A stretch of DNA of 64,000 nucleotides from Solirubrobacteraceae bacterium (GCA_049697735.1 JBAVWI010000020.1:7174-71173), one strand, 5' to 3'; numbered from the stretch's first letter, positions 1 to 64,000 are shown. Notes: generated by a model not told the origin, from the letters alone. Program-made: numbers and translations.

Positions 1-568
1 GGAAGCGCTCGATGAACACGCGGCTGTCGCCGAACCCGGCTTGGGCTTCACGGCGCGCCGAGGCGAGCGCCGCGGGCAGCTGCGCCCGAGCCGGGACTAC
101 GCGCATGCCGCGCCCGCCCCCACCGCCGGCGGCCTTGACCAGCAGGGGGTAGGGGGCGTTGCGCTTGGCGGCCGCCTCCTCACTGAAGCTCGGCACCACC
201 GGCACCCCGGCCTCCTCGGCAGCGGCCTTGGCGCGGAGCTTGTCGCCCATCAGCTCGCTGGCTTCGGGAGGTGGACCGACGAAGACGACACCGGCTGCCT
301 GGCAGGCACGGCCCAGGTCTGGGTTCTCAGACAAGAAGCCGTAGCCGGGGTGGAGGGCGACGGCGCCGGTGCGCGTACACGCGTCCACGATCTCGTCGAT
401 CGCGAGGTAGGAGGAAACGGCGACCGCGGTGCCCGCCTCGCGTACGTGCAGCGCTGTGCGGTCGCCCGGCGTGTGGACGGCCACTGACCCGAGGCCGAGC
501 CGGTCAAGCGTCCTGATCACGCGGCGCGCGATCTCGCCCCGGTTGGCAATCAGCACGCGCTCGGGCAT
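1..568 (-). CDS. acyl-CoA (methylcrotonyl/propionyl-type) carboxylase alpha subunit, biotin carboxylase N-terminal part; gene runs off the window start
   Basis: Own reverse-strand translation from ATG 568-566 reads MPERVLIANRGEIARRVIRTL...HPGYGFLSENPDL...LLVKAAGGGGGRGMRVV, which is the biotin-carboxylase ATP-grasp signature. ATGA overlap with the stop of the upstream HMG-CoA lyase gene. Absent from the ORF track because it is open-ended. Confidence 0.85.
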   Translation of the reverse strand, partial: MPERVLIANRGEIARRVIRTLDRLGLGSVAVHTPGDRTALHVREAGTAVAVSSYLAIDEIVDACTRTGAVALHPGYGFLSENPDLGRACQAAGVVFVGPPPEASELMGDKLRAKAAAEEAGVPVVPSFSEEAAAKRNAPYPLLVKAAGGGGGRGMRVVPARAQLPAALASARREAQAGFGDSRVFIERF

Positions 569-1497
569 CAGCGGTGCCAGTCGACCGGGCCGGCGATAAT
601 TGTGTGGCTGCCCAGCTCGCGGCCGAGGTGCTTCTGCACGGTGCGTGAGCACGCGATCAGAGCCGTGAGATCGATGCCGGTCTGCACGCCGCTCTCGTGA
701 AGCATCGAGACGACGTCCTCGGTGGCGACGTTTCCGGTGGCGCCGGGTGGTACCGGGCATCCCCCCAGTTCCCCGAAGCTGGACTCAAACGAGTCCACCC
801 CTACTTCGAGGGCGGCGAAGACATTGGCCAGGCCCTGGCCACGGGTGTTGTGGAAATGGGCCGTCAACTCGATCCCCGGCAGGGCTCTCCGCGCGGCCGC
901 GAAGAAGCTCTGGACCTGGCGGGGGTTGGCCATTCCGGTGGTGTCCCCAAAGCCGATCTCATGCGCTCCCGCAGCGGCCAGCCGGCCCGCGATCTCGAAC
1001 ACGCGCTCGGGCTCCACGTGGCCCTCGTAGGGACAGCCGAAGGCGACGCTGATCACAGCTTCGCAGCGCAGTCCGGCTTCCCGGGCGCGGGGTAGCACCC
1101 GTTCCAGGGCAGCCAGTGACTCCGGCACCGAGCGGTTGACGTTCTTTCGGTTGTGGCTCTCGGTGGCCGACATGAAGACGTTGATCTCGTCAAAGTGCGA
1201 GCGCAGGGGGAGCGCGTTCTCGAGGCCGCGCTCGTTGGGGATCAGAACTCCGCGGCTGACCTCGGGCGGAATGTCGATGGCCGCCAGAACCTCGGGGGCG
1301 TCGGCGAGCTGGGGAATCACGTCCGCCCGCACGAAGCTGGTGATCTCCAGCCGGCGCAGACCGGTCCGGGCGAGCGCGTTGATCAGCTCTACCTTGACCT
1401 CGGTGGGGATGATCTCGGGTTCGTTCTGAAACCCGTCGCGGGGGCCGACCTCGCGGATCCGCGCCGTCCGGATCGGGGTCTCAATGCCCGCGGCCAC
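568..1497 (-). CDS. hydroxymethylglutaryl-CoA lyase
   Basis: 309-aa ORF with HMGL-like motifs VGPRDGFQNE, GDTTGMANP and HFHNTRGQGLANV. Sits between an acyl-CoA dehydrogenase and a carboxylase gene. Confidence 0.9.
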   Translation of the reverse strand: MAAGIETPIRTARIREVGPRDGFQNEPEIIPTEVKVELINALARTGLRRLEITSFVRADVIPQLADAPEVLAAIDIPPEVSRGVLIPNERGLENALPLRSHFDEINVFMSATESHNRKNVNRSVPESLAALERVLPRAREAGLRCEAVISVAFGCPYEGHVEPERVFEIAGRLAAAGAHEIGFGDTTGMANPRQVQSFFAAARRALPGIELTAHFHNTRGQGLANVFAALEVGVDSFESSFGELGGCPVPPGATGNVATEDVVSMLHESGVQTGIDLTALIACSRTVQKHLGRELGSHTIIAGPVDWHR

Positions 1498-1504
1498 TTG
1501 GTCC

Positions 1505-2665
1505 TCAGGCGCCGAGCCCGCGGGCGATCACCATCTGCTGGACTTCGTCGGTCCCTTCACCGATGGTGAGGATCTTCGCGTCGCGGTAGAAGCGACACAC
1601 CGGGTACTCCTCGATGTACCCGTAGCCACCGTGGATCTGGACGGCCTCCTCGGCCGCTCGAACGGCCAGCCGGCCGGTCTTGAGCTTGGCCTGGGCGGCC
1701 GTGAGTCCGAACGGCTCACCCTCGTCCTTGAGCCAGGCCGACTTGTACGTGAGCAGGCGGGCGGCCTCGATCTCGGTGGCCAGATCGGCGAGCTTGGCCT
1801 GGATGGTCTGGAACTTCGAGATCGGACGGCCGAAGGCGCGCCGCTCTCGGGCGTAGGCGAGGGCTTGGTCGAGGGCGCCCTGGGCGAGCCCGACGCCCAT
1901 CGCCGCCACGCCGATGCGTCCGATGTCGAGCACGTGCAGAAACTGCCGGAAGCCGTCTCCTCGACCGCCCAGCAGGTTGTCCTCGGGCACCCGGCAGTCG
2001 GTGAAGCTCAGCGGGCGGGTGTCGGAGGCGTTCCAGCCCATCTTGCGGTACGGCTCGGCCTGCTCATAGCCCGGGGTACCGTTGGGGATGACGAAGTTGG
2101 AGATCTCCGGCCCCCCGCCTTGACCGGCTGTGTCCCCGGTGCGGGCCGTGATGCTGACCACCCCCGAGATGTCGGTGCCCGCATTGGTGATGAACTGCTT
2201 GGCGCCGTTGATGATCCACTCTCCGTCGCTCAAATCGGCCCGCGTCTTGGTGTTGCCGGCGTCTGATCCCGCCTCGGGCTCGGTGAGACCGAAGGCACCC
2301 AGGACCTGTCCGGCGCACAGCTGCGGCAGCCACTGCGCCTTCTGCTCCTCAGTCCCGAACAGGTAGATCGGCTGGGTCCCGAGCGATGTATGGGCGCAGA
2401 GCGTGATGGCCACGCTCGAATCCACCCGGGTCAGTTCCTCGACCGCGATCGCGTACTGAAGGGTGCTGCCGCCGGCACCCCCGACCGATTCCGGGAACGG
2501 GATCCCCATCCACCCCAGATCGGCCATCTTGGCGACGATCTCGTAGGGGAAGGACTTGGTTCGGTCGAGCTCCCCGGCGACGGGGGCGATCTCGGCCTCG
2601 GCGAACTCTCGAACCGTGCGCTGGAGCAGCGCTGTGTCGTCATCGAGGGAAAAGTGCACGGCCAC
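1505..2665 (-). CDS. acyl-CoA dehydrogenase (isovaleryl-CoA dehydrogenase-like by context)
   Basis: 386-aa ORF with GLTEPEAGSD and a C-terminal IHGGYGYIEEYPVCRFYRDAKILTIGEGTDEVQ acyl-CoA dehydrogenase signature. Confidence 0.9.
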   Translation of the reverse strand: MAVHFSLDDDTALLQRTVREFAEAEIAPVAGELDRTKSFPYEIVAKMADLGWMGIPFPESVGGAGGSTLQYAIAVEELTRVDSSVAITLCAHTSLGTQPIYLFGTEEQKAQWLPQLCAGQVLGAFGLTEPEAGSDAGNTKTRADLSDGEWIINGAKQFITNAGTDISGVVSITARTGDTAGQGGGPEISNFVIPNGTPGYEQAEPYRKMGWNASDTRPLSFTDCRVPEDNLLGGRGDGFRQFLHVLDIGRIGVAAMGVGLAQGALDQALAYARERRAFGRPISKFQTIQAKLADLATEIEAARLLTYKSAWLKDEGEPFGLTAAQAKLKTGRLAVRAAEEAVQIHGGYGYIEEYPVCRFYRDAKILTIGEGTDEVQQMVIARGLGA

Positions 2666-2691
2666 ACATTACCGAACTTTCGTGCGGATTT

Positions 2692-2705
2692 CGAATAGCT
2701 ATTCG
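2692..2705. promoter_or_regulatory. perfect 14-bp palindrome CGAATAGCTATTCG in the TetR/acyl-CoA dehydrogenase divergent gap (candidate TetR operator)
   Basis: Read directly from the sequence. It lies in the only AT-richer stretch of the 73-bp gap 2666-2738 and is flanked by a direct CGGATT repeat (2685-2690, 2704-2709). Confidence 0.45.
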
Positions 2706-2738
2706 GATTAAGCGAGCTCAGCAGTTAGGATTTACCCC

Positions 2739-3338
2739 GTGCCAGCGCGACCCACACGTCCCGCCCTCCAGCAGCGCTACGACCGCCGGCGCCAGGAAAT
2801 GATCTTCGCCGCCGCCCGGGAGTTCGCCGACCGCGGCTATGACCAGACCACGATGCAGGACCTGGCCAGCTCCCTGGGCCTGGCCACCGGTGCTCTCTAC
2901 CACTACTTCGGCAGCAAGGAGCACCTGCTGATCTGCATCTGCGACGAGTTGATGGAGCCACTGCTCACCCGTGCCCGTGAGCTCGTGCTCGACGACGCGT
3001 CGCCCCGCGACTCACTGCGCTCGCTGGTGCGACTGTGGGTGGCCAACGTGATCGAGCATCGCGATCACATGCGCGTCTTCCAGCAGGAGCGGCACACGAT
3101 CGAGTCGGGTTCGCAATGGCGCGGCATCCGCGAGAGCCGCAAGGCCTTCGAGCGCCTGATCGAGCACGCCCTCGAAGAGGCCGGCGCCACCGGCCCGGGC
3201 CGGATGTCGACCCGGCTGGCTCTAGTGGCCCTGCTCGGCATGGTCAACCACACCGCCCAGTGGTACCGCCCTCGCGGCCGCTTCAGCGCCGAGGAGATCG
3301 CCGACGGCTACCTCTCGCTGCTGCTCTGCGAACCCTGA
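2739..3338 (+). CDS. TetR/AcrR family transcriptional regulator
   Basis: 199-aa ORF with a GTG start. The N-terminal HTH FAAAREFADRGYDQTTMQDLASSLGLATGALYHYFGSKEHL is typical of TetR. Divergent from the catabolic operon. Confidence 0.9.
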   Translation: MPARPTRPALQQRYDRRRQEMIFAAAREFADRGYDQTTMQDLASSLGLATGALYHYFGSKEHLLICICDELMEPLLTRARELVLDDASPRDSLRSLVRLWVANVIEHRDHMRVFQQERHTIESGSQWRGIRESRKAFERLIEHALEEAGATGPGRMSTRLALVALLGMVNHTAQWYRPRGRFSAEEIADGYLSLLLCEP

Positions 3339-3387
3339 CGCGCCCTCGCCCGGGCCGATCCGCTGGGGTCTAAACTCGGCCCGCGAA

Positions 3388-3460
3388 GGGGCCATAGCTC
3401 AGTTGGGAGAGCGCCTGCTTTGCAAGCAGGAGGTCGCCGGTTCGATCCCGGCTGGCTCCA
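3388..3460 (+). tRNA. tRNA-Ala (anticodon TGC)
   Basis: 73-nt cloverleaf folded by hand. Acceptor GGGGCCA/TGGCTCC contains the G3:U70 Ala identity pair; anticodon arm is CCTGC-TTTGCAA-GCAGG; T-arm is GCCGG-TTCGATC-CCGGC; discriminator is A. CCA is not encoded. Confidence 0.93.
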
Positions 3461-3607
3461 CTTCACGGACTCCCTGCAAATCGGACGGTTTTGTGCGGCG
3501 TCGTCGACGGGGAACTGGAACGAATTTACGGAGGAGGGGGCGTGGCGGGGGCATCAGGTCGACCCCCCGGACCGTACGACCCGATTCGTCTATGAAAACA
3601 CTGAGGG

Positions 3608-3997
3608 CTACGGGGGCGCGGCTGAGAGACCCGGTTTCGTGATCGCGCGGGACTGAGTGCCGCCGTTCTCGGCGGCGGCTGAGGCGGCCCGGCGGATGCT
3701 CGCATCCGCCTTGGCGCGTCTCTCGGCGTCGTCTCGGAGATGCGCGTCGTGCCACGAAAGCGCAACTGGGGCGAGAGGTTCGTCGGTCCGATACTCGATG
3801 GCGGGCGCTAGACCGAGACGGTGTCGTCGGGTGTCTCTGTAGACCCGGTTGCCGGGAATCATTTCGGACGGTCTGTATGCGAATCGGTGGCGCCAGCAGC
3901 CTCTCGAGACATCGTGCGCGCGGGCGTGCTCGGGCCGGGGTTCGGCCTGTGACACGTCGGCGATCGGTGTCGCCGCTTCGGCGCTCTGATCGCTCAC
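3608..3997 (-). CDS. hypothetical protein (weak call)
   Basis: 129-aa ORF in an otherwise empty 560-bp stretch. Third-position GC by eye is moderately high. No recognisable motif. Confidence 0.25.
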   Translation of the reverse strand: MSDQSAEAATPIADVSQAEPRPEHARAHDVSRGCWRHRFAYRPSEMIPGNRVYRDTRRHRLGLAPAIEYRTDEPLAPVALSWHDAHLRDDAERRAKADASIRRAASAAAENGGTQSRAITKPGLSAAPP

Positions 3998-4018
3998 GAC
4001 ATCGGGGTGGAGCCCGTC

Positions 4019-4459
4019 CTACTCGCTCGCGCGGATGGCGCGTTCGAGTCGTGCGAACGCGTTCGGGACGCCGCGCCCGTGTTCCTCGCGCAGCTCCGCG
4101 GTGGGGAAGCCGGACTGGACGATGGTCATGAGCGTACGGCCGTCCTCTTCCTCGAATGTGACCTCGACGGAGAAGTCGAAGCTTGGCCGGTCGGGAACGT
4201 GCTCGGTCGTCGCGAGCACGAGTCGTCGCGGGCGGTCGACGATCTCGAAGACGCTGCGGTGGTGGTAGAGGTGGTCCGGCGAGGGGCCGAACGTGACCGT
4301 CCACAGGCCGCCCACTCGGAGGTCGCACTCGGAGCGGACGATCCAGCCTGGGTCGTCGGTGCCGTAGAAGGCCTCCTGCCCGCCCTTCGAGGTGAATGCC
4401 TCGTAGACGACGTCGGGCGGCGCGTCGATCACGCGCGCAAGTCTTAATTCGTCGGTCAT
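4019..4459 (-). CDS. SRPBCC / AHSA1 (Aha1-like START fold) domain protein
   Basis: Start trimmed to MTDELRLARVIDAPPDVVYEAFT...; typical AHSA1-type sequence. ATGA start/stop overlap with the upstream ArsR gene. Confidence 0.8.
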   Translation of the reverse strand: MTDELRLARVIDAPPDVVYEAFTSKGGQEAFYGTDDPGWIVRSECDLRVGGLWTVTFGPSPDHLYHHRSVFEIVDRPRRLVLATTEHVPDRPSFDFSVEVTFEEEDGRTLMTIVQSGFPTAELREEHGRGVPNAFARLERAIRASE

Positions 4460-4791
4460 CGGTGCTCTTCGACGTATGCGCCGAACCGGTCCAGCCGGCG
4501 TTCCCATTCGCGCCGGTAGCTGTCGATCCAGCTTGTCGCGTCCTTTAGTTGCGCTGGGCCGAGCCGGCACTCGCGCGCGCGGCCAACCTTCTCGGTGATG
4601 ACGAGGTCGACGGTCTCGAGGATGCCGACGTGCTTCTTGAGGCCATTGAGCGTCAGGCCGAACGGCTCGGCGAGCTCGCCGATCGTCGCCGGTCCACGCG
4701 CGAGCCGTTCGAGGATGCTGCGGCGCGTCGGGTCCGACAGCGCGAAAAACGTTCGATCCAATGTCTGGCTATGCTGCACCGATTGGTGCAT
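4456..4791 (-). CDS. ArsR/SmtB family transcriptional regulator
   Basis: FFALSDPTRRSILERLARGPATIGELAEPFGLTLNGLKKHVGILE winged-HTH. Start trimmed from a 238-aa shadow-extended ORF to ATG 4791. A perfect TATAAT (4795-4790, minus strand) overlaps that ATG, so GTG 4779 is an alternative leaderless-type start. Confidence 0.85.
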   Translation of the reverse strand: MHQSVQHSQTLDRTFFALSDPTRRSILERLARGPATIGELAEPFGLTLNGLKKHVGILETVDLVITEKVGRARECRLGPAQLKDATSWIDSYRREWERRLDRFGAYVEEHR

Positions 4792-4809
4792 TATACCGCG
4801 AGGGAGGAC

Positions 4810-5004
4810 ATGACTTCGATCAAGCCCACAGCCACGCCAGACGGTCCGTACCGCCTCGACGGCCAGGTCACGATCTTCGACCGCGAGGGACAGCCGATCC
4901 CCGATCGCGGCGCGCCCGTCTTCCTGTGCCGCTGCGGCCGCTCGGGCGATAAGCCGTTCTGTGATGGCTCGCACGGCCGCACCGGGTGGAAGGAGGACGC
5001 GTGA
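4810..5004 (+). CDS. CDGSH iron-sulfur domain protein
   Basis: 64 aa with CRCGRSGDKPFCDGSH, which matches the CDGSH 2Fe-2S motif. AGGGAGGA ribosome-binding site lies just upstream of ATG 4810. Confidence 0.85.
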   Translation: MTSIKPTATPDGPYRLDGQVTIFDREGQPIPDRGAPVFLCRCGRSGDKPFCDGSHGRTGWKEDA

Positions 5005-5585
5005 GCGGCGAGCCGGCGCAGCGCCGGCTGATTCTGTACATGTCGATGTCGCTCGACGGCTTTGCCGCTCGCCGCGACGGGACGATGGACTGGCTGGGCG
5101 AGAGGCAACCGCACGGCGCCCATCGTCAGCGAGTGGTGGCCGAGCTGCTCGGCCAGACCGGGATGCTCGCACTCGGTCGCCGCGGCGGGGCGCAAATGGC
5201 GCAGGCGTGGCCGGGCTCGATCAGTCCGACCGGCGAGCTCATGAACGCGCTGCCGAAGGTTGTGTTCTCGAGCACGCTCACCGAGCTCGACTGGAGCAAC
5301 GCGCGGGTCAGCGGTCGGCCGGTGGAAGAGGAGATCCCGGAGCTCAAGGCCGAGCCCGGCAAGGACATCGTCGTCTTCGGCGGCGTGAGCTTCGCCCGCT
5401 CACTCGCGGCCCACGGCCTGATCGACGAGTACCGGATCAACGTCCAACCGGTCGCGCTCGGCGACGGCCTGCCGCTGCTGGGAGGGCTGCCCGAGCCCCA
5501 GCCGCTCGAGCTGGTCGCCAGCACCGCCTGGGCCGACGGCCCCATCACCCAGACCTACGTACCGCGCCCGGAGAGGACGAACTGA
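5001..5585 (+). CDS. dihydrofolate reductase-like (RibD C-terminal domain) family protein
   Basis: LILYMSMSLDGFAARRDG...IVVFGGVSFARSLAAHGLIDEYRINVQPVALGDG. GTG 5001 overlaps the CDGSH stop (GTGA) and follows GGAAGGAGGA. Confidence 0.8.
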   Translation: MSGEPAQRRLILYMSMSLDGFAARRDGTMDWLGERQPHGAHRQRVVAELLGQTGMLALGRRGGAQMAQAWPGSISPTGELMNALPKVVFSSTLTELDWSNARVSGRPVEEEIPELKAEPGKDIVVFGGVSFARSLAAHGLIDEYRINVQPVALGDGLPLLGGLPEPQPLELVASTAWADGPITQTYVPRPERTN

Positions 5586-6160
5586 TGACCCGCGTAATCT
5601 GCGACATGTCGATGTCGCTCGACGGCTACGTCACCGGCCCGAACGACAGCCGCGAGAACCCGTTCGGCGATGGCGCCGAGATGCTGCACGACTGGATCTT
5701 CGACGCAGCGACCGACGAGGACCGGGCCGTCCTGCAGGACGTGCGCGACGGCGTCGGCGCGATCGTGATGGGTCGCACGTCGTTTGACAAGAACGAGGGC
5801 GATGGCGGCTGGGACGACGGCGGCCCCCTCGGCGATACCCCCTGCTTCGTAGTCACGCATCGCGCGCCGGAAAGATCCCATCCGTCGATCTACACGTTCG
5901 TCACCGACGGCGTGGCCACCGCGATCGAGCAGGCCAAGCAGACAGCGGGCAAGAAGAAGGTCAGCCTGTTCGGGGCGACCGTCATGCAGCAGGCGCTCCC
6001 GCTTGGCGTGGTCGACGAGATCCGCGTGCACGTGATCCCCGTTCTGCTCGGCGGCGGCACGCCGCTGTTCTCGACCCTGGACTCGACGATCAGCCTTGAA
6101 CGGACCCAGGTGGTGGCGACCCCGGCCGCGACCCACCTGCGATTCCGCGTGGTGCACTAA
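5585..6160 (+). CDS. dihydrofolate reductase-like (RibD C-terminal domain) family protein
   Basis: MTRVICDMSMSLDGYVTGPND...VDEIRVHVIPVLLGGGTPLF. ATG 5585 overlaps the previous stop (TGATG). The listed 399-aa ORF is an Arg-rich artefactual N-terminal extension. Confidence 0.8.
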   Translation: MTRVICDMSMSLDGYVTGPNDSRENPFGDGAEMLHDWIFDAATDEDRAVLQDVRDGVGAIVMGRTSFDKNEGDGGWDDGGPLGDTPCFVVTHRAPERSHPSIYTFVTDGVATAIEQAKQTAGKKKVSLFGATVMQQALPLGVVDEIRVHVIPVLLGGGTPLFSTLDSTISLERTQVVATPAATHLRFRVVH

Positions 6161-6258
6161 CAGGCCGAAACGAGCGACGCTAGCCGAAGAGTGGCTCGGA
6201 CCGAACAACGCGTGCCGTCCGCAAGGCTGCACTTCCGCGACGGACTGAGGTCCGGCCG

Positions 6259-6860
6259 TTGGCTTCGGCGACGATCGAGCGGATGCGAGCGGCGAGTTCG
6301 CCGCGCGACGCGACGCTGATCAGCGTCCTGGCGTACGCCGGGCTCAGGTCCGGTGAGGCGCTGGCGCTCCAATGGCGCGACGTCCGCGAGCAGACGATCC
6401 TCGTCGAGCGCGCGATATCGCTTGGCGAGGAGAAGGACACGAAGACGGCCGCTCACCGGACGGTGCGTGTCCTGCAGCCGCTCGCCGTAGACCTCCGCGA
6501 GTGGCGGCTGCGGAGCGGCCGACCGGGCGAGAACACGCTGATCTTCCCGTCGGAGGCCGGGACGCCCTGGACGCTCGCCGCGTACCAGTCGTGGCGCCGA
6601 CGGGCGTTCAGCGCGCGATCGAGGCGGCGGGGCTGGAGCACGGTCGTCCGTACGACCTCAGGCACTCGTTTGCGTCGCTTCTACTCCACGAGGGACGCTC
6701 GGTGATCTACGTCGCTCGCCAGCTCGGCCACGACGCGCGGCTCACCCTCAGCACCTATGGCCACGTGATGGACGAGTTTGAGGATATGCCGCGCCTCGAC
6801 GCGCAGACGGTGATCGCCGACGCAAGAGCGGCCCTGCCCGCGGCCGCATCCTCGAGCTGA
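6259..6860 (+). pseudogene. tyrosine recombinase/integrase remnant (catalytic domain only, frameshifted)
   Basis: One frame reads ...LISVLAYAGLRSGEALALQWRDV...TLIFPSEAGTPWTLAAYQSWRRRAF. It then continues in a second frame as ...QRAIEAAGLEHGRPYDLRHSFASLLLHEGRSVIYVARQLGHDARLTLSTYGHVMDE (R...HxxR...Y catalytic residues). The frame switch is near 6600. No N-terminal core-binding domain is visible upstream. Confidence 0.75.
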
Positions 6861-6950
6861 TGCAGCCGGGCAAGCGGGGCCGGCCTGTTCCCGCCGCCCC
6901 AAGTCACGAACGCCGAGGGGGCACCAGTTTGTCTCGGGCCGTCTTTTCGT

Positions 6951-7076
6951 GTCCTCCCGTGGCCAACAGAAATGCAAGCATTTGCAGGCATTTACGTGAC
7001 ACTGCGAGACACGAGTGGACAAACTGATCTGCTTTGCAAGCAGGAGGTCGCCGGTTCGATCCCGGCTGGCTCCACT
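6951..7076 (+). repeat. islet right-end repeat plus att copy 2 (48-bp tRNA-Ala 3' segment at 7029-7076)
   Basis: 7029-7076 is identical to 3415-3462. 6951-7028 is near-identical to 9283-9359. Confidence 0.85.
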
Positions 7077-7479
7077 ACGCGAAATACCTGCAAATCTGAT
7101 GGTTTCCTACGACGTCGTTGACGGGAAAGTGAAACGAAATCACGGAGGAGGGGGCATGGCGGGGGCATCAGGTCGACACCTGGACCGTCCGGCAACTGAG
7201 AGCGGGTGTTCGTCCGGCTTCTCCTATTAGCCCAAAGCAGCGGTGTGTGCCGGCGTCCGAACACTGCTGGTTCGGGCCCGTGGCGCTAGCTCACTCCCGG
7301 TCCGCTGGCTAGCACTGGCCGTGATTTCGCCCGGTGTGGAGCTCTAGCCCTTGTCGACGGGACCTTCGCTGTGCGGCGACCGGCTCACACGGCCTGCCAG
7401 CGACGGCTGAATGGCGGGCCCGGGCGCGAGGGAGCGGGAATGTTGCGGCAAGACGCTCGCCACGCGATAATGATGTTGC

Positions 7480-9228
7480 GTGACATCGCCGCTCCGTCGC
7501 TGGCTGAGCCCCGCGCTCGCGGGTGCGGGGCTGGTGGCCGCCGCCAGGGAGGCGCGCCGATCGGCGCGCCTCGTAGACCAGCAGGCGCGGCTGATCGAGG
7601 AGCAGGCGGCGCTGCGCCGCGTTGCCACACTCGTCGCCACGGGGGCGGCGCCGGAGGACGCATTTGCGGGAGTAGCGAACGAGCTGCGGCGGCTGTTTGC
7701 GGTCGAACTGGTGAACGTGTGCCGCTATGAGCCCGACGGGACGTTCACCGTTGCTGCCGGGACCGGCGCTCCTCCCGTTGGCAGCCGCTGGCCCCTTGTC
7801 GGCAAGAACGTCACCACGCTGGTGTTCGAGACCGGCCGTTCGGTCCGCCTGGACAGCTATGCCGGCGCCACCGGCCCCGTGGCTGACGAGATGCACCAGT
7901 CCGGCATCCGCAAGCAGGGCATGCGCTCGGCGGTCGGCGCGCCGGTCATCGTCGACGGCAAGCTGTGGGGCATGTTAGGCATCGGCACGACCCTGGAGCA
8001 GCCTTTGCCGCTGGATACCGAGGCGCGGCTGGCCTCGTTCATAGAGCTGGTGACGACGGCGATCGCCAACGCCGAGAGTCGGACGGGGCTCGCTCGGCTG
8101 GCCGAGGAGCAGGCAGCGTTGCGGCGTGTAGCGACGCTGGTGGCACGAGGGGTACCGGCGGGGGAAGTGTTCCGAGCGGTCATCGAAGAGGTCGGACGGC
8201 TGCTTTCCGCGGATTTCGCGCACCTGGGCCGCTATGAGGCCAACGATACGGTTACTCGCCTCGCCGGCTTCGGCCGGACCGAGGAGATCTTGGCGGCCGG
8301 AACCCAGTTCAAGCTTGGGGGGAAGAACGTCATGACGCTCGTGTTCGAGACGGGTCGTTCGGCCCGCATCGACGACTATGGCGATGCCTTGAGGGATTTC
8401 GGCGACATCGCCCGAAAGGGGGGCGTAACCTCGTCGGTCGGCACGCCAATCATCGTCGAGGGCCACCTGTGGGGGCTTGGAGTCGTCGCCGCCCGCGAGG
8501 CGCTGCCGCCGGACACGGAGGAGCGACTCGCAGCTTTCACGGAGCTGGTGGCGATGGCGATCGCCAACGCCGAGAGCCGGGCCGCGCTGGCCGCGTCGCG
8601 GGCGCGGATCGTTGCTGCCGCGGATGAGAGTCGGCGGCGGATCGAGCGCGATCTGCACGACGGTGCACAGCAACGCTTGGTCCACACCGTGATCGCCCTC
8701 AAGCTCATGCTGCGGGCGCTGGACAACGGTGACGCCGACGCCCGGGAACTGGCGGCTGAGGCGCTGCGGCACGCCGAGCAGGCGAACGCCGAGCTGCGCG
8801 AGCTGGCGCACGGGATCCTTCCCGCCGCCCTGACCAGCGACGGCCTGCGCGGCGGGCTCCGGGCGCTCCTGGCGCGCATCCCGCTGCCCGTCACCGCGCA
8901 GGTCTCGGTCCAGCGGCTGCCCGCGAGCGTGGAGGCCACCGCCTACTTCCTCGTGAGCGAGGCGCTCACCAACGTCCTCAAACACGCGCGCGCCGATCAC
9001 GCCATCGTCACCGTTCAAGCCGAGGACGGACGGCTCCGAGTGGAGATCCGCGACGACGGGATCGGGGGCGCCGACCCCAAGGGGGGGTCCGGACTCATCG
9101 GGCTTAGCGACCGGGTCCACGCACTCGGCGGGACGCTGCAGCTCACCAGCCCGGCCGGCAGCGGCACCACCCTGCTCATCCAGCTTCCACTCGAAGAACC
9201 AATGGGCAATCGGGCTGCGCAGCGATGA
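7480..9228 (+). CDS. sensor histidine kinase with two GAF domains, a HisKA_3-type dimerisation domain and HATPase_c
   Basis: 582 aa. EEQAALRRVATLVA appears twice, each preceding a GAF-like block. This is followed by RRRIERDLHDGAQQRLV (H-box of NarL-type kinases) and an ATPase domain (EALTNVLKHA...DDGIGGA...GSGLIGL). Confidence 0.88.
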   Translation: MTSPLRRWLSPALAGAGLVAAAREARRSARLVDQQARLIEEQAALRRVATLVATGAAPEDAFAGVANELRRLFAVELVNVCRYEPDGTFTVAAGTGAPPVGSRWPLVGKNVTTLVFETGRSVRLDSYAGATGPVADEMHQSGIRKQGMRSAVGAPVIVDGKLWGMLGIGTTLEQPLPLDTEARLASFIELVTTAIANAESRTGLARLAEEQAALRRVATLVARGVPAGEVFRAVIEEVGRLLSADFAHLGRYEANDTVTRLAGFGRTEEILAAGTQFKLGGKNVMTLVFETGRSARIDDYGDALRDFGDIARKGGVTSSVGTPIIVEGHLWGLGVVAAREALPPDTEERLAAFTELVAMAIANAESRAALAASRARIVAAADESRRRIERDLHDGAQQRLVHTVIALKLMLRALDNGDADARELAAEALRHAEQANAELRELAHGILPAALTSDGLRGGLRALLARIPLPVTAQVSVQRLPASVEATAYFLVSEALTNVLKHARADHAIVTVQAEDGRLRVEIRDDGIGGADPKGGSGLIGLSDRVHALGGTLQLTSPAGSGTTLLIQLPLEEPMGNRAAQR

Positions 9229-9282
9229 GCAATCTGCATAGTGCAAGCCTGACTTGCCAGTACAGGCGGGGGCTCCTTTCAT

Positions 9283-9407
9283 GTCCTCCCGTGGCCAACA
9301 GAAAGCCAGCATTTGCAGGTATTTACGCGACACCACGAGACACGAGTGGACAAACTGATCTGCTTTGCAAGCAGGAGGTCGCCGGTTCGATCCCGGCTGG
9401 CTCCACT
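9283..9407 (+). repeat. islet right-end repeat plus att copy 3 (48-bp tRNA-Ala 3' segment at 9360-9407)
   Basis: 9360-9407 is identical to 3415-3462 and 7029-7076. The sequence downstream of 9407 is unrelated to either islet left end, so this is the chromosomal flank. Confidence 0.85.
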
Positions 9408-9484
9408 GTAGGAAGTGCTGCACATACCTCACTTTTCGCCTATGGGGACCAACAGACGAGAAGATCGACGAGAGGAGCGGCGCG

Positions 9485-10081
9485 ATGAGAAGGCTGAATT
9501 TAGTGGAGTTCCTGACGCTCGACGGGGTCATGCAGAGCTTCGGCGGTCCCGACGAGGATCGCGAGGGCGGCTTCGACCACGGCGGCTGGGGCGCACCGTA
9601 CGCGACCGCGGAGATCGCGGAACGAGCTGGCGCCGGCATGGGCGGGACCACCGCGTACCTGTTCGGCCGCAAGACCTACGAGCACATGGCGGCGCACTGG
9701 CCAAACGAACCCGACGAGAACACGATCGCACGACATCTCAATGCGACGCCGAAATACGTCGTCACCAGAACCTTGACTAGTCTCGATTGGGCCGGATCGC
9801 AGATCCTGCACGGCGATATCGTCGAATCGGTCAACGACCTCAAGTCCCACGGCGACGGCTTCATCACGGTCCTCGGAAGCGGCGAGCTAGCACAGACACT
9901 GATCGAGCACGGCCTGATCGATGACTACCGGCTGTTCGTGCACCCGCTGGTACTCGGGACGGGCAAGCGACTTTTCCGCGAGACCCCGCATCCACTACCG
10001 ATGCGCTTGGTCGAATGTGCCCCCACCAGCACCGGCATCCTGATGCTCAGTTACGAGGTCGCCGACTCGGCGCACCCTTAA
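9485..10081 (+). CDS. dihydrofolate reductase-like (RibD C-terminal domain) family protein
   Basis: MRRLNLVEFLTLDGVMQSFGGPDED...ITVLGSGELAQTLIEHGLIDDYRLFVHPLVLGTGKRLF. Start trimmed; the listed ORF start lies inside att copy 3. Confidence 0.8.
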   Translation: MRRLNLVEFLTLDGVMQSFGGPDEDREGGFDHGGWGAPYATAEIAERAGAGMGGTTAYLFGRKTYEHMAAHWPNEPDENTIARHLNATPKYVVTRTLTSLDWAGSQILHGDIVESVNDLKSHGDGFITVLGSGELAQTLIEHGLIDDYRLFVHPLVLGTGKRLFRETPHPLPMRLVECAPTSTGILMLSYEVADSAHP

Positions 10082-10332
10082 CCGCCGCTCCCGACCGCCG
10101 CAGCGTGGGCCGCGCATGAGCCGGCCTCGCAGTCGCGTGAATCAAGCCTCGGCGGTCTCGAATTTCCCGCGAAAGAAGCATCGCTACGACGACTATCCGG
10201 TCCCTGCTGTCCACCGGACCAACGCGACGATCCGACGATGCAGGAGGAAACGGGCGGATAGCCCGTAGGAACGGCCACATACGGGTCGGGCAGTTCAGGT
10301 ATCGGCACGCAGGGTCGATACCCCGAGACGTT

Positions 10333-12006
10333 TTGGACCGCCTAGCCATGAGCCAAACCACAACGGATCTCCAATCCGATGGCCAATCACGCGCGCCGCG
10401 CGTGAGCTCGGACCTATCCAGCTCGGCGGGCGCGGCCCCGGCCCGGAGACGGCGCGGGTCAAGTGACACGATGAAGACGAGGCGTGAGCACGCCCCGAGG
10501 AAAACTCGGGCCCGGACGGCGGGGGCCCGTAGCCACCCGGCGCGTCGCACAAGAAGGACGGCAAAGGCTTTGCGTCCAGGTCCGGCGACGCGCATCGGCG
10601 TCGCCACGGACCTGATCAGCGCCAGCCCGAAAATGGTCCCTCCTTCGCTTGAGCAGGTCCTCGAGACGGCAGTCGAGAGGGCCCCGCGTCCGCGCGCTCC
10701 TGCACACCGTCGCTTTTATGTGCCGCTCCGCTTTCGCGCGCTCAGCACGATGCTGCTGGGGATCGTCTGGGTGGGGTTCTCGCTGTGGCTCTCCCGGACT
10801 TGGATCCAGACCCTTGGGCACGACATCACCCTGCCGCTGGCGGTGATCGTCATCACCGGAATTGCGCTCATCCCCGGCTACCTGAACATCCAGCTGATCA
10901 GCGCGATCCTCATTGATCGGCCGCGGCCACTGACTTTCGAGGGCGTTTTCCCGGCCATCACCCTGATGGTGGCCGCCTACAACGAGGAGCTGGCCATTGC
11001 CGAGACGCTTGATTACGTGCTCCGCACCGATTATCCCGGCGAGTTCGAGATCGTCGTCGCCGACGATGGTTCGACGGATCGGACACGGGACATCGTGGCC
11101 GAGTACGTCGAGCGTCACCCGTCGGTACGCCTGGTTGCGGCCCCGCACGCCGGGAAGGCGAGGACCCTGAACTACGCCCTGCGGACCATCGAGACACCGC
11201 TGTTGGCCACGATCGACGCCGACACTCTGCTCATGCCGTACTCGTTGCGTCGTGCCGTGTCCCGGATGCTCGTCTCACCGCCGGATACGGTGGCCGTAGC
11301 GGGTGCCGTGCTGGTCCGAAACTCCCGCGAGAACATTCTCACCCGGGCCCAGGAGTGGGACTACTTCCTGGGCATCGCCTCGGTTAAGCGCGCCCAGGGG
11401 CTGCTGCAGGGAACGCTCGTCGCCCAGGGTGCTTTCAGCGTCTATGACACCACCGCTCTGAAACTGATCGACGGCTGGCCGGACCGGATCGGCGAGGACA
11501 TCGTGCTCACCTGGCGCCTGCTGCTCCAGGGCGGCCGTAGCGTGTTTGAGCCCACTGCGGTGGCCTTCACCGAGGTCCCTGCCGGCTGGCGGGCCTTCGC
11601 CCGTCAGCGCCGGCGCTGGGCACGGGGCATGATCGAGGGGCTGCGCGACCATGGCGTCGGTCTCCTGCGCCACCGCAGGCTCTACTCGCACTCGGTGGCC
11701 AGCAACTTCCTGTTCCCGTTCCTCGACGCCTGCTTCACGCTGGCCTTTATTCCCGGCGTCGTGCTCGCCGGCTTCGGTGACTTTGTCCTCGTCGGGCCCA
11801 TGACCCTGCTCGTCATGCCCCTCAACGTAGTGCTCGGCAGCATTATGTTTTTCCACCAGAGGCGAGTGTTCCGGAGCATCAAGCTGAAGGTGCGCAAGAA
11901 CAAGCGCGGTCTCCTGTTTTACTTCTTCTGCTACCAGTTCGTGTCATCGCCGATCTCGCTCGGCGGCTACGTCCTCGAGGGGTTGCACACCCGCAAGAAG
12001 TGGTAA
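10333..12006 (+). CDS. family-2 glycosyltransferase, processive polysaccharide synthase type (PgaC/IcaA/cellulose-synthase-like)
   Basis: Core ITLMVAAYNEE...IVVADDGSTDRT...IDADT...GEDIVLTW...QRRRWARG (D, DxD, ED, QxxRW), flanked by transmembrane segments. The first ~100 aa are Arg/Ser/Ala-rich with no similarity, so the true start may be ATG 10633. Confidence 0.85.
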   Translation: MDRLAMSQTTTDLQSDGQSRAPRVSSDLSSSAGAAPARRRRGSSDTMKTRREHAPRKTRARTAGARSHPARRTRRTAKALRPGPATRIGVATDLISASPKMVPPSLEQVLETAVERAPRPRAPAHRRFYVPLRFRALSTMLLGIVWVGFSLWLSRTWIQTLGHDITLPLAVIVITGIALIPGYLNIQLISAILIDRPRPLTFEGVFPAITLMVAAYNEELAIAETLDYVLRTDYPGEFEIVVADDGSTDRTRDIVAEYVERHPSVRLVAAPHAGKARTLNYALRTIETPLLATIDADTLLMPYSLRRAVSRMLVSPPDTVAVAGAVLVRNSRENILTRAQEWDYFLGIASVKRAQGLLQGTLVAQGAFSVYDTTALKLIDGWPDRIGEDIVLTWRLLLQGGRSVFEPTAVAFTEVPAGWRAFARQRRRWARGMIEGLRDHGVGLLRHRRLYSHSVASNFLFPFLDACFTLAFIPGVVLAGFGDFVLVGPMTLLVMPLNVVLGSIMFFHQRRVFRSIKLKVRKNKRGLLFYFFCYQFVSSPISLGGYVLEGLHTRKKW

Positions 12007-12064
12007 CGGGCCGGGCCACCCGGAGCATTTCCAAGACCCGAAAGCGGTGACCCCCGCACCCGAG

Positions 12065-12091
12065 GGCGCGAGGGGTGCCATCCCTCGCGCC
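12065..12091. terminator. GC-rich hairpin between convergent genes (candidate bidirectional terminator)
   Basis: GGCGCGAGGG-gtgccat-CCCTCGCGCC: perfect 10-bp stem with a 7-nt loop, between the GT2 stop (12006) and the stop of the minus-strand gene (12105). No U-tract. Confidence 0.45.
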
Positions 12092-12104
12092 TCCCTGGTG
12101 GCGG

Positions 12105-12464
12105 CTATTCGGCGGGCTCGAGGAATCCGGTCACCGACCTCAGGCGACCGTCGTCAGCGATGGTGGCGAAGTCAACGCCGATCGCGACAGGCGGGTTGCC
12201 GTCGATCCCCAGCGACCAGGTAAACCGCACGCGGTCGTGATGAGCGTCAGGCGCGGCGACGAGCGTGACGCGGTGGCCCGGGAACTGTTGCTGAGCGCCG
12301 CCGATCATCGCGTTGATGGCCTCGACCCCTTCGCCGCTCATCAGCGGGTCCAGGTAGGTGGCGTCATCGGTCAGTGTTTGCGCGATGATCGCGCGACGCC
12401 GGTCGGGGTCGCTTTCGTTCCACATCTCGATGTAGCTGTCGACGACCGCTGTGCTGTCAAGCAT
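12105..12464 (-). CDS. SnoaL-like / NTF2-fold protein
   Basis: 119 aa. VVDSYIEMWNESDPDRRRAIIAQTLTDDATYLDPL is a typical NTF2-like opening. Confidence 0.7.
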   Translation of the reverse strand: MLDSTAVVDSYIEMWNESDPDRRRAIIAQTLTDDATYLDPLMSGEGVEAINAMIGGAQQQFPGHRVTLVAAPDAHHDRVRFTWSLGIDGNPPVAIGVDFATIADDGRLRSVTGFLEPAE

Positions 12465-12524
12465 CTGCCTTCTCCTTGTGGGGGTGAGTGGACGCCGAGC
12501 AGCGTCTCAGCCCCAGCTGGCCAC

Positions 12525-12580
12525 GTCGATTACCCGCGAGGTAGCGCGCCACAGGGTTGATTACCCGGGCGGTAATCGAC
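12525..12580. promoter_or_regulatory. three GATTACC-type repeats upstream of the MFS gene (candidate operator set)
   Basis: GTCGATTACC at 12525-12534; GATTACC-cgggc-GGTAATC inverted repeat at 12559-12577; GGTAATCGAC at 12571-12580 is the exact reverse complement of the first 10-mer. Confidence 0.35.
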
Positions 12581-12610
12581 ACGCCCCGGACGGGTCGCCA
12601 GTCTGGCGCC

Positions 12611-14059
12611 ATGACTACACACCAGAACACTCCACGCTTTTCGTTGTCCCCGGTCGCGACTCTGCGACGGGCTTGTTCAGCCCGTTGGCTGGCGTTACCG
12701 GTTCTGCTCGCCGGCACGTTCATGGTCGTGCTGGACTTCTTTATCGTCAACGTCGCACTGCCCTCGATGCAGGCTGACCTGCATGCCAGCGCCGGAGCGA
12801 TCCAGTGGGTTGTGGCCGGTTATGCGCTCACCTCGGCGGTGTTCTTGATCACGGCCGCGAGACTGGGTGACCGGATCGGGCGCCGGCGGGCCTTCTCGCT
12901 CGGACTCGGATTGTTCACCGCCGCTTCGGCGGCGTGCGGGGTAGCTGCGAATCCAACCGTCCTCGTCGTATCGCGACTGATACAGGGCGCGGCCGCAGCG
13001 CTCTTGATGCCCAACGTGCTGTCAATCATCGGGGTCACCTTCACCGGACCCGATCGCGCCCGTGCGCTGGGCGCCTATGGCCTGGTCATGGGCCTGGCGG
13101 CAGTGGGCGGGCAGCTGATCGGCGGAAGCCTCGTGCAACTGGACATCGCCGGTCTGGGCTGGCGCAGCTGCTTTCTGATCAACATCCCCGTCGGCCTGCT
13201 GGCCTTGGCGCTCGCCCCCGGCCTCGTCCCCGAGTCTCGCGGTGAGCAGAACCAGCGGCTTGACCTGGGGGGCACCGTTCTGGTGACTGCGGCGGTGTCG
13301 GCGGTCGTCCTGCCCCTGGTGCAGGGTCGTCAGCAGGGCTGGCCCGTCTGGACGTGGGTGTCACTTGGCGCAGCGCCGGTCCTCCTGGTCGGCTTCCTTC
13401 TCCACCAGCGGCGTCTCAACCGTGGCGGGCGTTCACCGCTGCTTGACCTGACGCTGTTTCGCGAGCGCTCGTTCAGCGCCGGGCTGATCACCCAGCTGGT
13501 GTTCTGGTGCGGGCAGGCGTCTTTCTTTTTGGTGCTGGCCCTCTACCTGCAGCAGGGTCGTGGGCTGAGCCCGCTCACCGCCGGTCTCGTGTTCACGATT
13601 CTCGCGGCCGCCTACGTGGTGACGTCGGCCCGAGCACCGGCACTTACCGAGCGGCACGGGCGACGGCTGCTGGGCGTCGGCGCGCTCGTGCTCGCCGCCG
13701 GACACGGCCTGTTGCTGGCCGCGGTCGCCGACGTGGGCGTCGGGGGATCGATCGCGCCACTGGCGCCCGGGCTGGCGCTGGTCGGGGCCGGGATGGGACT
13801 GCTGATCGTCCCGCTGACCACGATCATCATGGCCGGGATGCGGCCCGAGCAGGCGGGCGCTGCCTCAGGGGCGTTGGCGACGATGCAGAATCTCGGCGGC
13901 GCGCTCGGTGTCGCGATCACCGGCGCGATTTTCTTCGGCGCCCTGCACGCCGGCTACGCTCACGCCTTCGAGCTCAGCCTGATCGAGCTCGCCGTGCTCC
14001 TGCTCGGCGTGGCGCTTCTCACCCGCCTGCTCCCGGCACGCGGAGCGACCCCTCGCTAG
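12611..14059 (+). CDS. MFS transporter, DHA2 (EmrB/QacA, 14-TMS) drug:H+ antiporter type
   Basis: LDFFIVNVALPSMQADL and LGDRIGRRRAF motifs, about 14 hydrophobic segments. Start trimmed to ATG 12611. Confidence 0.88.
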   Translation: MTTHQNTPRFSLSPVATLRRACSARWLALPVLLAGTFMVVLDFFIVNVALPSMQADLHASAGAIQWVVAGYALTSAVFLITAARLGDRIGRRRAFSLGLGLFTAASAACGVAANPTVLVVSRLIQGAAAALLMPNVLSIIGVTFTGPDRARALGAYGLVMGLAAVGGQLIGGSLVQLDIAGLGWRSCFLINIPVGLLALALAPGLVPESRGEQNQRLDLGGTVLVTAAVSAVVLPLVQGRQQGWPVWTWVSLGAAPVLLVGFLLHQRRLNRGGRSPLLDLTLFRERSFSAGLITQLVFWCGQASFFLVLALYLQQGRGLSPLTAGLVFTILAAAYVVTSARAPALTERHGRRLLGVGALVLAAGHGLLLAAVADVGVGGSIAPLAPGLALVGAGMGLLIVPLTTIIMAGMRPEQAGAASGALATMQNLGGALGVAITGAIFFGALHAGYAHAFELSLIELAVLLLGVALLTRLLPARGATPR

Positions 14060-14079
14060 CCACCCCGCGACGGACGCTA

Positions 14080-14113
14080 GGCAGCCCGCGCCGGGAAACC
14101 GTCGCGGGCTGCC
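14080..14113 (+). terminator. long GC hairpin after the MFS gene (candidate intrinsic terminator)
   Basis: GGCAGCCCGCG...CGCGGGCTGCC 11-bp stem, plus an inner CGG/CCG stem around a GAAA loop, 21 nt after the stop. No clear U-tract. Confidence 0.5.
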
Positions 14114-14177
14114 CGTCTGCTCGTCACTACCTGGCAGGTAATTGCGCAAGCCACTTCGGCCGCGTTAGCTTGCAGCG

Positions 14178-15008
14178 ATGTCGACCACCGCTTTCTCCAA
14201 TTCCCCGGCCGGGCCGCGCCCGATCGGTGAGCTGCTTCGCTCCTGGCGACAGCGCCGCAGCCTCAGCCAACTCGAACTCGCACTCGACGCCGCCGTCTCC
14301 GCTCGTCACGTCAGTTTCCTTGAGACCGGACGCGCCCGGCCCAGCCGCGAGATGGTCATGCATCTCGCCGAGCACCTCGAGGTCCCCCTGCGTGAGCGCA
14401 ATGGCCTGATGCTGGCCGCCGGCTACGCGCCGCTCTACGCCGAGCGCGAGCTCGACAGCGACCAGATGACACCGGTGCGCCAGGCCCTGGACCGCTTCCT
14501 GCGCGCCCACGAGCCCTACCCGGCCCTGGTCGTTGATCGCCATCACAACCTGCTCGCCGCCAACGACGCGCTGATGATGCTCACTGATGGTGTCGCACCC
14601 GAGTTGCTCGAGCCGCCCGCCAACGCGCTGCGCGTCGCGCTTCACCCGCAGGGCATGGCTCCGCGGATACTGAACCTCGGGGAGTGGAGTGCCCATCTCC
14701 TCGGACGGCTGCGCCGCGAGACGCGGATCACCGGCGACACGGAGCTCCAAAGCCTCTACGACGAGCTGGCCGGCTACCCCGGCGTCGAGCTCGAAGCGCC
14801 GCAGGACGCAAGCCTCGCGGCGGAGATCGTCGTGCCGCTCCGCTTGCGTAGCGACGACGGTGAGGAGCTTGCCTTCTTTAGCACCATCGCCACGTTCGGG
14901 ACGGCGGTCGACATCACTCTGGCCGAGCTGGCCATCGAAGCGTTCTACCCCGCCAACGCGAGCACGGCAGGGCGACTGCTGCGCGACATCGCTGTCGATA
15001 TTCCGTAG
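14178..15008 (+). CDS. XRE-family HTH regulator with MmyB-like C-terminal domain
   Basis: IGELLRSWRQRRSLSQLELALDAAVSARHVSFLETGRARPS is an HTH_3/31-type motif. TAGCTT (14166-14171) ends 6 nt before the ATG and no Shine-Dalgarno sequence is present. Confidence 0.8.
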   Translation: MSTTAFSNSPAGPRPIGELLRSWRQRRSLSQLELALDAAVSARHVSFLETGRARPSREMVMHLAEHLEVPLRERNGLMLAAGYAPLYAERELDSDQMTPVRQALDRFLRAHEPYPALVVDRHHNLLAANDALMMLTDGVAPELLEPPANALRVALHPQGMAPRILNLGEWSAHLLGRLRRETRITGDTELQSLYDELAGYPGVELEAPQDASLAAEIVVPLRLRSDDGEELAFFSTIATFGTAVDITLAELAIEAFYPANASTAGRLLRDIAVDIP

Positions 15009-15057
15009 CCCCTAGGATGCCGCGTCGCGGTCGACGTGCGCAGATTTCCGGTCGACA

Positions 15058-15957
15058 TCAAAACTGTTGCCTCGTGCGCCTGGCTGGCCTTCTCCCGACG
15101 GCCTTGAAAAACGTGTAGCAGAACGCACCGTCGGGATGAGTCGTCCGGCACAGGGCGTCGACGCCGGCGTCAAAGCTCGCCGGGTCGGTCAGACCCTGCC
15201 GGATCGCCAGTTCGCGGATGCCCTTGATCATCGGGATGAACGTGTTTGTCGTAAAGCCGTTGACGAGCTCTGGTCGGCTGGCGTCGGTGTATACGACGCG
15301 AGCTGAGACATGCACCGTCTCGAATCCCGCGGCGACCATCAACGGGTAGACCTGCCGCCCAATCAGGGCGTTGCCTCCGGACTCCGCTTGGAGGTCGATC
15401 TGGCACTGGATCGCGTCACGGGCAGCCGCGCTGTCAGGGTGAAAGAAGGCTGAGCCGTGGTCGCCTTCGATGACCGTAATCGTGCCTCCCGGCCGGAGCA
15501 CCTTGCCAAGGGCGGCCAGAGCTTCAGCGGGCCGGTTTACGTGCTCGAGCACAAAGCACGCAAAGATGTGGTCGAAGGTCTCGGGTCCGAAGCCAAGCGC
15601 GAAGATGTCGCCCTGACAGAATTCCACGTTGGTCACCCCGAGCCGACCGGCTCGCCGCTTGGCCTCGGCGACCGACTCGGCGGACACATCGACCGAGATG
15701 AATCGGGCCGCCGGGCTTCGTCTGGCGAGCGTCACCGTCTGGGCCCCGACGCCGCATCCGGCCTCCAGCACTGTGCTGTCGGCAGCGTAGGCAGTATCTC
15801 CGTGCAGAAGGTCGATGAGCGTCCCGGCCTGATCCTCCAGCCGCTCGCGCTCGCGCTCGTGATAGCCGTGGACGTAGTGCTCGCCATGCTTGACGGGCTT
15901 CAACGGGCCGCCAACTCCAGCGGCGGGGGGCCGTCGGGGTTGAGAGCAGCCGGTCAA
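15058..15957 (-). CDS. class I SAM-dependent methyltransferase
   Basis: VLEAGCGVGAQT (motif I), DHIFACFVLEHV, LRPGGTITV. The start is uncertain: the listed start is a TTG overlapping the upstream stop. Confidence 0.8.
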   Translation of the reverse strand: MTGCSQPRRPPAAGVGGPLKPVKHGEHYVHGYHERERERLEDQAGTLIDLLHGDTAYAADSTVLEAGCGVGAQTVTLARRSPAARFISVDVSAESVAEAKRRAGRLGVTNVEFCQGDIFALGFGPETFDHIFACFVLEHVNRPAEALAALGKVLRPGGTITVIEGDHGSAFFHPDSAAARDAIQCQIDLQAESGGNALIGRQVYPLMVAAGFETVHVSARVVYTDASRPELVNGFTTNTFIPMIKGIRELAIRQGLTDPASFDAGVDALCRTTHPDGAFCYTFFKAVGRRPARRTRQQF

Positions 15958-16385
15958 GACGGTGTCGCGGCTTTTCGCTTCATCGATCGCGTCTGGCCCG
16001 GGTCCGGGCGCGCCTCACTTGCGGCTTCCCGTCGATCAGACGCGGCGAGTCCTCGCTCGTAGTTCGTACGCAGCAGCGCCAGTACTTCGAACACAGCCCG
16101 GTCGCGGTCGAGCGCGATCGTCACCCACCCTGAGTCCGGACGCCAGCGATGCTCGCGGGCGGCGCCGGCAGCAACCAGACGATCGCGCAGCGCCCGCGGG
16201 AGCGGCAGGTCGGCGATTCGATCGCCGTGGAGATGCCCGAGCTCGCGGCGGTGCAGGTAGAAGGCAGTTGCACCGAAGCGACCGCGTTCTGTGTGTACCC
16301 CGGACCAGCTGAGCACCTCGGTGAGGATGCGCCGGCTGGGGACCAGGTTGGTGTGGCGAGGGATCATCTGCTGTCTCATGTCCAT
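15954..16385 (-). CDS. small 'luciferase-family'/DUF5519-like protein
   Basis: LSWSGVHTERGRFGATAFYLHRRELGHLHGDRIADLPLP matches my memory of that family. Start trimmed to ATG 16385 (or 16379). Confidence 0.55.
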   Translation of the reverse strand: MDMRQQMIPRHTNLVPSRRILTEVLSWSGVHTERGRFGATAFYLHRRELGHLHGDRIADLPLPRALRDRLVAAGAAREHRWRPDSGWVTIALDRDRAVFEVLALLRTNYERGLAASDRREAASEARPDPGQTRSMKRKAATPS

Positions 16386-16532
16386 GCTCTTTCTCGAAGG
16401 TGCCGTCTGCTTGCTCGACGTAACGGCGACCAGGGATGTGACATTGGCGGGCCGGCGCACGCGTGGCCCCCCAAAAATGTTGGACGCAGCGATGGGTTCT
16501 CACGTTCTTCGCGCCCCACACGTTGAAGTGTC

Positions 16533-17192
16533 ATGAACAACCCGACTCTGCGGCTCTATGACTACGCCGCGTCCTGCAACTGCTACAAAGTCCGACTGCT
16601 CCTGGCGCATCTGGCACGCCCGTATGAGCGCGTCTCGGTCGACATCTTCAGCGGAGAGACACTCACCGACGCGTACGCGCGTATCAACCCGATGCGCACC
16701 ACACCGGTCCTGGAGACTGGCGAGGGCCGCCGTCTCGCTGAGTCCGCGGCGATCCTCGTGTATCTCGCGCGCGGCACGAAATATCTGCCAGACGACACGT
16801 TGGAGCTCGCGGACGTCATTCGTTGGCTTATCTACGAGCAAACCGACGTGATCCCGATGATCGGCGGACTGCGCTTCCGGCTCTTAACCGGCCGGCTGAC
16901 TCGTGAAGATCCGGAGGCGGTACGTCGCTTCAAATCCGGCGAGGAGATCCTCGCCTTGCTCGACGGGCACCTCGCCAAGCACGAGTTCTTTGTCTCCGAG
17001 CGCTACACGATTGCCGACGTTGCCCTCTATGGCTACCTCCACGTTGCCGCCGACGCCGGGTTCATCGTGCAGCCCTATCCCCATCTGCTCGCGTGGCTGC
17101 AACGCGTCACGCGCCAACCCGGTTACATCAACGACCTCGCGCCGTACGGCGAGAACGCCGCGCCTGGCGCCGGGCGGTCCGTCTACGACTGA
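16533..17192 (+). CDS. glutathione S-transferase family protein
   Basis: 219 aa. LRLYDYAASCNCYKVRLLLA...NPMRTTPVLE...LAESAAILVYLA thioredoxin-like N-domain, plus a helical C-domain. Confidence 0.85.
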   Translation: MNNPTLRLYDYAASCNCYKVRLLLAHLARPYERVSVDIFSGETLTDAYARINPMRTTPVLETGEGRRLAESAAILVYLARGTKYLPDDTLELADVIRWLIYEQTDVIPMIGGLRFRLLTGRLTREDPEAVRRFKSGEEILALLDGHLAKHEFFVSERYTIADVALYGYLHVAADAGFIVQPYPHLLAWLQRVTRQPGYINDLAPYGENAAPGAGRSVYD

Positions 17193-17213
17193 GTCCGCGT
17201 TCTCGCCGCGGAC
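17193..17213. terminator. short hairpin between convergent GST and ArsR genes
   Basis: GTCCGCG-ttctcgc-CGCGGAC: 7-bp stem directly after the GST stop. Confidence 0.3.
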
Positions 17214-17276
17214 CTTCGCCGACTGGTGCAAGCGCCACGCCCGCGCGTTAAGGGAGCCGGCCCCCCGCGTGCCCGG

Positions 17277-17594
17277 CTACGGCAGCGCATGAGACCAGGT
17301 TGCGGACCACGCGGTCACCTCACCCAGCGGATCAGGCGTCAGCTCATAGATTCGCCGGCCGCCCTGCTCGGTGTACGTCACGATCGACGCGCGCCGCAGC
17401 ACCGCGAGGTGCTCGGAGACCGTGGATTGGCAGCTCGCGAACGATGCCGCAATCTCCCCCGCCGTGTGGGGGCGCTGCACGAGCAGATCGATGATCCCTC
17501 GACGCGTCGGGTCTGCGATCGCGCGAAAGACGTCATCGGAAGCAGCCGGGCGCGCCACGGCCACAATGATAGGTTTTCGTCGAAACCCGAACAT
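17277..17594 (-). CDS. ArsR/SmtB family transcriptional regulator
   Basis: VFRAIADPTRRGIIDLLVQRPHTAGEIAASFASCQSTVSEHLAVLRRA. Start set to ATG 17594 (the listed start is TTG 17603). Confidence 0.85.
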   Translation of the reverse strand: MFGFRRKPIIVAVARPAASDDVFRAIADPTRRGIIDLLVQRPHTAGEIAASFASCQSTVSEHLAVLRRASIVTYTEQGGRRIYELTPDPLGEVTAWSATWSHALP

Positions 17595-17605
17595 GAGGAG
17601 CAAGC

Positions 17606-17983
17606 ATGCAACGCGTCACCGTCGTATCCGTGCCCGTGGGCGACCAAGCCGCCGCAAGGCGCTTCTACGTTGAACAGCTGGGCTTCGACCTGCTCGCCGA
17701 AGCAACGTTCGGCGACGACTTGCACTGGATGCAGGTCGGCCCCCCGGACAGCCAAGCCTCACTCACGCTCGTGACCTGGTTTGACGAAATGCCAGCTGGC
17801 TCGTTGCGCGGTCTGGTCATCGAGTCCGACGACCTCGAACACGACTACGTGGAGATGGTCTCCCGCGGCGTCTCGTTCCTCGCCCCGCCGTCGCCGCAGC
17901 CCGGCGGCACGTTCGCCACGTTCGTCGATCCCGACGGCAACCAGATCAGCCTTCGGCAAGCCGACAGCCCCACCAACGTCTAG
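17606..17983 (+). CDS. VOC (glyoxalase/bleomycin-resistance/dioxygenase) family protein
   Basis: 125 aa. VPVGDQAAARRFYVEQLGFDL...FVDPDGNQISL. GAGGAG ribosome-binding site upstream. Divergent from the ArsR gene with an 11-bp gap. Confidence 0.85.
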   Translation: MQRVTVVSVPVGDQAAARRFYVEQLGFDLLAEATFGDDLHWMQVGPPDSQASLTLVTWFDEMPAGSLRGLVIESDDLEHDYVEMVSRGVSFLAPPSPQPGGTFATFVDPDGNQISLRQADSPTNV

Positions 17984-18322
17984 GTTCAGTCGGGTCCTAA
18001 GACTGTCGCCGGCCGACCCGCGAAGCAAACGATGCGCCCCGTCTGGCTAGCCATCCCTGGTGCGCTAAAGACGTCACGTTCAGGGCCTTTGGAGCGTCAT
18101 ACAAGGTGCGAGCGCTTGCGGTCGGAGCGCTCCGTAAGACCATTGACCAGTCAAAGTTACGGCCCGGACATGCCACCATCGCTCACCGAGACGGACTCCA
18201 TCGGTCAACGTCGGCGGATCTTACGGACGGTTCGGCTGGTCCGGCGGGGCGTCTGACCGGCGTCGCGCACTGACCGCACGGGGGCGCGGGGGCCCAGGCC
18301 GATCCGGCTGAGGCGGCGGGTC

Positions 18323-19141
18323 GTGGGAGCCGTCGTGCTCGCCACGGCGACCGTCACCCTGCTTTTGGCCGTGCCGCCATTGCGCGGAGTCGCTCACCAG
18401 ATATCGGGGATGAACCCTGGCTGGATCGCCGCTGCCATGGTCCTCGAGGTCGCGTCGTGCGCGGCCTATGTGGTGATTTTTCGTCTGTTCTTCGCGGAGG
18501 TGCCTGCTGGGCTTGCCCGCCGGCTCGCATGGGCCGAGGAGGCGTCTGGCGCCCTGCTGCCGACTGGTGGCCTCGGAGCTCTCGCGGTCGGCGGCTGGCT
18601 CTTGCGCCAGGCGGGAATGTCGACCCGGCGAGTCGTCGAAAGCTCCAGTGCCCTGTTCTTTCTGACCAGCGGGATGAATGTCGCTGCGCTTGTCGTCGGC
18701 GGTGCCGTGGGCTACCTCGGTTTTGACATCGCCGCGCTCGGACCACTGTTCGCCGCCACCGGCGATGCGATCCCGGTCGACACGCTCGTCTTGGGCTACG
18801 TGATTGGCTACATCGCCAATGTGCTTCCCGTACCGGGCGGCTTCGGGGTGCTGGAGGGAGGTCTGGCCGGAATGTTGATCGCCTACGGGGCTCCCCCCAC
18901 CCGGGGCGCCGCCGCGGTCGTCGTCTACCACGCGATCGCGTTCTGGATCCCAAGCCTGGGTGGCCTAGTCGGCTATGCGCTCCTCCTTCGCCGCGAGGCG
19001 CGCGAGACGCACCTTCAGACGCCGCGCCGGGACAGCTCAACCCCGCGATCCTGCCTCCCGCCGAGGCATCGCAGACATGAGGTCACCGGAGAACCGAGGC
19101 AAGGGCCGCGAACCGCTGTCGGCGGGACCCGCGGTCGCTAG
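18323..19141 (+). CDS. lysylphosphatidylglycerol-synthase-TM-like (UPF0104 flippase-like) membrane protein
   Basis: Multi-pass membrane protein with YVIGYIANVLPVPGGFGVLEGGLAGML, typical of that family. GTG start. An upstream ORF (18032-18256) lies in the same frame, separated by a single TGA. Confidence 0.65.
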   Translation: MGAVVLATATVTLLLAVPPLRGVAHQISGMNPGWIAAAMVLEVASCAAYVVIFRLFFAEVPAGLARRLAWAEEASGALLPTGGLGALAVGGWLLRQAGMSTRRVVESSSALFFLTSGMNVAALVVGGAVGYLGFDIAALGPLFAATGDAIPVDTLVLGYVIGYIANVLPVPGGFGVLEGGLAGMLIAYGAPPTRGAAAVVVYHAIAFWIPSLGGLVGYALLLRREARETHLQTPRRDSSTPRSCLPPRHRRHEVTGEPRQGPRTAVGGTRGR

Positions 19142-19425
19142 CGCTCACTGCTCGACGGCCAGCCTCGAGCCTCGATCAGCTCCACGATCGTCTCGCGCCG
19201 CAGGCCATCGAGTTCCATGGCCTCTATGGCTTGGCTGGTGGCCCGGACCTCGTGCCAAGCCGCAACGTCCGGGACCTCAGCGATCAGGCCGACCCGGTTA
19301 GAGCCCCCGGGATCTCTAAACGGCCGTGCCGTGATCCCGAGCGGCGTGAAGAGCTCGTCACGCCGAGGTGACGAGAGCCAGAGCTCGACGTCCTCGACCT
19401 CATGGATGATGAGCAGCGTTGCCAT
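19138..19425 (-). CDS. hypothetical protein
   Basis: 95-aa ORF with good codon bias by eye. It lies downstream of, and on the same strand as, the sigma-factor gene. No recognised motif. Confidence 0.4.
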   Translation of the reverse strand: MATLLIIHEVEDVELWLSSPRRDELFTPLGITARPFRDPGGSNRVGLIAEVPDVAAWHEVRATSQAIEAMELDGLRRETIVELIEARGWPSSSER

Positions 19426-19455
19426 GGTCCTCCGTTTCGGCGGTCGGCGTGACGG

Positions 19456-20409
19456 TCAGGGGTGCCGTGGGCCGGCGAGGTTCGCGGGGGGAGCTGATCC
19501 TGCGAGCTCGCTCCGATCTGGGCACTCGAGCGTTCCGAGTTTCTCGGGATTGCGGACGATGTCGATCTCGGTGATCAGGCCTCGGTCGAGCGTGAACGAG
19601 ACCACGCTCGGAGTGCCGCGGATGTCGAGCAGCAGACCAGGAGCCCCGTTGACGTACAGCGGCGAGAATCTCAGTCGCTCCCCGAAGTGGCCGGCCATCG
19701 CTGTGAAGATCCTCGCGACGCGCTCGGCCCCGGTGAGCACCTTGCGCGCCGCGGAGACCAGCCCGCCGCCGTCGCTGCGGAACGTCACCGCGGGATCGAG
19801 CAGCTCGACCAGGGACGCGATGTCGCCGTTCTGTGTCGCTTCGAGGAAGGCTTGGACGACCTTGTGTTGCTCTTCGGGTGCCGCCGGGCAGCGGGGCCGG
19901 CGGGCCTCGACCGCGCGTCGCGCGCGGGACGCGATCTGACGGGTCGCCGCTGGGGTCCGACCGACCACTCGCGCGACCTCCGAGAATGAGTAGCCAAACA
20001 CGTCGTGCAGCAGAAACGCGCTGCGTTCCGCCGGGGAGAGCGACTCGAGGATGACCATCAGCGCCATGCTCACGGAGTCGTCGAGCTCGACCCGGCCTGC
20101 TGGATCGGCGCCTTCAGCGGGTTGTTGGACGAGCGGCTCGGGGAGCCACGGGCCGACGTAACGCTCCCGTCGGCTGCGGGCTGAAGTGAGTACGTCGAGC
20201 GAGAGCCGGGCGACGACCGTGGTCATCCACGCCCGCAGGTCGCGAATTTCTTTGCCGTCCACGCTGACCAGTCGCAGCCACGCCTCCTGCACCACGTCCT
20301 CAGCCTCGGTGAGACTTCCGAGGTGACTGTAGGCGACCCGCAACAGGTACGGCCGCAGACGCTCAAACTCGCCCGACACCGCCTCGTCGACGGTCTCTTG
20401 CATCATCAC
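19456..20409 (-). CDS. ECF41-type (SigJ-like) RNA polymerase sigma factor with SnoaL-like C-terminal extension
   Basis: 317 aa. Sigma2 (EDVVQEAWLRL) and sigma4 regions are present, with the group motifs WLPEP (GPWLPEPL), DGGG (RSDGGGLV) and NPEKL near the C-terminus. Start overlaps the stop of the upstream CMD gene. Confidence 0.85.
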   Translation of the reverse strand: MMMQETVDEAVSGEFERLRPYLLRVAYSHLGSLTEAEDVVQEAWLRLVSVDGKEIRDLRAWMTTVVARLSLDVLTSARSRRERYVGPWLPEPLVQQPAEGADPAGRVELDDSVSMALMVILESLSPAERSAFLLHDVFGYSFSEVARVVGRTPAATRQIASRARRAVEARRPRCPAAPEEQHKVVQAFLEATQNGDIASLVELLDPAVTFRSDGGGLVSAARKVLTGAERVARIFTAMAGHFGERLRFSPLYVNGAPGLLLDIRGTPSVVSFTLDRGLITEIDIVRNPEKLGTLECPDRSELAGSAPPANLAGPRHP

Positions 20410-20888
20410 TGGACCGTAGCCTCCAATAGTTGACCCGGCTGATAATGACCGGGCTCCATGCGCGCCGCGATCGCCAAGCGGTTCCAGGCGTTGATCGCCG
20501 CGATCGCGAACACGAGCTGTCCCAGTTCTTCATCTGCGAACTGTCCGCTTGCCCGCTCCCATACCGCGTCGGGCACCTGATCTTCCACAATCAAGGTCAT
20601 TGCCTCGGCCAGCTCAAGCGCGGCGCGCTCGCGATCGCTGTAAAGGGGACTCTCGCGCCAAGCGTCCAACGAGTACAACCGCTCCTCGGTATTGCCGGCC
20701 GCGCGGGCGTCCTTCCAATGCATGTCAAGGCAGAACGCACACCGGTTGATCTGCGAGGCGCGAAGCTTCACAAGCTCTCGCAACTCGCCGGGAAGCTCAA
20801 TTGATGTCTCCAGCCTGAACATCGCGGCGTACGACCTCGGTGCCAGCTTTGAGAGTTGCAGTCGTCCGGCCGGAATCGGGCTGCTCAT
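20406..20888 (-). CDS. carboxymuconolactone decarboxylase / AhpD-like family protein
   Basis: LRASQINRCAFCLDMHWKDA (CxxC of AhpD-like CMD proteins). AAGGAG ribosome-binding site. Co-oriented with, and overlapping, the sigma-factor gene. Confidence 0.85.
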   Translation of the reverse strand: MSSPIPAGRLQLSKLAPRSYAAMFRLETSIELPGELRELVKLRASQINRCAFCLDMHWKDARAAGNTEERLYSLDAWRESPLYSDRERAALELAEAMTLIVEDQVPDAVWERASGQFADEELGQLVFAIAAINAWNRLAIAARMEPGHYQPGQLLEATVQ

Positions 20889-20919
20889 ATTCAGTGCTCC
20901 TTTTGCCTATTTGATGTGA

Positions 20920-20946
20920 GACGAGACAGGCGGCCAGAATGTGACG
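20920..20946 (-). promoter_or_regulatory. ECF41-type promoter CGTCACA-N16-CGTC upstream of the CMD-sigma operon
   Basis: Read on the minus strand: CGTCACA (20946-20940), 16-nt spacer, CGTC (20923-20920), 31 nt before ATG 20888. This matches the remembered ECF41 consensus TGTCACA-N16-CGTC with one mismatch. Confidence 0.6.
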
Positions 20947-20998
20947 TCGAGCCTTGGCGCGATCCGAACTCCGGTGGTCACGCTCGCCCTCGTATCGC

Positions 20999-21430
20999 TC
21001 AAACGGGTTGCGCGGTCTCGCATCTCGTCTTGAGGCCCTCGGCTTCCATCTGCACGTACTGTTTGGTTCGGCCTCCGGCGAGCAGCGCGACTGCCGCAGC
21101 AAATGGTCCGGATTGATGGATGCCGAGGGTGACCGCGGTGCGATTGCCAGCGGTCGACCGGACGTGATGGGTACCGAGCGTGGTGATCCCGGGACTCGAG
21201 CTTCGCCACGAGAACGACTTGCCCGGATCGAACTCCGTGACCTCCCAGATGAGGGCTGGCATCCGGGGTTGGCGAACCCGGACCGTCTTACCCGTGGCCA
21301 GTTCACCGCCGTCCAGCTTGGTGACCTCGCGCATCGATCCCGTCCACTTGGGCCAGCGCTCCACGTCCACCAGAGTCGCCCACACTCGCTCTGGCGGGGC
21401 CGCAATCTCGAACGTCATCTCGTAGTTCAA
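20999..21430 (-). CDS. SRPBCC (polyketide cyclase/dehydrase-like) family protein
   Basis: 143 aa. FEIAAPPERVWATLVDVERWPKWTGSM is a typical SRPBCC opening. Confidence 0.75.
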   Translation of the reverse strand: MNYEMTFEIAAPPERVWATLVDVERWPKWTGSMREVTKLDGGELATGKTVRVRQPRMPALIWEVTEFDPGKSFSWRSSSPGITTLGTHHVRSTAGNRTAVTLGIHQSGPFAAAVALLAGGRTKQYVQMEAEGLKTRCETAQPV

Positions 21431-21489
21431 AACGCCTCCTAGTGTCCGAGCGTGCTCAGGGGATCGTCGCCTTCGAGGGCGTGGTGCGC

Positions 21490-21966
21490 CTAAACCTCGT
21501 TGACGCCTGCAGTGACGGTGGCTCTCGCTGGTGGCATGGAAATCACGCCGAGCTGTCGCACCTGCGCGAGGACGTCGACGATCCCCCAGGTCTCAACGAT
21601 TCGCCCATCAACGAAACGGACGAGGAAAACCTCGTTGTAGGTGACTGACCTCCCGGTTGGTTGGACACCCATGTATTCGCCCTGGTGGGTGCCGGTGACG
21701 GACTGGCGGCTGACGACCTTGTCGCCCTCCTCGATTAGATCATCGATGGTGATGTGAAGGTCGGGGAAGGCTCGATGCAGCCTGGCGAACACCTCCTTCA
21801 GTAGCTGTGCCCCGGTTGCTTGAATCGGCAACGGCGTGTGGATCAGCGCGGCGGGCTCGACGAGCTCGTCGATGGTGTTCGAGATGAGCGTTGCGTCGCC
21901 GCTGTTCATGGCGTCCTGAAAACGTCTGACCGCTGCCTTGTTGCTTGTTTGCTGGGCTGTTGACAT
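21490..21966 (-). CDS. SnoaL-like ester cyclase family protein
   Basis: NKAAVRRFQDAMNSGD...VTGTHQGEYMGVQPTGRSVTYNEVFLVRFVDGRIVETWG. Start trimmed to MSTAQQ. Confidence 0.75.
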   Translation of the reverse strand: MSTAQQTSNKAAVRRFQDAMNSGDATLISNTIDELVEPAALIHTPLPIQATGAQLLKEVFARLHRAFPDLHITIDDLIEEGDKVVSRQSVTGTHQGEYMGVQPTGRSVTYNEVFLVRFVDGRIVETWGIVDVLAQVRQLGVISMPPARATVTAGVNEV

Positions 21967-22057
21967 TTGCTTCTCTCTGGTCGATGTGGATGCTCGGATG
22001 GTTACGAGCAATCGAACCGCCCGCGAACCGCTGCGTGTCCGGCAGGCGCGTCGGAGT

Positions 22058-22978
22058 TCATTTCGCCTTCTTCACTAGTGCTCCGAGGTCGCCGACTGGC
22101 CCGAGGTGGGCGAGCTTGTCGGGGTTGACGATCGAGTTGATGCTCGTGATCTGGCCGCTGGCGATCTCGAGCGCGACGACGGCGATCAGCCGTTCTTGTG
22201 CGTCGAGGTAGAGCGCTCCCGGCCCGCCGTTGACTTCGACGCCGCGCCACGACACCCACGGACGGCTCGTGTTTTGGCGGGTTGAGTAGTCGATCAGGGT
22301 GCGCGCGACACGGCTGCGGCCGCGCAGCACGCGCGCGAGGGCCGGCGCCTTGCCGCCACCGTCGCCGGTCATCGTCACGTCGGCAGCCAGCAGCGCCTCA
22401 AGCCCGGTGAGATCGCCTTGCTCGGCGGCGTCAAAGAAGCGTTGTGCGAGGTCGTCGCGCTGCTCGCGGGTGGTTTGAAAGCGCGGGCGGCGCTCCTCGA
22501 CGTGGCGTCTAGCGCGGGTCGCGAGCTGGCGCACGTTGTCCTCGCGCTTTCCGACGATCGTCGCGATCTCCGCGTACCCGTAATCAAACACGTCGTGAAG
22601 CAGCAGCACGGCGCGTTGCTCGGGCGAGAGGCTTTCCAGTAGCACCAGCATGGCCAGCGACAGCGAGTCGGCCGTCTCGGCGTGCCGGGCGGGATCATCC
22701 TCACCGTCGGTGAGGATCGGCTCGGGCAGCCACTCACCGACGTAGCGTTCGCGGCGCACGCGCGCTCGGCGTAGCTCGTTGATCGCCAGCCGGGTGGTGA
22801 TCGTGGCAACGAACGCTCGTGGCGACGCGAGCTGCTCGCCGGCCTGGAGCGCCTGATGGACCCGCAGCAGCGCTTCCTGGACCACGTCCTCGGCCTCAGA
22901 AACGCTGCCCAGCATCCGATACGCGATCGCGAACGCGACCGGCCGCAGCTCGTCAAGCAGTCGCTCGCGATCAGTCAT
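22058..22978 (-). CDS. ECF41-type (SigJ-like) sigma factor with SnoaL-like C-terminal extension
   Basis: AEDVVQEALLRV, WLPEP (GEWLPEPIL), DGGGK (TGDGGGKAP) and NPDKL (IVNPDKLAHL). Start ATG 22978 overlaps the stop of the epimerase gene (ATGA). Confidence 0.88.
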   Translation of the reverse strand: MTDRERLLDELRPVAFAIAYRMLGSVSEAEDVVQEALLRVHQALQAGEQLASPRAFVATITTRLAINELRRARVRRERYVGEWLPEPILTDGEDDPARHAETADSLSLAMLVLLESLSPEQRAVLLLHDVFDYGYAEIATIVGKREDNVRQLATRARRHVEERRPRFQTTREQRDDLAQRFFDAAEQGDLTGLEALLAADVTMTGDGGGKAPALARVLRGRSRVARTLIDYSTRQNTSRPWVSWRGVEVNGGPGALYLDAQERLIAVVALEIASGQITSINSIVNPDKLAHLGPVGDLGALVKKAK

Positions 22979-23910
22979 GGCGCTACGAAACCCTGCCGCC
23001 AGCTCGAGTGCGCAGGTATCCACGCCAGCTCTCGCTTAGCCTTGGCGTTCGACGCGCCGCGGACGTCGGTCATCATCACCACGCCGGCCTCCCCGGCGAA
23101 CAGCCGCCCAATGAACCGCGGGACGCGCGTCGGCCGCTTGGCGCCGAGCTCCTGAGCCAGCGCCGGCAGCCACTCGGAAACTGGCGCGGGATCATCGTCG
23201 ACCACGTTGTAGACACCGCGACTGCCGTGCGCGATCGCCGCCACGGTCGCCTCGGCCGCGTCGGCGACGTGGATGAAAGACCACACGCCGCCACCGTCGC
23301 CAACCAGCGGGAACCTGCGCCTGCGGACCAACTCGAACTGGTCCTCGCCTGGCGCCATCGACGTGCCCGGCCCGTAGAAGACCCCGTAGCGCAGCACGAT
23401 CCCCTCGGTCCACTCCGCCCCTAGAACGGCCTTCTCGAGATGACCGATCGCGGCCAACGTCTCGCGCATCTCGCGCGCGGGTGACCGGTCGAGCGGATCC
23501 TCCTCGCTCTTCACTGGCCCGCCGGTGCGCGCATAAGCGCCGTAGCTGCCGATCCCTTGGGCCACGAACCGCCGTACCCCAATCGCATGTCCGGCGGAGA
23601 GCAGATGATCGGTCGCCTCGGTCCGCAGACGGTTGGTCAGCGCGAAACCGCGATCAAAGTGGCGCATGTCGATCGCACCAATCGCTGTCAGGTGATGGAC
23701 GATCACGTCCGGCCGCGACCGCGCCACGGCCTCGGCTACCTGATCGGGATCGAGCGCGTCCGCGACCACCGGGACAGCGCCCAGTTCGGAAAGCATCGAC
23801 TGCTTTGAAGCGCGGCGCGTCATCCCGTGAACCTCATGACCCGCTGCAACCAGACGCGGCACCAACTGCCTTCCAATCGCTCCTGTCGAGCCTGCCACAA
23901 ACACTCTCAT
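22975..23910 (-). CDS. NAD(P)-dependent epimerase/dehydratase (atypical SDR) family protein
   Basis: MRVFVAGSTGAIGRQLVPRLVAAGHEVHGMTR Rossmann opening. Start set to ATG 23910 with an AGGAG 6 nt upstream (the listed start is TTG 23916). Confidence 0.85.
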   Translation of the reverse strand: MRVFVAGSTGAIGRQLVPRLVAAGHEVHGMTRRASKQSMLSELGAVPVVADALDPDQVAEAVARSRPDVIVHHLTAIGAIDMRHFDRGFALTNRLRTEATDHLLSAGHAIGVRRFVAQGIGSYGAYARTGGPVKSEEDPLDRSPAREMRETLAAIGHLEKAVLGAEWTEGIVLRYGVFYGPGTSMAPGEDQFELVRRRRFPLVGDGGGVWSFIHVADAAEATVAAIAHGSRGVYNVVDDDPAPVSEWLPALAQELGAKRPTRVPRFIGRLFAGEAGVVMMTDVRGASNAKAKRELAWIPAHSSWRQGFVAP

Positions 23911-23947
23911 CGTCAACTCCTAGACCGAGGACCACCCGCACCCATGA

Positions 23948-23974
23948 GACGCGACAGCGTCCCCGGTTGTGACA
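23948..23974 (-). promoter_or_regulatory. ECF41-type promoter TGTCACA-N16-CGTC upstream of the epimerase-sigma operon
   Basis: Minus strand: TGTCACA (23974-23968), exactly 16 nt, CGTC (23951-23948), about 37 nt before ATG 23910. Perfect match to the remembered consensus. Confidence 0.7.
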
Positions 23975-24107
23975 GCTCCCAGGGGCAAGCGTGATCCTGA
24001 TCACCCTCCATCTGTACCTCGTGGCAAAGCTTGGGACGACTGCGCCCCCGTGGACGCGCGTCGACGACCGTCCGGATGTTGACGTGTCGCGCGAGATCTG
24101 ACCGGCC

Positions 24108-24134
24108 GGTCACATCCGGAGCGTCTCGTCCGTC
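24108..24134 (+). promoter_or_regulatory. ECF41-type promoter GGTCACA-N16-CGTC upstream of the third sigma gene
   Basis: GGTCACA (24108-24114), 16-nt spacer, CGTC (24131-24134), 36 nt before GTG 24171. A GGAGGA ribosome-binding site lies in between. Confidence 0.6.
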
Positions 24135-24170
24135 ATCGTCTCCAGAGCGTTCAAACGGAGGACCGAAACC

Positions 24171-25052
24171 GTGAATGACAAGCGTTGGCAGGAAGAACAG
24201 TTCGAGCTACAGCGTCCGCGCCTGCGCGCGGTCGCCTACCGGATGCTCGGATCGGTAACCGAGGCCGAGGACGCGGTCCAAGAGGCCTGGCTGCGACTGC
24301 ACGGCACAAGCGACGGAGCGATCGAGAATCTATCGGCCTGGCTGACCACAGTCGTCGGGCGCGTGTGCATCGACACCCTGCGAGCGCGTCAAACCAGACG
24401 CGAAGAGTTCCCGGGCGAATGGTCGCCCGAGCCGATCGTCAGCACCGACCAGAATCTCGACCCCGAACAGGAGGCGCTGCTGGCCGACTCGGTGGGGTTG
24501 GCGCTGCTGGTAGTGCTCGAGACGCTGACTCCGCCTGAGCGTCTGGCTTTCGTGTTGCACGACATGTTCGCGATGCCGTTTGACGAGATCGCTCCGATCG
24601 TGGAGCGCTCGCCGGAAGCGGCCCGGCAGCTGGCCAGTCGAGCCCGTCGCCGCGTTCGGGGCGCCACCCCAAGCCCGAACACCGATGTCAGCGGGCAGCG
24701 AGAGATCGTCGCCGCATTCCTAGCGGCTTCGCGAGCTGGAGACTTCGACGCTCTGCTCGCGGTGCTCGACCCGGACGTCGTGTTCCGCGCCGACGCCGGG
24801 AAGCTCACAGAGCTCGTCCGGCCACAGATACGCGGTGCCGTCGAAGTCGCGCGCTACAGCGCCTCCCAAGGCCCGCGCTTCGCGACCCTCTGCCACCCAG
24901 CGCTGGTCAACGGGGCCGGCGGACTCGTGATCCAGACCAAGCGCGGGCCGATCGGAGCCGTCGGCTTCACCGTCACTGGTGGCCGAATCGCCACCATTGA
25001 CCTGATCCTCGACCCGGAGAAGCTCGGCGCGATCGATGCCGATCGCGTGTAG
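24171..25052 (+). CDS. ECF sigma factor related to the ECF41/SigJ group (more divergent C-terminal extension)
   Basis: 293 aa. AEDAVQEAWLRL, WSPEP (GEWSPEPIV), a C-terminal SnoaL-like part with DAGK instead of DGGGK, and DPEKL. Confidence 0.8.
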   Translation: MNDKRWQEEQFELQRPRLRAVAYRMLGSVTEAEDAVQEAWLRLHGTSDGAIENLSAWLTTVVGRVCIDTLRARQTRREEFPGEWSPEPIVSTDQNLDPEQEALLADSVGLALLVVLETLTPPERLAFVLHDMFAMPFDEIAPIVERSPEAARQLASRARRRVRGATPSPNTDVSGQREIVAAFLAASRAGDFDALLAVLDPDVVFRADAGKLTELVRPQIRGAVEVARYSASQGPRFATLCHPALVNGAGGLVIQTKRGPIGAVGFTVTGGRIATIDLILDPEKLGAIDADRV

Positions 25053-25180
25053 GCACTGGCCGTCGCGCCTGTCGCGGCCGCCGGGCCCGGGTTAGTGGAA
25101 AGGCGCCTCAGGGAGTCGACGAGATTCTGGCCGGGAAGCGCCAAGCAGATCGGCTTCACGGCCCGGCTCATATTCCGGAG

Positions 25181-25540
25181 TCAAAGGATCCGGGGTTCGG
25201 CGGTCATCTTCCCCCCGGCGTCGCCGGTATTGACGGTATCCCTCGGCTCGATAAGCAAGACCTCCGCCCCCTCGCGAGCGTCAGGACAATGTTCGACGCC
25301 CTTTGGCACCACGAAGATCTCACCGGGATCAAGCTCGACGTCTCGATCTCGAAGGTGGATCGTGAGGTGCCCATTGACCACCAAGAGAAAGTCATCAGTT
25401 TCAGCATGCTGATGCCAGACAAACGGGCCTCTTACCTTGACGACTTGCAGCTTGTAGTCGTTGAGGTAGCCCACGACGCCGGGCTCGTAGGGCTGCTGCA
25501 ACATGGCGAGCTTGGCCGCTAGGTTGATCTTCTTGTTCAC
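25181..25540 (-). CDS. cupin domain protein
   Basis: 119 aa from GTG 25540 (GAGGGGGA ribosome-binding site). Contains FVWHQHAETDDFLLVVNGHLTIHL...GEIFVVPKGVEHCP (cupin motifs 1 and 2). The listed 209-aa ORF is over-extended. Confidence 0.8.
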   Translation of the reverse strand: MNKKINLAAKLAMLQQPYEPGVVGYLNDYKLQVVKVRGPFVWHQHAETDDFLLVVNGHLTIHLRDRDVELDPGEIFVVPKGVEHCPDAREGAEVLLIEPRDTVNTGDAGGKMTAEPRIL

Positions 25541-25587
25541 GGGGATCCCCCTCGATTGCCCTCCATGCTGTCCGGCGCGGGTCGCGA

Positions 25588-26214
25588 TCAGAACCCAACG
25601 GCCGCACGGATGAGGACGACGTGGATGCGGCCAGGATCCTCTTGGTGGATCTCGAGGATCTTGCCGACGCGGCTGTTGGTTCCGTAGGCCTCGAGGGTGC
25701 GGGCGTCCTCGAGCTTGAGGCTGTGCTGGTAAATCCGTTCGTGGGCCGCATCGAGGTCTCGGACGAGCTTCTGAGCACCGACGACGAAGATGACATTGGC
25801 CGCGCCCCACGCGTAGGAGACGAGCTGGCTCCCTAACGCAGACGCGACGACGAGCGTTCCGTCGCGCGTGATCGCATGGACGCTGCCGAGGGCGAAATCG
25901 GGCTGGCCCATGATCGCCTTGATCTCGAGTAGCTGGGTTGCGCGGTCGAGCGCCAGCACCTTCGTACGCGCCGAGTCATACCGCCCGCCGTTATCGATCG
26001 CCTGCGCGATCCCGGTCTCCTCCAGCGTCACCGAGGGATTGGTCATGACCGAGGAGCCTTCTGGGATGCGGGCGAGGACCGCGCGGCGCGCTGCGTCCAG
26101 GTCGTCGACGACGTCGACGCTGAACCCATGCTCGTCCATGCCGGCGACCGTCTCCGCGAGGGTCTCGTCGTCGGGCAGTGCGGCGAAGCGGTCTGGTGCA
26201 GAGTTCGTGGTCAT
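25588..26214 (-). CDS. LUD (lactate-utilisation LutB/C-like, DUF162) domain protein
   Basis: 208 aa from ATG 26214 (AGGGAG ribosome-binding site). ...GSVHAITRDGTLVVASALGSQLVSYAWGAANVIFVVGAQKLV... resembles LUD-domain proteins. Confidence 0.6.
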   Translation of the reverse strand: MTTNSAPDRFAALPDDETLAETVAGMDEHGFSVDVVDDLDAARRAVLARIPEGSSVMTNPSVTLEETGIAQAIDNGGRYDSARTKVLALDRATQLLEIKAIMGQPDFALGSVHAITRDGTLVVASALGSQLVSYAWGAANVIFVVGAQKLVRDLDAAHERIYQHSLKLEDARTLEAYGTNSRVGKILEIHQEDPGRIHVVLIRAAVGF

Positions 26215-26318
26215 CAGTGGCTCCCTATACGTGGTCATGGCTTGCGATCTTCTCCCGGGCGTTGAGAAAAGATCTTCACCGCACAAGACAAGGCCGCAGC
26301 CCCACATGTGACACGCCG

Positions 26319-28847
26319 CTAGGCCAGGATCTCGACGTACCCGTCCGTTCCATGCACGCGGATCCGCTGCCCATCCCGGATCAGCTGGGTAGCTTGCTCG
26401 ACCCCGACGACGGCCGGCAAGCCGTACTCCCGCGCGATCACCGCGCCGTGGGTCATCAGGCCCCCCACCTCCGTCACCAGGCCTTCGATCGCGAGGAACA
26501 GGGGCGTCCAGCTGGGGTCCGTGTAGGTGGTGACAAGGATGTCGCCGGCTTCGATGTCGGCCTGTGATACGTCGAGGATGACGCGGGCCCGCCCCTCGAT
26601 GGTCCCGGCCGAGACGGGTAGGCCCACCAGCGCGCCGGCCGGCAAATCGGCGCGTCGGTAGGAGCCGGCGATGACCTCGCCGTCTGAGGTGAGCACGCGG
26701 GGCGGCGTGAGCGCTTGGTAGGACCTGAACGCGTCCTTGCGCTGACGAATCAGCTGCTGGTCCAGCCGGCGGGTGCTCACGACGTCGTGGAGCTCCTGGA
26801 AGGTGAGGTAGAAGATGTCTTCCTCGTCACGAAGCACGTCTGCCTGCACGAGGCGCTCGGCTTCTTCCAGCAACGCCTGCTTGTAGACGAAGTAGCGGCT
26901 GACGATGCCGTACTTCGGGTACTCGCGGTACCCGATGAAGGTCCGGAGCCGGTCGATCATCCCCTTGGCCTGTTCGGCCTTCCTCCCTCCGTCTGCCAAG
27001 GGCCGCAGGCGCTCCAGCAGCTCTTGTTCCTTGCTCCGGGCCGCTTGCCGCCCTTGTTCGAGGCGCCGCTTGGCCTCGCCGGGCGTGAAGTTCCTGATGT
27101 TGTCGAGGATGACGGGCACGAGCGTGGTGGGGCGCTCGCTCCATCGTGGCCTGGTGATGTCGATCTCGCCGGCGCAGCGCATGCCGTACTTGTCGAGGTA
27201 GGCCCGGATGGCGTCCCGGGCTTCCCGGCCGCCCGCGAGCGTGGGCAGTTCGTCCAGGAAGCTCTCATCGTCGACGTGCTGCAGGAAAGCCACCACGTTC
27301 GGATGCGGGCGGATCACGTCCGCGACGTCCAGCAGGGCCAGCCCCATCTCCGACGTGACGTTGCCGGGGGCGGACTGCGTGAGTGTGTCGGCCGCGTTCT
27401 TCTCGCCCAGCCACTCCCGCAACTTGTCGTTAAGCCACCAAGTGGCCTCCATCCCCGCCATGATCGCCTGAGTGCTGAGCGGATCACTGAGGACTCGCTT
27501 GTGCTCCTTGAAGGCCTCCAGCAGAAAGTCGAACAGCGCAGGTCCGGATTTCGTCTGGATGTCGTCCTTCAAGGCGGCGATGGAAGCCTGGCTGCGCTCG
27601 ACCAGCTCGGTGACGATGGCCGGATCGGTGTCGATCTGAGCGGGCGCGCCTCCCACGGGCGGGCCGCCGGGGCGAGCGGGATCCACATCCGGGAGCGAGG
27701 GGAGGAAGTCGCCGCGTTCGAGGATGGTCTGCAGCGCGTCCCCGATCAGCGGATCGCCTCTCCCCATGACCTCTAGGAGACCTTCCCGAGTCGTCGGCGA
27801 AGCCAGTCGTTGGGTGACGTCGACGAACAGCCTGCCACCGGCCTCGTGCATCGGCACCATCGCCGTGAGCTGCCACACGGAGACCCCCAGGGGCCTCATC
27901 GCCTCGGTCATCATCTGCACATGACCGACTGAGACGTACACGTGGTTCTCTCGGTCGGCGGCCTCGGGGATCGGGAACAACGTCGTGATCGGCCGACTCT
28001 GGACGATCCAGAAGTCGCCCTCGGCCAGACACCATTCGATGTCCTGCGGGCAGCCGAAATGCGCTTCGATCCGCCGGCCGAGCTGCACGAGCCGCACGAC
28101 CTGCGCGTCCGTGAGCGCCGGCTGTTGTTGCCGCGCCGACACGACAACCTCGCCGTCTCGCACCGAGAAGGTGTCCGCGTTCACGAGGCCGGAGACAAGC
28201 GCCTCACCGAGGCCGAGGCTCGCTTCCACCGAGGCAACCTTCCGGCTGGAGGTGACGGGGTCGGCCGTGAACAGGATCCCGGCAGCCCGCGGGACGACCA
28301 TCTGCTGCACGACCACGGCCATCTGAACCGTGCCGAGGCCGAAACCGTTGCGTAGGCGGTAGGTCACGGCCCGCTCGCTGAACAGCGAGGCCCAGCACCG
28401 GCTCACGTGCTGGAGGACGGCCCCCGGGCCCACGACGTTCAGGTAGGAGTCGTACTGGCCAGCGAAGGATGCGCTCGGCAGGTCCTCCGCCGTCGCGCTC
28501 GATCGAACGGCGCAGGCCGCCTGCTCGCCGAGCCGGGCCAGCGCACGCGTAATCGCCAATGCCACATCGTCAGGGATCGCGATCCCCTCAACGGCCCGAC
28601 GGATCTCCGCGCTCAGCGCGCGGATCGCCTCCCCATCTTCCGGCTTCAGGCGCGACAGACGATCGAGCCGCTCGTCGATCGACGGCGCTTGCGCCAGGAT
28701 CCGCTGGAAGGCGTCCGTCGTCACGCAGAAGCCAGCCGGCACACGGATGCGTTCGATCCGCGAAAGCTCCCCCAGGTGCGCGCCCTTGCCCCCAACGACC
28801 GCAACCTGGGTGTGGTCGATCTCCTCGAAGTCCAACACGTAGCCCAT
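26319..28847 (-). CDS. PEP-synthase-like phosphotransferase, rifampicin phosphotransferase (RPH) architecture
   Basis: 842 aa from ATG 28847 (GGAGGTGA ribosome-binding site). N-terminal PPDK_N-type ATP-grasp (VGGKGAHLGEL...VRSSATAEDLPSASFAGQ), a long middle region, and a C-terminal swivel domain (TTYTDPSWTPLF...TEVGGLMTHGAVIAREYGLPAVVGV). Confidence 0.8.
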   Translation of the reverse strand: MGYVLDFEEIDHTQVAVVGGKGAHLGELSRIERIRVPAGFCVTTDAFQRILAQAPSIDERLDRLSRLKPEDGEAIRALSAEIRRAVEGIAIPDDVALAITRALARLGEQAACAVRSSATAEDLPSASFAGQYDSYLNVVGPGAVLQHVSRCWASLFSERAVTYRLRNGFGLGTVQMAVVVQQMVVPRAAGILFTADPVTSSRKVASVEASLGLGEALVSGLVNADTFSVRDGEVVVSARQQQPALTDAQVVRLVQLGRRIEAHFGCPQDIEWCLAEGDFWIVQSRPITTLFPIPEAADRENHVYVSVGHVQMMTEAMRPLGVSVWQLTAMVPMHEAGGRLFVDVTQRLASPTTREGLLEVMGRGDPLIGDALQTILERGDFLPSLPDVDPARPGGPPVGGAPAQIDTDPAIVTELVERSQASIAALKDDIQTKSGPALFDFLLEAFKEHKRVLSDPLSTQAIMAGMEATWWLNDKLREWLGEKNAADTLTQSAPGNVTSEMGLALLDVADVIRPHPNVVAFLQHVDDESFLDELPTLAGGREARDAIRAYLDKYGMRCAGEIDITRPRWSERPTTLVPVILDNIRNFTPGEAKRRLEQGRQAARSKEQELLERLRPLADGGRKAEQAKGMIDRLRTFIGYREYPKYGIVSRYFVYKQALLEEAERLVQADVLRDEEDIFYLTFQELHDVVSTRRLDQQLIRQRKDAFRSYQALTPPRVLTSDGEVIAGSYRRADLPAGALVGLPVSAGTIEGRARVILDVSQADIEAGDILVTTYTDPSWTPLFLAIEGLVTEVGGLMTHGAVIAREYGLPAVVGVEQATQLIRDGQRIRVHGTDGYVEILA

Positions 28848-28967
28848 CCGCTCACCTCCCTCGGAGTCGACCTGGTCAACTCCGCTCCTGTTCATTGGTT
28901 CCAGCCTGGGGCGGGCGATTATGGGGCACGAATCTCGGCCTCATGAGAGGCCCCGGCCTGGTATAAA

Positions 28968-29813
28968 TTGGAAGCGGAGAGGTGTGGGGAGCGGGTGGAG
29001 CTGTCACGTACGTTTACCTGGCGGGATCGCTCCGTCGCGTGGCAGCGCATCGGGTCAGGACCGGCAGTGGTCATGTGTCACGGCACACCATGGTCTTCCG
29101 CGGTGTGGGTGCCCTTCGCCGAGGCCCTCAGCTGCGACTTCTCAGTGCATCTGTGGGACATGCCTGGTTACGGACAGTCCTCGAAGCAGGCGGACCATGC
29201 GGTCGATCTCGGGACGCAGGCCGAGCTGCTGAGCGATCTTCTGCGGCATTGGGACCTCGCGGCGCCGCACGTCGTCGCCCACGACTACGGCGGCGCGGTA
29301 TCTCTGCGTGCGCATTTGCTCCACGGCGCTAGCTATAGCTCCTTGGCGCTGGTCGACGTGGTGGCCCTGCGGCCGTGGGGGTCGGACTACTTCCGACTCG
29401 TTGGGCAGAATGCGGACGTCTTTGCCGCACAACCTCCCGCCATCCACAGAGGGGCGCTCGAGGCGTATATCGCGGGCGCCAGCCATCGCGGTCTGACGGC
29501 GCAGCAGATGGACATCCTGACGTCGCCGTGGCTCTCCAGTGAAGGCCAGCGCGCGTTCTATCGACAGATCGCAGCTGCGGATGAGCGCTTCACCGACGAG
29601 ATCCAGAACCGCTACTCCGAGCTGGACCTTCCGGTGAAGATCATCTGGGGTCGCCAGGACAGCTGGATCCCGCCCGACAGGGCCATCGGACTGAAGCAGA
29701 TGATTCCTGGAGCGGAGCTTGAGCTGGTCGACGGGGCAGGGCATCTGATCCACTACGACGCTCCCGTAAAACTGGCCATCGCCCTGCAACGGTGGCTCAC
29801 GAGCGTCAGGTAG
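28968..29813 (+). CDS. alpha/beta hydrolase (Asp-nucleophile epoxide-hydrolase/dehalogenase-like subgroup)
   Basis: VVMCHGTPWSSAVW...VVAHDYGGAV (Asp at the nucleophile elbow)...GAGHLIHYDAP. Start uncertain (TTG 28968 or GTG 28995). TGGTATAAAT lies at 28959-28968. Confidence 0.8.
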   Translation: MEAERCGERVELSRTFTWRDRSVAWQRIGSGPAVVMCHGTPWSSAVWVPFAEALSCDFSVHLWDMPGYGQSSKQADHAVDLGTQAELLSDLLRHWDLAAPHVVAHDYGGAVSLRAHLLHGASYSSLALVDVVALRPWGSDYFRLVGQNADVFAAQPPAIHRGALEAYIAGASHRGLTAQQMDILTSPWLSSEGQRAFYRQIAAADERFTDEIQNRYSELDLPVKIIWGRQDSWIPPDRAIGLKQMIPGAELELVDGAGHLIHYDAPVKLAIALQRWLTSVR

Positions 29814-29901
29814 ACGATCCGAGCGGATCGCCTCCGCGGGAGCGAGCCAGGCATGGCGCTCCGACGTCCTAGCTCGGCGCGGCGGGCTTGACATCATCCA
29901 T

Positions 29902-29921
29902 CCGTTAGTGCAGACTAACGG
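29902..29921. promoter_or_regulatory. inverted repeat CCGTTAGT-gcag-ACTAACGG directly upstream of the ArsR gene (candidate ArsR operator)
   Basis: 8-bp perfect arms with a 4-nt spacer, ending 6 nt before GTG 29928. TTGACA lies at 29888-29893. Confidence 0.5.
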
Positions 29922-29927
29922 TTAGTC

Positions 29928-30224
29928 GTGACTGACGGACTTTCAGCCCTGGGTGATCCCACCCGACGCGCGATCTTCGAGCGCCTGGCCGAACGGCCGT
30001 CAGCGGTCGGTGAGCTCGCCGAGCTGCTGCCGGTGAGCCGGCCGGCGGTCTCCCAACATCTGAAGGTGCTCAAGGAGGCCGGGCTCGTCTCCGACCGCGC
30101 CGAGGGAACCCGCCGGATCTATCAGCTCGACCCCGCCGGGGTGGACGCTCTACGCGCCTACCTCGACACATTCTGGAAACGATCCCTGGCCGCTTTTCAG
30201 GCGGCCGCAAAGGAGGAAGCATGA
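29928..30224 (+). CDS. ArsR/SmtB family transcriptional regulator
   Basis: LSALGDPTRRAIFERLAERPSAVGELAELLPVSRPAVSQHLKVLKEAGLV. Confidence 0.88.
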   Translation: MTDGLSALGDPTRRAIFERLAERPSAVGELAELLPVSRPAVSQHLKVLKEAGLVSDRAEGTRRIYQLDPAGVDALRAYLDTFWKRSLAAFQAAAKEEA

Positions 30225-30706
30225 CTGCCGCAATCGCAGGAACTTCGGTACAGAGGTCGACCGTCGTCGAGGCGCCCATCGAGCACGCCTTCAAGGTCTT
30301 CACCGAGGACATGGCAGCGTGGTGGGACCCCCAGCACCATCTGGTCGACGGCTTCAAGGAGATGGTGGTCGAGCTGCGCGTCGGGGGCCGGATCGTCGAC
30401 CACGCCCACGACGGCTCCACGTGCGCGTGGTCGCGCGTGCTGGCCTACGAGCCGCCCGAGCGGTTCGTGTTCAGCTGGGACATCAACCTCGCCTGGCAGG
30501 TCGAGAGCGACCCCGAGCGCGCCAGCGAGATCGAGGTCCGCTTCTTCAGCGAGGGCCCACGCCGCACGCGCGTCGAGCTCGAGCACAAGCATCTCGATCG
30601 CCACGGCGACGGCTGGGAGGCAATGCGCGACGCCGTCGGCTCCGCCAACGGCTGGGATCTCACACCCTATGCGGAGGTCGCGACGTCCACAGCCGCCACC
30701 CACTGA
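30221..30706 (+). CDS. SRPBCC / AHSA1 domain protein
   Basis: 161 aa. VVEAPIEHAFKVFTEDMAAWW...RFVFSW...EIEVRF. ATGA overlap with the ArsR stop. Same module as 4019-4791. Confidence 0.8.
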   Translation: MTAAIAGTSVQRSTVVEAPIEHAFKVFTEDMAAWWDPQHHLVDGFKEMVVELRVGGRIVDHAHDGSTCAWSRVLAYEPPERFVFSWDINLAWQVESDPERASEIEVRFFSEGPRRTRVELEHKHLDRHGDGWEAMRDAVGSANGWDLTPYAEVATSTAATH

Positions 30707-30765
30707 ACGAGTGCGACGCCGCGAGGCAACCGCAGGACGCGGGCCTAGGCGTAATGTGAGGGTCC

Positions 30766-31467
30766 GTGAGCTACCTTGAGCGCATCGTTGCCTCGCGGCT
30801 GGTTGCCTGCACGTGGGAGCAGGCCGCGCCGAGCGGGCGGGAGCAGCGCGTCGTTCCGGACGGGTGCGTGGATCTGATCTGGTCCGGGGAGCGCTTGAGC
30901 GTTGCCGGCCCCGACACGAGGGCACGGATCGTGAAGCTCGCGCCGGGGTCGCGGCTGGTGGGTGCGAGGGTGCGCCCCGGCGCCGCGGGAGCGGTCCTGG
31001 GTCTGCCCGTCTCGGAGTTGCGAGACGTTTCAGCGGATGCCGCCGAAGTGCTCGGAAGGGACGTGGTCGCGGCGCTGCTGGAGGAGCTGCAGGCGGGATC
31101 GAACCCACACGCGCTGCTGCTTCGGGCGCTGGAGCTGCGTGGGGTGCGTGGCATAGATCCGCTGGTGAGCGCCGCGGTGTCAGCGCTCGGGCGCCCGTCG
31201 GCCCGGGTCGACGGGGTCGCTGATCAGCTGGGGGTGAGCTCACGCCAGCTCCAGCGACGCGTCGGCGATGCCGTGGGCTACGGGCCGAAGGTGCTCCAAC
31301 GCGTGCTGCGGTTCCGGCGGTTGCAGGCGCTTCCCGACGGGCCACTGGTCGAGCTCGCGCTGGACGCGGGGTATGCCGACCAGGCGCACATGACTGCCGA
31401 GGTCACCCGACTGGCCGGGATGCCACCCGTCCGATTTCTCAAAGACCGCTCGCCGACCGCCGCGTAG
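30766..31467 (+). CDS. AraC-family transcriptional regulator (DUF6597-type N-domain plus HTH_18)
   Basis: C-terminal LGVSSRQLQRRVGDAVGYGPKVLQRVLRFRRL...LALDAGYADQAHMTAEVTRLAGMPP. GTG start. TAATGT (30752-30757) lies 8 nt upstream. Confidence 0.75.
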   Translation: MSYLERIVASRLVACTWEQAAPSGREQRVVPDGCVDLIWSGERLSVAGPDTRARIVKLAPGSRLVGARVRPGAAGAVLGLPVSELRDVSADAAEVLGRDVVAALLEELQAGSNPHALLLRALELRGVRGIDPLVSAAVSALGRPSARVDGVADQLGVSSRQLQRRVGDAVGYGPKVLQRVLRFRRLQALPDGPLVELALDAGYADQAHMTAEVTRLAGMPPVRFLKDRSPTAA

Positions 31468-31477
31468 TTTGTGATGC

Positions 31478-32374
31478 ATGCCAATCGATCGGTCTGCTGC
31501 TGAGAACTTCATCTGGTCCGTAGCCCGGCTGGTGGACCGCCAGCGCTATGGGCTTCTGTTCGCCGACGGGACCGCGGAAGCGGTCGTTGAGGCGCTGCGC
31601 GGTTACCGGAACCCTGACGGCGGCTTCGGGCACGCGCTCGAACCCGACCTCCGCTGCCCTAGCAGCCAGCCCGCGCCGACGCTGTACGCGCTCGAGATGC
31701 TGCACGAGGCGGGTGCGGCCGACGGCGAGCTCGCTCGCGGCGCGAGAGCCTGGATCGGGTCGATCGCCGAGCCCGACGGTGGCATTCCGATGGTCCTACC
31801 CGGCTTCGAGGGCTACCCACACTCACCGTGGATGGCCCCCGTGCCGGGGTCGTTCCTGACGCTCGCCTTCGCGGCGGCTTTCCACGCGGACGGCGTGCGT
31901 GATGACGCGTGGCTTGCCCGCGCCACCGAATGGTGCTGGCAGGCGATCGAAACCAGTGAGCAGCCAGGCGGCTATTGGCTGGCGTTCGCCTGTCGGTTCC
32001 TTGACGCAGTTCCCGATCGCGATCGCGCAAGCGCCGCGATCGACTCCCTGGCTACCCGGATCGACGTTTCGGCGTTCACGCCGTCAGGCGGCGTGGAGGG
32101 AGAAACACTCCGTCCTCTCGATATCTCGCCCCGCCCAGGCAGCCGGTCGCGCAAGCTGTTCAGCGAAGAACAGGTCGAGGCTCACCTCGATGCCGTCGAG
32201 GCCGAGCAACAGCCCGACGGTGGCTGGATGTTCGACTGGCTCGCCTGGTCCCCGGCCCAGACCAACGACTGGCGCGGCACGGTCACGATCCGCGCGCTCA
32301 CCTGGCTACACGACAACGGCCGCTTTACGGACTCCCTGGGTCAACCTGCCTCGGGTGCGGCCCGCCGTCGGTAG
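31478..32374 (+). CDS. prenyltransferase/terpene-cyclase-like alpha/alpha-toroid repeat protein (function unknown)
   Basis: Repeated xPDGGF/W motifs (RNPDGGFGH, EPDGGIPM, QQPDGGWMFDW), typical of squalene-cyclase/prenyltransferase repeats. Confidence 0.5.
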   Translation: MPIDRSAAENFIWSVARLVDRQRYGLLFADGTAEAVVEALRGYRNPDGGFGHALEPDLRCPSSQPAPTLYALEMLHEAGAADGELARGARAWIGSIAEPDGGIPMVLPGFEGYPHSPWMAPVPGSFLTLAFAAAFHADGVRDDAWLARATEWCWQAIETSEQPGGYWLAFACRFLDAVPDRDRASAAIDSLATRIDVSAFTPSGGVEGETLRPLDISPRPGSRSRKLFSEEQVEAHLDAVEAEQQPDGGWMFDWLAWSPAQTNDWRGTVTIRALTWLHDNGRFTDSLGQPASGAARRR

Positions 32375-32395
32375 GACTGCGTTTGGAGCCCAGCA

Positions 32396-32809
32396 ATGAA
32401 GATCGATTTTCTCTCAACCATCGCCGTGATCGCCCCCGATCCTCCCCTCAGCCGTCGCCTGTACGTAGACACACTGGGCCTGCCACTCCAGAGCGGCCCC
32501 GGCGAGGAGTACTTCCACAGCGAGCAGCTCCCGGGCTGCAAGCACTTCGGCGTCTGGCCCCTGCACGAGGCCGCACAGGCATGCTTCGACAGGCCGAGCT
32601 GGCCGAGCGATCGACCGGTCCCGCAGGTCAGCCTCGAATTCGACGTCAGCGACGCCGAGGCAGTCCAGGCGGCCGCGGACGAGCTCGCCGCGGCCGGCTA
32701 CGAGATCCTGCACCCCGCTCGCGAGGAGCCATGGGGACAGACAGTCACCCGCCTGCAATCACCCGAGGGATTCATCGTCGGGGTCAGCTACACGCCCGCC
32801 CTGCACTAA
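32396..32809 (+). CDS. VOC (glyoxalase-like) family protein
   Basis: 137 aa. RRLYVDTLGLPL...EEPWGQTVTRLQSPEGFIVGVSYTP. Confidence 0.7.
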   Translation: MKIDFLSTIAVIAPDPPLSRRLYVDTLGLPLQSGPGEEYFHSEQLPGCKHFGVWPLHEAAQACFDRPSWPSDRPVPQVSLEFDVSDAEAVQAAADELAAAGYEILHPAREEPWGQTVTRLQSPEGFIVGVSYTPALH

Positions 32810-32958
32810 CTAACGGCCGACTGACCGAGCGCGTCAGGGCTCGGCAGGTCTCCATTCGTGGGGCGCGGAGTCGGGTGATTTGGTTGGGCTAGAAATGAGC
32901 CTGGCGGGTGGTTGACGCTGGCAGTCGGTCCCCGCAGCCGCGTGGCTAGGATCGTTAT

Positions 32959-33786
32959 ATGGCTAACAAGACATGGTTCATAACCGGTACTTCGCGCGGC
33001 TTCGGCCGCGAGTGGACGAAGGCGGCCCTGGAGCGCGGGGACCGCGTCGCCGCCACCGCGCGTGACGCAAGCACGCTTGACGACCTAAAGGCGGAGCACG
33101 GCGACGCGCTGCTGCCGCTGACCCTGGATGTCACCAACCGAGAGGCGGCGTTTGGCGCCGTCAAACAGGCCCACGAGCATTTCGGTCGGCTGGACATCGT
33201 CGTCAACAACGCGGGCTACGGCCACTTCGGAATGGTGGAAGAGATCTCAGAGCAGGAGGCTCGGGCCCAGATCGAGACCAACCTCTTCGGCGCGCTGTGG
33301 GTGACGCAAGCTGCGCTTCCGTTCCTGCGTGAGCAAGGCAGCGGCCACATCATCCAGGTGTCGTCGATCGGGGGCATCTCGGCGTTCCCGAGTGTCGGCA
33401 TCTATCACGCCTCCAAGTGGGGTCTGGAGGGGATCAGTCAGGCGCTGGCCCAGGAGGTCAAGGAGTTCGGGATCAACGTCACGCTGGTCGAGCCCGGCGG
33501 ATTTTCGACCGACTGGAGTGGTCCTTCGTCCAAGCGCTCGGAGCCCAACCCCGTCTACGACGCAATCCGAGAGCGCCAGCAGCAGCGGCGCGCCAGCAAC
33601 GCGCCGGGTGACCCGACCGCCTCGGCCGCGGCGATCATGCGCGTCGTCGACGCCGATCCCCCGCCGCTGCGGGTGTTCTTCGGCACCGCACCGCTGGGTA
33701 TCGCCGAGACCGATTACGAGGGCCGCCTCGCGACATGGCGCGAGTGGCAGCCGGTGGCTGAGCTGGCTCAGGGAGACGCCCAGTAG
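32959..33786 (+). CDS. short-chain dehydrogenase/reductase (classical SDR)
   Basis: TWFITGTSRGFG (TGxxxGxG), NNAG, and S...YHASK catalytic residues. No Shine-Dalgarno sequence. TAGGAT (32947-32952) ends 6 nt before the ATG. Confidence 0.9.
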   Translation: MANKTWFITGTSRGFGREWTKAALERGDRVAATARDASTLDDLKAEHGDALLPLTLDVTNREAAFGAVKQAHEHFGRLDIVVNNAGYGHFGMVEEISEQEARAQIETNLFGALWVTQAALPFLREQGSGHIIQVSSIGGISAFPSVGIYHASKWGLEGISQALAQEVKEFGINVTLVEPGGFSTDWSGPSSKRSEPNPVYDAIRERQQQRRASNAPGDPTASAAAIMRVVDADPPPLRVFFGTAPLGIAETDYEGRLATWREWQPVAELAQGDAQ

Positions 33787-33860
33787 CTGCGCTGCCGCGC
33801 TGACCTGTACCGCCCGGCGCACGCGCTCCGTGATGACGGCGGCGGGCGTAGAGTCCGCGC

Positions 33861-34160
33861 ATGCCCACCTTCGTCCTTCGCCTCATCGCCCCGCGTCCGA
33901 ACTTCGCCCTGACTCTGACCGAGTCAGAGCGGGAGATAATGAACGCCCACGCCGCCCACTGGCAGCCGTATCTCGAGCGTGGTGACATGGTCGTGTTCGG
34001 CCCAGTGCTTACCGACGAGGACTCCTACGGCCTCGCGGTTGTCGACACGAACGACGAGCAGGCGCTGCGCGAGTTCGCGGCCCAAGACCCGGTCGTGACG
34101 ACCGGAACTGCGGCCTTCGAGCTCGGGCGGCTGGCCGCGGGTCATGTTCGCGGGTCCTGA
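33861..34160 (+). CDS. YciI-like family protein
   Basis: 99 aa. HAAHWQPYLERGDMVVFGPVLTDEDSYGLAVVDTNDEQALREFAAQDPVV. Confidence 0.7.
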   Translation: MPTFVLRLIAPRPNFALTLTESEREIMNAHAAHWQPYLERGDMVVFGPVLTDEDSYGLAVVDTNDEQALREFAAQDPVVTTGTAAFELGRLAAGHVRGS

Positions 34161-34222
34161 CTCGTTCGCGAGTCCTGACTCTTTGGGTAGCGCCTGAATA
34201 CGGAGTTCCGCCAGGCAGGCGC

Positions 34223-36367
34223 TCACGGCGAGATCAGCGGGCCAACCGCTGCGGGTCGGCTGGCCGTCTGTGCCAGCTGGAGCCTGGCCGAGGCCACGCG
34301 GTCGAGGGTCACGGCGATGCGGCTCGCGCCAAGGTCGCGCGCGACTCTCAAGTCGTCAGCGTCAAGGCTGGGGACGAGTGCCCAGCGTGCCGGCGGTGAA
34401 TCGATCCCCGGCGCTGGTCGCTGCTCCACGGCCCAAGCGACCATCGCCCCTTCAGGGATTTCGGCGGAGCCCGGTGAGGCCTCCGCGATGACCGGGGTGC
34501 CCGCACCGGCCGCGAGCACCAGCTCGTGAGCCGGGGCGACCTGGGCGGCGGGCACGATCAGATGGGTGAGCCACGCGGGCTGCTGGCGAAGCTGGGTGGC
34601 CAGCCCCGCCATCCACCCCCGATCCGCAGCGCGGGAGAGGTCCAGGGCGGCAACCCAGCCCGCGACGCTCAACTCGCGCCTAACGGACCGGGACGTACCC
34701 ACGCTGGCTGGCCGTGGGGTGTCGGCGTCGGGGAGGGCGTGCGCGGGGCTCAGCTGGAGGATCACGCCGTCGGCACCGGAGGCTGGGGCGAGGTCGATCT
34801 CCGCTACGGAGGTAACCAGGGCGTCGACGGCCAGGTCGCGCAGTTGGTCGGCCCATTCCAGCAGCTCATCGAGGCCCTCCGGTTGACGCGGGGAGAGGAC
34901 CGGGACTGGGCCCAGGATGACCAGTCCGCCATCCCCGTCCACCGAGAGCACGTCGCCCTCGTTGACCGTGACTGCGCCGATGCGAAGGTAACGTCCGAAC
35001 TCGCTGATCTCGATCTCCTCGGCCCCGCAGACGCAGCAGCGTCCGAGCCCACGGGTTACCACGGCGGCATGGCTCGTCTTGCCTCCGCGGGTGGTCAGCA
35101 GGGCCTCCGCGGCGAGGATGCCGTCGAAGTCCTCGGGACGCGTCTCCCGCCGGGCCAAGATCACCGCCTCACCGGCCTCTCGCCGCCCGATCGCGGCGCG
35201 GCTGTCGAAAACCACGGGGCCGGTGACCAGTCCGGGCGAGGCCCCGATGCCGGTGGTCAGCACCCGGTGAGGATCGAGCCGATCGAGATCCAGATGCGGG
35301 CGAAGCTCATCCTCCAGCGCCCGGGCGTCGACGCGGGCGATCGCCTCGGACGCGTCGATCACGCCATCGCGGGCGAGCTCGAAGGCGATACGGACTGCGG
35401 CAGGCGCCGAGCGTTGGCCGATTCGAGTCTGGAGGATCCACAGCTCGCCTCGCTCGACGGTGAACTCGATCTCGCACATATCGCGGTAGTGGGCCTCGAT
35501 CGCCCGGGCGGTCGCGGTCAGCTCGGCGTGCGCGTCCGGAACCAGCCGGGACATCTCCCCGAGATCGGCGGCATTGTGGGTTCCGGCCACGATGTCCTCC
35601 CCTTGGGCGTCGGCAAGGTAGTCGCCGAACAGCTCGGGCGCCCCGGTCGACGGATTCCTGGTGAAGAGGACACCAGTCCCTGACCGCGGTCCCGCGTTGC
35701 CGAACACCATGGCCTGGACGACCACCGCCGTGCCCGTGTCGGCGAGCTTGCGAAACCGGCGATAGGCCCGGGCCCGAGGACTGTTCCAGCTCTCGATAAC
35801 GGCGGCCACGGACTGCCTGAGCTGTACCCAGGGGTCGTCGGGAAACGGCTCGCCAGTGGCCTTCGCGTAGGCCTCGAGCCGCACGGCGACTGTCTGCTCA
35901 GGATCATCGGACGCCTGAAGCTGCTCGGTCGAGAGTCCCCGGACCGTGGTCCCGAAGCTATGGATGAGGCGCGCGTAGCAGTCCTGGGCCAGGGAGGGGC
36001 TGCCGAACTGACGCGCCAGGCCGGCCACGGTGGTCGGTCCGACGCCGACGTTGAGGATCGTGTCCATCATTCCGGGCATCGAAGTCGGCGCGCCGGAGCG
36101 GACGCTGACCAGCAGGGGCTGCTGGGGGTCGCCGAAAGCTCGCCCCAGCACCGCACCGACCCCGGTCAGGGCGAATCTGATCTCATCCATGAGCCCGCCG
36201 GGAATCTCACCGCTCGCGGCGTAGGCACGTGAGGCGGCGGTGGTGACCACGAAGCCGGGAGGCACCGCGACCCCGAGCCTGGTCAGCTCGCCGAGGTGGG
36301 CTCCCTTCCCGCCCAGCAGCGCGGTGGCCTCGCGGCCCCCCTCGTGGAAGCCGACTACGTAGCCCAT
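34223..36367 (-). CDS. pyruvate,phosphate dikinase-like protein: intact ATP-grasp and phosphohistidine swivel domains, truncated/degenerate C-terminal domain
   Basis: 714 aa from ATG 36367. PPDK signatures run up to the swivel His: LLGGKGAHLGEL, LLVSVRSGAPTSMPGMMDTILNVG, RNPSTGAPELFGDYLADAQGEDIVAG, DMCEIEFTVERGELWILQTR, TTRGGKTSHAAVVTRGLGRCCV. After LDELLEWADQLRDLAV only ~215 aa remain, and I see no CRTEHMF-type motif. Confidence 0.8.
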   Translation of the reverse strand: MGYVVGFHEGGREATALLGGKGAHLGELTRLGVAVPPGFVVTTAASRAYAASGEIPGGLMDEIRFALTGVGAVLGRAFGDPQQPLLVSVRSGAPTSMPGMMDTILNVGVGPTTVAGLARQFGSPSLAQDCYARLIHSFGTTVRGLSTEQLQASDDPEQTVAVRLEAYAKATGEPFPDDPWVQLRQSVAAVIESWNSPRARAYRRFRKLADTGTAVVVQAMVFGNAGPRSGTGVLFTRNPSTGAPELFGDYLADAQGEDIVAGTHNAADLGEMSRLVPDAHAELTATARAIEAHYRDMCEIEFTVERGELWILQTRIGQRSAPAAVRIAFELARDGVIDASEAIARVDARALEDELRPHLDLDRLDPHRVLTTGIGASPGLVTGPVVFDSRAAIGRREAGEAVILARRETRPEDFDGILAAEALLTTRGGKTSHAAVVTRGLGRCCVCGAEEIEISEFGRYLRIGAVTVNEGDVLSVDGDGGLVILGPVPVLSPRQPEGLDELLEWADQLRDLAVDALVTSVAEIDLAPASGADGVILQLSPAHALPDADTPRPASVGTSRSVRRELSVAGWVAALDLSRAADRGWMAGLATQLRQQPAWLTHLIVPAAQVAPAHELVLAAGAGTPVIAEASPGSAEIPEGAMVAWAVEQRPAPGIDSPPARWALVPSLDADDLRVARDLGASRIAVTLDRVASARLQLAQTASRPAAVGPLISP

Positions 36368-36419
36368 AGGGGGCAAGTGTGACCGCAAACCAAGCCCGAC
36401 ACAGAACCTAGCCTACCAC

Positions 36420-36431
36420 CCAACCGGTTGG
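36420..36431. promoter_or_regulatory. operator-like palindrome CCAACCGGTTGG (site 1)
   Basis: Perfect 12-bp palindrome in the divergent gap between the PPDK-like gene and hyuA. Flanks are CCTACCAC...TAGG. Confidence 0.6.
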
Positions 36432-36511
36432 TAGGGAGCCTCGGAACCAGCCTGCAGCTACGGTTCCGGCTTGAGTTGACATGGAAGATCACCGCCTCTA
36501 GGATGAGCCTC

Positions 36512-36523
36512 CCAACTGGTTGG
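36512..36523. promoter_or_regulatory. operator-like palindrome CCAACTGGTTGG (site 2)
   Basis: Same gap, about 75 nt before GTG 36599. Followed by TTGGG. Confidence 0.6.
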
Positions 36524-36598
36524 TTGGGACTCGAGTGAGAGGGATTAGGCACGCGCTCTCGTAGGGCCTGCCGCTGACCCGAAGGGAGCTGGTTAAGC

Positions 36599-38704
36599 GT
36601 GAGCTACATCTGCGGCATCGATGTCGGCGGGACGTTCACGGACTGCGTGGTGGTCGGCGCAGACGGCACGGTGACGGTGGCGAAGTCCTCGTCGACTCCG
36701 GGGGACTTCTCGCGAGGCATTTTTGACGTGCTCGGCGTCGCCGCCGGGCAGCTCGGCCTCGAGGAGAGCGAGTTTTTGGGAAGCATCACGGCCCTGTTTC
36801 ACGGCACGACGGTGGCCACCAACGCGATGGTGGAGCGCAAGGGCGTCGACTCGGCGATGTTGGTCACCCGAGGTCACCGCGATGTCCTCAGCATCATGCG
36901 AGGCGCTGGCCGCACCGCAGGGCTCGCGCCTGAGCAATACCTGCAGGTCTCGGTGGCCAACAAGCCGGCGCCGATCGTGCCGCGCAAGCGGATCGGTGAG
37001 ATTGCCGAACGAGTCGACGCCAAGGGTCAGGTGGTGGTCGAGCTCGACGAGGAGTCGGCGCGAGCGACGGTGCGCCACCTGCTCGGGCTCGGAGTACGGA
37101 GCATCGGCGTCTGCCTATTGTGGTCCTTTCAGAACGCGGGCCACGAGGAACGCCTCAAGGAGATCATCCTCGAAGAGGCCGGCGGTGACACGTACGTCAC
37201 GCTGTCCTCGGAGCTGATCCCCAAGTGGGGGGAGTACGAGCGAGCCGTCGGGACGGCCATCAATGGCTACATCGGGCCGCTCGTGCGCGATTACCTCTCG
37301 GATCTCCGCGAGCGTGGCACCGAGCTGGGGATGAACGGCCGAATCCTCATCATGCAGGCCAGTGGAGGCCTGGCCGAGGCGGCACGCATTGTCGACGTGG
37401 CGGTTCAGACCATCGGCTCCGGCCCGGTGGCTGGGGTCACCGGCTCTAGCCGGTTCGGGGACGAGATGGGAACGCCGAACGTGATCTGCACCGACATGGG
37501 CGGTACCACGTTTGACGTCGGGCTGGTCGTCGACGGGCGGCCGGTCCGCCGAGCGTCGAGCATCGTCAGCCAGTATGAGTACGCCCTGCCCCAGGTCGAC
37601 GTGCGGTCGGTCGGCGCCGGGGGCGGGAGCATCGCCTGGATCGATTCCGTGTCCAAAGCCCTGCGTGTCGGTCCCCAGAGCGCGGGCGCCGCACCGGGGC
37701 CGGCCGCCTACGGACAGGGTGGCCTCGAGCCGACCGTCACCGACGCCGACCTGATCCTCGGCTACATCGACCCCAACAGCTTCCTGGGCGGCAACATGAA
37801 GCTCGATCGTCAACTGGCCGAGGCGGCCCTGGACCGGGTCGCCGAGCCTCTCGGCCTCGGCCGGTCGGAGCTGGCGGCCGGGATTGTGCAGATCGTCGAG
37901 ACTCAGATGGCCGAGCTGATCCGCCAGATGACAGTGCAGAGCGGGTATGACCCGCGCGACTTCGTCGTCTATGCCTACGGTGGTGCCGGCCCCACCCACG
38001 GGGTCGGCTACGCGGCCGAACTCGGTGCGCGCTCGGTGGTGGTTCCCCTGCTCGATCTGGGGGCGGTCTGGTCGGCCTTCGGGGTGGCGGCCAGCGACCT
38101 GGTCGAGCTTGTGGAGTCAACCGACATCATGCGCCAGCCGTTCGATCTCGAGCGGCTGAACAACTCGCTGAGCGGGTTGGAGAGCACCGCGCGCGAGCGG
38201 CTGGTGTCCCAGGGGGTGGCCGCCGAGGACGTCGAGGTGACCCGTCGGGCGTTCCTGCGCTACACGGCCCAGATCCACGAGGTCGATGTCCTGGTCGGGT
38301 CCGGCCCGGTGGACGAAGCTTCGGCGGCACAGCTGGTGGCGGAGTTTCAGGAGCGCTACGAGCAGCTGTTCGGCAAGGGCTCAGGGTTCGCCGGGGCCGG
38401 CATCGAGCTGGTCAGCGTCAGCGCCGAGGGTCGCGGACGCCTTGAGTCCCAGCGCCAGGTCGCCGAGCACGTGACGCACCGGGCCACCGGTACCGGGCAG
38501 ACAAGAGAGCTCGCGGCCCGGGAGGTCTACTGGCCGCGAGAAGGAGTGCGCATGACCACCAGCGTGTTCGACGGTGCATCACTTCGCCCCGGGGACCAGA
38601 TGTCAGGCCCCGCAATCGCCGAGCTTCCGCACACGACGATCGTCATCCCGCCCGGCTACACGGCCGTGATCGACGAATTCGGCGATTGCGTGATCGAGCT
38701 CTGA
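36599..38704 (+). CDS. hydantoinase A / oxoprolinase / acetone-carboxylase-beta family ATPase subunit
   Basis: 701 aa. MSYICGIDVGGTFTD, TTVATNAMVERKG, MGGTTFDVGLV, GPQSAGAAPGPAAYGQGG, and other actin-fold hydantoinase_A signatures. Confidence 0.9.
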   Translation: MSYICGIDVGGTFTDCVVVGADGTVTVAKSSSTPGDFSRGIFDVLGVAAGQLGLEESEFLGSITALFHGTTVATNAMVERKGVDSAMLVTRGHRDVLSIMRGAGRTAGLAPEQYLQVSVANKPAPIVPRKRIGEIAERVDAKGQVVVELDEESARATVRHLLGLGVRSIGVCLLWSFQNAGHEERLKEIILEEAGGDTYVTLSSELIPKWGEYERAVGTAINGYIGPLVRDYLSDLRERGTELGMNGRILIMQASGGLAEAARIVDVAVQTIGSGPVAGVTGSSRFGDEMGTPNVICTDMGGTTFDVGLVVDGRPVRRASSIVSQYEYALPQVDVRSVGAGGGSIAWIDSVSKALRVGPQSAGAAPGPAAYGQGGLEPTVTDADLILGYIDPNSFLGGNMKLDRQLAEAALDRVAEPLGLGRSELAAGIVQIVETQMAELIRQMTVQSGYDPRDFVVYAYGGAGPTHGVGYAAELGARSVVVPLLDLGAVWSAFGVAASDLVELVESTDIMRQPFDLERLNNSLSGLESTARERLVSQGVAAEDVEVTRRAFLRYTAQIHEVDVLVGSGPVDEASAAQLVAEFQERYEQLFGKGSGFAGAGIELVSVSAEGRGRLESQRQVAEHVTHRATGTGQTRELAAREVYWPREGVRMTTSVFDGASLRPGDQMSGPAIAELPHTTIVIPPGYTAVIDEFGDCVIEL

Positions 38705-38728
38705 GCGCCGAGACCAACCAGGAGAGAC

Positions 38729-41062
38729 ATGGCCACACTTGAGAACAACGTAATCGCCGAGAACTGGAACGAGGCCAGCGACGGTTACCTGGCGCCGCAA
38801 CGGATCAGCACCACGGCACCCCTGCACACGGAGTCCAAGCTCGATATTGACCCCATCTCCTATGAGGTCATCCGTCACGCGCTCTGGAACATCAACATCG
38901 AGCACGGCGAGACGATCCTCAAGGTTTCCGGATCGCCGATCGCGCTCTACTCGCATGACTTCAACCCGGCGATCACCGCCGAGGACGGAGAGCTCGTGTA
39001 CTTCGGGCAGTACGTGCAGCATCTCTGCGCGGGTGCGCCGGCCGGAGTGAAGTGGACGCTCGAGTACCGCGATGTCAACCCCGGCATTGCCGACGGCGAC
39101 ATCTTCCTGACCAACGATCCGTGGATCTCCTGTAACCATCAGCAGGACATCGTTCTGCTCAAGCCAGTCTTCTGGGAGGGAGCGATCTTCGCCTGGGTGA
39201 CGAGCACGCTGCACCACTACGACCTGGGCGGGACGACGCCAGGGAGCTTCTGCCCCGATGCCAAGGACATCTACTACGAGCCGTCCCCAATCCCGCCGAT
39301 CAAGATCGTCGAGGGCAACGTCATCAGGATCGACGTCGAGGACATGGTCCTGCGCAAGTCCCGGCTGCCCGACCTGGTCAAGCTCGATCTACACGCGATG
39401 ATCGCGGGCTGCAACGTCGCCGAGCGGCGCATGCACGGGTTGTGCGAGAAGTACGAACCCGCGGTCGTCAAGGGGGCAATGAAGAAGATCAGTGACAACT
39501 CCGAGCAGGTCTTCCTGGCTCGGCTTCGCGATATCCCGGACGGCGTCTGGCGCGACCGCACCTACCTGGAGATGGCCCTGCCTGGCGACCGCGAGATCTA
39601 CAAGTTCGAGCTCTCGGTGACCAAGGAAGGTGACACGCTGACCTTCCGCAACGAGGGCACCGATCCCCAGTACGGCGCGATCAACAGCACTATCGTGGGC
39701 TTCCGCGGCTCGATCATGACCGGCCTGATCGGCGCCTTCCTCCACGATCAGCTGTTCGCTTACGGCGGCCCCATGCGCCACATCAAGTTCGAGCCGACGC
39801 CGGGCACGCTGACGTGCGCCCGCTATCCCGCCGCCGTCACCTGTGCCCCGAACACCGGCATGCTTGTCGTACTCTCGCAGGCCAACGCGGTGATCTCCAA
39901 GATGATCTCCTGCTCGGCTAACGAGGCGGATCGCCGCGAAGCGACAGCGAAGTTCGGCGGCAGCCAGTTCCCGATTCTCTCGCTGGCCGGGACCGACCAG
40001 TGGGGTGGCCAGTTCGCCACCGTGCTGTTGGACCCGATGATGTCCGGGATCGGCGCCTTCAGCCACCGCGATGGCGTCTCCACCGGCGGGTACCCATTTG
40101 ACCCCAAGGCGATCGCCCCCAATGTCGAGTTCAACGAACAGTTCTTTCCCATCCTCTACCTCCATCGGACCGAGCTGGCGGACTCGGCCGGACCCGGTCG
40201 CTTCCGGGGCGGCGCCAGCGCTTCGTGGGCGGTGGTCCCCCATGGGACCGAGGAGATCAACCTGGCCACCTCCGCCTCGGGCGTGTGGGTGCCGACCGGC
40301 AACGGCATGTGGGGTGGCGGTACCGCCACCACCAACCGCTTCCGTATCAAGTCGAACACGGACCTCGAGGAGCGCTTCGCGGCCCGCGAGGTCCCGCAGT
40401 TCGACGAGCTGGCGGGCGACACGCGTTACATCGAGCCCAAGGAGACGGGAACCGTCCAGCATCGCGGTGACGTGCTCGAGATCCAGTATCCGGCCGCCGG
40501 CGGATGGGGCGATCCGTTTGAACGTGAGCCGAGCCGGGTTGCGGCCGACGTCGAGGAAGGATTCGTGAGCGTGGAGGGCGCGCGCCGCGACTATGGCGTG
40601 GTGGTGACCGACGACGGCGACGAGGTGAGCGTGGATGCAACCGAGACCGAGCGGGTCCGGTTGGCGGAGACCGATCGCCGGCGCAGGGAAGCGCGGCCCG
40701 CGGTGCCCAGTGAGAACACACGGGTCCCCCGCGGCTCGGGTCGGATGGGACTCGGCGACGCGGTCACCTTGGAGCTCGCCGACGGACACGCCACCTTCCG
40801 CTGCGCGCACTGTGACGCTGAGCTGGGGGTCGACCCGCCTGACTACAAGACGGGCGCCGTGGTCATGGATCGTCCGCTGACCGAGCGCGTTCCCGGCTTT
40901 GTGCCCGGCGACAGCGAAGCCGCCAATCAGCTCGTACATCGCGAGCACTACTGCCCGTCCTGCCTGGTCAGACTCGACGCCGAGGTGGTCCGACAGGACG
41001 AGGCTTCGCTCGTCGACGTCGAGATCTGGGCTCCGCCGGCCTCGATCTGGGAGCAGGCTTGA
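38729..41062 (+). CDS. hydantoinase B / oxoprolinase / acetone-carboxylase-alpha family subunit with C-terminal four-Cys (zinc-ribbon-like) extension
   Basis: 777 aa. DPISYEVIRHALWNI, DGDIFLTNDPW...HQQDI, GPGRFRGG, GGWGDPFEREPSRVAADVEEGFVSVEGARRDYGVV. A ~110-aa tail follows, with CAHC (from 40802) and YCPSC (Cys from 40952). Confidence 0.88.
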   Translation: MATLENNVIAENWNEASDGYLAPQRISTTAPLHTESKLDIDPISYEVIRHALWNINIEHGETILKVSGSPIALYSHDFNPAITAEDGELVYFGQYVQHLCAGAPAGVKWTLEYRDVNPGIADGDIFLTNDPWISCNHQQDIVLLKPVFWEGAIFAWVTSTLHHYDLGGTTPGSFCPDAKDIYYEPSPIPPIKIVEGNVIRIDVEDMVLRKSRLPDLVKLDLHAMIAGCNVAERRMHGLCEKYEPAVVKGAMKKISDNSEQVFLARLRDIPDGVWRDRTYLEMALPGDREIYKFELSVTKEGDTLTFRNEGTDPQYGAINSTIVGFRGSIMTGLIGAFLHDQLFAYGGPMRHIKFEPTPGTLTCARYPAAVTCAPNTGMLVVLSQANAVISKMISCSANEADRREATAKFGGSQFPILSLAGTDQWGGQFATVLLDPMMSGIGAFSHRDGVSTGGYPFDPKAIAPNVEFNEQFFPILYLHRTELADSAGPGRFRGGASASWAVVPHGTEEINLATSASGVWVPTGNGMWGGGTATTNRFRIKSNTDLEERFAAREVPQFDELAGDTRYIEPKETGTVQHRGDVLEIQYPAAGGWGDPFEREPSRVAADVEEGFVSVEGARRDYGVVVTDDGDEVSVDATETERVRLAETDRRRREARPAVPSENTRVPRGSGRMGLGDAVTLELADGHATFRCAHCDAELGVDPPDYKTGAVVMDRPLTERVPGFVPGDSEAANQLVHREHYCPSCLVRLDAEVVRQDEASLVDVEIWAPPASIWEQA

Positions 41063-41073
41063 GCGCCTCTCCG

Positions 41074-41406
41074 ATGAGCATCGTTGGACGCGGCACGTTG
41101 GTGTCCGGCGATGGGTTCGAGGGTCGCCTCGTTCGCGCCGACGACGTTGACGCCGTACTCGATCTCCTCGGCCAGGACCTGGGCGAGGCGGTTCTGCTCA
41201 CTGACCAGGCTTCGGCGACAGCGGTGGCACCGCTGTTGACCAGCCTGGCCGGCGTGGTCTGCACCCAGGGTGGTCACACCGCCCACCTGGCGATCGTCTC
41301 GCGGGCCCTGGGCCTGCCGTGTCTGATGGGGGCCATCTTTGAAGCCGAGGCGCAGCCCGGGGCGCGAGTTCGGGTCACCGATGACGGGGCGGTCCACTCC
41401 GGATGA
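41074..41406 (+). CDS. free-standing PEP-utilizer mobile ('swivel') phosphohistidine domain protein
   Basis: 110 aa (115 if TTG 41059, which overlaps the hyuB stop). GRLVRADDVD...AVLLTDQASATAVAPLLTSLAGVVCTQGGHTAHLAIVSRALGLPCLMGA aligns by eye with the GGxT(S/A)HAAI(V/L)xRxxGxP swivel motif, including the His. Confidence 0.75.
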   Translation: MSIVGRGTLVSGDGFEGRLVRADDVDAVLDLLGQDLGEAVLLTDQASATAVAPLLTSLAGVVCTQGGHTAHLAIVSRALGLPCLMGAIFEAEAQPGARVRVTDDGAVHSG

Positions 41407-42539
41407 GGGCGCTGCTGGATCCACAGGCTGTCATCGCGCGCTTTGGAGCGGACCTGTCCGGAACGATCCGGCGGGAGCGACGCACGGCGATGAAGTCTCC
41501 GCTGTTCGATCTTCCCGGACGCTCCTCGCTCGGGTTCGCGGTCACCTATGCGGTGGCTCCCGAGTTCATCGAGCGCCTCGAGACCGAGCTGACCGGGGCC
41601 GAGGCCGGCGCCCTGATGCGAGAGCCGCTGTCGCGTCCTTACTTCCTGCAACTTTTCATTCTCGTCGAGGGATACCTAGCCGGCCGCGAGCAGATCCTGC
41701 TTGACACCGGCGGAGCGTTTCGGACCCCGGCGGAGGCCGGTAGTGATCGGGAACGGACCGCGCGTGTGGTCTCGTGGTTCGCCGAGGCTTGCGAGGCCTA
41801 TCGCCAGGATGGGGAGCTGTTCCCCGGTGACGATGTACTTGGCCAGCCGGTGCTCTCCGAGCCGCAGCTCCAGAGTCTGCTTGAGGCGTCGGCGGTCGCG
41901 GCCTCGGACGCCGAGCGCGTGCGCAAGGCATTCGGACAATTGGAGCTGTATGCCATCACGCTGCACGGGGAGCAGCGCGACGGCATCTTTGACCACGGTC
42001 CCTACCGGGACAAGGTCCGCACCCTGGCCGTCCACGAGGTCAACGATCTCGACAACGACTATCTGCCATGGGCTGACGCGGAGACTCAGCTCGGCGTCGA
42101 TGCGGTCGGTGTTGTGCGGGCTTACCCCCCGGCGGTGGCGATGCGCTTTGACCTGTTCGGGACCATGAGTCCGGACCCGGTCACGGCCACCGGCCGGGAT
42201 CTCGCGCTGTGCAAACGCGACCGGGACGGTCTCGCGCCGCTAGACCTCAACGAGCTCGAAGCCCTGGCCGAGCGCGCGCAGCTGGCCACCACGATCCTGT
42301 ATCGCCGGTTCGCGGGCTGGGATCCCGCCTACCGCATCCGGTACGGGGCCGGTCAATTCCTCAACCATCTCGTGCCCTTTGCCCGCCTGGCGAGTAGCCC
42401 CGGACTCGAGTCCTGGCTTACTGCAGCCGGCGACGCGGCCGCCGAGGCTGAGATGCCCCGGCTTCAGCCTGGACAGCCGCGATCGATCTGGTCTCATTTC
42501 GCCACCACCGATCGCATCTTTACGCCGGTGGCCGAGTGA
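41403..42539 (+). CDS. hypothetical protein, no recognised domain
   Basis: 378-aa ORF. ATGA overlap with the swivel-domain stop, and its own stop overlaps the next start (TGATG). Good coding bias by eye. Confidence 0.6.
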   Translation: MRALLDPQAVIARFGADLSGTIRRERRTAMKSPLFDLPGRSSLGFAVTYAVAPEFIERLETELTGAEAGALMREPLSRPYFLQLFILVEGYLAGREQILLDTGGAFRTPAEAGSDRERTARVVSWFAEACEAYRQDGELFPGDDVLGQPVLSEPQLQSLLEASAVAASDAERVRKAFGQLELYAITLHGEQRDGIFDHGPYRDKVRTLAVHEVNDLDNDYLPWADAETQLGVDAVGVVRAYPPAVAMRFDLFGTMSPDPVTATGRDLALCKRDRDGLAPLDLNELEALAERAQLATTILYRRFAGWDPAYRIRYGAGQFLNHLVPFARLASSPGLESWLTAAGDAAAEAEMPRLQPGQPRSIWSHFATTDRIFTPVAE

Positions 42540-44629
42540 TGTCAGCGGCCACGGTCGAGTCCACCGCGGGCCTGCGCGCGCTACTCGAGCCTGGCGGCGT
42601 GGTCGTCATCGGGGCGTCAAACCGCGAGAGTAACCTGGGACTGCGCTTTACCCGGGGGCTCCAGCGCCACGGCTATGCGGGACCGGTTTCGGTGGTCAAC
42701 CGGCGCGCCGAGCCCGTTGACGGCATCCCGGGATACGAGTCACTGGAGCAGGTGCCGGGTACCGTCGACTTGGCGGTGATCGCGGTGAACGCGGGTGCGG
42801 TCGCCGAGGCCATCGATGCCTGCGGGGCGCGCGGGATTCGCGCCGCGATCGTCTTCACCTCCGGGTTCGGGGAAGTCGGCGGCGAGGGGATGATTCGCCA
42901 ACGGGAGATCGCCGCCCGAGCCCGGGTGGCCGGGGTCCGTCTGATGGGGCCGAACTGTGTGGGTTTTGTCAACGTTCCCAAACGCGTGTGCGCGATCGCC
43001 TCGGGCTTTGCCTTTCGCTCCGAGCTGCTTGCCGGGAGCTTGTCGGTCATCACCCAGAGCGGGGGCGTGGCCGGCCTGATCGGCGAGCGGGCGCAGGACG
43101 TCGGCATCGGGCTGTCGCACGTCATCTCGACCGGTAATGAGGCCGACGTCACCGCCGGAGAGCTGGTCGACTACCTCGTGGCCGAGGGGTCCACCCGGTC
43201 GCTGGCCTTGTACCTCGAGGCCGTCCGTGAGCCCCAGCGGCTCGGCGAGGCGCTCGTCCGGGCTCGGACGGCGGGCATCGGGGTGGCCATCTTCAAGGCC
43301 GGGGCGGGTGAGCGCACGGCGGCTGCCGCGGCTGCGCATACCGGGTCGGTGGTCGGTGATGACGCCGGCTTCGAGGCCTTCTGCCGGCAGGTCGGGGCTG
43401 TGCGGGTGCACGACCTTGACCATCTCTTTCTGGTCGCGCCGGTGATCGCTGCCCTGGACACTGCTGGGTCTCGGGTTGGGGTGCTGTCGATCTCCGGCGG
43501 GGCCGCGGTGGCCGTCGCCGACGCCTGTGAGCGCTGCGGCTTGGAGCTGCCGCCACTCTCCGAGGTAACCCAAGCGGGCGTTGGCGAGATGGTGCCGGGT
43601 TTTGCCTCCCGGCAGAACCCGGTCGACATCAGCGGGACCTTTGTCGTCGACATGCCCCAGTTCCAGCGCTCGTTGGAGATCCTCACCGGTGCCCCTGAAT
43701 TCGATGCCGTCGTCCTCGTCCAGACCGTCCATCCCGAGTCATTGGCGAATCGAGTCGCCGAGGTCATCATCGGCGGGGCCGACCCGACTCGGACCTCGAT
43801 CATGTGGGCGGCCGGGAACCAGACGCGCGCCGCCCGGCGCCGACTGCGCGAGGCCGGCTTCGGCGTTAGCGAAAGCCCGACAGCGTGCGCCATGGCCGTA
43901 GCCGCCGCCACCACGTCGCGGCGGCTCGAACCACCCGCCCTTGCTTGGCCCGAGTCTGGTGGCGCTACACCCGGGTGCGCCTCCGAGGCCCTCGAGTTGC
44001 TGGCCGCCCATTCAGTCCCGGTGGCACCGATGGAAGTCGTGACCACTGCCGCTGAGGCGAGCGCAGCGGCCGAGCGGTTGGGCTTTCCCGTTGTCGCCAA
44101 GGCTGATTTGAGCTCACTGGCGCACAAGAGCGAGCACGGTGGGGTCAAGCTCGGATTACGAGACGGCCGCGCGGTGCAAGCCGCCTTCGCCGAGCTCGAC
44201 GCTCGAGGCCTGGCCGGGGACGGAGTGCTGGTTCAGAAGGCGGTTTTGGGTAGCCGGGAACTCCTGGTTACAGCGGTTGTCGATCCCGTGTTCGGCCTCG
44301 CCCTGGCAGTCGGCTTCGGTGGGGTCCTGACCGAGGCCATCGGCCGGGGTGCGCTGCTGCTCCCGCCGCTCACCCCCAGCGGTCTTGCCGCGGCGCTGGA
44401 CAGTGCCGGGCTGACTCGCCTCGTGGGGTCATTCCGAGGGGCGGCGGCGATCGATCTCGGCCAGTTGCTGGCCCTCGGCGGGGGGCTGCTCGAGGCAGCC
44501 GCCCAGCTTGGCGGCCTGCGCCATCTGGAGCTCAACCCGGTGATCGTGGGCGATGACGGAAGCGTGTGCGCGGTCGATGCGCTGATCGATACCAACGTCG
44601 AAATGAGGCCCGATGCTCCAAGCGGTTGA
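42539..44629 (+). CDS. ADP-forming acyl-CoA synthetase (fused CoA-binding / succinyl-CoA-synthetase-like / ATP-grasp; acetate--CoA ligase ADP-forming family)
   Basis: VVVIGASNRESNLG, VNRRAEPVDGIPGY, DLAVIAV, MGPNCVGFVN, AAAAHTGSVVGDD (phosphohistidine loop), plus a C-terminal ATP-grasp (GFPVVAKADL...GGVKLGL). Confidence 0.85.
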   Translation: MSAATVESTAGLRALLEPGGVVVIGASNRESNLGLRFTRGLQRHGYAGPVSVVNRRAEPVDGIPGYESLEQVPGTVDLAVIAVNAGAVAEAIDACGARGIRAAIVFTSGFGEVGGEGMIRQREIAARARVAGVRLMGPNCVGFVNVPKRVCAIASGFAFRSELLAGSLSVITQSGGVAGLIGERAQDVGIGLSHVISTGNEADVTAGELVDYLVAEGSTRSLALYLEAVREPQRLGEALVRARTAGIGVAIFKAGAGERTAAAAAAHTGSVVGDDAGFEAFCRQVGAVRVHDLDHLFLVAPVIAALDTAGSRVGVLSISGGAAVAVADACERCGLELPPLSEVTQAGVGEMVPGFASRQNPVDISGTFVVDMPQFQRSLEILTGAPEFDAVVLVQTVHPESLANRVAEVIIGGADPTRTSIMWAAGNQTRAARRRLREAGFGVSESPTACAMAVAAATTSRRLEPPALAWPESGGATPGCASEALELLAAHSVPVAPMEVVTTAAEASAAAERLGFPVVAKADLSSLAHKSEHGGVKLGLRDGRAVQAAFAELDARGLAGDGVLVQKAVLGSRELLVTAVVDPVFGLALAVGFGGVLTEAIGRGALLLPPLTPSGLAAALDSAGLTRLVGSFRGAAAIDLGQLLALGGGLLEAAAQLGGLRHLELNPVIVGDDGSVCAVDALIDTNVEMRPDAPSG

Positions 44630-45656
44630 CGATTACCCCTTTCATCAGAGTGCCCAGACGTTTGACACTCCGACGACAGACGATGTGCGGTGGTTTGACC
44701 GGTACTGGTTCATGACCGGGGACGTCGAGCAGCGGGTGTGTGTCATCACCGGCATCGGCACCTATCCCAACGCGCGCCGGATCGACGCTTACGCGATGGT
44801 TGGTGACGGCGAGCACCAGTGGAACTTGCGCGTAGGCCGCGAGCGCAGCCGGGACCCGCTTGATCTCAGTAGCCACGGGCTGCGCTTTGAGCTGGCCGAC
44901 GCGATGAGCAAATGGCGCCTGGACTGTGATGGCCTCGACGAGTTCGGCTTCAGCCTCGAGTTCGATCAGCGCTACCCGCCGAACAACCTGCCGGCCCTGT
45001 TCGTGGAGCGGGCTGGTCAGGTGATCATGGAGATGGGCCACTTTGCCCAGGGCGGTGGAATGCGTGGAGATCTCCGCCTCGGGGAGCGCAAGTTCCGCGT
45101 CGATGGCTGGCCATCGCAGCGAGATCACTCGTGGGGTCGCCGACCGCCGTCGGGCAAGGTCCGCAGCGGCATCCACGTCTGGCTGCCGGCCCAGGTCGGC
45201 GATCGAGAGATCTGGCTGTGGTTTCGCGAGAACGCGAGCGGCGAGCGCAAGGGCCTGGAGGGCCTCGTGCGCTCGCGCGACGGACACTCGTGGGTGATCG
45301 AGGACGTCGAGCATGACATCGAGGTCAAGGAAGAGGTCGCCCCACACCGGCAGCTGGTTCGAGCCCGGCTCGACCTACGTTTGAGCGACGGGCAGCGGCT
45401 TCATGTGGAGGTCGAGCCCCTAGTCCCGATCTTCATCGCCGGCGGTGGTTACGTGGACGGTGCCGAGGCTCAGGGAACCTTCGAGGGCCAGAAGGTGCAG
45501 CGCTGGTCTATCGCTGACAATGGACGCGCGGAGATCCCCAACACGATCATCGATCACTTCTCCCGGGTCACGGTTGACGGGGAGCCCGGTCAGGGCGTAT
45601 TCGAGCTCTCGCTGGGCCGATACGAGCCGCTCGGCCTGGGCGACCTGCCGGGGTAG
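44613..45656 (+). CDS. conserved hypothetical protein (paralogue of 58459-59496)
   Basis: 347 aa. Shares MxxxxDDYxFHQ and VDGWPSQRDHSWG with the other copy (IDGVPGHRDRSWG). Overlaps the upstream gene by 17 nt. Confidence 0.7.
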   Translation: MLQAVDDYPFHQSAQTFDTPTTDDVRWFDRYWFMTGDVEQRVCVITGIGTYPNARRIDAYAMVGDGEHQWNLRVGRERSRDPLDLSSHGLRFELADAMSKWRLDCDGLDEFGFSLEFDQRYPPNNLPALFVERAGQVIMEMGHFAQGGGMRGDLRLGERKFRVDGWPSQRDHSWGRRPPSGKVRSGIHVWLPAQVGDREIWLWFRENASGERKGLEGLVRSRDGHSWVIEDVEHDIEVKEEVAPHRQLVRARLDLRLSDGQRLHVEVEPLVPIFIAGGGYVDGAEAQGTFEGQKVQRWSIADNGRAEIPNTIIDHFSRVTVDGEPGQGVFELSLGRYEPLGLGDLPG

Positions 45657-45664
45657 TCAGGGCC

Positions 45665-46258
45665 ATGGCACCGACCCTGGAAGCGGAATTCCGCGTTCTG
45701 CACTCTCTTCGCATCAAGGGGGCAGCGTCCGCCGACGCGGTAGCGCGCTTGGCGGGCGACGCCGAGGTAACCGATGAGCTCGCCGTGCTGGAGCAGGAGG
45801 GGTGGGTCCTACGCCGCTCCACCACCTCGACTCTGGTCTTCGCCCTGACCGCGAGTGGACGTGAACGTCATGGCCAGCTATTGGCCGGCGAGGGCGATGA
45901 TTCAAGCCGGGCGGTTCTCGCTGCCGCCTATGACGGCGCCTTCCGGCCGCTGAACCGGACCTTCAAGGCCCTGTGCCTACGCTGGCAGCAGGCCGACGAG
46001 CACTTCGAACTCCTCGAAGAGGTCATCAGCACTCATGACCAGATCGATGCCTTCCTGGCCGACGCTGCTGAGCAGCGGCTGCGCTTCAGCGTCTACCGCG
46101 TGCGGCTGGACGCACTGGTCGAGCGGGTCCAGGACGGCGACACGGAAGCCTACGTGGCCCCGCTTGGTGAGTCCTACCACAACGCCTGGTTTGAGCTCCA
46201 TGAGGACCTGATCATCACCCTCGGACGCAGCCGGGCCGAAGAGGAGAACGCGGCGTGA
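45665..46258 (+). CDS. hypothetical protein with possible N-terminal winged-helix region
   Basis: 197 aa. LHSLRIKGAASADAVARLAGDAEVTDELAVLEQEGWVLRR...ALTASGRERHGQLL looks MarR/wHTH-like. The remainder is helical and unassigned. Confidence 0.5.
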   Translation: MAPTLEAEFRVLHSLRIKGAASADAVARLAGDAEVTDELAVLEQEGWVLRRSTTSTLVFALTASGRERHGQLLAGEGDDSSRAVLAAAYDGAFRPLNRTFKALCLRWQQADEHFELLEEVISTHDQIDAFLADAAEQRLRFSVYRVRLDALVERVQDGDTEAYVAPLGESYHNAWFELHEDLIITLGRSRAEEENAA

Positions 46259-46304
46259 ACGTGTGGTGACGACTCCCGCGCGAGGAACCTCTTGTGCTAA
46301 GCTA

Positions 46305-46320
46305 CCAAACGGTCGGTTGG
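46305..46320. promoter_or_regulatory. operator-like site, wide-spaced variant CCAAA-CGGTCG-GTTGG (site 3)
   Basis: In the 123-bp gap upstream of the VOC-FAD-CoAT-TetR operon. Embedded in CTACCAAACGGTCGGTTGGGTAAC. Confidence 0.45.
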
Positions 46321-46381
46321 GTAACGAAAGTACAGTCCACCTCCTGTTACCGGGTGTGCGGGGAAACGGAGCGCAAAAGAA

Positions 46382-46906
46382 ATGGCCATAACCAAGTTCG
46401 ATCACATCGCCCTCATCGTCGATGATCTCGATGCTTCGCTCATGCACTTTCGCCAGATCTTCGACTTCGAGGACAGCGAGATGATCTATGAGCGCGACTA
46501 CAACGACGTCAACCCCGAGACCGGGGCGAGTGACGTCATGCACACGGCGCTGTTCCCGGTCGGGGAGGTCTACTTCGAGCTCATCGAGCCGGTGAGCGAC
46601 GGTCCGATGAAGAAGTTCCTCGAGCGTACCGGCGGCGGTATCCACCACATCGGGATTACCAGTGATGACCTCCGCGAGGAGTGGAAACGGCACGCCAGCG
46701 CCGACGTGGGCGTGGTTGGTGACAAGCCGCGTGTCGATCAGTTCCATGTCTCCTACTGGTTCCTGCACCCGAAGAACAACCACCGCGTGCTGTTTGAGGT
46801 CGACGCCGCCTGGGCCAAGACCAGCGTCTCTGACATGACGCCGATCGAGCCGACCCCCGACTGGGATTCCGAGCTCGAGCTGACCAGCAGCAGCGCCGAG
46901 GGATGA
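46382..46906 (+). CDS. VOC family protein, methylmalonyl-CoA-epimerase-like
   Basis: 174 aa. FDHIALIVDDLDASLMHF...YFELIEPVSDGPMKKFLERTGGGIHHIGI. Confidence 0.75.
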   Translation: MAITKFDHIALIVDDLDASLMHFRQIFDFEDSEMIYERDYNDVNPETGASDVMHTALFPVGEVYFELIEPVSDGPMKKFLERTGGGIHHIGITSDDLREEWKRHASADVGVVGDKPRVDQFHVSYWFLHPKNNHRVLFEVDAAWAKTSVSDMTPIEPTPDWDSELELTSSSAEG

Positions 46907-48237
46907 CCGTCCTCGCCCACACTGACCACGATGCGGTGGTCGTCGGCGGGGGTGTCGGGGGTCTGGCGGCCGCTGCCGAGCTCGTGCTGGCCGGTCGGCG
47001 TCCGCTCCTTCTCGAGCAGTCAGATCGTCTCGGGGGTCGCTTCTCGACCATTGAGAAGGACGGCTACCGGCTGCCGACCGGGGCGGTGGCGATCGAGACT
47101 GCAGGTCCGTTTTATGAGATGTTCGGCCGGCTCGGAATCGACGCCGACCTTCGCGTGCCCGACCCGCCCGTGATGATCCATGTCCGGGGCCGCAACCTCC
47201 AGCCGGGCGCCGCGGTCTGGAAGCACATGATGAAGCGAGTGACCAAGGCGGCCGGCGCGGTCGCCGAGGGGCTTAGCAAGGCGCGCTCCGGGAGTGACGA
47301 GGGTTCCGAGACGCTCGAGCACTGGGTGCTTCAGTACACCAAGAGCAAGACTCTGCTGAGCCTGTTTCAGTCGCTGGCTGCCTCGATCTTCACGGTTAAC
47401 GCCGATGAGCTTCCGGCGAGTGCCTTCTTCCGACTGCTGCGTGAAACCGGGGGCTACAAGAGCTTCGGTTACGCGCCGCGAGGAAATCGAGAACTCGCCG
47501 ACGCCATCGGGGAGGCGATTGTCGAGCGTGGTGGCGAGGTCCGTCTGTCCACGTGTGTCGAGGCGGTGAGGATGGCCGAGGGACAAGCCGACGCGGTCTT
47601 GGCTCGGGGTCCCGGCGGTCAGGCGGAGTGGCTCCCGACCCGTGCCGTGATCTCCAACGCCGGGCCCCGGGCGACGGCCCGGCTCTTTGCCGAGACGCCG
47701 GCGGCCGATGACTTCGCGCGCCGGGTCAGCGACGTCGCCCCGAGCTCGATGCTGGCCCTGGCCTTCTCGACTCAGGAGCCGGTGGTCGAGCCGCCCGGGA
47801 TCTGGGCCTTCACCGACACGCAGCGGATGTGCAACCTGGCCAATCTCACCGCTACGTGTCCCGAGCTGGCCCCCGAGGGCCGCAGTCTCTACGAGGCCTA
47901 CTCGGTGCCCCGGCCTTCGGTCGGCGGCAACTTCGACGTCGAGCAGGAGCGCAAATTGCTCGAGCAGGATCTGCTCAAGTTCGTGCCCGGGTTTGCCGGA
48001 GCCGAAACCGTTCTCTTCAAGGTCATGCGCGGGGATGTGCCCGCCCAGCAGTGTCGTCCTGGGTATGACCCGGACATCGTTACCCCAGTGGGAAACGTGC
48101 TCGACGTCGGCGATGGGGTCAAGCCCTATGGTTGGATCGGAACCACGGCCTGCGCGGAGACCGCTCGCCGCGCCGTAGAGCAGCTCCTATCTGGGGCTCT
48201 GGCCAGTCCGTCTGGCGTTGAGCGGGTCGTAGCATGA
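46903..48237 (+). CDS. FAD/NAD(P)-dependent oxidoreductase (phytoene-desaturase/amine-oxidase fold)
   Basis: DAVVVGGGVGGLAAAAELVLAGRRPLLLEQSDRLGGR dinucleotide-binding motif. 444 aa. Confidence 0.8.
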   Translation: MTVLAHTDHDAVVVGGGVGGLAAAAELVLAGRRPLLLEQSDRLGGRFSTIEKDGYRLPTGAVAIETAGPFYEMFGRLGIDADLRVPDPPVMIHVRGRNLQPGAAVWKHMMKRVTKAAGAVAEGLSKARSGSDEGSETLEHWVLQYTKSKTLLSLFQSLAASIFTVNADELPASAFFRLLRETGGYKSFGYAPRGNRELADAIGEAIVERGGEVRLSTCVEAVRMAEGQADAVLARGPGGQAEWLPTRAVISNAGPRATARLFAETPAADDFARRVSDVAPSSMLALAFSTQEPVVEPPGIWAFTDTQRMCNLANLTATCPELAPEGRSLYEAYSVPRPSVGGNFDVEQERKLLEQDLLKFVPGFAGAETVLFKVMRGDVPAQQCRPGYDPDIVTPVGNVLDVGDGVKPYGWIGTTACAETARRAVEQLLSGALASPSGVERVVA

Positions 48238-49175
48238 GTGGCCGTCGGACCGTCCTGACCACGGCCGCCGCGGCTGTTGAGCAGATCCCACCAGGCGCGA
48301 CGATTGGCTTCGGCGGTCTCATGAACACGTGTCATTCGATGCCCGTGGTCCGGGAGATCATCCGCCGCGGGGTCGGCGACCTGCACGTGGTTGGGATTGC
48401 CTCGGGACTCGAGGTGGACATGCTGATCGCCGCGGGGCTCGTCCGGCGGGTCTCAACCCCAACCGTGTCCGCGGAGACCGTGCAGGCGATCGCGCCCGCG
48501 TTTCGCCGCGCCGCGGAGGCGGGCGAAATCGTCGTTTGGGACTGTGACGAGGGAATGATCTACGCCGCGCTTCAGGCCGCGGCGCAGCGCGTCTCGTTCG
48601 CGCCGTGGCCGGTGGGAATGGGCTCGTCCTATCCCGAGGTCAACGACGGCATGGAGATCATCGAGTCGCCCTATACCGGTAAGCCGGTGGTCGCCATCAA
48701 GGCGATCCCCATCGACTTCGGATTCGTGCACGCCGCCTGCTCGGATCCCTACGGGAACGTACAGGTGATCGGCGGAGGGTTCGGGGACCGGGCCGTGGCT
48801 CGCGCCTCGCGCGAGGTGTTCTGCACCGTGGATCGAATCATCCCCAACCACGAGGTGAGGCGAAATCCGTTGGCCACCTCACTCCCCGGCATGGATGCAG
48901 TCGTCCATGCGCCATTCGGATCGCATCCGTTCGCATCTCCCGGTCACTACGTCAACGACGTGCCGTTCATGCGCGAATACCTGGCGGCGGCCGACCGCTG
49001 GCTGCGTGCCGATGACCGCGGTCCGCTCGACGCCTGGTTCGACGCGTGGGTGCGCGCAGTCCCGACGCACTGGGATTACCTCGATAAGCTCGGGCCCGAA
49101 CGTCTGTGGTCGCTCGAGGAGGGCTTGCACTACGACGATCTGGCTATCCCCGCGCTCGAGGAGACGATTGCATGA
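48234..49175 (+). CDS. CoA-transferase-like subunit A (glutaconate-CoA-transferase/IpdA-like), pair 1
   Basis: IPPGATIGFGGLMNTCHSMPVVREIIRRGVGDLHVVG...DCDEGMIYAALQAAA...DFGFVHAACSDPYGNVQV. Confidence 0.8.
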   Translation: MSGRRTVLTTAAAAVEQIPPGATIGFGGLMNTCHSMPVVREIIRRGVGDLHVVGIASGLEVDMLIAAGLVRRVSTPTVSAETVQAIAPAFRRAAEAGEIVVWDCDEGMIYAALQAAAQRVSFAPWPVGMGSSYPEVNDGMEIIESPYTGKPVVAIKAIPIDFGFVHAACSDPYGNVQVIGGGFGDRAVARASREVFCTVDRIIPNHEVRRNPLATSLPGMDAVVHAPFGSHPFASPGHYVNDVPFMREYLAAADRWLRADDRGPLDAWFDAWVRAVPTHWDYLDKLGPERLWSLEEGLHYDDLAIPALEETIA

Positions 49176-49966
49176 GCGAGGATTCCTACTACGTCGACGA
49201 GCTCCGCGCTTGTCTGCTCTCCCGTGAATTTGAGGATGGCGAGCGCGTCTTCCTCGGAGCCAACGTCAACATAGGCCGGGGAGCCCTCCTGCTCGCCCAT
49301 CTGCTCAGGGGTCCCAACATGCGCGTCATGCTCGGGCTGTCGTGGACGAACCTCAGCGACCACCGAGAGGTCGGGCTGCACCCGGACTCAACCGACTTTC
49401 GCGACGCCCGCTGGGCCGAGGCTTACGTAAGCCTGGACACCATGATCAACAGCTACCGCTTCTTCTCGACGACCTTCGTGATCAGCGCGCTGCAGGTCGA
49501 CGGCTTTGGCAACTCCAATCTGATCGGCCTGGGCGACGACCACCGCCGGCCGCGGCTGCGAGGTCCGGGGGCGATCGGGTCGGTCAGCTCGACGGCCTAC
49601 TGTGACCGGTTCTACATCACGCCTCCGCGCCACACCCAGGACATCTTCGTGCAGCGGTGCGACTTCGTCTCCTCGGTCGGCTGGGGTTCCGGCGGTGCCG
49701 ACGCCCGCGACAAGCTGGGCCTCCCCGGCGGCGGACCCAAGCTCTGCGTCACCCCGATCTGCGTGATGGATTTCGAGGAGGAGACCAAGGCCATGCGCTT
49801 GCGTTCGGTGCATCCGGGGCATTCCGTCGAGGAGGTGGTCGACAATACGGGCTTCGAGTTGATAATCCCCGATGAGGTGCCGGATACTGTGCCCCCCCAA
49901 CCGGATGAGCTCCAACTGTTACGCAACGTGATTGATCTCCAGGGCCTACTGCGCCAGGCTGCCTGA
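49172..49966 (+). CDS. CoA-transferase-like subunit B (IpdB-like), pair 1
   Basis: 264 aa from ATG 49172 (ATGA overlap). VDELRACLLSREFEDGERVFLGANV...ISALQVDGFGNSNLIGLG...VTPICVMDFEE...LRSVHPG. No SENG motif seen. Confidence 0.78.
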   Translation: MSEDSYYVDELRACLLSREFEDGERVFLGANVNIGRGALLLAHLLRGPNMRVMLGLSWTNLSDHREVGLHPDSTDFRDARWAEAYVSLDTMINSYRFFSTTFVISALQVDGFGNSNLIGLGDDHRRPRLRGPGAIGSVSSTAYCDRFYITPPRHTQDIFVQRCDFVSSVGWGSGGADARDKLGLPGGGPKLCVTPICVMDFEEETKAMRLRSVHPGHSVEEVVDNTGFELIIPDEVPDTVPPQPDELQLLRNVIDLQGLLRQAA

Positions 49967-49968
49967 CC

Positions 49969-50616
49969 TTGGCCAGCGCGGCGTCAAAGGGCAAGCCTGC
50001 CGCCAGGCGGCCGATGTCGCCCCGCCGCCGGGAGGTTCTCGATGAGGCCGCCCGGCTTTTTCACGAGCGGGGTTACATGGGTACGAGCATGGACGACATC
50101 GCCGATGCCGTCGGTCTAACCAAGGGCACGCTCTATCACCACTTCCCGAGCAAGGCGGTGATTCTCGGGGAGATCTACGAAGAGGCGGTCAGCTTCGTAC
50201 TCGCGCACATGTCAGAGCTCGAGCAGCAGGGATCGGCGACCGCCGCGGTGCGCTCCATAGTCAGGGCGATCGTCGAGCTGATCGGCGAGCATCGCTATCA
50301 CGTCACGGTCTTCTACCAGGAGATGCGCTGGATCGGCGAGTGGCTTCCGGCCAAGGACGCCCGGGCCATTCGCAAGCAGATCCGGGAGTACATCGACAGC
50401 GTGGAGAGGGTGATCCAGCGCGGCATCGACGAGGGGGACTTCCGGCCCACCGACGCTTCGGTGGCCGCCTATGCACTGATCGGCATGGCCTCCTGGACGT
50501 ATCAGTGGTTTGAGCCGAGCCGACGTCTGTCGGCCGAGGCGGTCAGCGAGCTGCTGTCGCAAACCTTCCTGGAGGGGCTCGTCGTCCCGGCCGGACGCGG
50601 TCCGGCCAAGGGCTGA
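49969..50616 (+). CDS. TetR/AcrR family transcriptional regulator (candidate regulator of the supercluster)
   Basis: VLDEAARLFHERGYMGTSMDDIADAVGLTKGTLYHHFPSKAVIL. Starts 2 nt after the preceding stop, so it is co-transcribed. Start may be ATG 50014. Confidence 0.88.
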   Translation: MASAASKGKPAARRPMSPRRREVLDEAARLFHERGYMGTSMDDIADAVGLTKGTLYHHFPSKAVILGEIYEEAVSFVLAHMSELEQQGSATAAVRSIVRAIVELIGEHRYHVTVFYQEMRWIGEWLPAKDARAIRKQIREYIDSVERVIQRGIDEGDFRPTDASVAAYALIGMASWTYQWFEPSRRLSAEAVSELLSQTFLEGLVVPAGRGPAKG

Positions 50617-50624
50617 GCCGCCGC

Positions 50625-51227
50625 CTAATCGGCCTGCGTGTCGGCGCTGTTCTCGCGCCAGATGCGATATCGGCAGCGCGGCGCGCCGTCTCCCATCCAG
50701 GTGAGCCGGTCGGCACCGAGGTCTTCGTCGACGGTCTTGGCGATCTGGTCCGCCCACTGTCGGCAGCCCCGCTCACACAGTCCGTCAGTGATCGGGATTC
50801 CGGCGAACCTCGGCTTCTGCAGGGCATTGCCAAAGGCACAGTTGACGTCCAGCTCGGCCCCGTCGGGGGTCTCGCTGAGCACGGCGACGTCAGACCCCTC
50901 GGCCTGGAACTCGGCCTGCATGACCTGAGAGACCAGAGCCGCGCCCTCGCCGGGGAGCGAGAACCGGCGGCGGTAGGCCTCGGCCAGCATCGGGGTCGCC
51001 TCATCGGCGACCTCGGCGGCGATCCGGTTGGCAGCGTCCCACCCGTACAGCTCGCCGATTCGGCGGTAGACGGCGAAGTACTGGTGCTTAAAGACGTTGT
51101 GGAGCACCGCGTAGCGCTCCTCGAGGGGAAGCTCGACCGTCGAGGGGCCTTCGAGGTCGATGATCGGGAAGCGCTGGGGCGCTTGATCGGGTGGGGTCGG
51201 AGACGATTCAGGTGACATGAGGCCCAT
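50625..51227 (-). CDS. L-2-amino-thiazoline-4-carboxylate-hydrolase-like (ATC_hydrolase family) protein
   Basis: 200 aa. Helical N-part and C-terminal Cys-containing ...DGLCERGC...GDGAPRCRYRI, resembling the family's C-terminal RCDFRF-type motif (from memory). Confidence 0.45.
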   Translation of the reverse strand: MGLMSPESSPTPPDQAPQRFPIIDLEGPSTVELPLEERYAVLHNVFKHQYFAVYRRIGELYGWDAANRIAAEVADEATPMLAEAYRRRFSLPGEGAALVSQVMQAEFQAEGSDVAVLSETPDGAELDVNCAFGNALQKPRFAGIPITDGLCERGCRQWADQIAKTVDEDLGADRLTWMGDGAPRCRYRIWRENSADTQAD

Positions 51228-51236
51228 TGTAACCTA

Positions 51237-51248
51237 CCAACTGGTTGG
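51237..51248. promoter_or_regulatory. operator-like palindrome CCAACTGGTTGG (site 4)
   Basis: Fills the centre of the 24-bp gap between divergent start codons 51227 (-) and 51252 (+). Context is AACCTACCAACTGGTTGGTTGATG. Confidence 0.6.
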
Positions 51249-51251
51249 TTG

Positions 51252-52349
51252 ATGAGATACGATTGCCTCGTGCAACATCTTCGCCTCGGTCTCAATCTGG
51301 CTATGACCCACTGGGACAGCGGGCCCGAGCCCAACGTCGGACTCGCGCAAACCGCCGAGCGGCTGGGATTCGATTCGGTCTGGACCGAGGAGGCCTACGG
51401 CTCGGATGCGGTATCGCCGTTGGCCTGGGTGGCGGCGCTGACCCAACGCATCGCGGTTGGCTCGGCGGTGTGGCAGATTCCTGCCCGGACGCCCGCGATG
51501 GCGGCGATGACGGCGGCCACGCTGGACAAGCTGTCGGGCGGACGCCTGCGCGTGGGACTCGGCGTCTCGGGGCCTCAGGTGGTGGAGGGCTGGCACGGCC
51601 AGCCGTTTGCCCGGCCGGTGACGCGCACGCGAGAATACGTGGACATCATGCGCCTCATCCTGGCGCGGGAGGAGCCGGTCAGCTATCACGGCCGTGAGTA
51701 CGAGCTCCCCTACAGCGGCGACGCCGGGCTCGGCCTCGGACGGCCGCTCAAGCTGATCCTCCATCCGGAACGGAGGATCCCGTTCTACCTCGGTGCCTTG
51801 GGCCCCAGGAACATCGCCCTTACGGCCGAGATCGCCGATGGTTGGCTGCCGATCTTCTACGCCCCGCGGTGTGCCGAGGACGTGTTCGGTGAGTCACTGG
51901 CCGAGGGTTTCGCGCGCGCGGGGGAGGACAAGGCCCCGGGGCGCGGCTTCGACGTCGCACCGGTGGTGTCAGTGGTCGTCGATGACGATCCGGCGGTCGC
52001 CAGGCTCCCGGTCAAGCGCCGGATCGCGCTCTACATAGGCGGCATGGGGGCGGCCAACAAGAACTTCTCCAACCAGTTGATCCGGCGTTTCGGGTACGCC
52101 GAAGCCGCCGAGGAAATCCAGGCCCGCTTCCTCAGCGGTGACCGCGATGGCGCGGTACAGGCCGTTCCCGACGAGCTCATCGACGACGTGGCTCTGTGCG
52201 GCCCGCCCGCTCGCATCGCCGCGCTGCTGGAGGCCTGGCGAGCCAGCGACGTGACCACGCTGATCCTGGACACCGATGACGTCAACGCGATGCAGGCCAT
52301 GGCCGATCTGGTCCGGTCACCGGTAGCCACGCCTTCCGAGACGGCGTGA
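51252..52349 (+). CDS. LLM-class (luciferase-like) F420-dependent oxidoreductase
   Basis: LRLGLNLAM...AERLGFDSVWTEEAYGSDAVSPLAW...LSGGRLRVGLGVSGPQVVEGWHG. Start ATG 51252 (TTG 51249 also possible). Confidence 0.85.
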   Translation: MRYDCLVQHLRLGLNLAMTHWDSGPEPNVGLAQTAERLGFDSVWTEEAYGSDAVSPLAWVAALTQRIAVGSAVWQIPARTPAMAAMTAATLDKLSGGRLRVGLGVSGPQVVEGWHGQPFARPVTRTREYVDIMRLILAREEPVSYHGREYELPYSGDAGLGLGRPLKLILHPERRIPFYLGALGPRNIALTAEIADGWLPIFYAPRCAEDVFGESLAEGFARAGEDKAPGRGFDVAPVVSVVVDDDPAVARLPVKRRIALYIGGMGAANKNFSNQLIRRFGYAEAAEEIQARFLSGDRDGAVQAVPDELIDDVALCGPPARIAALLEAWRASDVTTLILDTDDVNAMQAMADLVRSPVATPSETA

Positions 52350-53185
52350 GCTCGGCCAAGGTCATCGATCTCGACGCGGCCGCTGCGCTGGTTCCCGACG
52401 GTGCCCGCATCGCCTTCGGCGGTGGCGGCGCGGCGATGCGGCGCCCGATGGACTTTGCCCGCGCGCTGGCCCGGCGAAAAGCGACCGGCCTACACGTGCT
52501 CCACATGCTCGGCGGTCTCGAGACCGATCTCCTGATCGGCGCCGGCTGCGTGACGGCTACGAGCTGCGCCTACGTTGGGCTGCTCGAGCACGGGCAGGCG
52601 CCCAACTTCCAGCGCGCCGCTCGCGAGCGGATGCTGCAGGTCAACGAGTACAGCGAGTTCATGTACATCGCATCTCTGCGGGCGGCGGACATGGGCCTGC
52701 CCTTCATCCCCTGGAAGACCCCGTGGGGCTCGGACATGATCGCGAGTCTCGGTCTCCGCAAAGTCGTCAACCCGTACACCGGCGACGCGCTGCTCGCCGT
52801 GCCGGCCGCCCAGATCGACGTGGCCGTGATCCAGGTCCGGCGAGCGGACGCCGACGGCTACGTCGAGATGCCCGTCGAGCCCGATCTCATCTGGGATTAC
52901 GACACGCTCGTCGCTCGGGTCGCCGCGACCACGATCGTCTGCGCCGAGGAGATCGGTCCGGTCAGCGATCCCGCCCGCGTGGCCCTCATCGGCCGCGAGG
53001 TCACCTGGGTGGTCAGCGCTCCCGGCGGCGCGTGGCCGACCGGCCTGCATCCCCTCTACCAGCCCGACATCACGCATCTGGTCACCCAGTACCTGCCCGC
53101 CGCGCTTGCCGGCTCTGACCAGTTCGGGGAGTACCTCTCCAGGATCGAGGATGGCTCGAGGGCACTGCTTGGATCCGATGGCTGA
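52346..53185 (+). CDS. CoA-transferase-like subunit A, pair 2
   Basis: VPDGARIAFGGGGAAMRRPMDFARALARRKATGLHVLH...EFMYIASLRAAD...DVAVIQVRRADADGYV. GTG overlaps the LLM stop (GTGA). Confidence 0.75.
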   Translation: MSSAKVIDLDAAAALVPDGARIAFGGGGAAMRRPMDFARALARRKATGLHVLHMLGGLETDLLIGAGCVTATSCAYVGLLEHGQAPNFQRAARERMLQVNEYSEFMYIASLRAADMGLPFIPWKTPWGSDMIASLGLRKVVNPYTGDALLAVPAAQIDVAVIQVRRADADGYVEMPVEPDLIWDYDTLVARVAATTIVCAEEIGPVSDPARVALIGREVTWVVSAPGGAWPTGLHPLYQPDITHLVTQYLPAALAGSDQFGEYLSRIEDGSRALLGSDG

Positions 53186-54032
53186 ACTCGAGTACAGCGT
53201 CGACGAGCTCATGTGCGTACTGATGGCGCGCGAGATCCGCGACGGCGAGTGGGTGAACCACGGCGCGGTGGTGCCGCTGGCCGGCGCCGCGCTGATGCTC
53301 GCCAAGCAGACCCACGCGCCGAACCTCGACTTCTTCTACCTGGGGACCGTGTTCAACTCGATCAGCCCTGCCGAGCCCAACCTTGCGCGTCTGATGACCG
53401 AACCCGAGCTCGCCTACCGGTCCTCGCGCGCCCTGATCTCCCATCAGGACATCCTCAACTTCACCCTCCGCGGCAACTGCAGCTTTCAGTTCCTGCGCCC
53501 GATCCAGATCGACGGCGAGGGCAGCGTCAACGTAAGCCTGATCGGCTCGCCCTCGGCACCGCGCTACCGCTTCCATGGCATCGCCGTGGCGGACGCGATG
53601 ATCCTGGTCAAGCGGGTCTGCCTGTACGTGACCGAACACGATCCTCGGGTGCTGGTGGATAAGCTGGGCTTCCGCACCGGCGCCGGCCATGTCCAAGCCG
53701 ACTGCTGGCGCCGGCCCCTCGGTGCGCCCGGAGGTGGTCCCGTCTCGGTGGTCACGCCGCTGTGTGTGTTCGATTTCGAAACCGACGACGGGCGGGCGCG
53801 GCTGCGCTCGGTCCATCCCGGCGTCACGGTCGAGCACGTGATCGAGAAGACCGGGTTTGGCTTTCCCGTATCCGACCAAGTGCCCGAGTCCGAGGCTCCC
53901 ACGGCCGACGAGCTTCGGGTCCTGCGCGAGGTCGTGGATCCGATGGAGACACGCAAGATGGAGTTCAAGCAGTGGCGCGCGGCTGTTCAGGCGCGCTTGA
54001 ACCAGGCCGGCGCAGATGCCCACTCGCGCTGA
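53178..54032 (+). CDS. CoA-transferase-like subunit B, pair 2
   Basis: 284 aa from ATG 53178. VDELMCVLMAREIRDGEWVNHGAV...LRPIQIDGEGSVNVSLIG...VTPLCVFDFET...LRSVHPG. No SENG motif. Confidence 0.72.
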   Translation: MAELEYSVDELMCVLMAREIRDGEWVNHGAVVPLAGAALMLAKQTHAPNLDFFYLGTVFNSISPAEPNLARLMTEPELAYRSSRALISHQDILNFTLRGNCSFQFLRPIQIDGEGSVNVSLIGSPSAPRYRFHGIAVADAMILVKRVCLYVTEHDPRVLVDKLGFRTGAGHVQADCWRRPLGAPGGGPVSVVTPLCVFDFETDDGRARLRSVHPGVTVEHVIEKTGFGFPVSDQVPESEAPTADELRVLREVVDPMETRKMEFKQWRAAVQARLNQAGADAHSR

Positions 54033-54909
54033 CCTGGTCCTCGACGAGGAGGCTGCGCTGGACTTCCTCAAGGACGGCATGACTGTGGCCATCGGCGGCT
54101 TCAACACCGCGGCTCATCCGATGATCCTGGTTCGCGGCATCGTCCGTCGTGGCCTGCGCCGCCTGCGGGTAATCGGTGGGACCATCGCCGGGCTCGAGCT
54201 GGATCTGCTGATTGGGGCCGGCTGCGTGGATGAAGTCGTCACCTCCTCGGTCACCGGAGAGGCGCTGGCGGCGATCGGCCCGTTCTTTCGCGCTGCCGCC
54301 GAGCAGGGTGCGGTGCGGGTCTGGGAGAGCGACGAGGGGATTCTCTACGCCGGGTTGCGGGCTGCCGGGCAGGGACTTCCGTTCTTGCCCTGGAAGGCTG
54401 GGGTCGGGTCCTCGCTACCCGAGGTCAACCCTGACCTGAAGGTGTTTGAGGATCCGATCGGCGGCGAGCTGCTGCTGGCCGTCCCGGCCCTCAAACCCGA
54501 TGTGGCCATCATCCACGTCGCCCGCGCAGACCACCACGGCCTCGGCCAGCACATCGGCTCCGGCTTCGGAGACCGGCTTCTACACCGCGCCGCTGACCGC
54601 ACGATCATCACCACCGAGAAGGTGGTGCCCAACGAGACCATCCGCGCTGCGCCCGAGCTGACTTCGATCCCCTATGGCGACGCCGTGGTCCGCGCGCCCT
54701 GGGGTGCCCACCCGTTCTCGAGTCCGGGCCACTACCTCGTCGACGAGCTCCACCTGGAGGAGTACCTGCAGGCTGCGGGCGCCTCGCGCCGTGGCGATCA
54801 AGCCCCCTTTCAGACTTACCTGGAGCGCTACATCACCGGTCCGGCCTCCCACGCGGACTACCTGGAGGCCGTGGGGATCAAGCGCCTGCTCGAGTTGGAG
54901 GAGTGGTGA
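54016..54909 (+). CDS. CoA-transferase-like subunit A, pair 3
   Basis: LKDGMTVAIGGFNTAAHPMILVRGIVRRGLRRLRVIG...ESDEGILYAGLRAAG...DVAIIHVARADHHG. Confidence 0.78.
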   Translation: MPTRADLVLDEEAALDFLKDGMTVAIGGFNTAAHPMILVRGIVRRGLRRLRVIGGTIAGLELDLLIGAGCVDEVVTSSVTGEALAAIGPFFRAAAEQGAVRVWESDEGILYAGLRAAGQGLPFLPWKAGVGSSLPEVNPDLKVFEDPIGGELLLAVPALKPDVAIIHVARADHHGLGQHIGSGFGDRLLHRAADRTIITTEKVVPNETIRAAPELTSIPYGDAVVRAPWGAHPFSSPGHYLVDELHLEEYLQAAGASRRGDQAPFQTYLERYITGPASHADYLEAVGIKRLLELEEW

Positions 54910-55703
54910 GCCCACCGGATGAGGCCTTCAGCCGCGACGAGCTGCTCGCCGCCTACGTGGCCGGCCAGATCGAGAACGGCGACCGCCTCTTCGTCGGCGC
55001 CAACCTGCCGGTCCCACGGGCCGGCAATCTGCTCGCTCACCTCACCCACGGACCCGACATCAAGGTTTCCGTGGGGATGGTGAGCACCAACCTGCTCAAC
55101 GAGCCGATCCTCGAGCCGTTGAAGTTCTCCACCGACTATCGCATGGCCCGCTTCGCCGAGGCGGTTGTGGTCCACAACGACATCTTCGACGCTCCGCGCA
55201 AGGTCTCCGACCTGTTTTTCGTGGGCGGAATCCAGATCGACCGCTACGGCAATACGAACCTGATCGGGTTGGGCGAGGACTACGCACGGCTGCGCTTTCG
55301 CGGGCCCGGCACACTCGGCACCGCGTCAATGGCCTACTACGCCAAGCGCTATTACATCTACGCCCAGCAGCACTCCCCGCGCGTCTTCGTCGAGCGATGC
55401 GACTTTGTGTCCGTGTTCGGCCATGGCGAGGGCGCGGATCACCGGGCGCGGCTGGGCCTTGATCGCTTCAATCGCGGCCCGACCTCGGTCATCACCCCGC
55501 TGGCCATCCTCGACTTCGAGACGCCCGACCATCGCATGCGGATCCAGAGCGTTCATCCGGGAGTCAGCGTCGATGACGTGCATGCCGCCACCGGGTTCGA
55601 GCTCGAAGTCCCGCCGGATGTTGCGGTCACGCCGGAGCCGACCGCGGAGCAGATCGCGCTGCTGCGCGAGCGCATCGACGTGGAGGGTCTCCTGCGCAGG
55701 TAA
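54903..55703 (+). CDS. CoA-transferase-like subunit B (IpdB-like), pair 3
   Basis: RDELLAAYVAGQIENGDRLFVGANL...VGGIQIDRYGNTNLIGLG...ITPLAILDFETPDHRMRIQSVHPG. No SENG motif at the expected position. Confidence 0.78.
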   Translation: MVSPPDEAFSRDELLAAYVAGQIENGDRLFVGANLPVPRAGNLLAHLTHGPDIKVSVGMVSTNLLNEPILEPLKFSTDYRMARFAEAVVVHNDIFDAPRKVSDLFFVGGIQIDRYGNTNLIGLGEDYARLRFRGPGTLGTASMAYYAKRYYIYAQQHSPRVFVERCDFVSVFGHGEGADHRARLGLDRFNRGPTSVITPLAILDFETPDHRMRIQSVHPGVSVDDVHAATGFELEVPPDVAVTPEPTAEQIALLRERIDVEGLLRR

Positions 55704-55793
55704 GGATGCGGCGGTCCGGCGGGTGGCGGCCATCCCCGAGGTTCTCGGGCCGCCCGCTTGCACGGCGCCGGAACCCATGGTATGTTTCCTCAA

Positions 55794-55805
55794 CCATCCG
55801 GTTGG
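55794..55805. promoter_or_regulatory. operator-like site CCATC-CG-GTTGG (site 5, one mismatch)
   Basis: Context is TCAACCATCCGGTTGGTTGGGAGGG, 20 nt before ATG 55825 of the ABC permease. It shares the GGTTGGTTG right arm with sites 2, 4, 6 and 7. Confidence 0.5.
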
Positions 55806-55824
55806 TTGGGAGGGAAGAGGAGAG

Positions 55825-56901
55825 ATGGAATCTTCTGGAGAGCAGACGGTGGGCCTGGACCCGCAGCCGGCCGGATTGGCTGGCGGCGGAGCCCCGACGG
55901 CGGCCGCGCCTTCGCCGCCTCCACGGACCGACGACCGGCTCCCCGGGGAGAGCCCCTGGCGCCGGCGCGTCACTCGGCTCGGCGATCGCTACGGGGTCAT
56001 TCTCACCTTCATCGCGATCATCGTCGTGTTCTCGATCCTGGACCCGTCGGGCTTCCCGACCTGGCGCAACCTCCAGACGATCCTAACCCAGACCGGGACG
56101 GTGATTCTGCTGGCCATCGGGCTCACCTTTGTGCTCGCGGCCGGAGAGTTCGACCTCTCGTTCCCCTACGCGTTCGGACTGGTCAGCGGTGTACTGGTGA
56201 TCGCCTTGACCAAGTGGCACATGGGCACGTTCGAGGCGGTGGCGATCGGTCTGGCGTGTGGTGTGCTCACCGGAGTCATCAACGGGTTGCTGGTCGCCAC
56301 CCGGCGGGCCTCGTCCTTCATCCTGACCCTTGCCGCCGGCTCGGCCTACACCGGTCTCATGTACGCCGTTGCCGGTCAGGCGCCGATCATCAACGGCATT
56401 CCCAACAACTACGTCAACATCGCCAACCGGTCGGTCCTCGGCTTTAGCACTGTGGTCGTGCTGGCGCTGGTCACGGCGATCCTCGCCGCGGTGGTCCTCC
56501 GGGCCACGGTCTTCGGCCGCCACGTCCAGGCCACCGGCTCCAACGCCGAGGCGTCGGCCATCGCCGGCGTCCGCGTCAACCGTGTCCGGATCGGCGCCTT
56601 CGCCGTGTTGGGGTTGTTCGTTGCCGCGGCGGCGATCATCGATACCTCGACCTCGGCTGCCTTCTATCCGAGCGCCGGACAGGGCTACTTCTTGCCGCCT
56701 TTCGTCGCCGCCTTCGTAGGCACGTCCGTCCTGGGCCGGGGGCGGTTCAATGTGCTCGGGACGGTCATCGGTGCTTTGTTCATCGACACCCTCCAGGTCG
56801 GTCTGATCCAGCAGAACGCGCCCTCCTGGGTGATCTACGTGGTGCAGGGAGTCGTGCTGGCCATGGCGGTCATGGTCACTGCCCAGAAGCGCCGTACCTG
56901 A
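55825..56901 (+). CDS. ABC transporter permease, CUT2 (ribose/xylose-type) family
   Basis: 358 aa from ATG 55825 (GGGAGGGAAGAGGAG ribosome-binding site). Multi-pass membrane protein: ...LLAIGLTFVLAAGEFDLSFPY...GFSTVVVLALV... The listed 498-aa ORF overlaps the preceding gene. Confidence 0.82.
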   Translation: MESSGEQTVGLDPQPAGLAGGGAPTAAAPSPPPRTDDRLPGESPWRRRVTRLGDRYGVILTFIAIIVVFSILDPSGFPTWRNLQTILTQTGTVILLAIGLTFVLAAGEFDLSFPYAFGLVSGVLVIALTKWHMGTFEAVAIGLACGVLTGVINGLLVATRRASSFILTLAAGSAYTGLMYAVAGQAPIINGIPNNYVNIANRSVLGFSTVVVLALVTAILAAVVLRATVFGRHVQATGSNAEASAIAGVRVNRVRIGAFAVLGLFVAAAAIIDTSTSAAFYPSAGQGYFLPPFVAAFVGTSVLGRGRFNVLGTVIGALFIDTLQVGLIQQNAPSWVIYVVQGVVLAMAVMVTAQKRRT

Positions 56902-56917
56902 GCGACTGCAGAGGGCT

Positions 56918-58453
56918 GTGACCGCTACACCCACCGCCTCGAGCGACCCCGGATCTGCCGACACGCCTGGGCGCGTTCCCGTGCTGAGCACGGTGGGCGT
57001 GTTTAAGAGCTACGACGAGGTCCAGGCGCTGCGCGGGGTGGACTTCTCCCTCTACCCCGGCGAGGTCGTCGGCCTGGTGGGTGCCAACGGAGCCGGAAAG
57101 TCGACGCTGATCAGGATCCTGACCGGACTCGTCGCGCCCGATGCCGGCGAGGTGATGGCCGAAGGCACACCGATGCGACCGACCATCCAGGCAGCTCGGG
57201 CCGCGGGCGTCACCGCCGTGCATCAGGAGCTCAATCTGGTGCCCGCTGCGACCGTGGCCGAGAACGTCTTGCTCTGGAATCTGCCCCGCCGGGCCGGAAT
57301 GGTCAGCCGCAGGGAGATGCGCCGCCGGGCCGGCGAGGTGGTGGCCCAGCTCGGCGTCGAGCTTCCGCTCGACATGCCGGCGGCGGAGCTCACCGCGGTC
57401 CAGCAGCGACTCGTGATGGTGGCGGCCGCGCTCTCCCAGAATGCCAAGGTGCTGATCCTCGATGAGCCGACCGCGTCGCTTCCCGCAGACGAGGCCCAGC
57501 ACGTGCTCAAGGTGGCACGGGAGCTGCGTCGCCTAGGCAAGTCGGTCGTGTTCGTCTCGCACCGTCTCGACGAGGTCGTGGCGGTGGTCGACCGTGCCGT
57601 GGTCATGCGCGACGGGCGCGTGGTCCGAGAGCTCGCGCCGGGTGAGGTCGACATCGAGACGATGATGGAGCTGATCGGAGCCAAACGGGTGGCCGCGCTC
57701 GATCGCCGGCTCAGACATCCGATCAGCAACCGCACCGAAGTCATTCTCTCCGCCCGCGGCGTATACGGAAGCCGCGTCCGCGAGCTCGAACTCGACGTCC
57801 GCGGAGGTGAGATCCTCGGCGTCGCCGGTCTGGTCGGAGCCGGCCGCAGCGAGCTCCTGCGCCTGCTGGCCGGAGTGCAGCGCCACCGAGCGGGCGAGCT
57901 CCTCCTACGAGGCAAGTCGTGGAGTCGCGACGCAGCTCGGGGCGAGGTCGGATATGTGGGGGAGCGGCGTGGTGACCATCTCTTTGCCGACTTCGACGTG
58001 AGTTCGAACGTCAGCCTGCCCAGCCTGGGGCGCTTCAAGCATTGGCGCTGCCTACTGGACGCAAAGCAGGAGCACAACTCGGTGGCCGATGTCCTCGGGC
58101 GAACCGGCGTCAAGGGGGGCCCACGTGACACGATGGGATCCCTCTCGGGAGGCAACAAGCAGAAGGTCCTCCTCGCGCGCTGGTTGCTGGTCGAGTCCAA
58201 GGTCCTGATCCTGGACGAGCCGACCGCCGGGGTCGATGTCGGGGCTCGGGCTGAATTGCACGCTCTGCTGCGAGAGATCGCCGATGCCGGCGGAGCCGTC
58301 GTGGTGGCGATCTCCGACCCCAAGGAGCTCCTTGCGCTGTGTAACCGGGTGATCGTCCTCAGAGAAGGTCGGCTCACCTTGGATACGGTGGCGCCGTTTC
58401 ACGAGGGCGAGATCCTGGCCGCGTCGTACGCTGATCTCTCGGTCACGGCCTGA
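56918..58453 (+). CDS. sugar-type ABC transporter ATP-binding protein (duplicated ATPase, RbsA-like)
   Basis: 511 aa. Walker A GANGAGKST, a second cassette LSGGNKQKVLLARWL / ILDEPTAGVD, and a first-cassette signature degenerated to AVQQRLVMV. Confidence 0.85.
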   Translation: MTATPTASSDPGSADTPGRVPVLSTVGVFKSYDEVQALRGVDFSLYPGEVVGLVGANGAGKSTLIRILTGLVAPDAGEVMAEGTPMRPTIQAARAAGVTAVHQELNLVPAATVAENVLLWNLPRRAGMVSRREMRRRAGEVVAQLGVELPLDMPAAELTAVQQRLVMVAAALSQNAKVLILDEPTASLPADEAQHVLKVARELRRLGKSVVFVSHRLDEVVAVVDRAVVMRDGRVVRELAPGEVDIETMMELIGAKRVAALDRRLRHPISNRTEVILSARGVYGSRVRELELDVRGGEILGVAGLVGAGRSELLRLLAGVQRHRAGELLLRGKSWSRDAARGEVGYVGERRGDHLFADFDVSSNVSLPSLGRFKHWRCLLDAKQEHNSVADVLGRTGVKGGPRDTMGSLSGGNKQKVLLARWLLVESKVLILDEPTAGVDVGARAELHALLREIADAGGAVVVAISDPKELLALCNRVIVLREGRLTLDTVAPFHEGEILAASYADLSVTA

Positions 58454-58458
58454 CCGCC

Positions 58459-59496
58459 GTGTTCGTCGAGACCGACGATTACTTCGCCCACCAGCTCGTG
58501 GAGACCCACGAGCGTGTCCTCCTCAATGATCCGAGCTGGGCGGAGCGCGTGTTCTTCACCGTGTCTCATCCCGACCGCTTCGCCCTCGACGTCGGCCTCT
58601 CCATGTACCCCAACAACGACACCGTCGAGGCCTACGCGGTCGGTCTTCTCCCCGGCGGTCGTCAGTTCTCGATGCGGGCCGCGCGCGACCTGTCCGCCGG
58701 ACGGCGCCTGTTCGCCGGGCCCATCGAGCTCGAAGTGCTCGAGCCGCAGCGCCGCTGGCGGCTGCTCTGCGCCGCCAATCCGAGCGGCATCGAGTTCGAT
58801 TTGGAGTACGTGGCCCGGGCCGCGCCGTACGAGACGAGGATGCCGACCCTGCATCGGCGCGGACGGCTGATGTACGACAACGTGATCGCCTTCCAACCGG
58901 CGCGTTACCACGGTGAGGTGACCCTGGACGGCACGCGGATTGCCATCGATGGGGTCCCCGGCCACCGCGACCGTAGCTGGGGCGTGCGGGCCAGCGGCGA
59001 GGGGCGGATGAGACGAGGACTTGTCACCACGGTGTTCGCCGAGTTCGACGAGTTCTCGATTCTGGCCATGATGTATGAGCGCTTCAACGGCACCCCGGTC
59101 AAGTACGCCGGCGTGGTCAACCACGATGGGGGAGACGGGGTGGCGATCGAGCGCTTTGAACACGACCTGGTCTTCGATCACGATTCCCGGCAGCTGCAAG
59201 AGGCGCGCTTCTCCTTTGGCGACGCCCAGGGACGGACCTGGAAGGTCGAGGCGCAGCCCCGCATGCGCCTTCATCTGGCGGGTGGCGGCTACACCTCCGA
59301 CGAGCACCGGCGCGGTCAGCTCGGAGTCCCCTTCTGGACTGAGCGCTGGAACGTCGACGATCCAACTCAGTTGCGCAAGATCGACCAGCTGAATGACAAC
59401 ATCAGTCACCTGCGCTGCGGAGCTCTGACAGGTCACGGCGTGGTCGAGACCTTGCTCGGCGAGCACGATCGGTATCGCGTTGCTCCCGCTGAATGA
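58459..59496 (+). CDS. conserved hypothetical protein (paralogue of 44613-45656)
   Basis: 345 aa. MFVETDDYFAHQLVETHE... and IDGVPGHRDRSWGVR parallel the other copy. Confidence 0.7.
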   Translation: MFVETDDYFAHQLVETHERVLLNDPSWAERVFFTVSHPDRFALDVGLSMYPNNDTVEAYAVGLLPGGRQFSMRAARDLSAGRRLFAGPIELEVLEPQRRWRLLCAANPSGIEFDLEYVARAAPYETRMPTLHRRGRLMYDNVIAFQPARYHGEVTLDGTRIAIDGVPGHRDRSWGVRASGEGRMRRGLVTTVFAEFDEFSILAMMYERFNGTPVKYAGVVNHDGGDGVAIERFEHDLVFDHDSRQLQEARFSFGDAQGRTWKVEAQPRMRLHLAGGGYTSDEHRRGQLGVPFWTERWNVDDPTQLRKIDQLNDNISHLRCGALTGHGVVETLLGEHDRYRVAPAE

Positions 59497-60433
59497 CGAG
59501 CCCTACCTGGAGATAGCGCTCGGAGCGGCGGCCCGCCGGTTGGGGGTGCCACGCGGGGTGCTGACGGCGCGCGCCCTCAGCCGTGGGGTCACACACGAGA
59601 CGCTGCTCGTCCTCCGGGAATCGGAGCCGGTGGCTGTGTTCCGGCTGGCGCCCCCGCGCCTCGAGATCCTGCCCAGGCATACGCCGAGCGAGGAAGGCGT
59701 CCTACTGCAGCGACTCGGCAAGACGCCACTGCCGGTGCCCGAGGTCCTGATCAGTGATCCAGACGGGCGAGAGCTGGGGCGCCCCGGCCTGCTGCTCAGC
59801 TATGCGCCTGGTGAGAGCACCCTGACCTGGGAAAGCCTTCGCGCGCGCTGCGGCCCGGGCATCGCCGAGCATACGCTCGATCTGCTCTGCCAGATGCACG
59901 CGGTCCCGACCGACGGGTGGCCCGACGCGGCGGCCGCCGACAGCCACGCACAGCGTGATCTCGATGGCGCCCGAGCGCTGGCGGCGCGGGCCGGAGCCTC
60001 GGCGCCGGCCGAGCTCATGTCCGCACTGGCCAGTCTCGAGTTGGCTGCGCCCGCGCCCAGCGGACCGGCCTGCATCGTTCACGGCGACTACCGACCCGCC
60101 AACCTCATGGCCAGAGACGGCCAGATCACCGGCATCCTGGATTGGGAGATGACGACAACCGGAGATCCCGCCTGCGATCTGGGCATCGCGTCCATGCAGC
60201 CATGGGGGACTTGGTGGGAAGACGAGGAGTTGCTGAGCCGGTACGCGGCCGGGAGCGCGACCGAGGTTCCTGTGGTCGCCTTGCTCTGGTGGCGCTGCCT
60301 CGGTTACGCGAAGGTAGTGGCATTTCTGGCCGCCCGCGTCCGCGATGGCTGGGGCGGCGGTCCGGGGCTGCGCAAATGGGTGGACGGCATGGCCGACGAG
60401 CGCTCCGCCTGGCAGCTGGCACTCCGCGGCTGA
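59480..60433 (+). CDS. phosphotransferase (aminoglycoside-phosphotransferase/choline-kinase fold) family protein
   Basis: IVHGDYRPANLMARDGQITGILDWEMTTTGDP (catalytic HxDxxxxN and DWE motifs). Confidence 0.82.
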   Translation: MLPLNDEPYLEIALGAAARRLGVPRGVLTARALSRGVTHETLLVLRESEPVAVFRLAPPRLEILPRHTPSEEGVLLQRLGKTPLPVPEVLISDPDGRELGRPGLLLSYAPGESTLTWESLRARCGPGIAEHTLDLLCQMHAVPTDGWPDAAAADSHAQRDLDGARALAARAGASAPAELMSALASLELAAPAPSGPACIVHGDYRPANLMARDGQITGILDWEMTTTGDPACDLGIASMQPWGTWWEDEELLSRYAAGSATEVPVVALLWWRCLGYAKVVAFLAARVRDGWGGGPGLRKWVDGMADERSAWQLALRG

Positions 60434-60460
60434 CCGGCTCGCGATTCGTCCCGACGTAAA

Positions 60461-60490
60461 GAGGGCCGCCGGCTTGCGCCGACGGCCCTC
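60461..60490. terminator. GC hairpin between convergent genes (candidate bidirectional terminator)
   Basis: GAGGGCCGCCGGC-ttgc-GCCGACGGCCCTC: 13-bp stem with one mismatch, preceded by TAAA. Lies between stop 60433 (+) and stop 60523 (-). Confidence 0.55.
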
Positions 60491-60522
60491 GGTGGGCTGC
60501 TCTGCCTATCGACGCAGGAGTG

Positions 60523-61629
60523 TCAAGGCCCGAACTGGCCCTGCGCCCACTTCGCGGCAAACGGAGCTTCGTTCTTGGCGATCGGGAAGAGGAGGGTTCC
60601 CGGCGGGGGCGCATTCTTGGTTGTCACGACCTCGTAGTGCATCGGCTCGGCGACGAGCGGGTTCGGGTTGATGGCCTTATGTGCGGCCAGCTTGCCGGCC
60701 AGCGTGTCCATCGCGACCAGAGCCGTGTGATCGAAGTTGTCCTCGACCAGTGCCCGCACCCCGGTGGTGTTGTCACGGAGCAGGCTGACATTCTGGGGTC
60801 CGGCGAACCAGCTGTAAAGCTTGACCTTGCCGTTGAGGTGGGCCTGCTTGAGCGCAGTCACGGTCGGTCCGATCATGTAGTCGTAAACCAGCCAGATCGC
60901 CTTGATGTTGGGGTGCTTGGCGATGATGTCAGCGGCTATCTGCTGGGTCCCCTTGATCGGATTGGCCAGGTCTCCGTCAGCTTGGGCGACGATCTTCACG
61001 CCCGTGCCCTTCAATACCGCGTCGCGGGCCTGAGAGCGCTGGATGCCCGAGGACAGCTGGGAGATGTTGATCGCGGCGATGTCGCCGCTCCCGCCGAGAT
61101 CCTTGACCATGTACTGCGTGAGCAGCTTGCTCATCAGCGCCTCGTCCTCAGTGATTGTTGCTGCGTAAAGCGGCGAGGACGGAACCCCTCCGCCGATCAC
61201 GATGGCCGGGATGTTGGCCTGCTTGGCCGCCAGCAGCGCCGGGCGGATCAAATTCGCGTCGGTCGAGCCGACGACGATCCCGCTGATGCCCTGGTTGACC
61301 TCGTTGGTCAGCGTTTGGTTGAGCAGGCTGATGTTGCCCTGGGCGTTGGTGTACTTCAGAGTCCAGCCGAGCTGCTTGGCCGCCCACTGCATGGCCTGCA
61401 CGTTGCGGTTGGTCACCTCGTCGACGGCCGCCGGCTCTCCGTAGGCGATCGTGAAGTGCCCGGAACTGACCTTCTTGCTGGCACTGCTGCTGCTGGCGCC
61501 GCTGGCGCCTGACCCGCTACTGCTCGAGCTGTTGCTGCTGCTTCCACAGGCGCCGACCAAAATGGCGACGACTGCGCACAGGGCAGCAACGACCAACAGC
61601 CGGGTACTGCTGCGAAGGCTGTTTCGCAC
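60523..61629 (-). CDS. ABC transporter substrate-binding lipoprotein, CUT2 (periplasmic-binding-protein type I sugar-binding) family
   Basis: Start set to GTG 61629 behind AAAGGAGAGAGAGG. Signal peptide LLVVAALCAVVAILVGAC is followed by a Ser/Gly-rich linker, then a Peripla_BP-like body (IVVGSTDANLIRPALLAAKQANIPAIVIGGG). Confidence 0.82.
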   Translation of the reverse strand: MRNSLRSSTRLLVVAALCAVVAILVGACGSSSNSSSSSGSGASGASSSSASKKVSSGHFTIAYGEPAAVDEVTNRNVQAMQWAAKQLGWTLKYTNAQGNISLLNQTLTNEVNQGISGIVVGSTDANLIRPALLAAKQANIPAIVIGGGVPSSPLYAATITEDEALMSKLLTQYMVKDLGGSGDIAAINISQLSSGIQRSQARDAVLKGTGVKIVAQADGDLANPIKGTQQIAADIIAKHPNIKAIWLVYDYMIGPTVTALKQAHLNGKVKLYSWFAGPQNVSLLRDNTTGVRALVEDNFDHTALVAMDTLAGKLAAHKAINPNPLVAEPMHYEVVTTKNAPPPGTLLFPIAKNEAPFAAKWAQGQFGP

Positions 61630-61682
61630 CCTCTCTCTCCTTTGTCCCGGGCCCGTTCGGACCAATTCCGAAGTCGACCCAA

Positions 61683-61698
61683 CCAACTCGTCGGTTGG
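61683..61698. promoter_or_regulatory. operator-like site, wide-spaced variant CCAAC-TCGTCG-GTTGG (site 6)
   Basis: In the divergent gap between the SBP gene and hyuA2. The spacer resembles that of the site at 46305. Confidence 0.45.
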
Positions 61699-61730
61699 GA
61701 ACGTACCAGCAGTTGACCGCGATTGCTAGA

Positions 61731-61742
61731 CCAACTGGTTGG
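61731..61742. promoter_or_regulatory. operator-like palindrome CCAACTGGTTGG (site 7)
   Basis: Same gap. Context is AGACCAACTGGTTGGTTGAG. Confidence 0.6.
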
Positions 61743-61786
61743 TTGAGAGTTGCGAAGTCATTGAGGGTAGGCTAATGTCGCACCAG

Positions 61787-61798
61787 CCGACCGGTTGG
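61787..61798. promoter_or_regulatory. operator-like site CCGAC-CG-GTTGG (site 8, one mismatch)
   Basis: Same gap, 56 nt before ATG 61854. Followed by TTGGTG. Confidence 0.5.
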
Positions 61799-61853
61799 TT
61801 GGTGAATTTTGGACGGACGGACAGACGGACTTCGAGGGTTGGAAAGGAGGGCG

Positions 61854-64000
61854 ATGCCCGGATATCGCATTGGTGTCGACATGGGCGGCACCTTCACCGA
61901 CGCGTTCATGCTCAGCGACGACGGCATCGCGTACGTGGCCAAGGTCGACACGCAATCACGCGACCTGCTCGGCACCACGGCCAACAGCCTCACGGCGCTT
62001 GCCGACCAGCTGGACCTGGAGGTCACCGACCTCCTTCCGCAGGTCCGCCAGTTCATGCTCGGCACCACTCTGACCACCAACCTGCTGGTCACCATGAGCG
62101 GCGTCCCGGCCGGGCTGATTACCACCCGAGGTCACCGCGACATCCTCCAGATTGCTGGTGGCGCCCAGGGTAAGATCGCCGGCCTCACTGACGACGACAT
62201 ACGCCACTCTGGCGCCCTTGACAAGCCGGCCCCGCTGGTCTCCAAGGAGCGAATCTTCGAAGTCGACGAGCGCGTGGACTACAAGGGCGACGTCCTGGTC
62301 GCCCTGGCCGAGAGGCAGGTCCGGGACGCTGTCGAGGAGCTTCGCGACGCTGGCGTCCTCGCCCTGGCGGTCGGCTTTTTGTGGTCGTTCAAGAATCCGG
62401 CCCACGAACTGCGGGCGGCCGAGATCGCGGCCGAGGTGGCTCCGGACATCGACATCACCTGCTCGCATCGGCTGGTGTCGCGCCTTGGCGAGTACCTGCG
62501 CTTCTCCTCGGCGGCCATCAACGCATACTGCGCACCGGTGCTGCGGCGCTATCTCGAGGAGCAGACCGCGTGGCTTCGCGAGCGCGGGCTGCGCAGCGAT
62601 CCGCTGATCATGCAGGCCTCCGGCGGGGTGATTCCCGCCGCCGACGCGGCCGATACGTCGCTCTACACGATCGACTCAGGGCCTGTAGCCGGCGTGGTAG
62701 GGGCGGCGGAGCTGGCGGCCAAGGAGGGTGGGCGCAGTGTCATCTGTACCGATATGGGGGGGACGACCTTCGACGTCGGGCTGGTTCACAAGGGCCGTGC
62801 GGTCACCGCCGGGGCCGGCGTGGCGGTTCGCTATCCGTTCTTCGGCCAGATCGTCGACGTGTCTTCGATCGGTAGCGGTGGCGGCTCGATCGCCTGGGTG
62901 GACGAGGTGGCCGGGGTGCTCAAGGTCGGTCCGCAAAGCGCCGGGGCCCATCCGGGTCCGGCCTGTTACGGCCGGGGCGGCACCAACCCGACGGTTACGG
63001 ACGCCAACGTCGTGCTCGGCTACATCAATCCGGCCGCCTTCCTGGGCGGCACGATGGGCCTCGACCAGGATGCCGCCGAGCGCGTCATCGCCGAACGGGT
63101 CGCCCGTCCCCTTGGCATGACCGTGGTGGAAGCCGCCCAGGCGATCTACCGGATCACCAACAGCCACATGGCCGACTTCCTGCGCAAGAAGACGATCGAG
63201 AACGGGTATGACCCGCGGACCTTCGACCTGTTCGCCTACGGCGGCGCGGGACCGGTCCACGCGTCGGCCTTCGCCCGGGAGCTCGGCGTGGCCCACGTGA
63301 TAGTCCCGCTCGGGAACGTCGCCTCGGTCTATTCCGCACTGGGCGTCCTTACCTCCGACATCCGGCATGTCTTCGAGCGAACCGAGCCCGCCTTTGCGCC
63401 TTTTGACGGCCAGAGGCTCGAGGAGGTGTTCGCAGAGCTGACCACCGAGGCAACTGCCCGGCTGCGCGCCGACGGGATGGCTGACCAGGACATCGAGCTG
63501 CGCTACTCGGTGGACATGCGCTACGCCGGTCAGATCTACGACGTAGAGGTCTCCCTCGACGGTCCGGTCGATGACGACGCCGGAGCGACAGCCCTGCTCG
63601 ACATCTTTGACGCTCGCTATGACGAGCTGTTCGGAGTGGGGGCAGGGTTCCGCGAGGCCGGGGTCGAGCTTTTGATGCTGCGGGTGACCGGGATCGGTCA
63701 CATCGAGGCCGTCTCGCTGGACCGGATCGGCACGGCCGGCGGGGGGGAACCCAAGACGGCGGCCAACGGATCCCGACTGGTGACCTGGGACGAGCGCGGT
63801 CCCCAGGACACCGAGACGTACGACGGCGAGGCGCTCGGCGCCGGGGCGGCCATCCAAGGCCCCGCCGTGGTCGAGCTCGCCCACACCAGTGTGGTCCTCC
63901 ATCCTGGTGACCGGGCGCAATGGCGCTCAGGCGGAACGATCGAGATCGAGGTCGGCGGGGCCGACCCCCAACCCAGCCGGCCGCTCGCCGACGCGACGAC
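61854..64000 (+). CDS. second hydantoinase A / oxoprolinase family subunit (3' end beyond window)
   Basis: Own translation from ATG 61854 (GGAAAGGAGG ribosome-binding site): MPGYRIGVDMGGTFTD...TTRGHRDILQ...CTDMGGTTFDVGLV...GPQSAGAHPGPACYGRGG. Open to the window end, so not in the ORF track. The 414-aa minus-strand ORF 62676-63920 is its shadow. Confidence 0.88.
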   Translation, partial: MPGYRIGVDMGGTFTDAFMLSDDGIAYVAKVDTQSRDLLGTTANSLTALADQLDLEVTDLLPQVRQFMLGTTLTTNLLVTMSGVPAGLITTRGHRDILQIAGGAQGKIAGLTDDDIRHSGALDKPAPLVSKERIFEVDERVDYKGDVLVALAERQVRDAVEELRDAGVLALAVGFLWSFKNPAHELRAAEIAAEVAPDIDITCSHRLVSRLGEYLRFSSAAINAYCAPVLRRYLEEQTAWLRERGLRSDPLIMQASGGVIPAADAADTSLYTIDSGPVAGVVGAAELAAKEGGRSVICTDMGGTTFDVGLVHKGRAVTAGAGVAVRYPFFGQIVDVSSIGSGGGSIAWVDEVAGVLKVGPQSAGAHPGPACYGRGGTNPTVTDANVVLGYINPAAFLGGTMGLDQDAAERVIAERVARPLGMTVVEAAQAIYRITNSHMADFLRKKTIENGYDPRTFDLFAYGGAGPVHASAFARELGVAHVIVPLGNVASVYSALGVLTSDIRHVFERTEPAFAPFDGQRLEEVFAELTTEATARLRADGMADQDIELRYSVDMRYAGQIYDVEVSLDGPVDDDAGATALLDIFDARYDELFGVGAGFREAGVELLMLRVTGIGHIEAVSLDRIGTAGGGEPKTAANGSRLVTWDERGPQDTETYDGEALGAGAAIQGPAVVELAHTSVVLHPGDRAQWRSGGTIEIEVGGADPQPSRPLADAT

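Follow-up and report, generated by a model that had tools for sequence, protein, structure and literature searches.

Three gene pairs of the CoA-transferase fold in a Solirubrobacteraceae bacterium: a glutamate lost in the beta subunit and present in the alpha subunit

The question

The DNA which we have analysed is a stretch of 64,000 nucleotides from a Solirubrobacteraceae bacterium, called here the window; all positions are counted from its first letter. It contains three gene pairs whose label in public annotation is glutaconate CoA-transferase subunits. A first-pass annotation had proposed that all of them lack the catalytic glutamate of these enzymes and may resemble IpdAB, which opens a ring and does not transfer CoA. 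The question is whether these pairs transfer CoA at all and, if they do not, what they might do with an acyl-CoA.

Three pairs of subunits

All six open reading frames lie on the plus strand and match the Pfam family PF01144 (CoA_trans) above its gathering score, with E-values of 5e-19 to 3e-28 in the A subunits and 1.5e-5 to 3e-10 in the B subunits. The first pair is formed by A1 (48234..49175, 313 aa; PF01144 1e-20, PDB matches to GctA at 1.9e-35 and to IpdA at 8e-30) and B1 (49172..49966, 264 aa), whose ATG start overlaps the stop of A1 in a shared ATGA at 49172-49175. The second has A2 (52346..53185, 279 aa, GTG start) and a divergent beta subunit, B2 (53178..54032, 284 aa from the ATG at 53178), which overlap by 8 nt. 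A public gene call places the start of B2 at 53151. Next comes A3 (54016..54909, 297 aa), which overlaps B2 by 17 nt, and finally B3 (54903..55703), which has 266 aa from the GTG at 54903 or 265 aa from 54906; its overlap with A3 is 7 nt, or 4 nt with the second start. The overlapping start and stop codons described in the first-pass annotation are therefore borne out, as is the nature of the six genes, which are translationally coupled. Besides PF01144, the assignments are supported by the column tests described below, for B1 also by alignment to solved structures and an AF2 model, and for A3 also by an alignment of homologues and an AF2 model.

Sequence and structure searches give GctAB, IpdAB and AibAB as the nearest solved structures. 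With Foldseek the AF2 models of B1 and A3 reach TM values of 0.75–0.87 against them. The B1 model has TM 0.81 with GctB, 0.75 with AibB and 0.76 with IpdB, but its pLDDT falls below 50 in the loop of the catalytic column, where it is unreliable. The A3 model (pLDDT 89) has TM 0.87 with GctA and 0.85–0.86 with IpdA. The three pairs are paralogous heteromers of the glutaconate-CoA-transferase branch of class I CoA-transferases. They keep CoA-binding motifs, QxDxxGNxN and a conserved N-terminal Glu. The motif xQ(V/I)DxxGNxN had been considered common to all B subunits; this is not the case for B2, which reads IQIDGEGSVN, with GS in place of GN. The other strings that had been quoted from the B subunits are present: MLGLSWTNL, FYLGTVFNS, VSVGMVSTN, TP(I/L)(C/A)(V/I)xDFE and SVHPG.

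The catalytic glutamate of the beta subunit

The catalytic column was fixed by profile alignment to solved structures, in which Glu54 of GctB corresponds to Cys56 of AibB and to a Gly of IpdB; Cys56 was located through the sequences of the C56S/A variants. In this column we find Gly55 in B1 (codon 49334-49336), Leu55 in B2 (53340-53342) and Gly58 in B3 (55074-55076), so that B1 and B3 have the same residue as IpdB. The three B subunits have lost the beta glutamate: the (S)ENG catalytic residue is absent, as the first-pass annotation had read, and the alignment with GctB and IpdB, which had been proposed as a check, shows no conserved catalytic Glu. The string QIENGD of B3 does belong to an earlier segment; it aligns with QIKNGQ of GctB, upstream of the catalytic site. 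The loss is general: none of 93 homologous B sequences has Glu in this column, and among the 150 best cluster representatives only 12 carry it. This glutamate forms the acyl- and CoA-enzyme intermediates, and its loss makes the standard ping-pong transfer of CoA most likely impossible for the three pairs. Judged from their sequences, they are likely to act on acyl-CoA substrates by a chemistry other than CoA transfer.

A glutamate in the alpha subunit

Crowe and colleagues reportedly identified in 2018 Glu105 of IpdA as the residue which serves as base when IpdAB cleaves the steroid ring. We set the column of this residue by comparing PDB entries 6co6_A (DEG) and 6coj_A (DAG), with the help of the entry title "IpdAB E105A". 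All three A subunits have Glu in it: Glu106 of A1 (codon 48549-48551, motif CDEGM), Glu104 of A2 (52655-52657, YSEFM) and Glu107 of A3 (54334-54336, SDEGI), the last one invariant in 24 homologues. The same is true for 98 of the 102 aligned A sequences. The four exceptions are GctA and two SCOT-type true transferases, all with Gln, and AibA, in which the residue is read as Gly or as Asp in different alignments. With this residue the likeness to IpdAB goes further than the first-pass annotation had been able to tell.

An alpha glutamate without a beta glutamate is thus a signature shared by about 93 related pairs, of bacterial and Asgard archaeal origin, and it is reciprocal. Among fused single-chain A-B relatives, the five without beta-Glu all have the alpha glutamate; in the two which keep beta-Glu, Asn or His takes the place of the alpha glutamate. 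The family is large: with the B profile, at least 313 clusters (50% identity) score E<=1e-30, and many residues are strongly conserved across phyla.

These data bear on the idea that the pairs are genuine CoA-transferases with another nucleophile, for example the alpha glutamate carrying the acyl and CoA groups. The fold is complete, the CoA-binding motifs are retained, GctAB ranks first or equal first among the structural neighbours and the public label agrees with it. However, we know of no class I transferase which does without the beta glutamate. The relatives that keep the beta glutamate do not have the alpha one, which favours a change of mechanism over a spare nucleophile. Furthermore, a CoA ligase is already encoded in the cluster, and neither of the two characterised relatives without the beta glutamate, IpdAB and AibAB, is a transferase (PMC5380842, PMC7756340). 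We consider a transferase of this kind very unlikely.

A decarboxylase of the AibAB type is an unlikely reading as well; it would apply to some or all of the pairs and above all to A2B2. Such an enzyme would split off CO2 from a thioester of the glutaconyl-CoA type (vinylogous beta-carboxy), also without CoA transfer. AibA and AibB are the best solved references for A2 and B2 (33% and 31% identity), and for this pair only. In acidobacterial loci a second pair of the family adjoins an HMG-CoA-synthase-like gene, as aibAB lies near mvaS, and the methylmalonyl-CoA-epimerase-like protein of our cluster would suit a dicarboxyl-CoA chemistry. On the other hand, the Glu105 position lacks Glu in AibA, while A1, A2, A3 and nearly the whole family have it. 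Glu72 of AibB is replaced by Thr in B1 and B3 (motif S-T-D-F/Y-R) and is ambiguous in B2 (T-E-P-E). Of the genes of the aib operon, neither an HMG-CoA synthase nor an AibC-like gene was found in the cluster, nor an HMGS-like gene in the window. The mismatch at Cys56 counts little, since this residue is dispensable in AibAB (PMC7756340).

The neighbouring genes

The pairs are found within a 20-kb cluster, which is colinear as a whole in the actinobacterial MAG OY970316.1 (47–77% amino-acid identity). Upstream of A1, also on the plus strand, there is a VOC-fold protein similar to methylmalonyl-CoA epimerase (46382..46906; Pfam Glyoxalase_4, TIGR03081 at 73 bits, below its cut-off of 115), translationally coupled to a FAD oxidoreductase of the amine-oxidase or CrtI (phytoene desaturase) type (46903..48237), whose stop overlaps the start of A1. 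The VOC protein accompanies A1B1 and A3B3 in three loci (L001, L002 and L003), and L001, L003 and some 19 acidobacterial loci keep the order amine oxidase-A-B. Between the first and second pairs lie a TetR-family regulator (49969..50616, +), conserved in L002 and L003 and probably the repressor of the cluster, and an F420-dependent LLM oxidoreductase of the Rv3520c subfamily (51249..52349, +; TIGR03559 at 420 bits, cut-off 335), conserved in L003, whose stop overlaps the start of A2. The three neighbours named in the first-pass annotation, the VOC protein, the FAD enzyme and the LLM oxidoreductase, are therefore correct.

Farther upstream, Pfam recognises the hydantoinase/oxoprolinase-family genes A (36578-38704) and B (38705-41062), together 36578..41062 (+). 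HydB has a colinear counterpart in L003, and L002 contains a fused HydAB. Their nearest relatives are caprolactamase and acetophenone carboxylase, with scores far under both cut-offs; by sequence the pair is a putative ATP-dependent lactamase or ketone carboxylase. It is followed by an ADP-forming acyl-CoA synthetase (42536..44629, +) with CoA-binding, succinyl-CoA-ligase-like and ATP-grasp domains, colinear in L003. Downstream of B3 there is an ABC importer of the sugar (CUT2) type (55825..58453, +), with a permease (55825-56901) and a double ATPase (56918-58453); the gene of its Peripla_BP_4 binding protein lies on the minus strand (60523-61629). A sugar-type transporter does not point to a lipophilic alicyclic substrate, and in this it counts against the function proposed below.

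In other genomes the genes most often found beside the family are those for thiolase with DUF35, acyl-CoA dehydrogenase, SDR, CoA ligase, enoyl-CoA hydratase, OYE-type reductase and BKACE. Such enzymes would consume the products of C-C hydrolysis, and the presence of thiolase and DUF35 is no more than suggestive. In the 64-kb window we have found no genes for thiolase, enoyl-CoA hydratase or DUF35, which speaks against the function proposed below.

The gene context also bears on a hydrolysis of the thioester itself, in which the alpha glutamate would activate water on the thioester and not on a C-C bond. A change of the nucleophile in class I enzymes can have this effect: PDB entry 9cq2 is titled "CtfAB E46D active site mutant hydrolase". 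A similar effect is reported for E54D of GctB. Yet three conserved paralogous thioesterases beside a CoA ligase would be expected to run a futile cycle. Non-catalytic scaffolds are in turn difficult to reconcile with the conservation of so many residues across phyla, and in other taxa the neighbours are enzymes acting downstream on CoA esters. Both options, taken together, appear very improbable to us.

Proposed function

The reading which we favour, by a little over even chances, is that the pairs, without the beta glutamate and with the alpha one, act on acyl-CoA through the latter, without CoA transfer and within a catabolic operon. Each pair would bind its acyl-CoA in the active-site cleft of a CoA-transferase, and the alpha glutamate would work on the acyl moiety by enolate chemistry, as a general base or a general acid. 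The reaction could be a hydration followed by retro-Claisen C-C hydrolysis, as in IpdAB, or a decarboxylation, or an isomerisation; in no case would CoA be transferred. Ring opening by the pairs is conjectural, and the stepwise opening of a cyclic or polycyclic substrate, which had been suggested at first, is one possibility among several non-transferase chemistries.

The pairs would work inside a conserved and probably TetR-controlled operon. The substrate might be imported by the ABC system and then processed by the ATP-dependent hydantoinase-family enzyme, either by opening of a lactam or by carboxylation of a ketone. The ADP-forming ligase would make the CoA thioester, and the CrtI-like flavoenzyme, the F420 LLM oxidoreductase and the VOC epimerase-like protein would set its oxidation state and stereochemistry.

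A wider conjecture, which we regard as quite doubtful, is that the family comprises cofactor-free C-C hydrolases similar to IpdAB, spread over Actinomycetota, Acidobacteriota, Betaproteobacteria, Rokubacteria and Asgard archaea, in which the catalytic carboxylate has moved from beta to alpha. Here three of them would act in sequence on one substrate, activated first by an ATP-dependent hydantoinase-type ketone carboxylase or lactamase and then by a CoA ligase, as a new, oxygen-independent way of opening carbocyclic or heterocyclic rings in soil.

To our knowledge IpdAB and AibAB are the only characterised offshoots of class I CoA-transferases without the beta glutamate, and IpdAB is a virulence-linked steroid ring hydrolase. 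Our results extend its arrangement of glutamates beyond the steroid pathway, as the mark of a large uncharacterised family which probably cuts or reshapes acyl-CoA molecules instead of moving CoA. Its members are routinely labelled "glutaconate CoA-transferase"; a rule of two residues would mend many annotations and points to new steps of acyl-CoA C-C cleavage or decarboxylation in the turnover of soil carbon. The actinobacterial operon with three pairs, which at least two genomes keep, is a well-delimited gene set for expression and testing.

Comparison with known systems

Among the matches of the pairs GctAB of Acidaminococcus fermentans (PDB 1POI) ranks first or equal first, with 31–32% identity in A, 29–32% in B and TM 0.81–0.87. 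It shares with them the size of the subunits, including the C-terminal helical extension of A, as well as the QxDxxGNxN and D-x-R motifs. However, its glutamates are arranged in reverse: the catalytic Glu54 of GctB is present, in V-E-S-G, and the Glu105 position of GctA is occupied by Gln. This true transferase is about as near to the pairs as IpdAB is, which counts against our proposal.

AibA/AibB of Myxococcus xanthus (PDB 5MZW-5N03), the nearest solved relative of A2B2, is a 3-methylglutaconyl-CoA decarboxylase, with Cys56 in the beta column (PMC7756340). It is a non-transferase of the same branch without the beta glutamate, but it differs from our pairs by Cys56 and Glu72 in AibB and by the lack of Glu at the alpha position.

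IpdAB (Rv3551/Rv3552, RHA1 IpdAB, Comamonas ScdL1L2; PDB 6CON, 6CO6, 6CO9, 6COJ) is the retro-Claisen hydrolase which cleaves the ring of COCHEA-CoA. Its beta glutamate is replaced (Gly57-beta in RHA1 IpdB), it has no CoA-transferase activity and it hydrolyses the ring (PMC5380842, PMC6678751), so what had been said about it at first was correct. The pairs are not its orthologues: identities are only 30–35% in A and 25–31% in B, they are about equally distant from GctAB, and none of the KstR2-type steroid genes (echA20, ipdC, ipdF, fadA6, fadE30-33) was found in the 64-kb window. The Glu which follows the Gly of IpdB (D-G-E-A) is missing from our B subunits. There are three pairs instead of one, and their partners are different: a hydantoinase, an ADP-forming ligase, a CrtI-like FAD enzyme, an F420 LLM oxidoreductase and a sugar-type ABC transporter. 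The IpdAB-like nature which had been proposed thus stands for the active site, though not as orthology, since GctAB and AibAB are as close or closer. The common features are the two-subunit CoA-transferase fold, the S-(V/L)-H-P-G motif of the beta subunit, the replacement of its nucleophile, by Gly in IpdB, B1 and B3, and the glutamate at the Glu105 position of the alpha subunit, which in A1 and A3 lies in the same D-E-G motif as in IpdA.

Location and neighbourhood of the gene pairs

The window has a G+C content of 65–69%. Between 48234 and 55703 it contains six genes, each of which matches the Pfam family CoA_trans (PF01144) above the gathering score. They are arranged as three pairs of alpha and beta subunits: A1 (48234–49175) with B1 (49172–49966), A2 (52346–53185) with B2 (53178–54032) and A3 (54016–54909) with B3 (54903–55703). 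Start and stop codons of the A and B genes overlap by 4–17 nt, so that these genes are translationally coupled. The three pairs are paralogues, with identities of 31–42% among the A subunits and 36–43% among the B subunits. For A1 and B3 the public gene calls have other start positions. DNA of this region is contained in soil-metagenome runs, and A3 is encoded exactly on a 13.65-kb contig of one such run. Among the named relatives of this DNA, locus L003 of an uncultured Actinomycetes MAG (OY970316.1) is the closest.

The cluster around the pairs begins with hydantoinase-family genes A and B (36578–41062), which are nearest to caprolactamase and acetophenone carboxylase, far below the cut-offs. 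They are followed by a 384-aa protein (unk384, 41385–42539), an ADP-forming acyl-CoA synthetase (42536–44629), a first Rv3169-family (DUF7064) protein (44613–45656, + strand), a 197-aa protein (unk197, 45665–46258), a VOC protein resembling methylmalonyl-CoA epimerase (46382–46906) and a FAD enzyme of the CrtI/amine-oxidase type (46903–48237), which precedes A1B1. Downstream of this pair there are a TetR regulator (49969–50616), a 200-aa protein on the minus strand (unk200, 50625–51227) and an F420 LLM enzyme of the Rv3520c type (51249–52349), then A2B2 and A3B3. The first-pass annotation had already recognized the VOC, FAD and LLM neighbours, and all of them are present. None of the three unk proteins, which are conserved, matches an entry in Pfam, NCBIfam or the PDB. 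A sugar-type ABC permease and ATPase come after A3B3, then a second Rv3169-family protein (58459–59496, + strand), an APH-type kinase and a Peripla_BP_4 binding protein (60523–61629, minus strand). Another hydantoinase A gene (61806–63998, + strand) runs off the window end and a B gene is next on the public contig; a hydantoinase-family system thus stands on either side of the cluster.

Within the 64-kb window there is no gene for a thiolase, enoyl-CoA hydratase or DUF35 protein, nor any for steroid catabolism. A steroid pathway was rejected, since it has no steroid-catabolic neighbours. The features seen give no indication of a mobile-element or phage origin.

Other genes lie further upstream. 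Just before the cluster, two large proteins (26319–28940 and 34223–36412, both on the minus strand) combine a PPDK_N ATP-binding domain with a PEP-utilizer mobile domain and are similar to phosphotransferases of the PEP-synthase, rifampin-phosphotransferase or phenylphosphate-synthase type. A NAD-dependent epimerase gene is flanked by two ECF-type sigma factors of about 320 aa with long C-terminal extensions (22058–23035, minus strand; 24102–25052, plus strand). At 568–3338, 45 kb from the A/B pairs, there is a trio similar to the genes for leucine or isoprenoid (Liu) catabolism; it consists of an HMG-CoA-lyase-like gene (568–1527, minus strand), an acyl-CoA dehydrogenase (1505–2668, minus strand) and a TetR regulator (2712–3338).

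The glutamate positions of both subunits

We have aligned a profile of 23 B-type sequences, at full length, to the beta subunits of glutaconate CoA-transferase (GctB), of the steroid ring hydrolase IpdAB (IpdB) and of 3-methylglutaconyl-CoA decarboxylase (AibB). One column joins Glu54 of GctB (V-E-S-G), the AibB residue which differs among the C56 variants and a Gly of IpdB (T-D-G-E). The equivalent of Glu54 is Gly57-beta in RHA1 IpdB (PMC5380842) and Cys56-beta in AibB (PMC7756340); the three-way agreement with these papers validates the column. It is occupied by Gly55 in B1, Leu55 in B2 and Gly58 in B3. The profile alignment therefore confirms that the catalytic beta glutamate is missing in all three B subunits, as the first-pass annotation had suggested. 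It was also right in considering the sole ENG string (QIENGD, in B3) as off-site: this string aligns with QIKNGQ of GctB, upstream of the site. The strings it quoted are all present, with the correction that B2 has GS, not GN, within the QxDxxGNxN motif. Public records label these proteins as glutaconate CoA-transferase subunits or CoA-transferase; a genuine CoA transfer would have to proceed via another nucleophile and is less likely.

In the AlphaFold monomer of B1 the pLDDT is below 50 only around residues 56–60 and 69–90 (window about 49337–49441), in the loop which carries the nucleophile of true transferases. This loop may perhaps become ordered only upon heterodimer formation or substrate binding.

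The position in the alpha subunit had been left unchecked. The PDB chains 6co6_A and 6coj_A show a single difference (REMDEGM versus REMDAGM) and 6COJ has the title "IpdAB E105A", which fixes the column of IpdA Glu105. This residue is reportedly the essential catalytic base of IpdAB, as described by Crowe et al. in 2018. All three A subunits have Glu in this column: Glu106 in A1 (C-D-E-G-M), Glu104 in A2 (Y-S-E-F-M) and Glu107 in A3 (S-D-E-G-I). At this position GctA carries Gln; AibA, according to the aligner used, carries Gly or Asp. A decarboxylation like that of AibAB is a serious alternative, for A2B2 especially. The best matches of A2 and B2 are AibA (33%) and AibB (31%).

A scan with one genome per species gave 80 loci and, together with the related loci L001 and L002, 95 A and 93 B homologues. 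Xanthobacter sp. KR7-65 (L067) was the sole carrier in culture among those found. In the Glu54 column Glu is absent from all 93 B sequences. Glu is found in the Glu105 column of 98 out of 102 aligned A sequences; the other four are GctA, AibA and two short subunits of the SCOT type, which have the classical P-Q-G-T motif. In an independent alignment Glu107 is invariant across 24 A homologues. Searching 1.84 billion cluster representatives with the B profile gave at least 313 clusters at E ≤ 1e-30, and only 12 of the 150 best representatives have Glu in the Glu54 column. The representative library also contains fused single-chain A-B relatives. Those without the beta glutamate have the alpha glutamate in five out of five cases (P0273, P0287, P0295, P0318, P0364), while in the two which have it (P0355, P0371) the alpha position is occupied by Asn or His. 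From the homologue counts and the fused proteins, the signature is therefore reciprocal.

Conservation of the cluster and context in other taxa

L003 shares the gene order of the whole region from HydB through the second Rv3169 paralogue, with colinear genes at 47–77% amino-acid identity; both Rv3169-family paralogues are conserved there, as are homologues of unk384 and unk197. L001 keeps the order A3B3-VOC-FAD-A1B1 and L002 the order LLM-VOC-TetR-A3B3-x-HydAB(fused)-ACAD-A1B1, where a homologue of unk200 adjoins A3B3. Since A1B1 and A3B3 are kept together in the three loci, they are members of one pathway rather than redundant copies. Around 82 related loci the only general feature is the A/B pairing; hydantoinase, LLM and Rv3169-family genes are restricted to close actinobacterial relatives.

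Acidobacterial loci contain VOC, amidohydrolase, ECH, two thiolases, DUF35, ACAD and AmOx-A-B, then an OYE-type reductase, TetR, ACAD, SDR and VOC, and last a second A-B pair adjoining an HMGS-like/DUF35 gene. Betaproteobacterial loci have TctC, AMP-ligase, SDR, A-B, citryl-CoA-lyase-like, BKACE, SDR and FAD_binding_2 genes. Asgard-archaeal loci have DUF35, thiolases, A-B, BKACE and OYE; in MAGs of Jordarchaeia and Freyarchaeota (L056, L057, L063, L066) pairs without the beta glutamate stand beside thiolase/DUF35, BKACE and an OYE-type reductase. All these contexts correspond to acyl-CoA processing. Thiolases are frequent partners of the pairs in other taxa. IpdAB releases a beta-keto thioester for FadA6 (PMC5380842, PMC6678751), and such partners would suit an enzyme with a similar product; plain thioesterase activity is less likely.

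Possible function and comparison with known enzymes

The three pairs are best interpreted as proteins of the CoA-transferase fold without transferase function, in which an alpha glutamate as in IpdAB would act on the acyl moiety of a CoA ester; hydrolytic C–C cleavage is the favoured reaction. For the whole cluster we infer an order which would start with substrate import; a lactam would then be opened or a ketone carboxylated at the expense of ATP, and CoA ligation, redox or epimerisation steps and the reactions of the three pairs would follow. A simple "polycyclic lipid" picture fits poorly with the sugar-type transporter and the absence of a thiolase.

A literature search found no paper on this A/B clade and nothing relevant on later work with homologues lacking the glutamate. 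The pairs are CoA-transferase-like enzymes without the beta glutamate, with a distinctive and testable two-residue signature and an unusual operon with three pairs.

Among solved structures, the sequences are closest to GctAB (1POI), IpdAB (6CON, 6CO6) and AibAB (5MZW series). The pairs are not orthologues of IpdAB: A1 has 31% identity with GctA and 35% with IpdA, B1 29% with GctB and 25% with IpdB, A3 35% with IpdA and 32% with GctA, B3 32% with GctB and 29% with IpdB. In neighbour-joining trees of both subunits the three references lie at similar deep distances (0.67–0.81), so that nesting of the pairs inside the IpdAB clade was rejected. The AlphaFold models agree with this picture: B1 (pLDDT 78) has a TM score of 0.81 with GctB, 0.75 with AibB and 0.76 with IpdB, and A3 (pLDDT 89) has 0.87 with GctA and 0.85–0.86 with IpdA. 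Transferases combine a beta glutamate with a non-carboxylate alpha position, whereas the family of these pairs and IpdAB share an alpha glutamate and lack the beta one.
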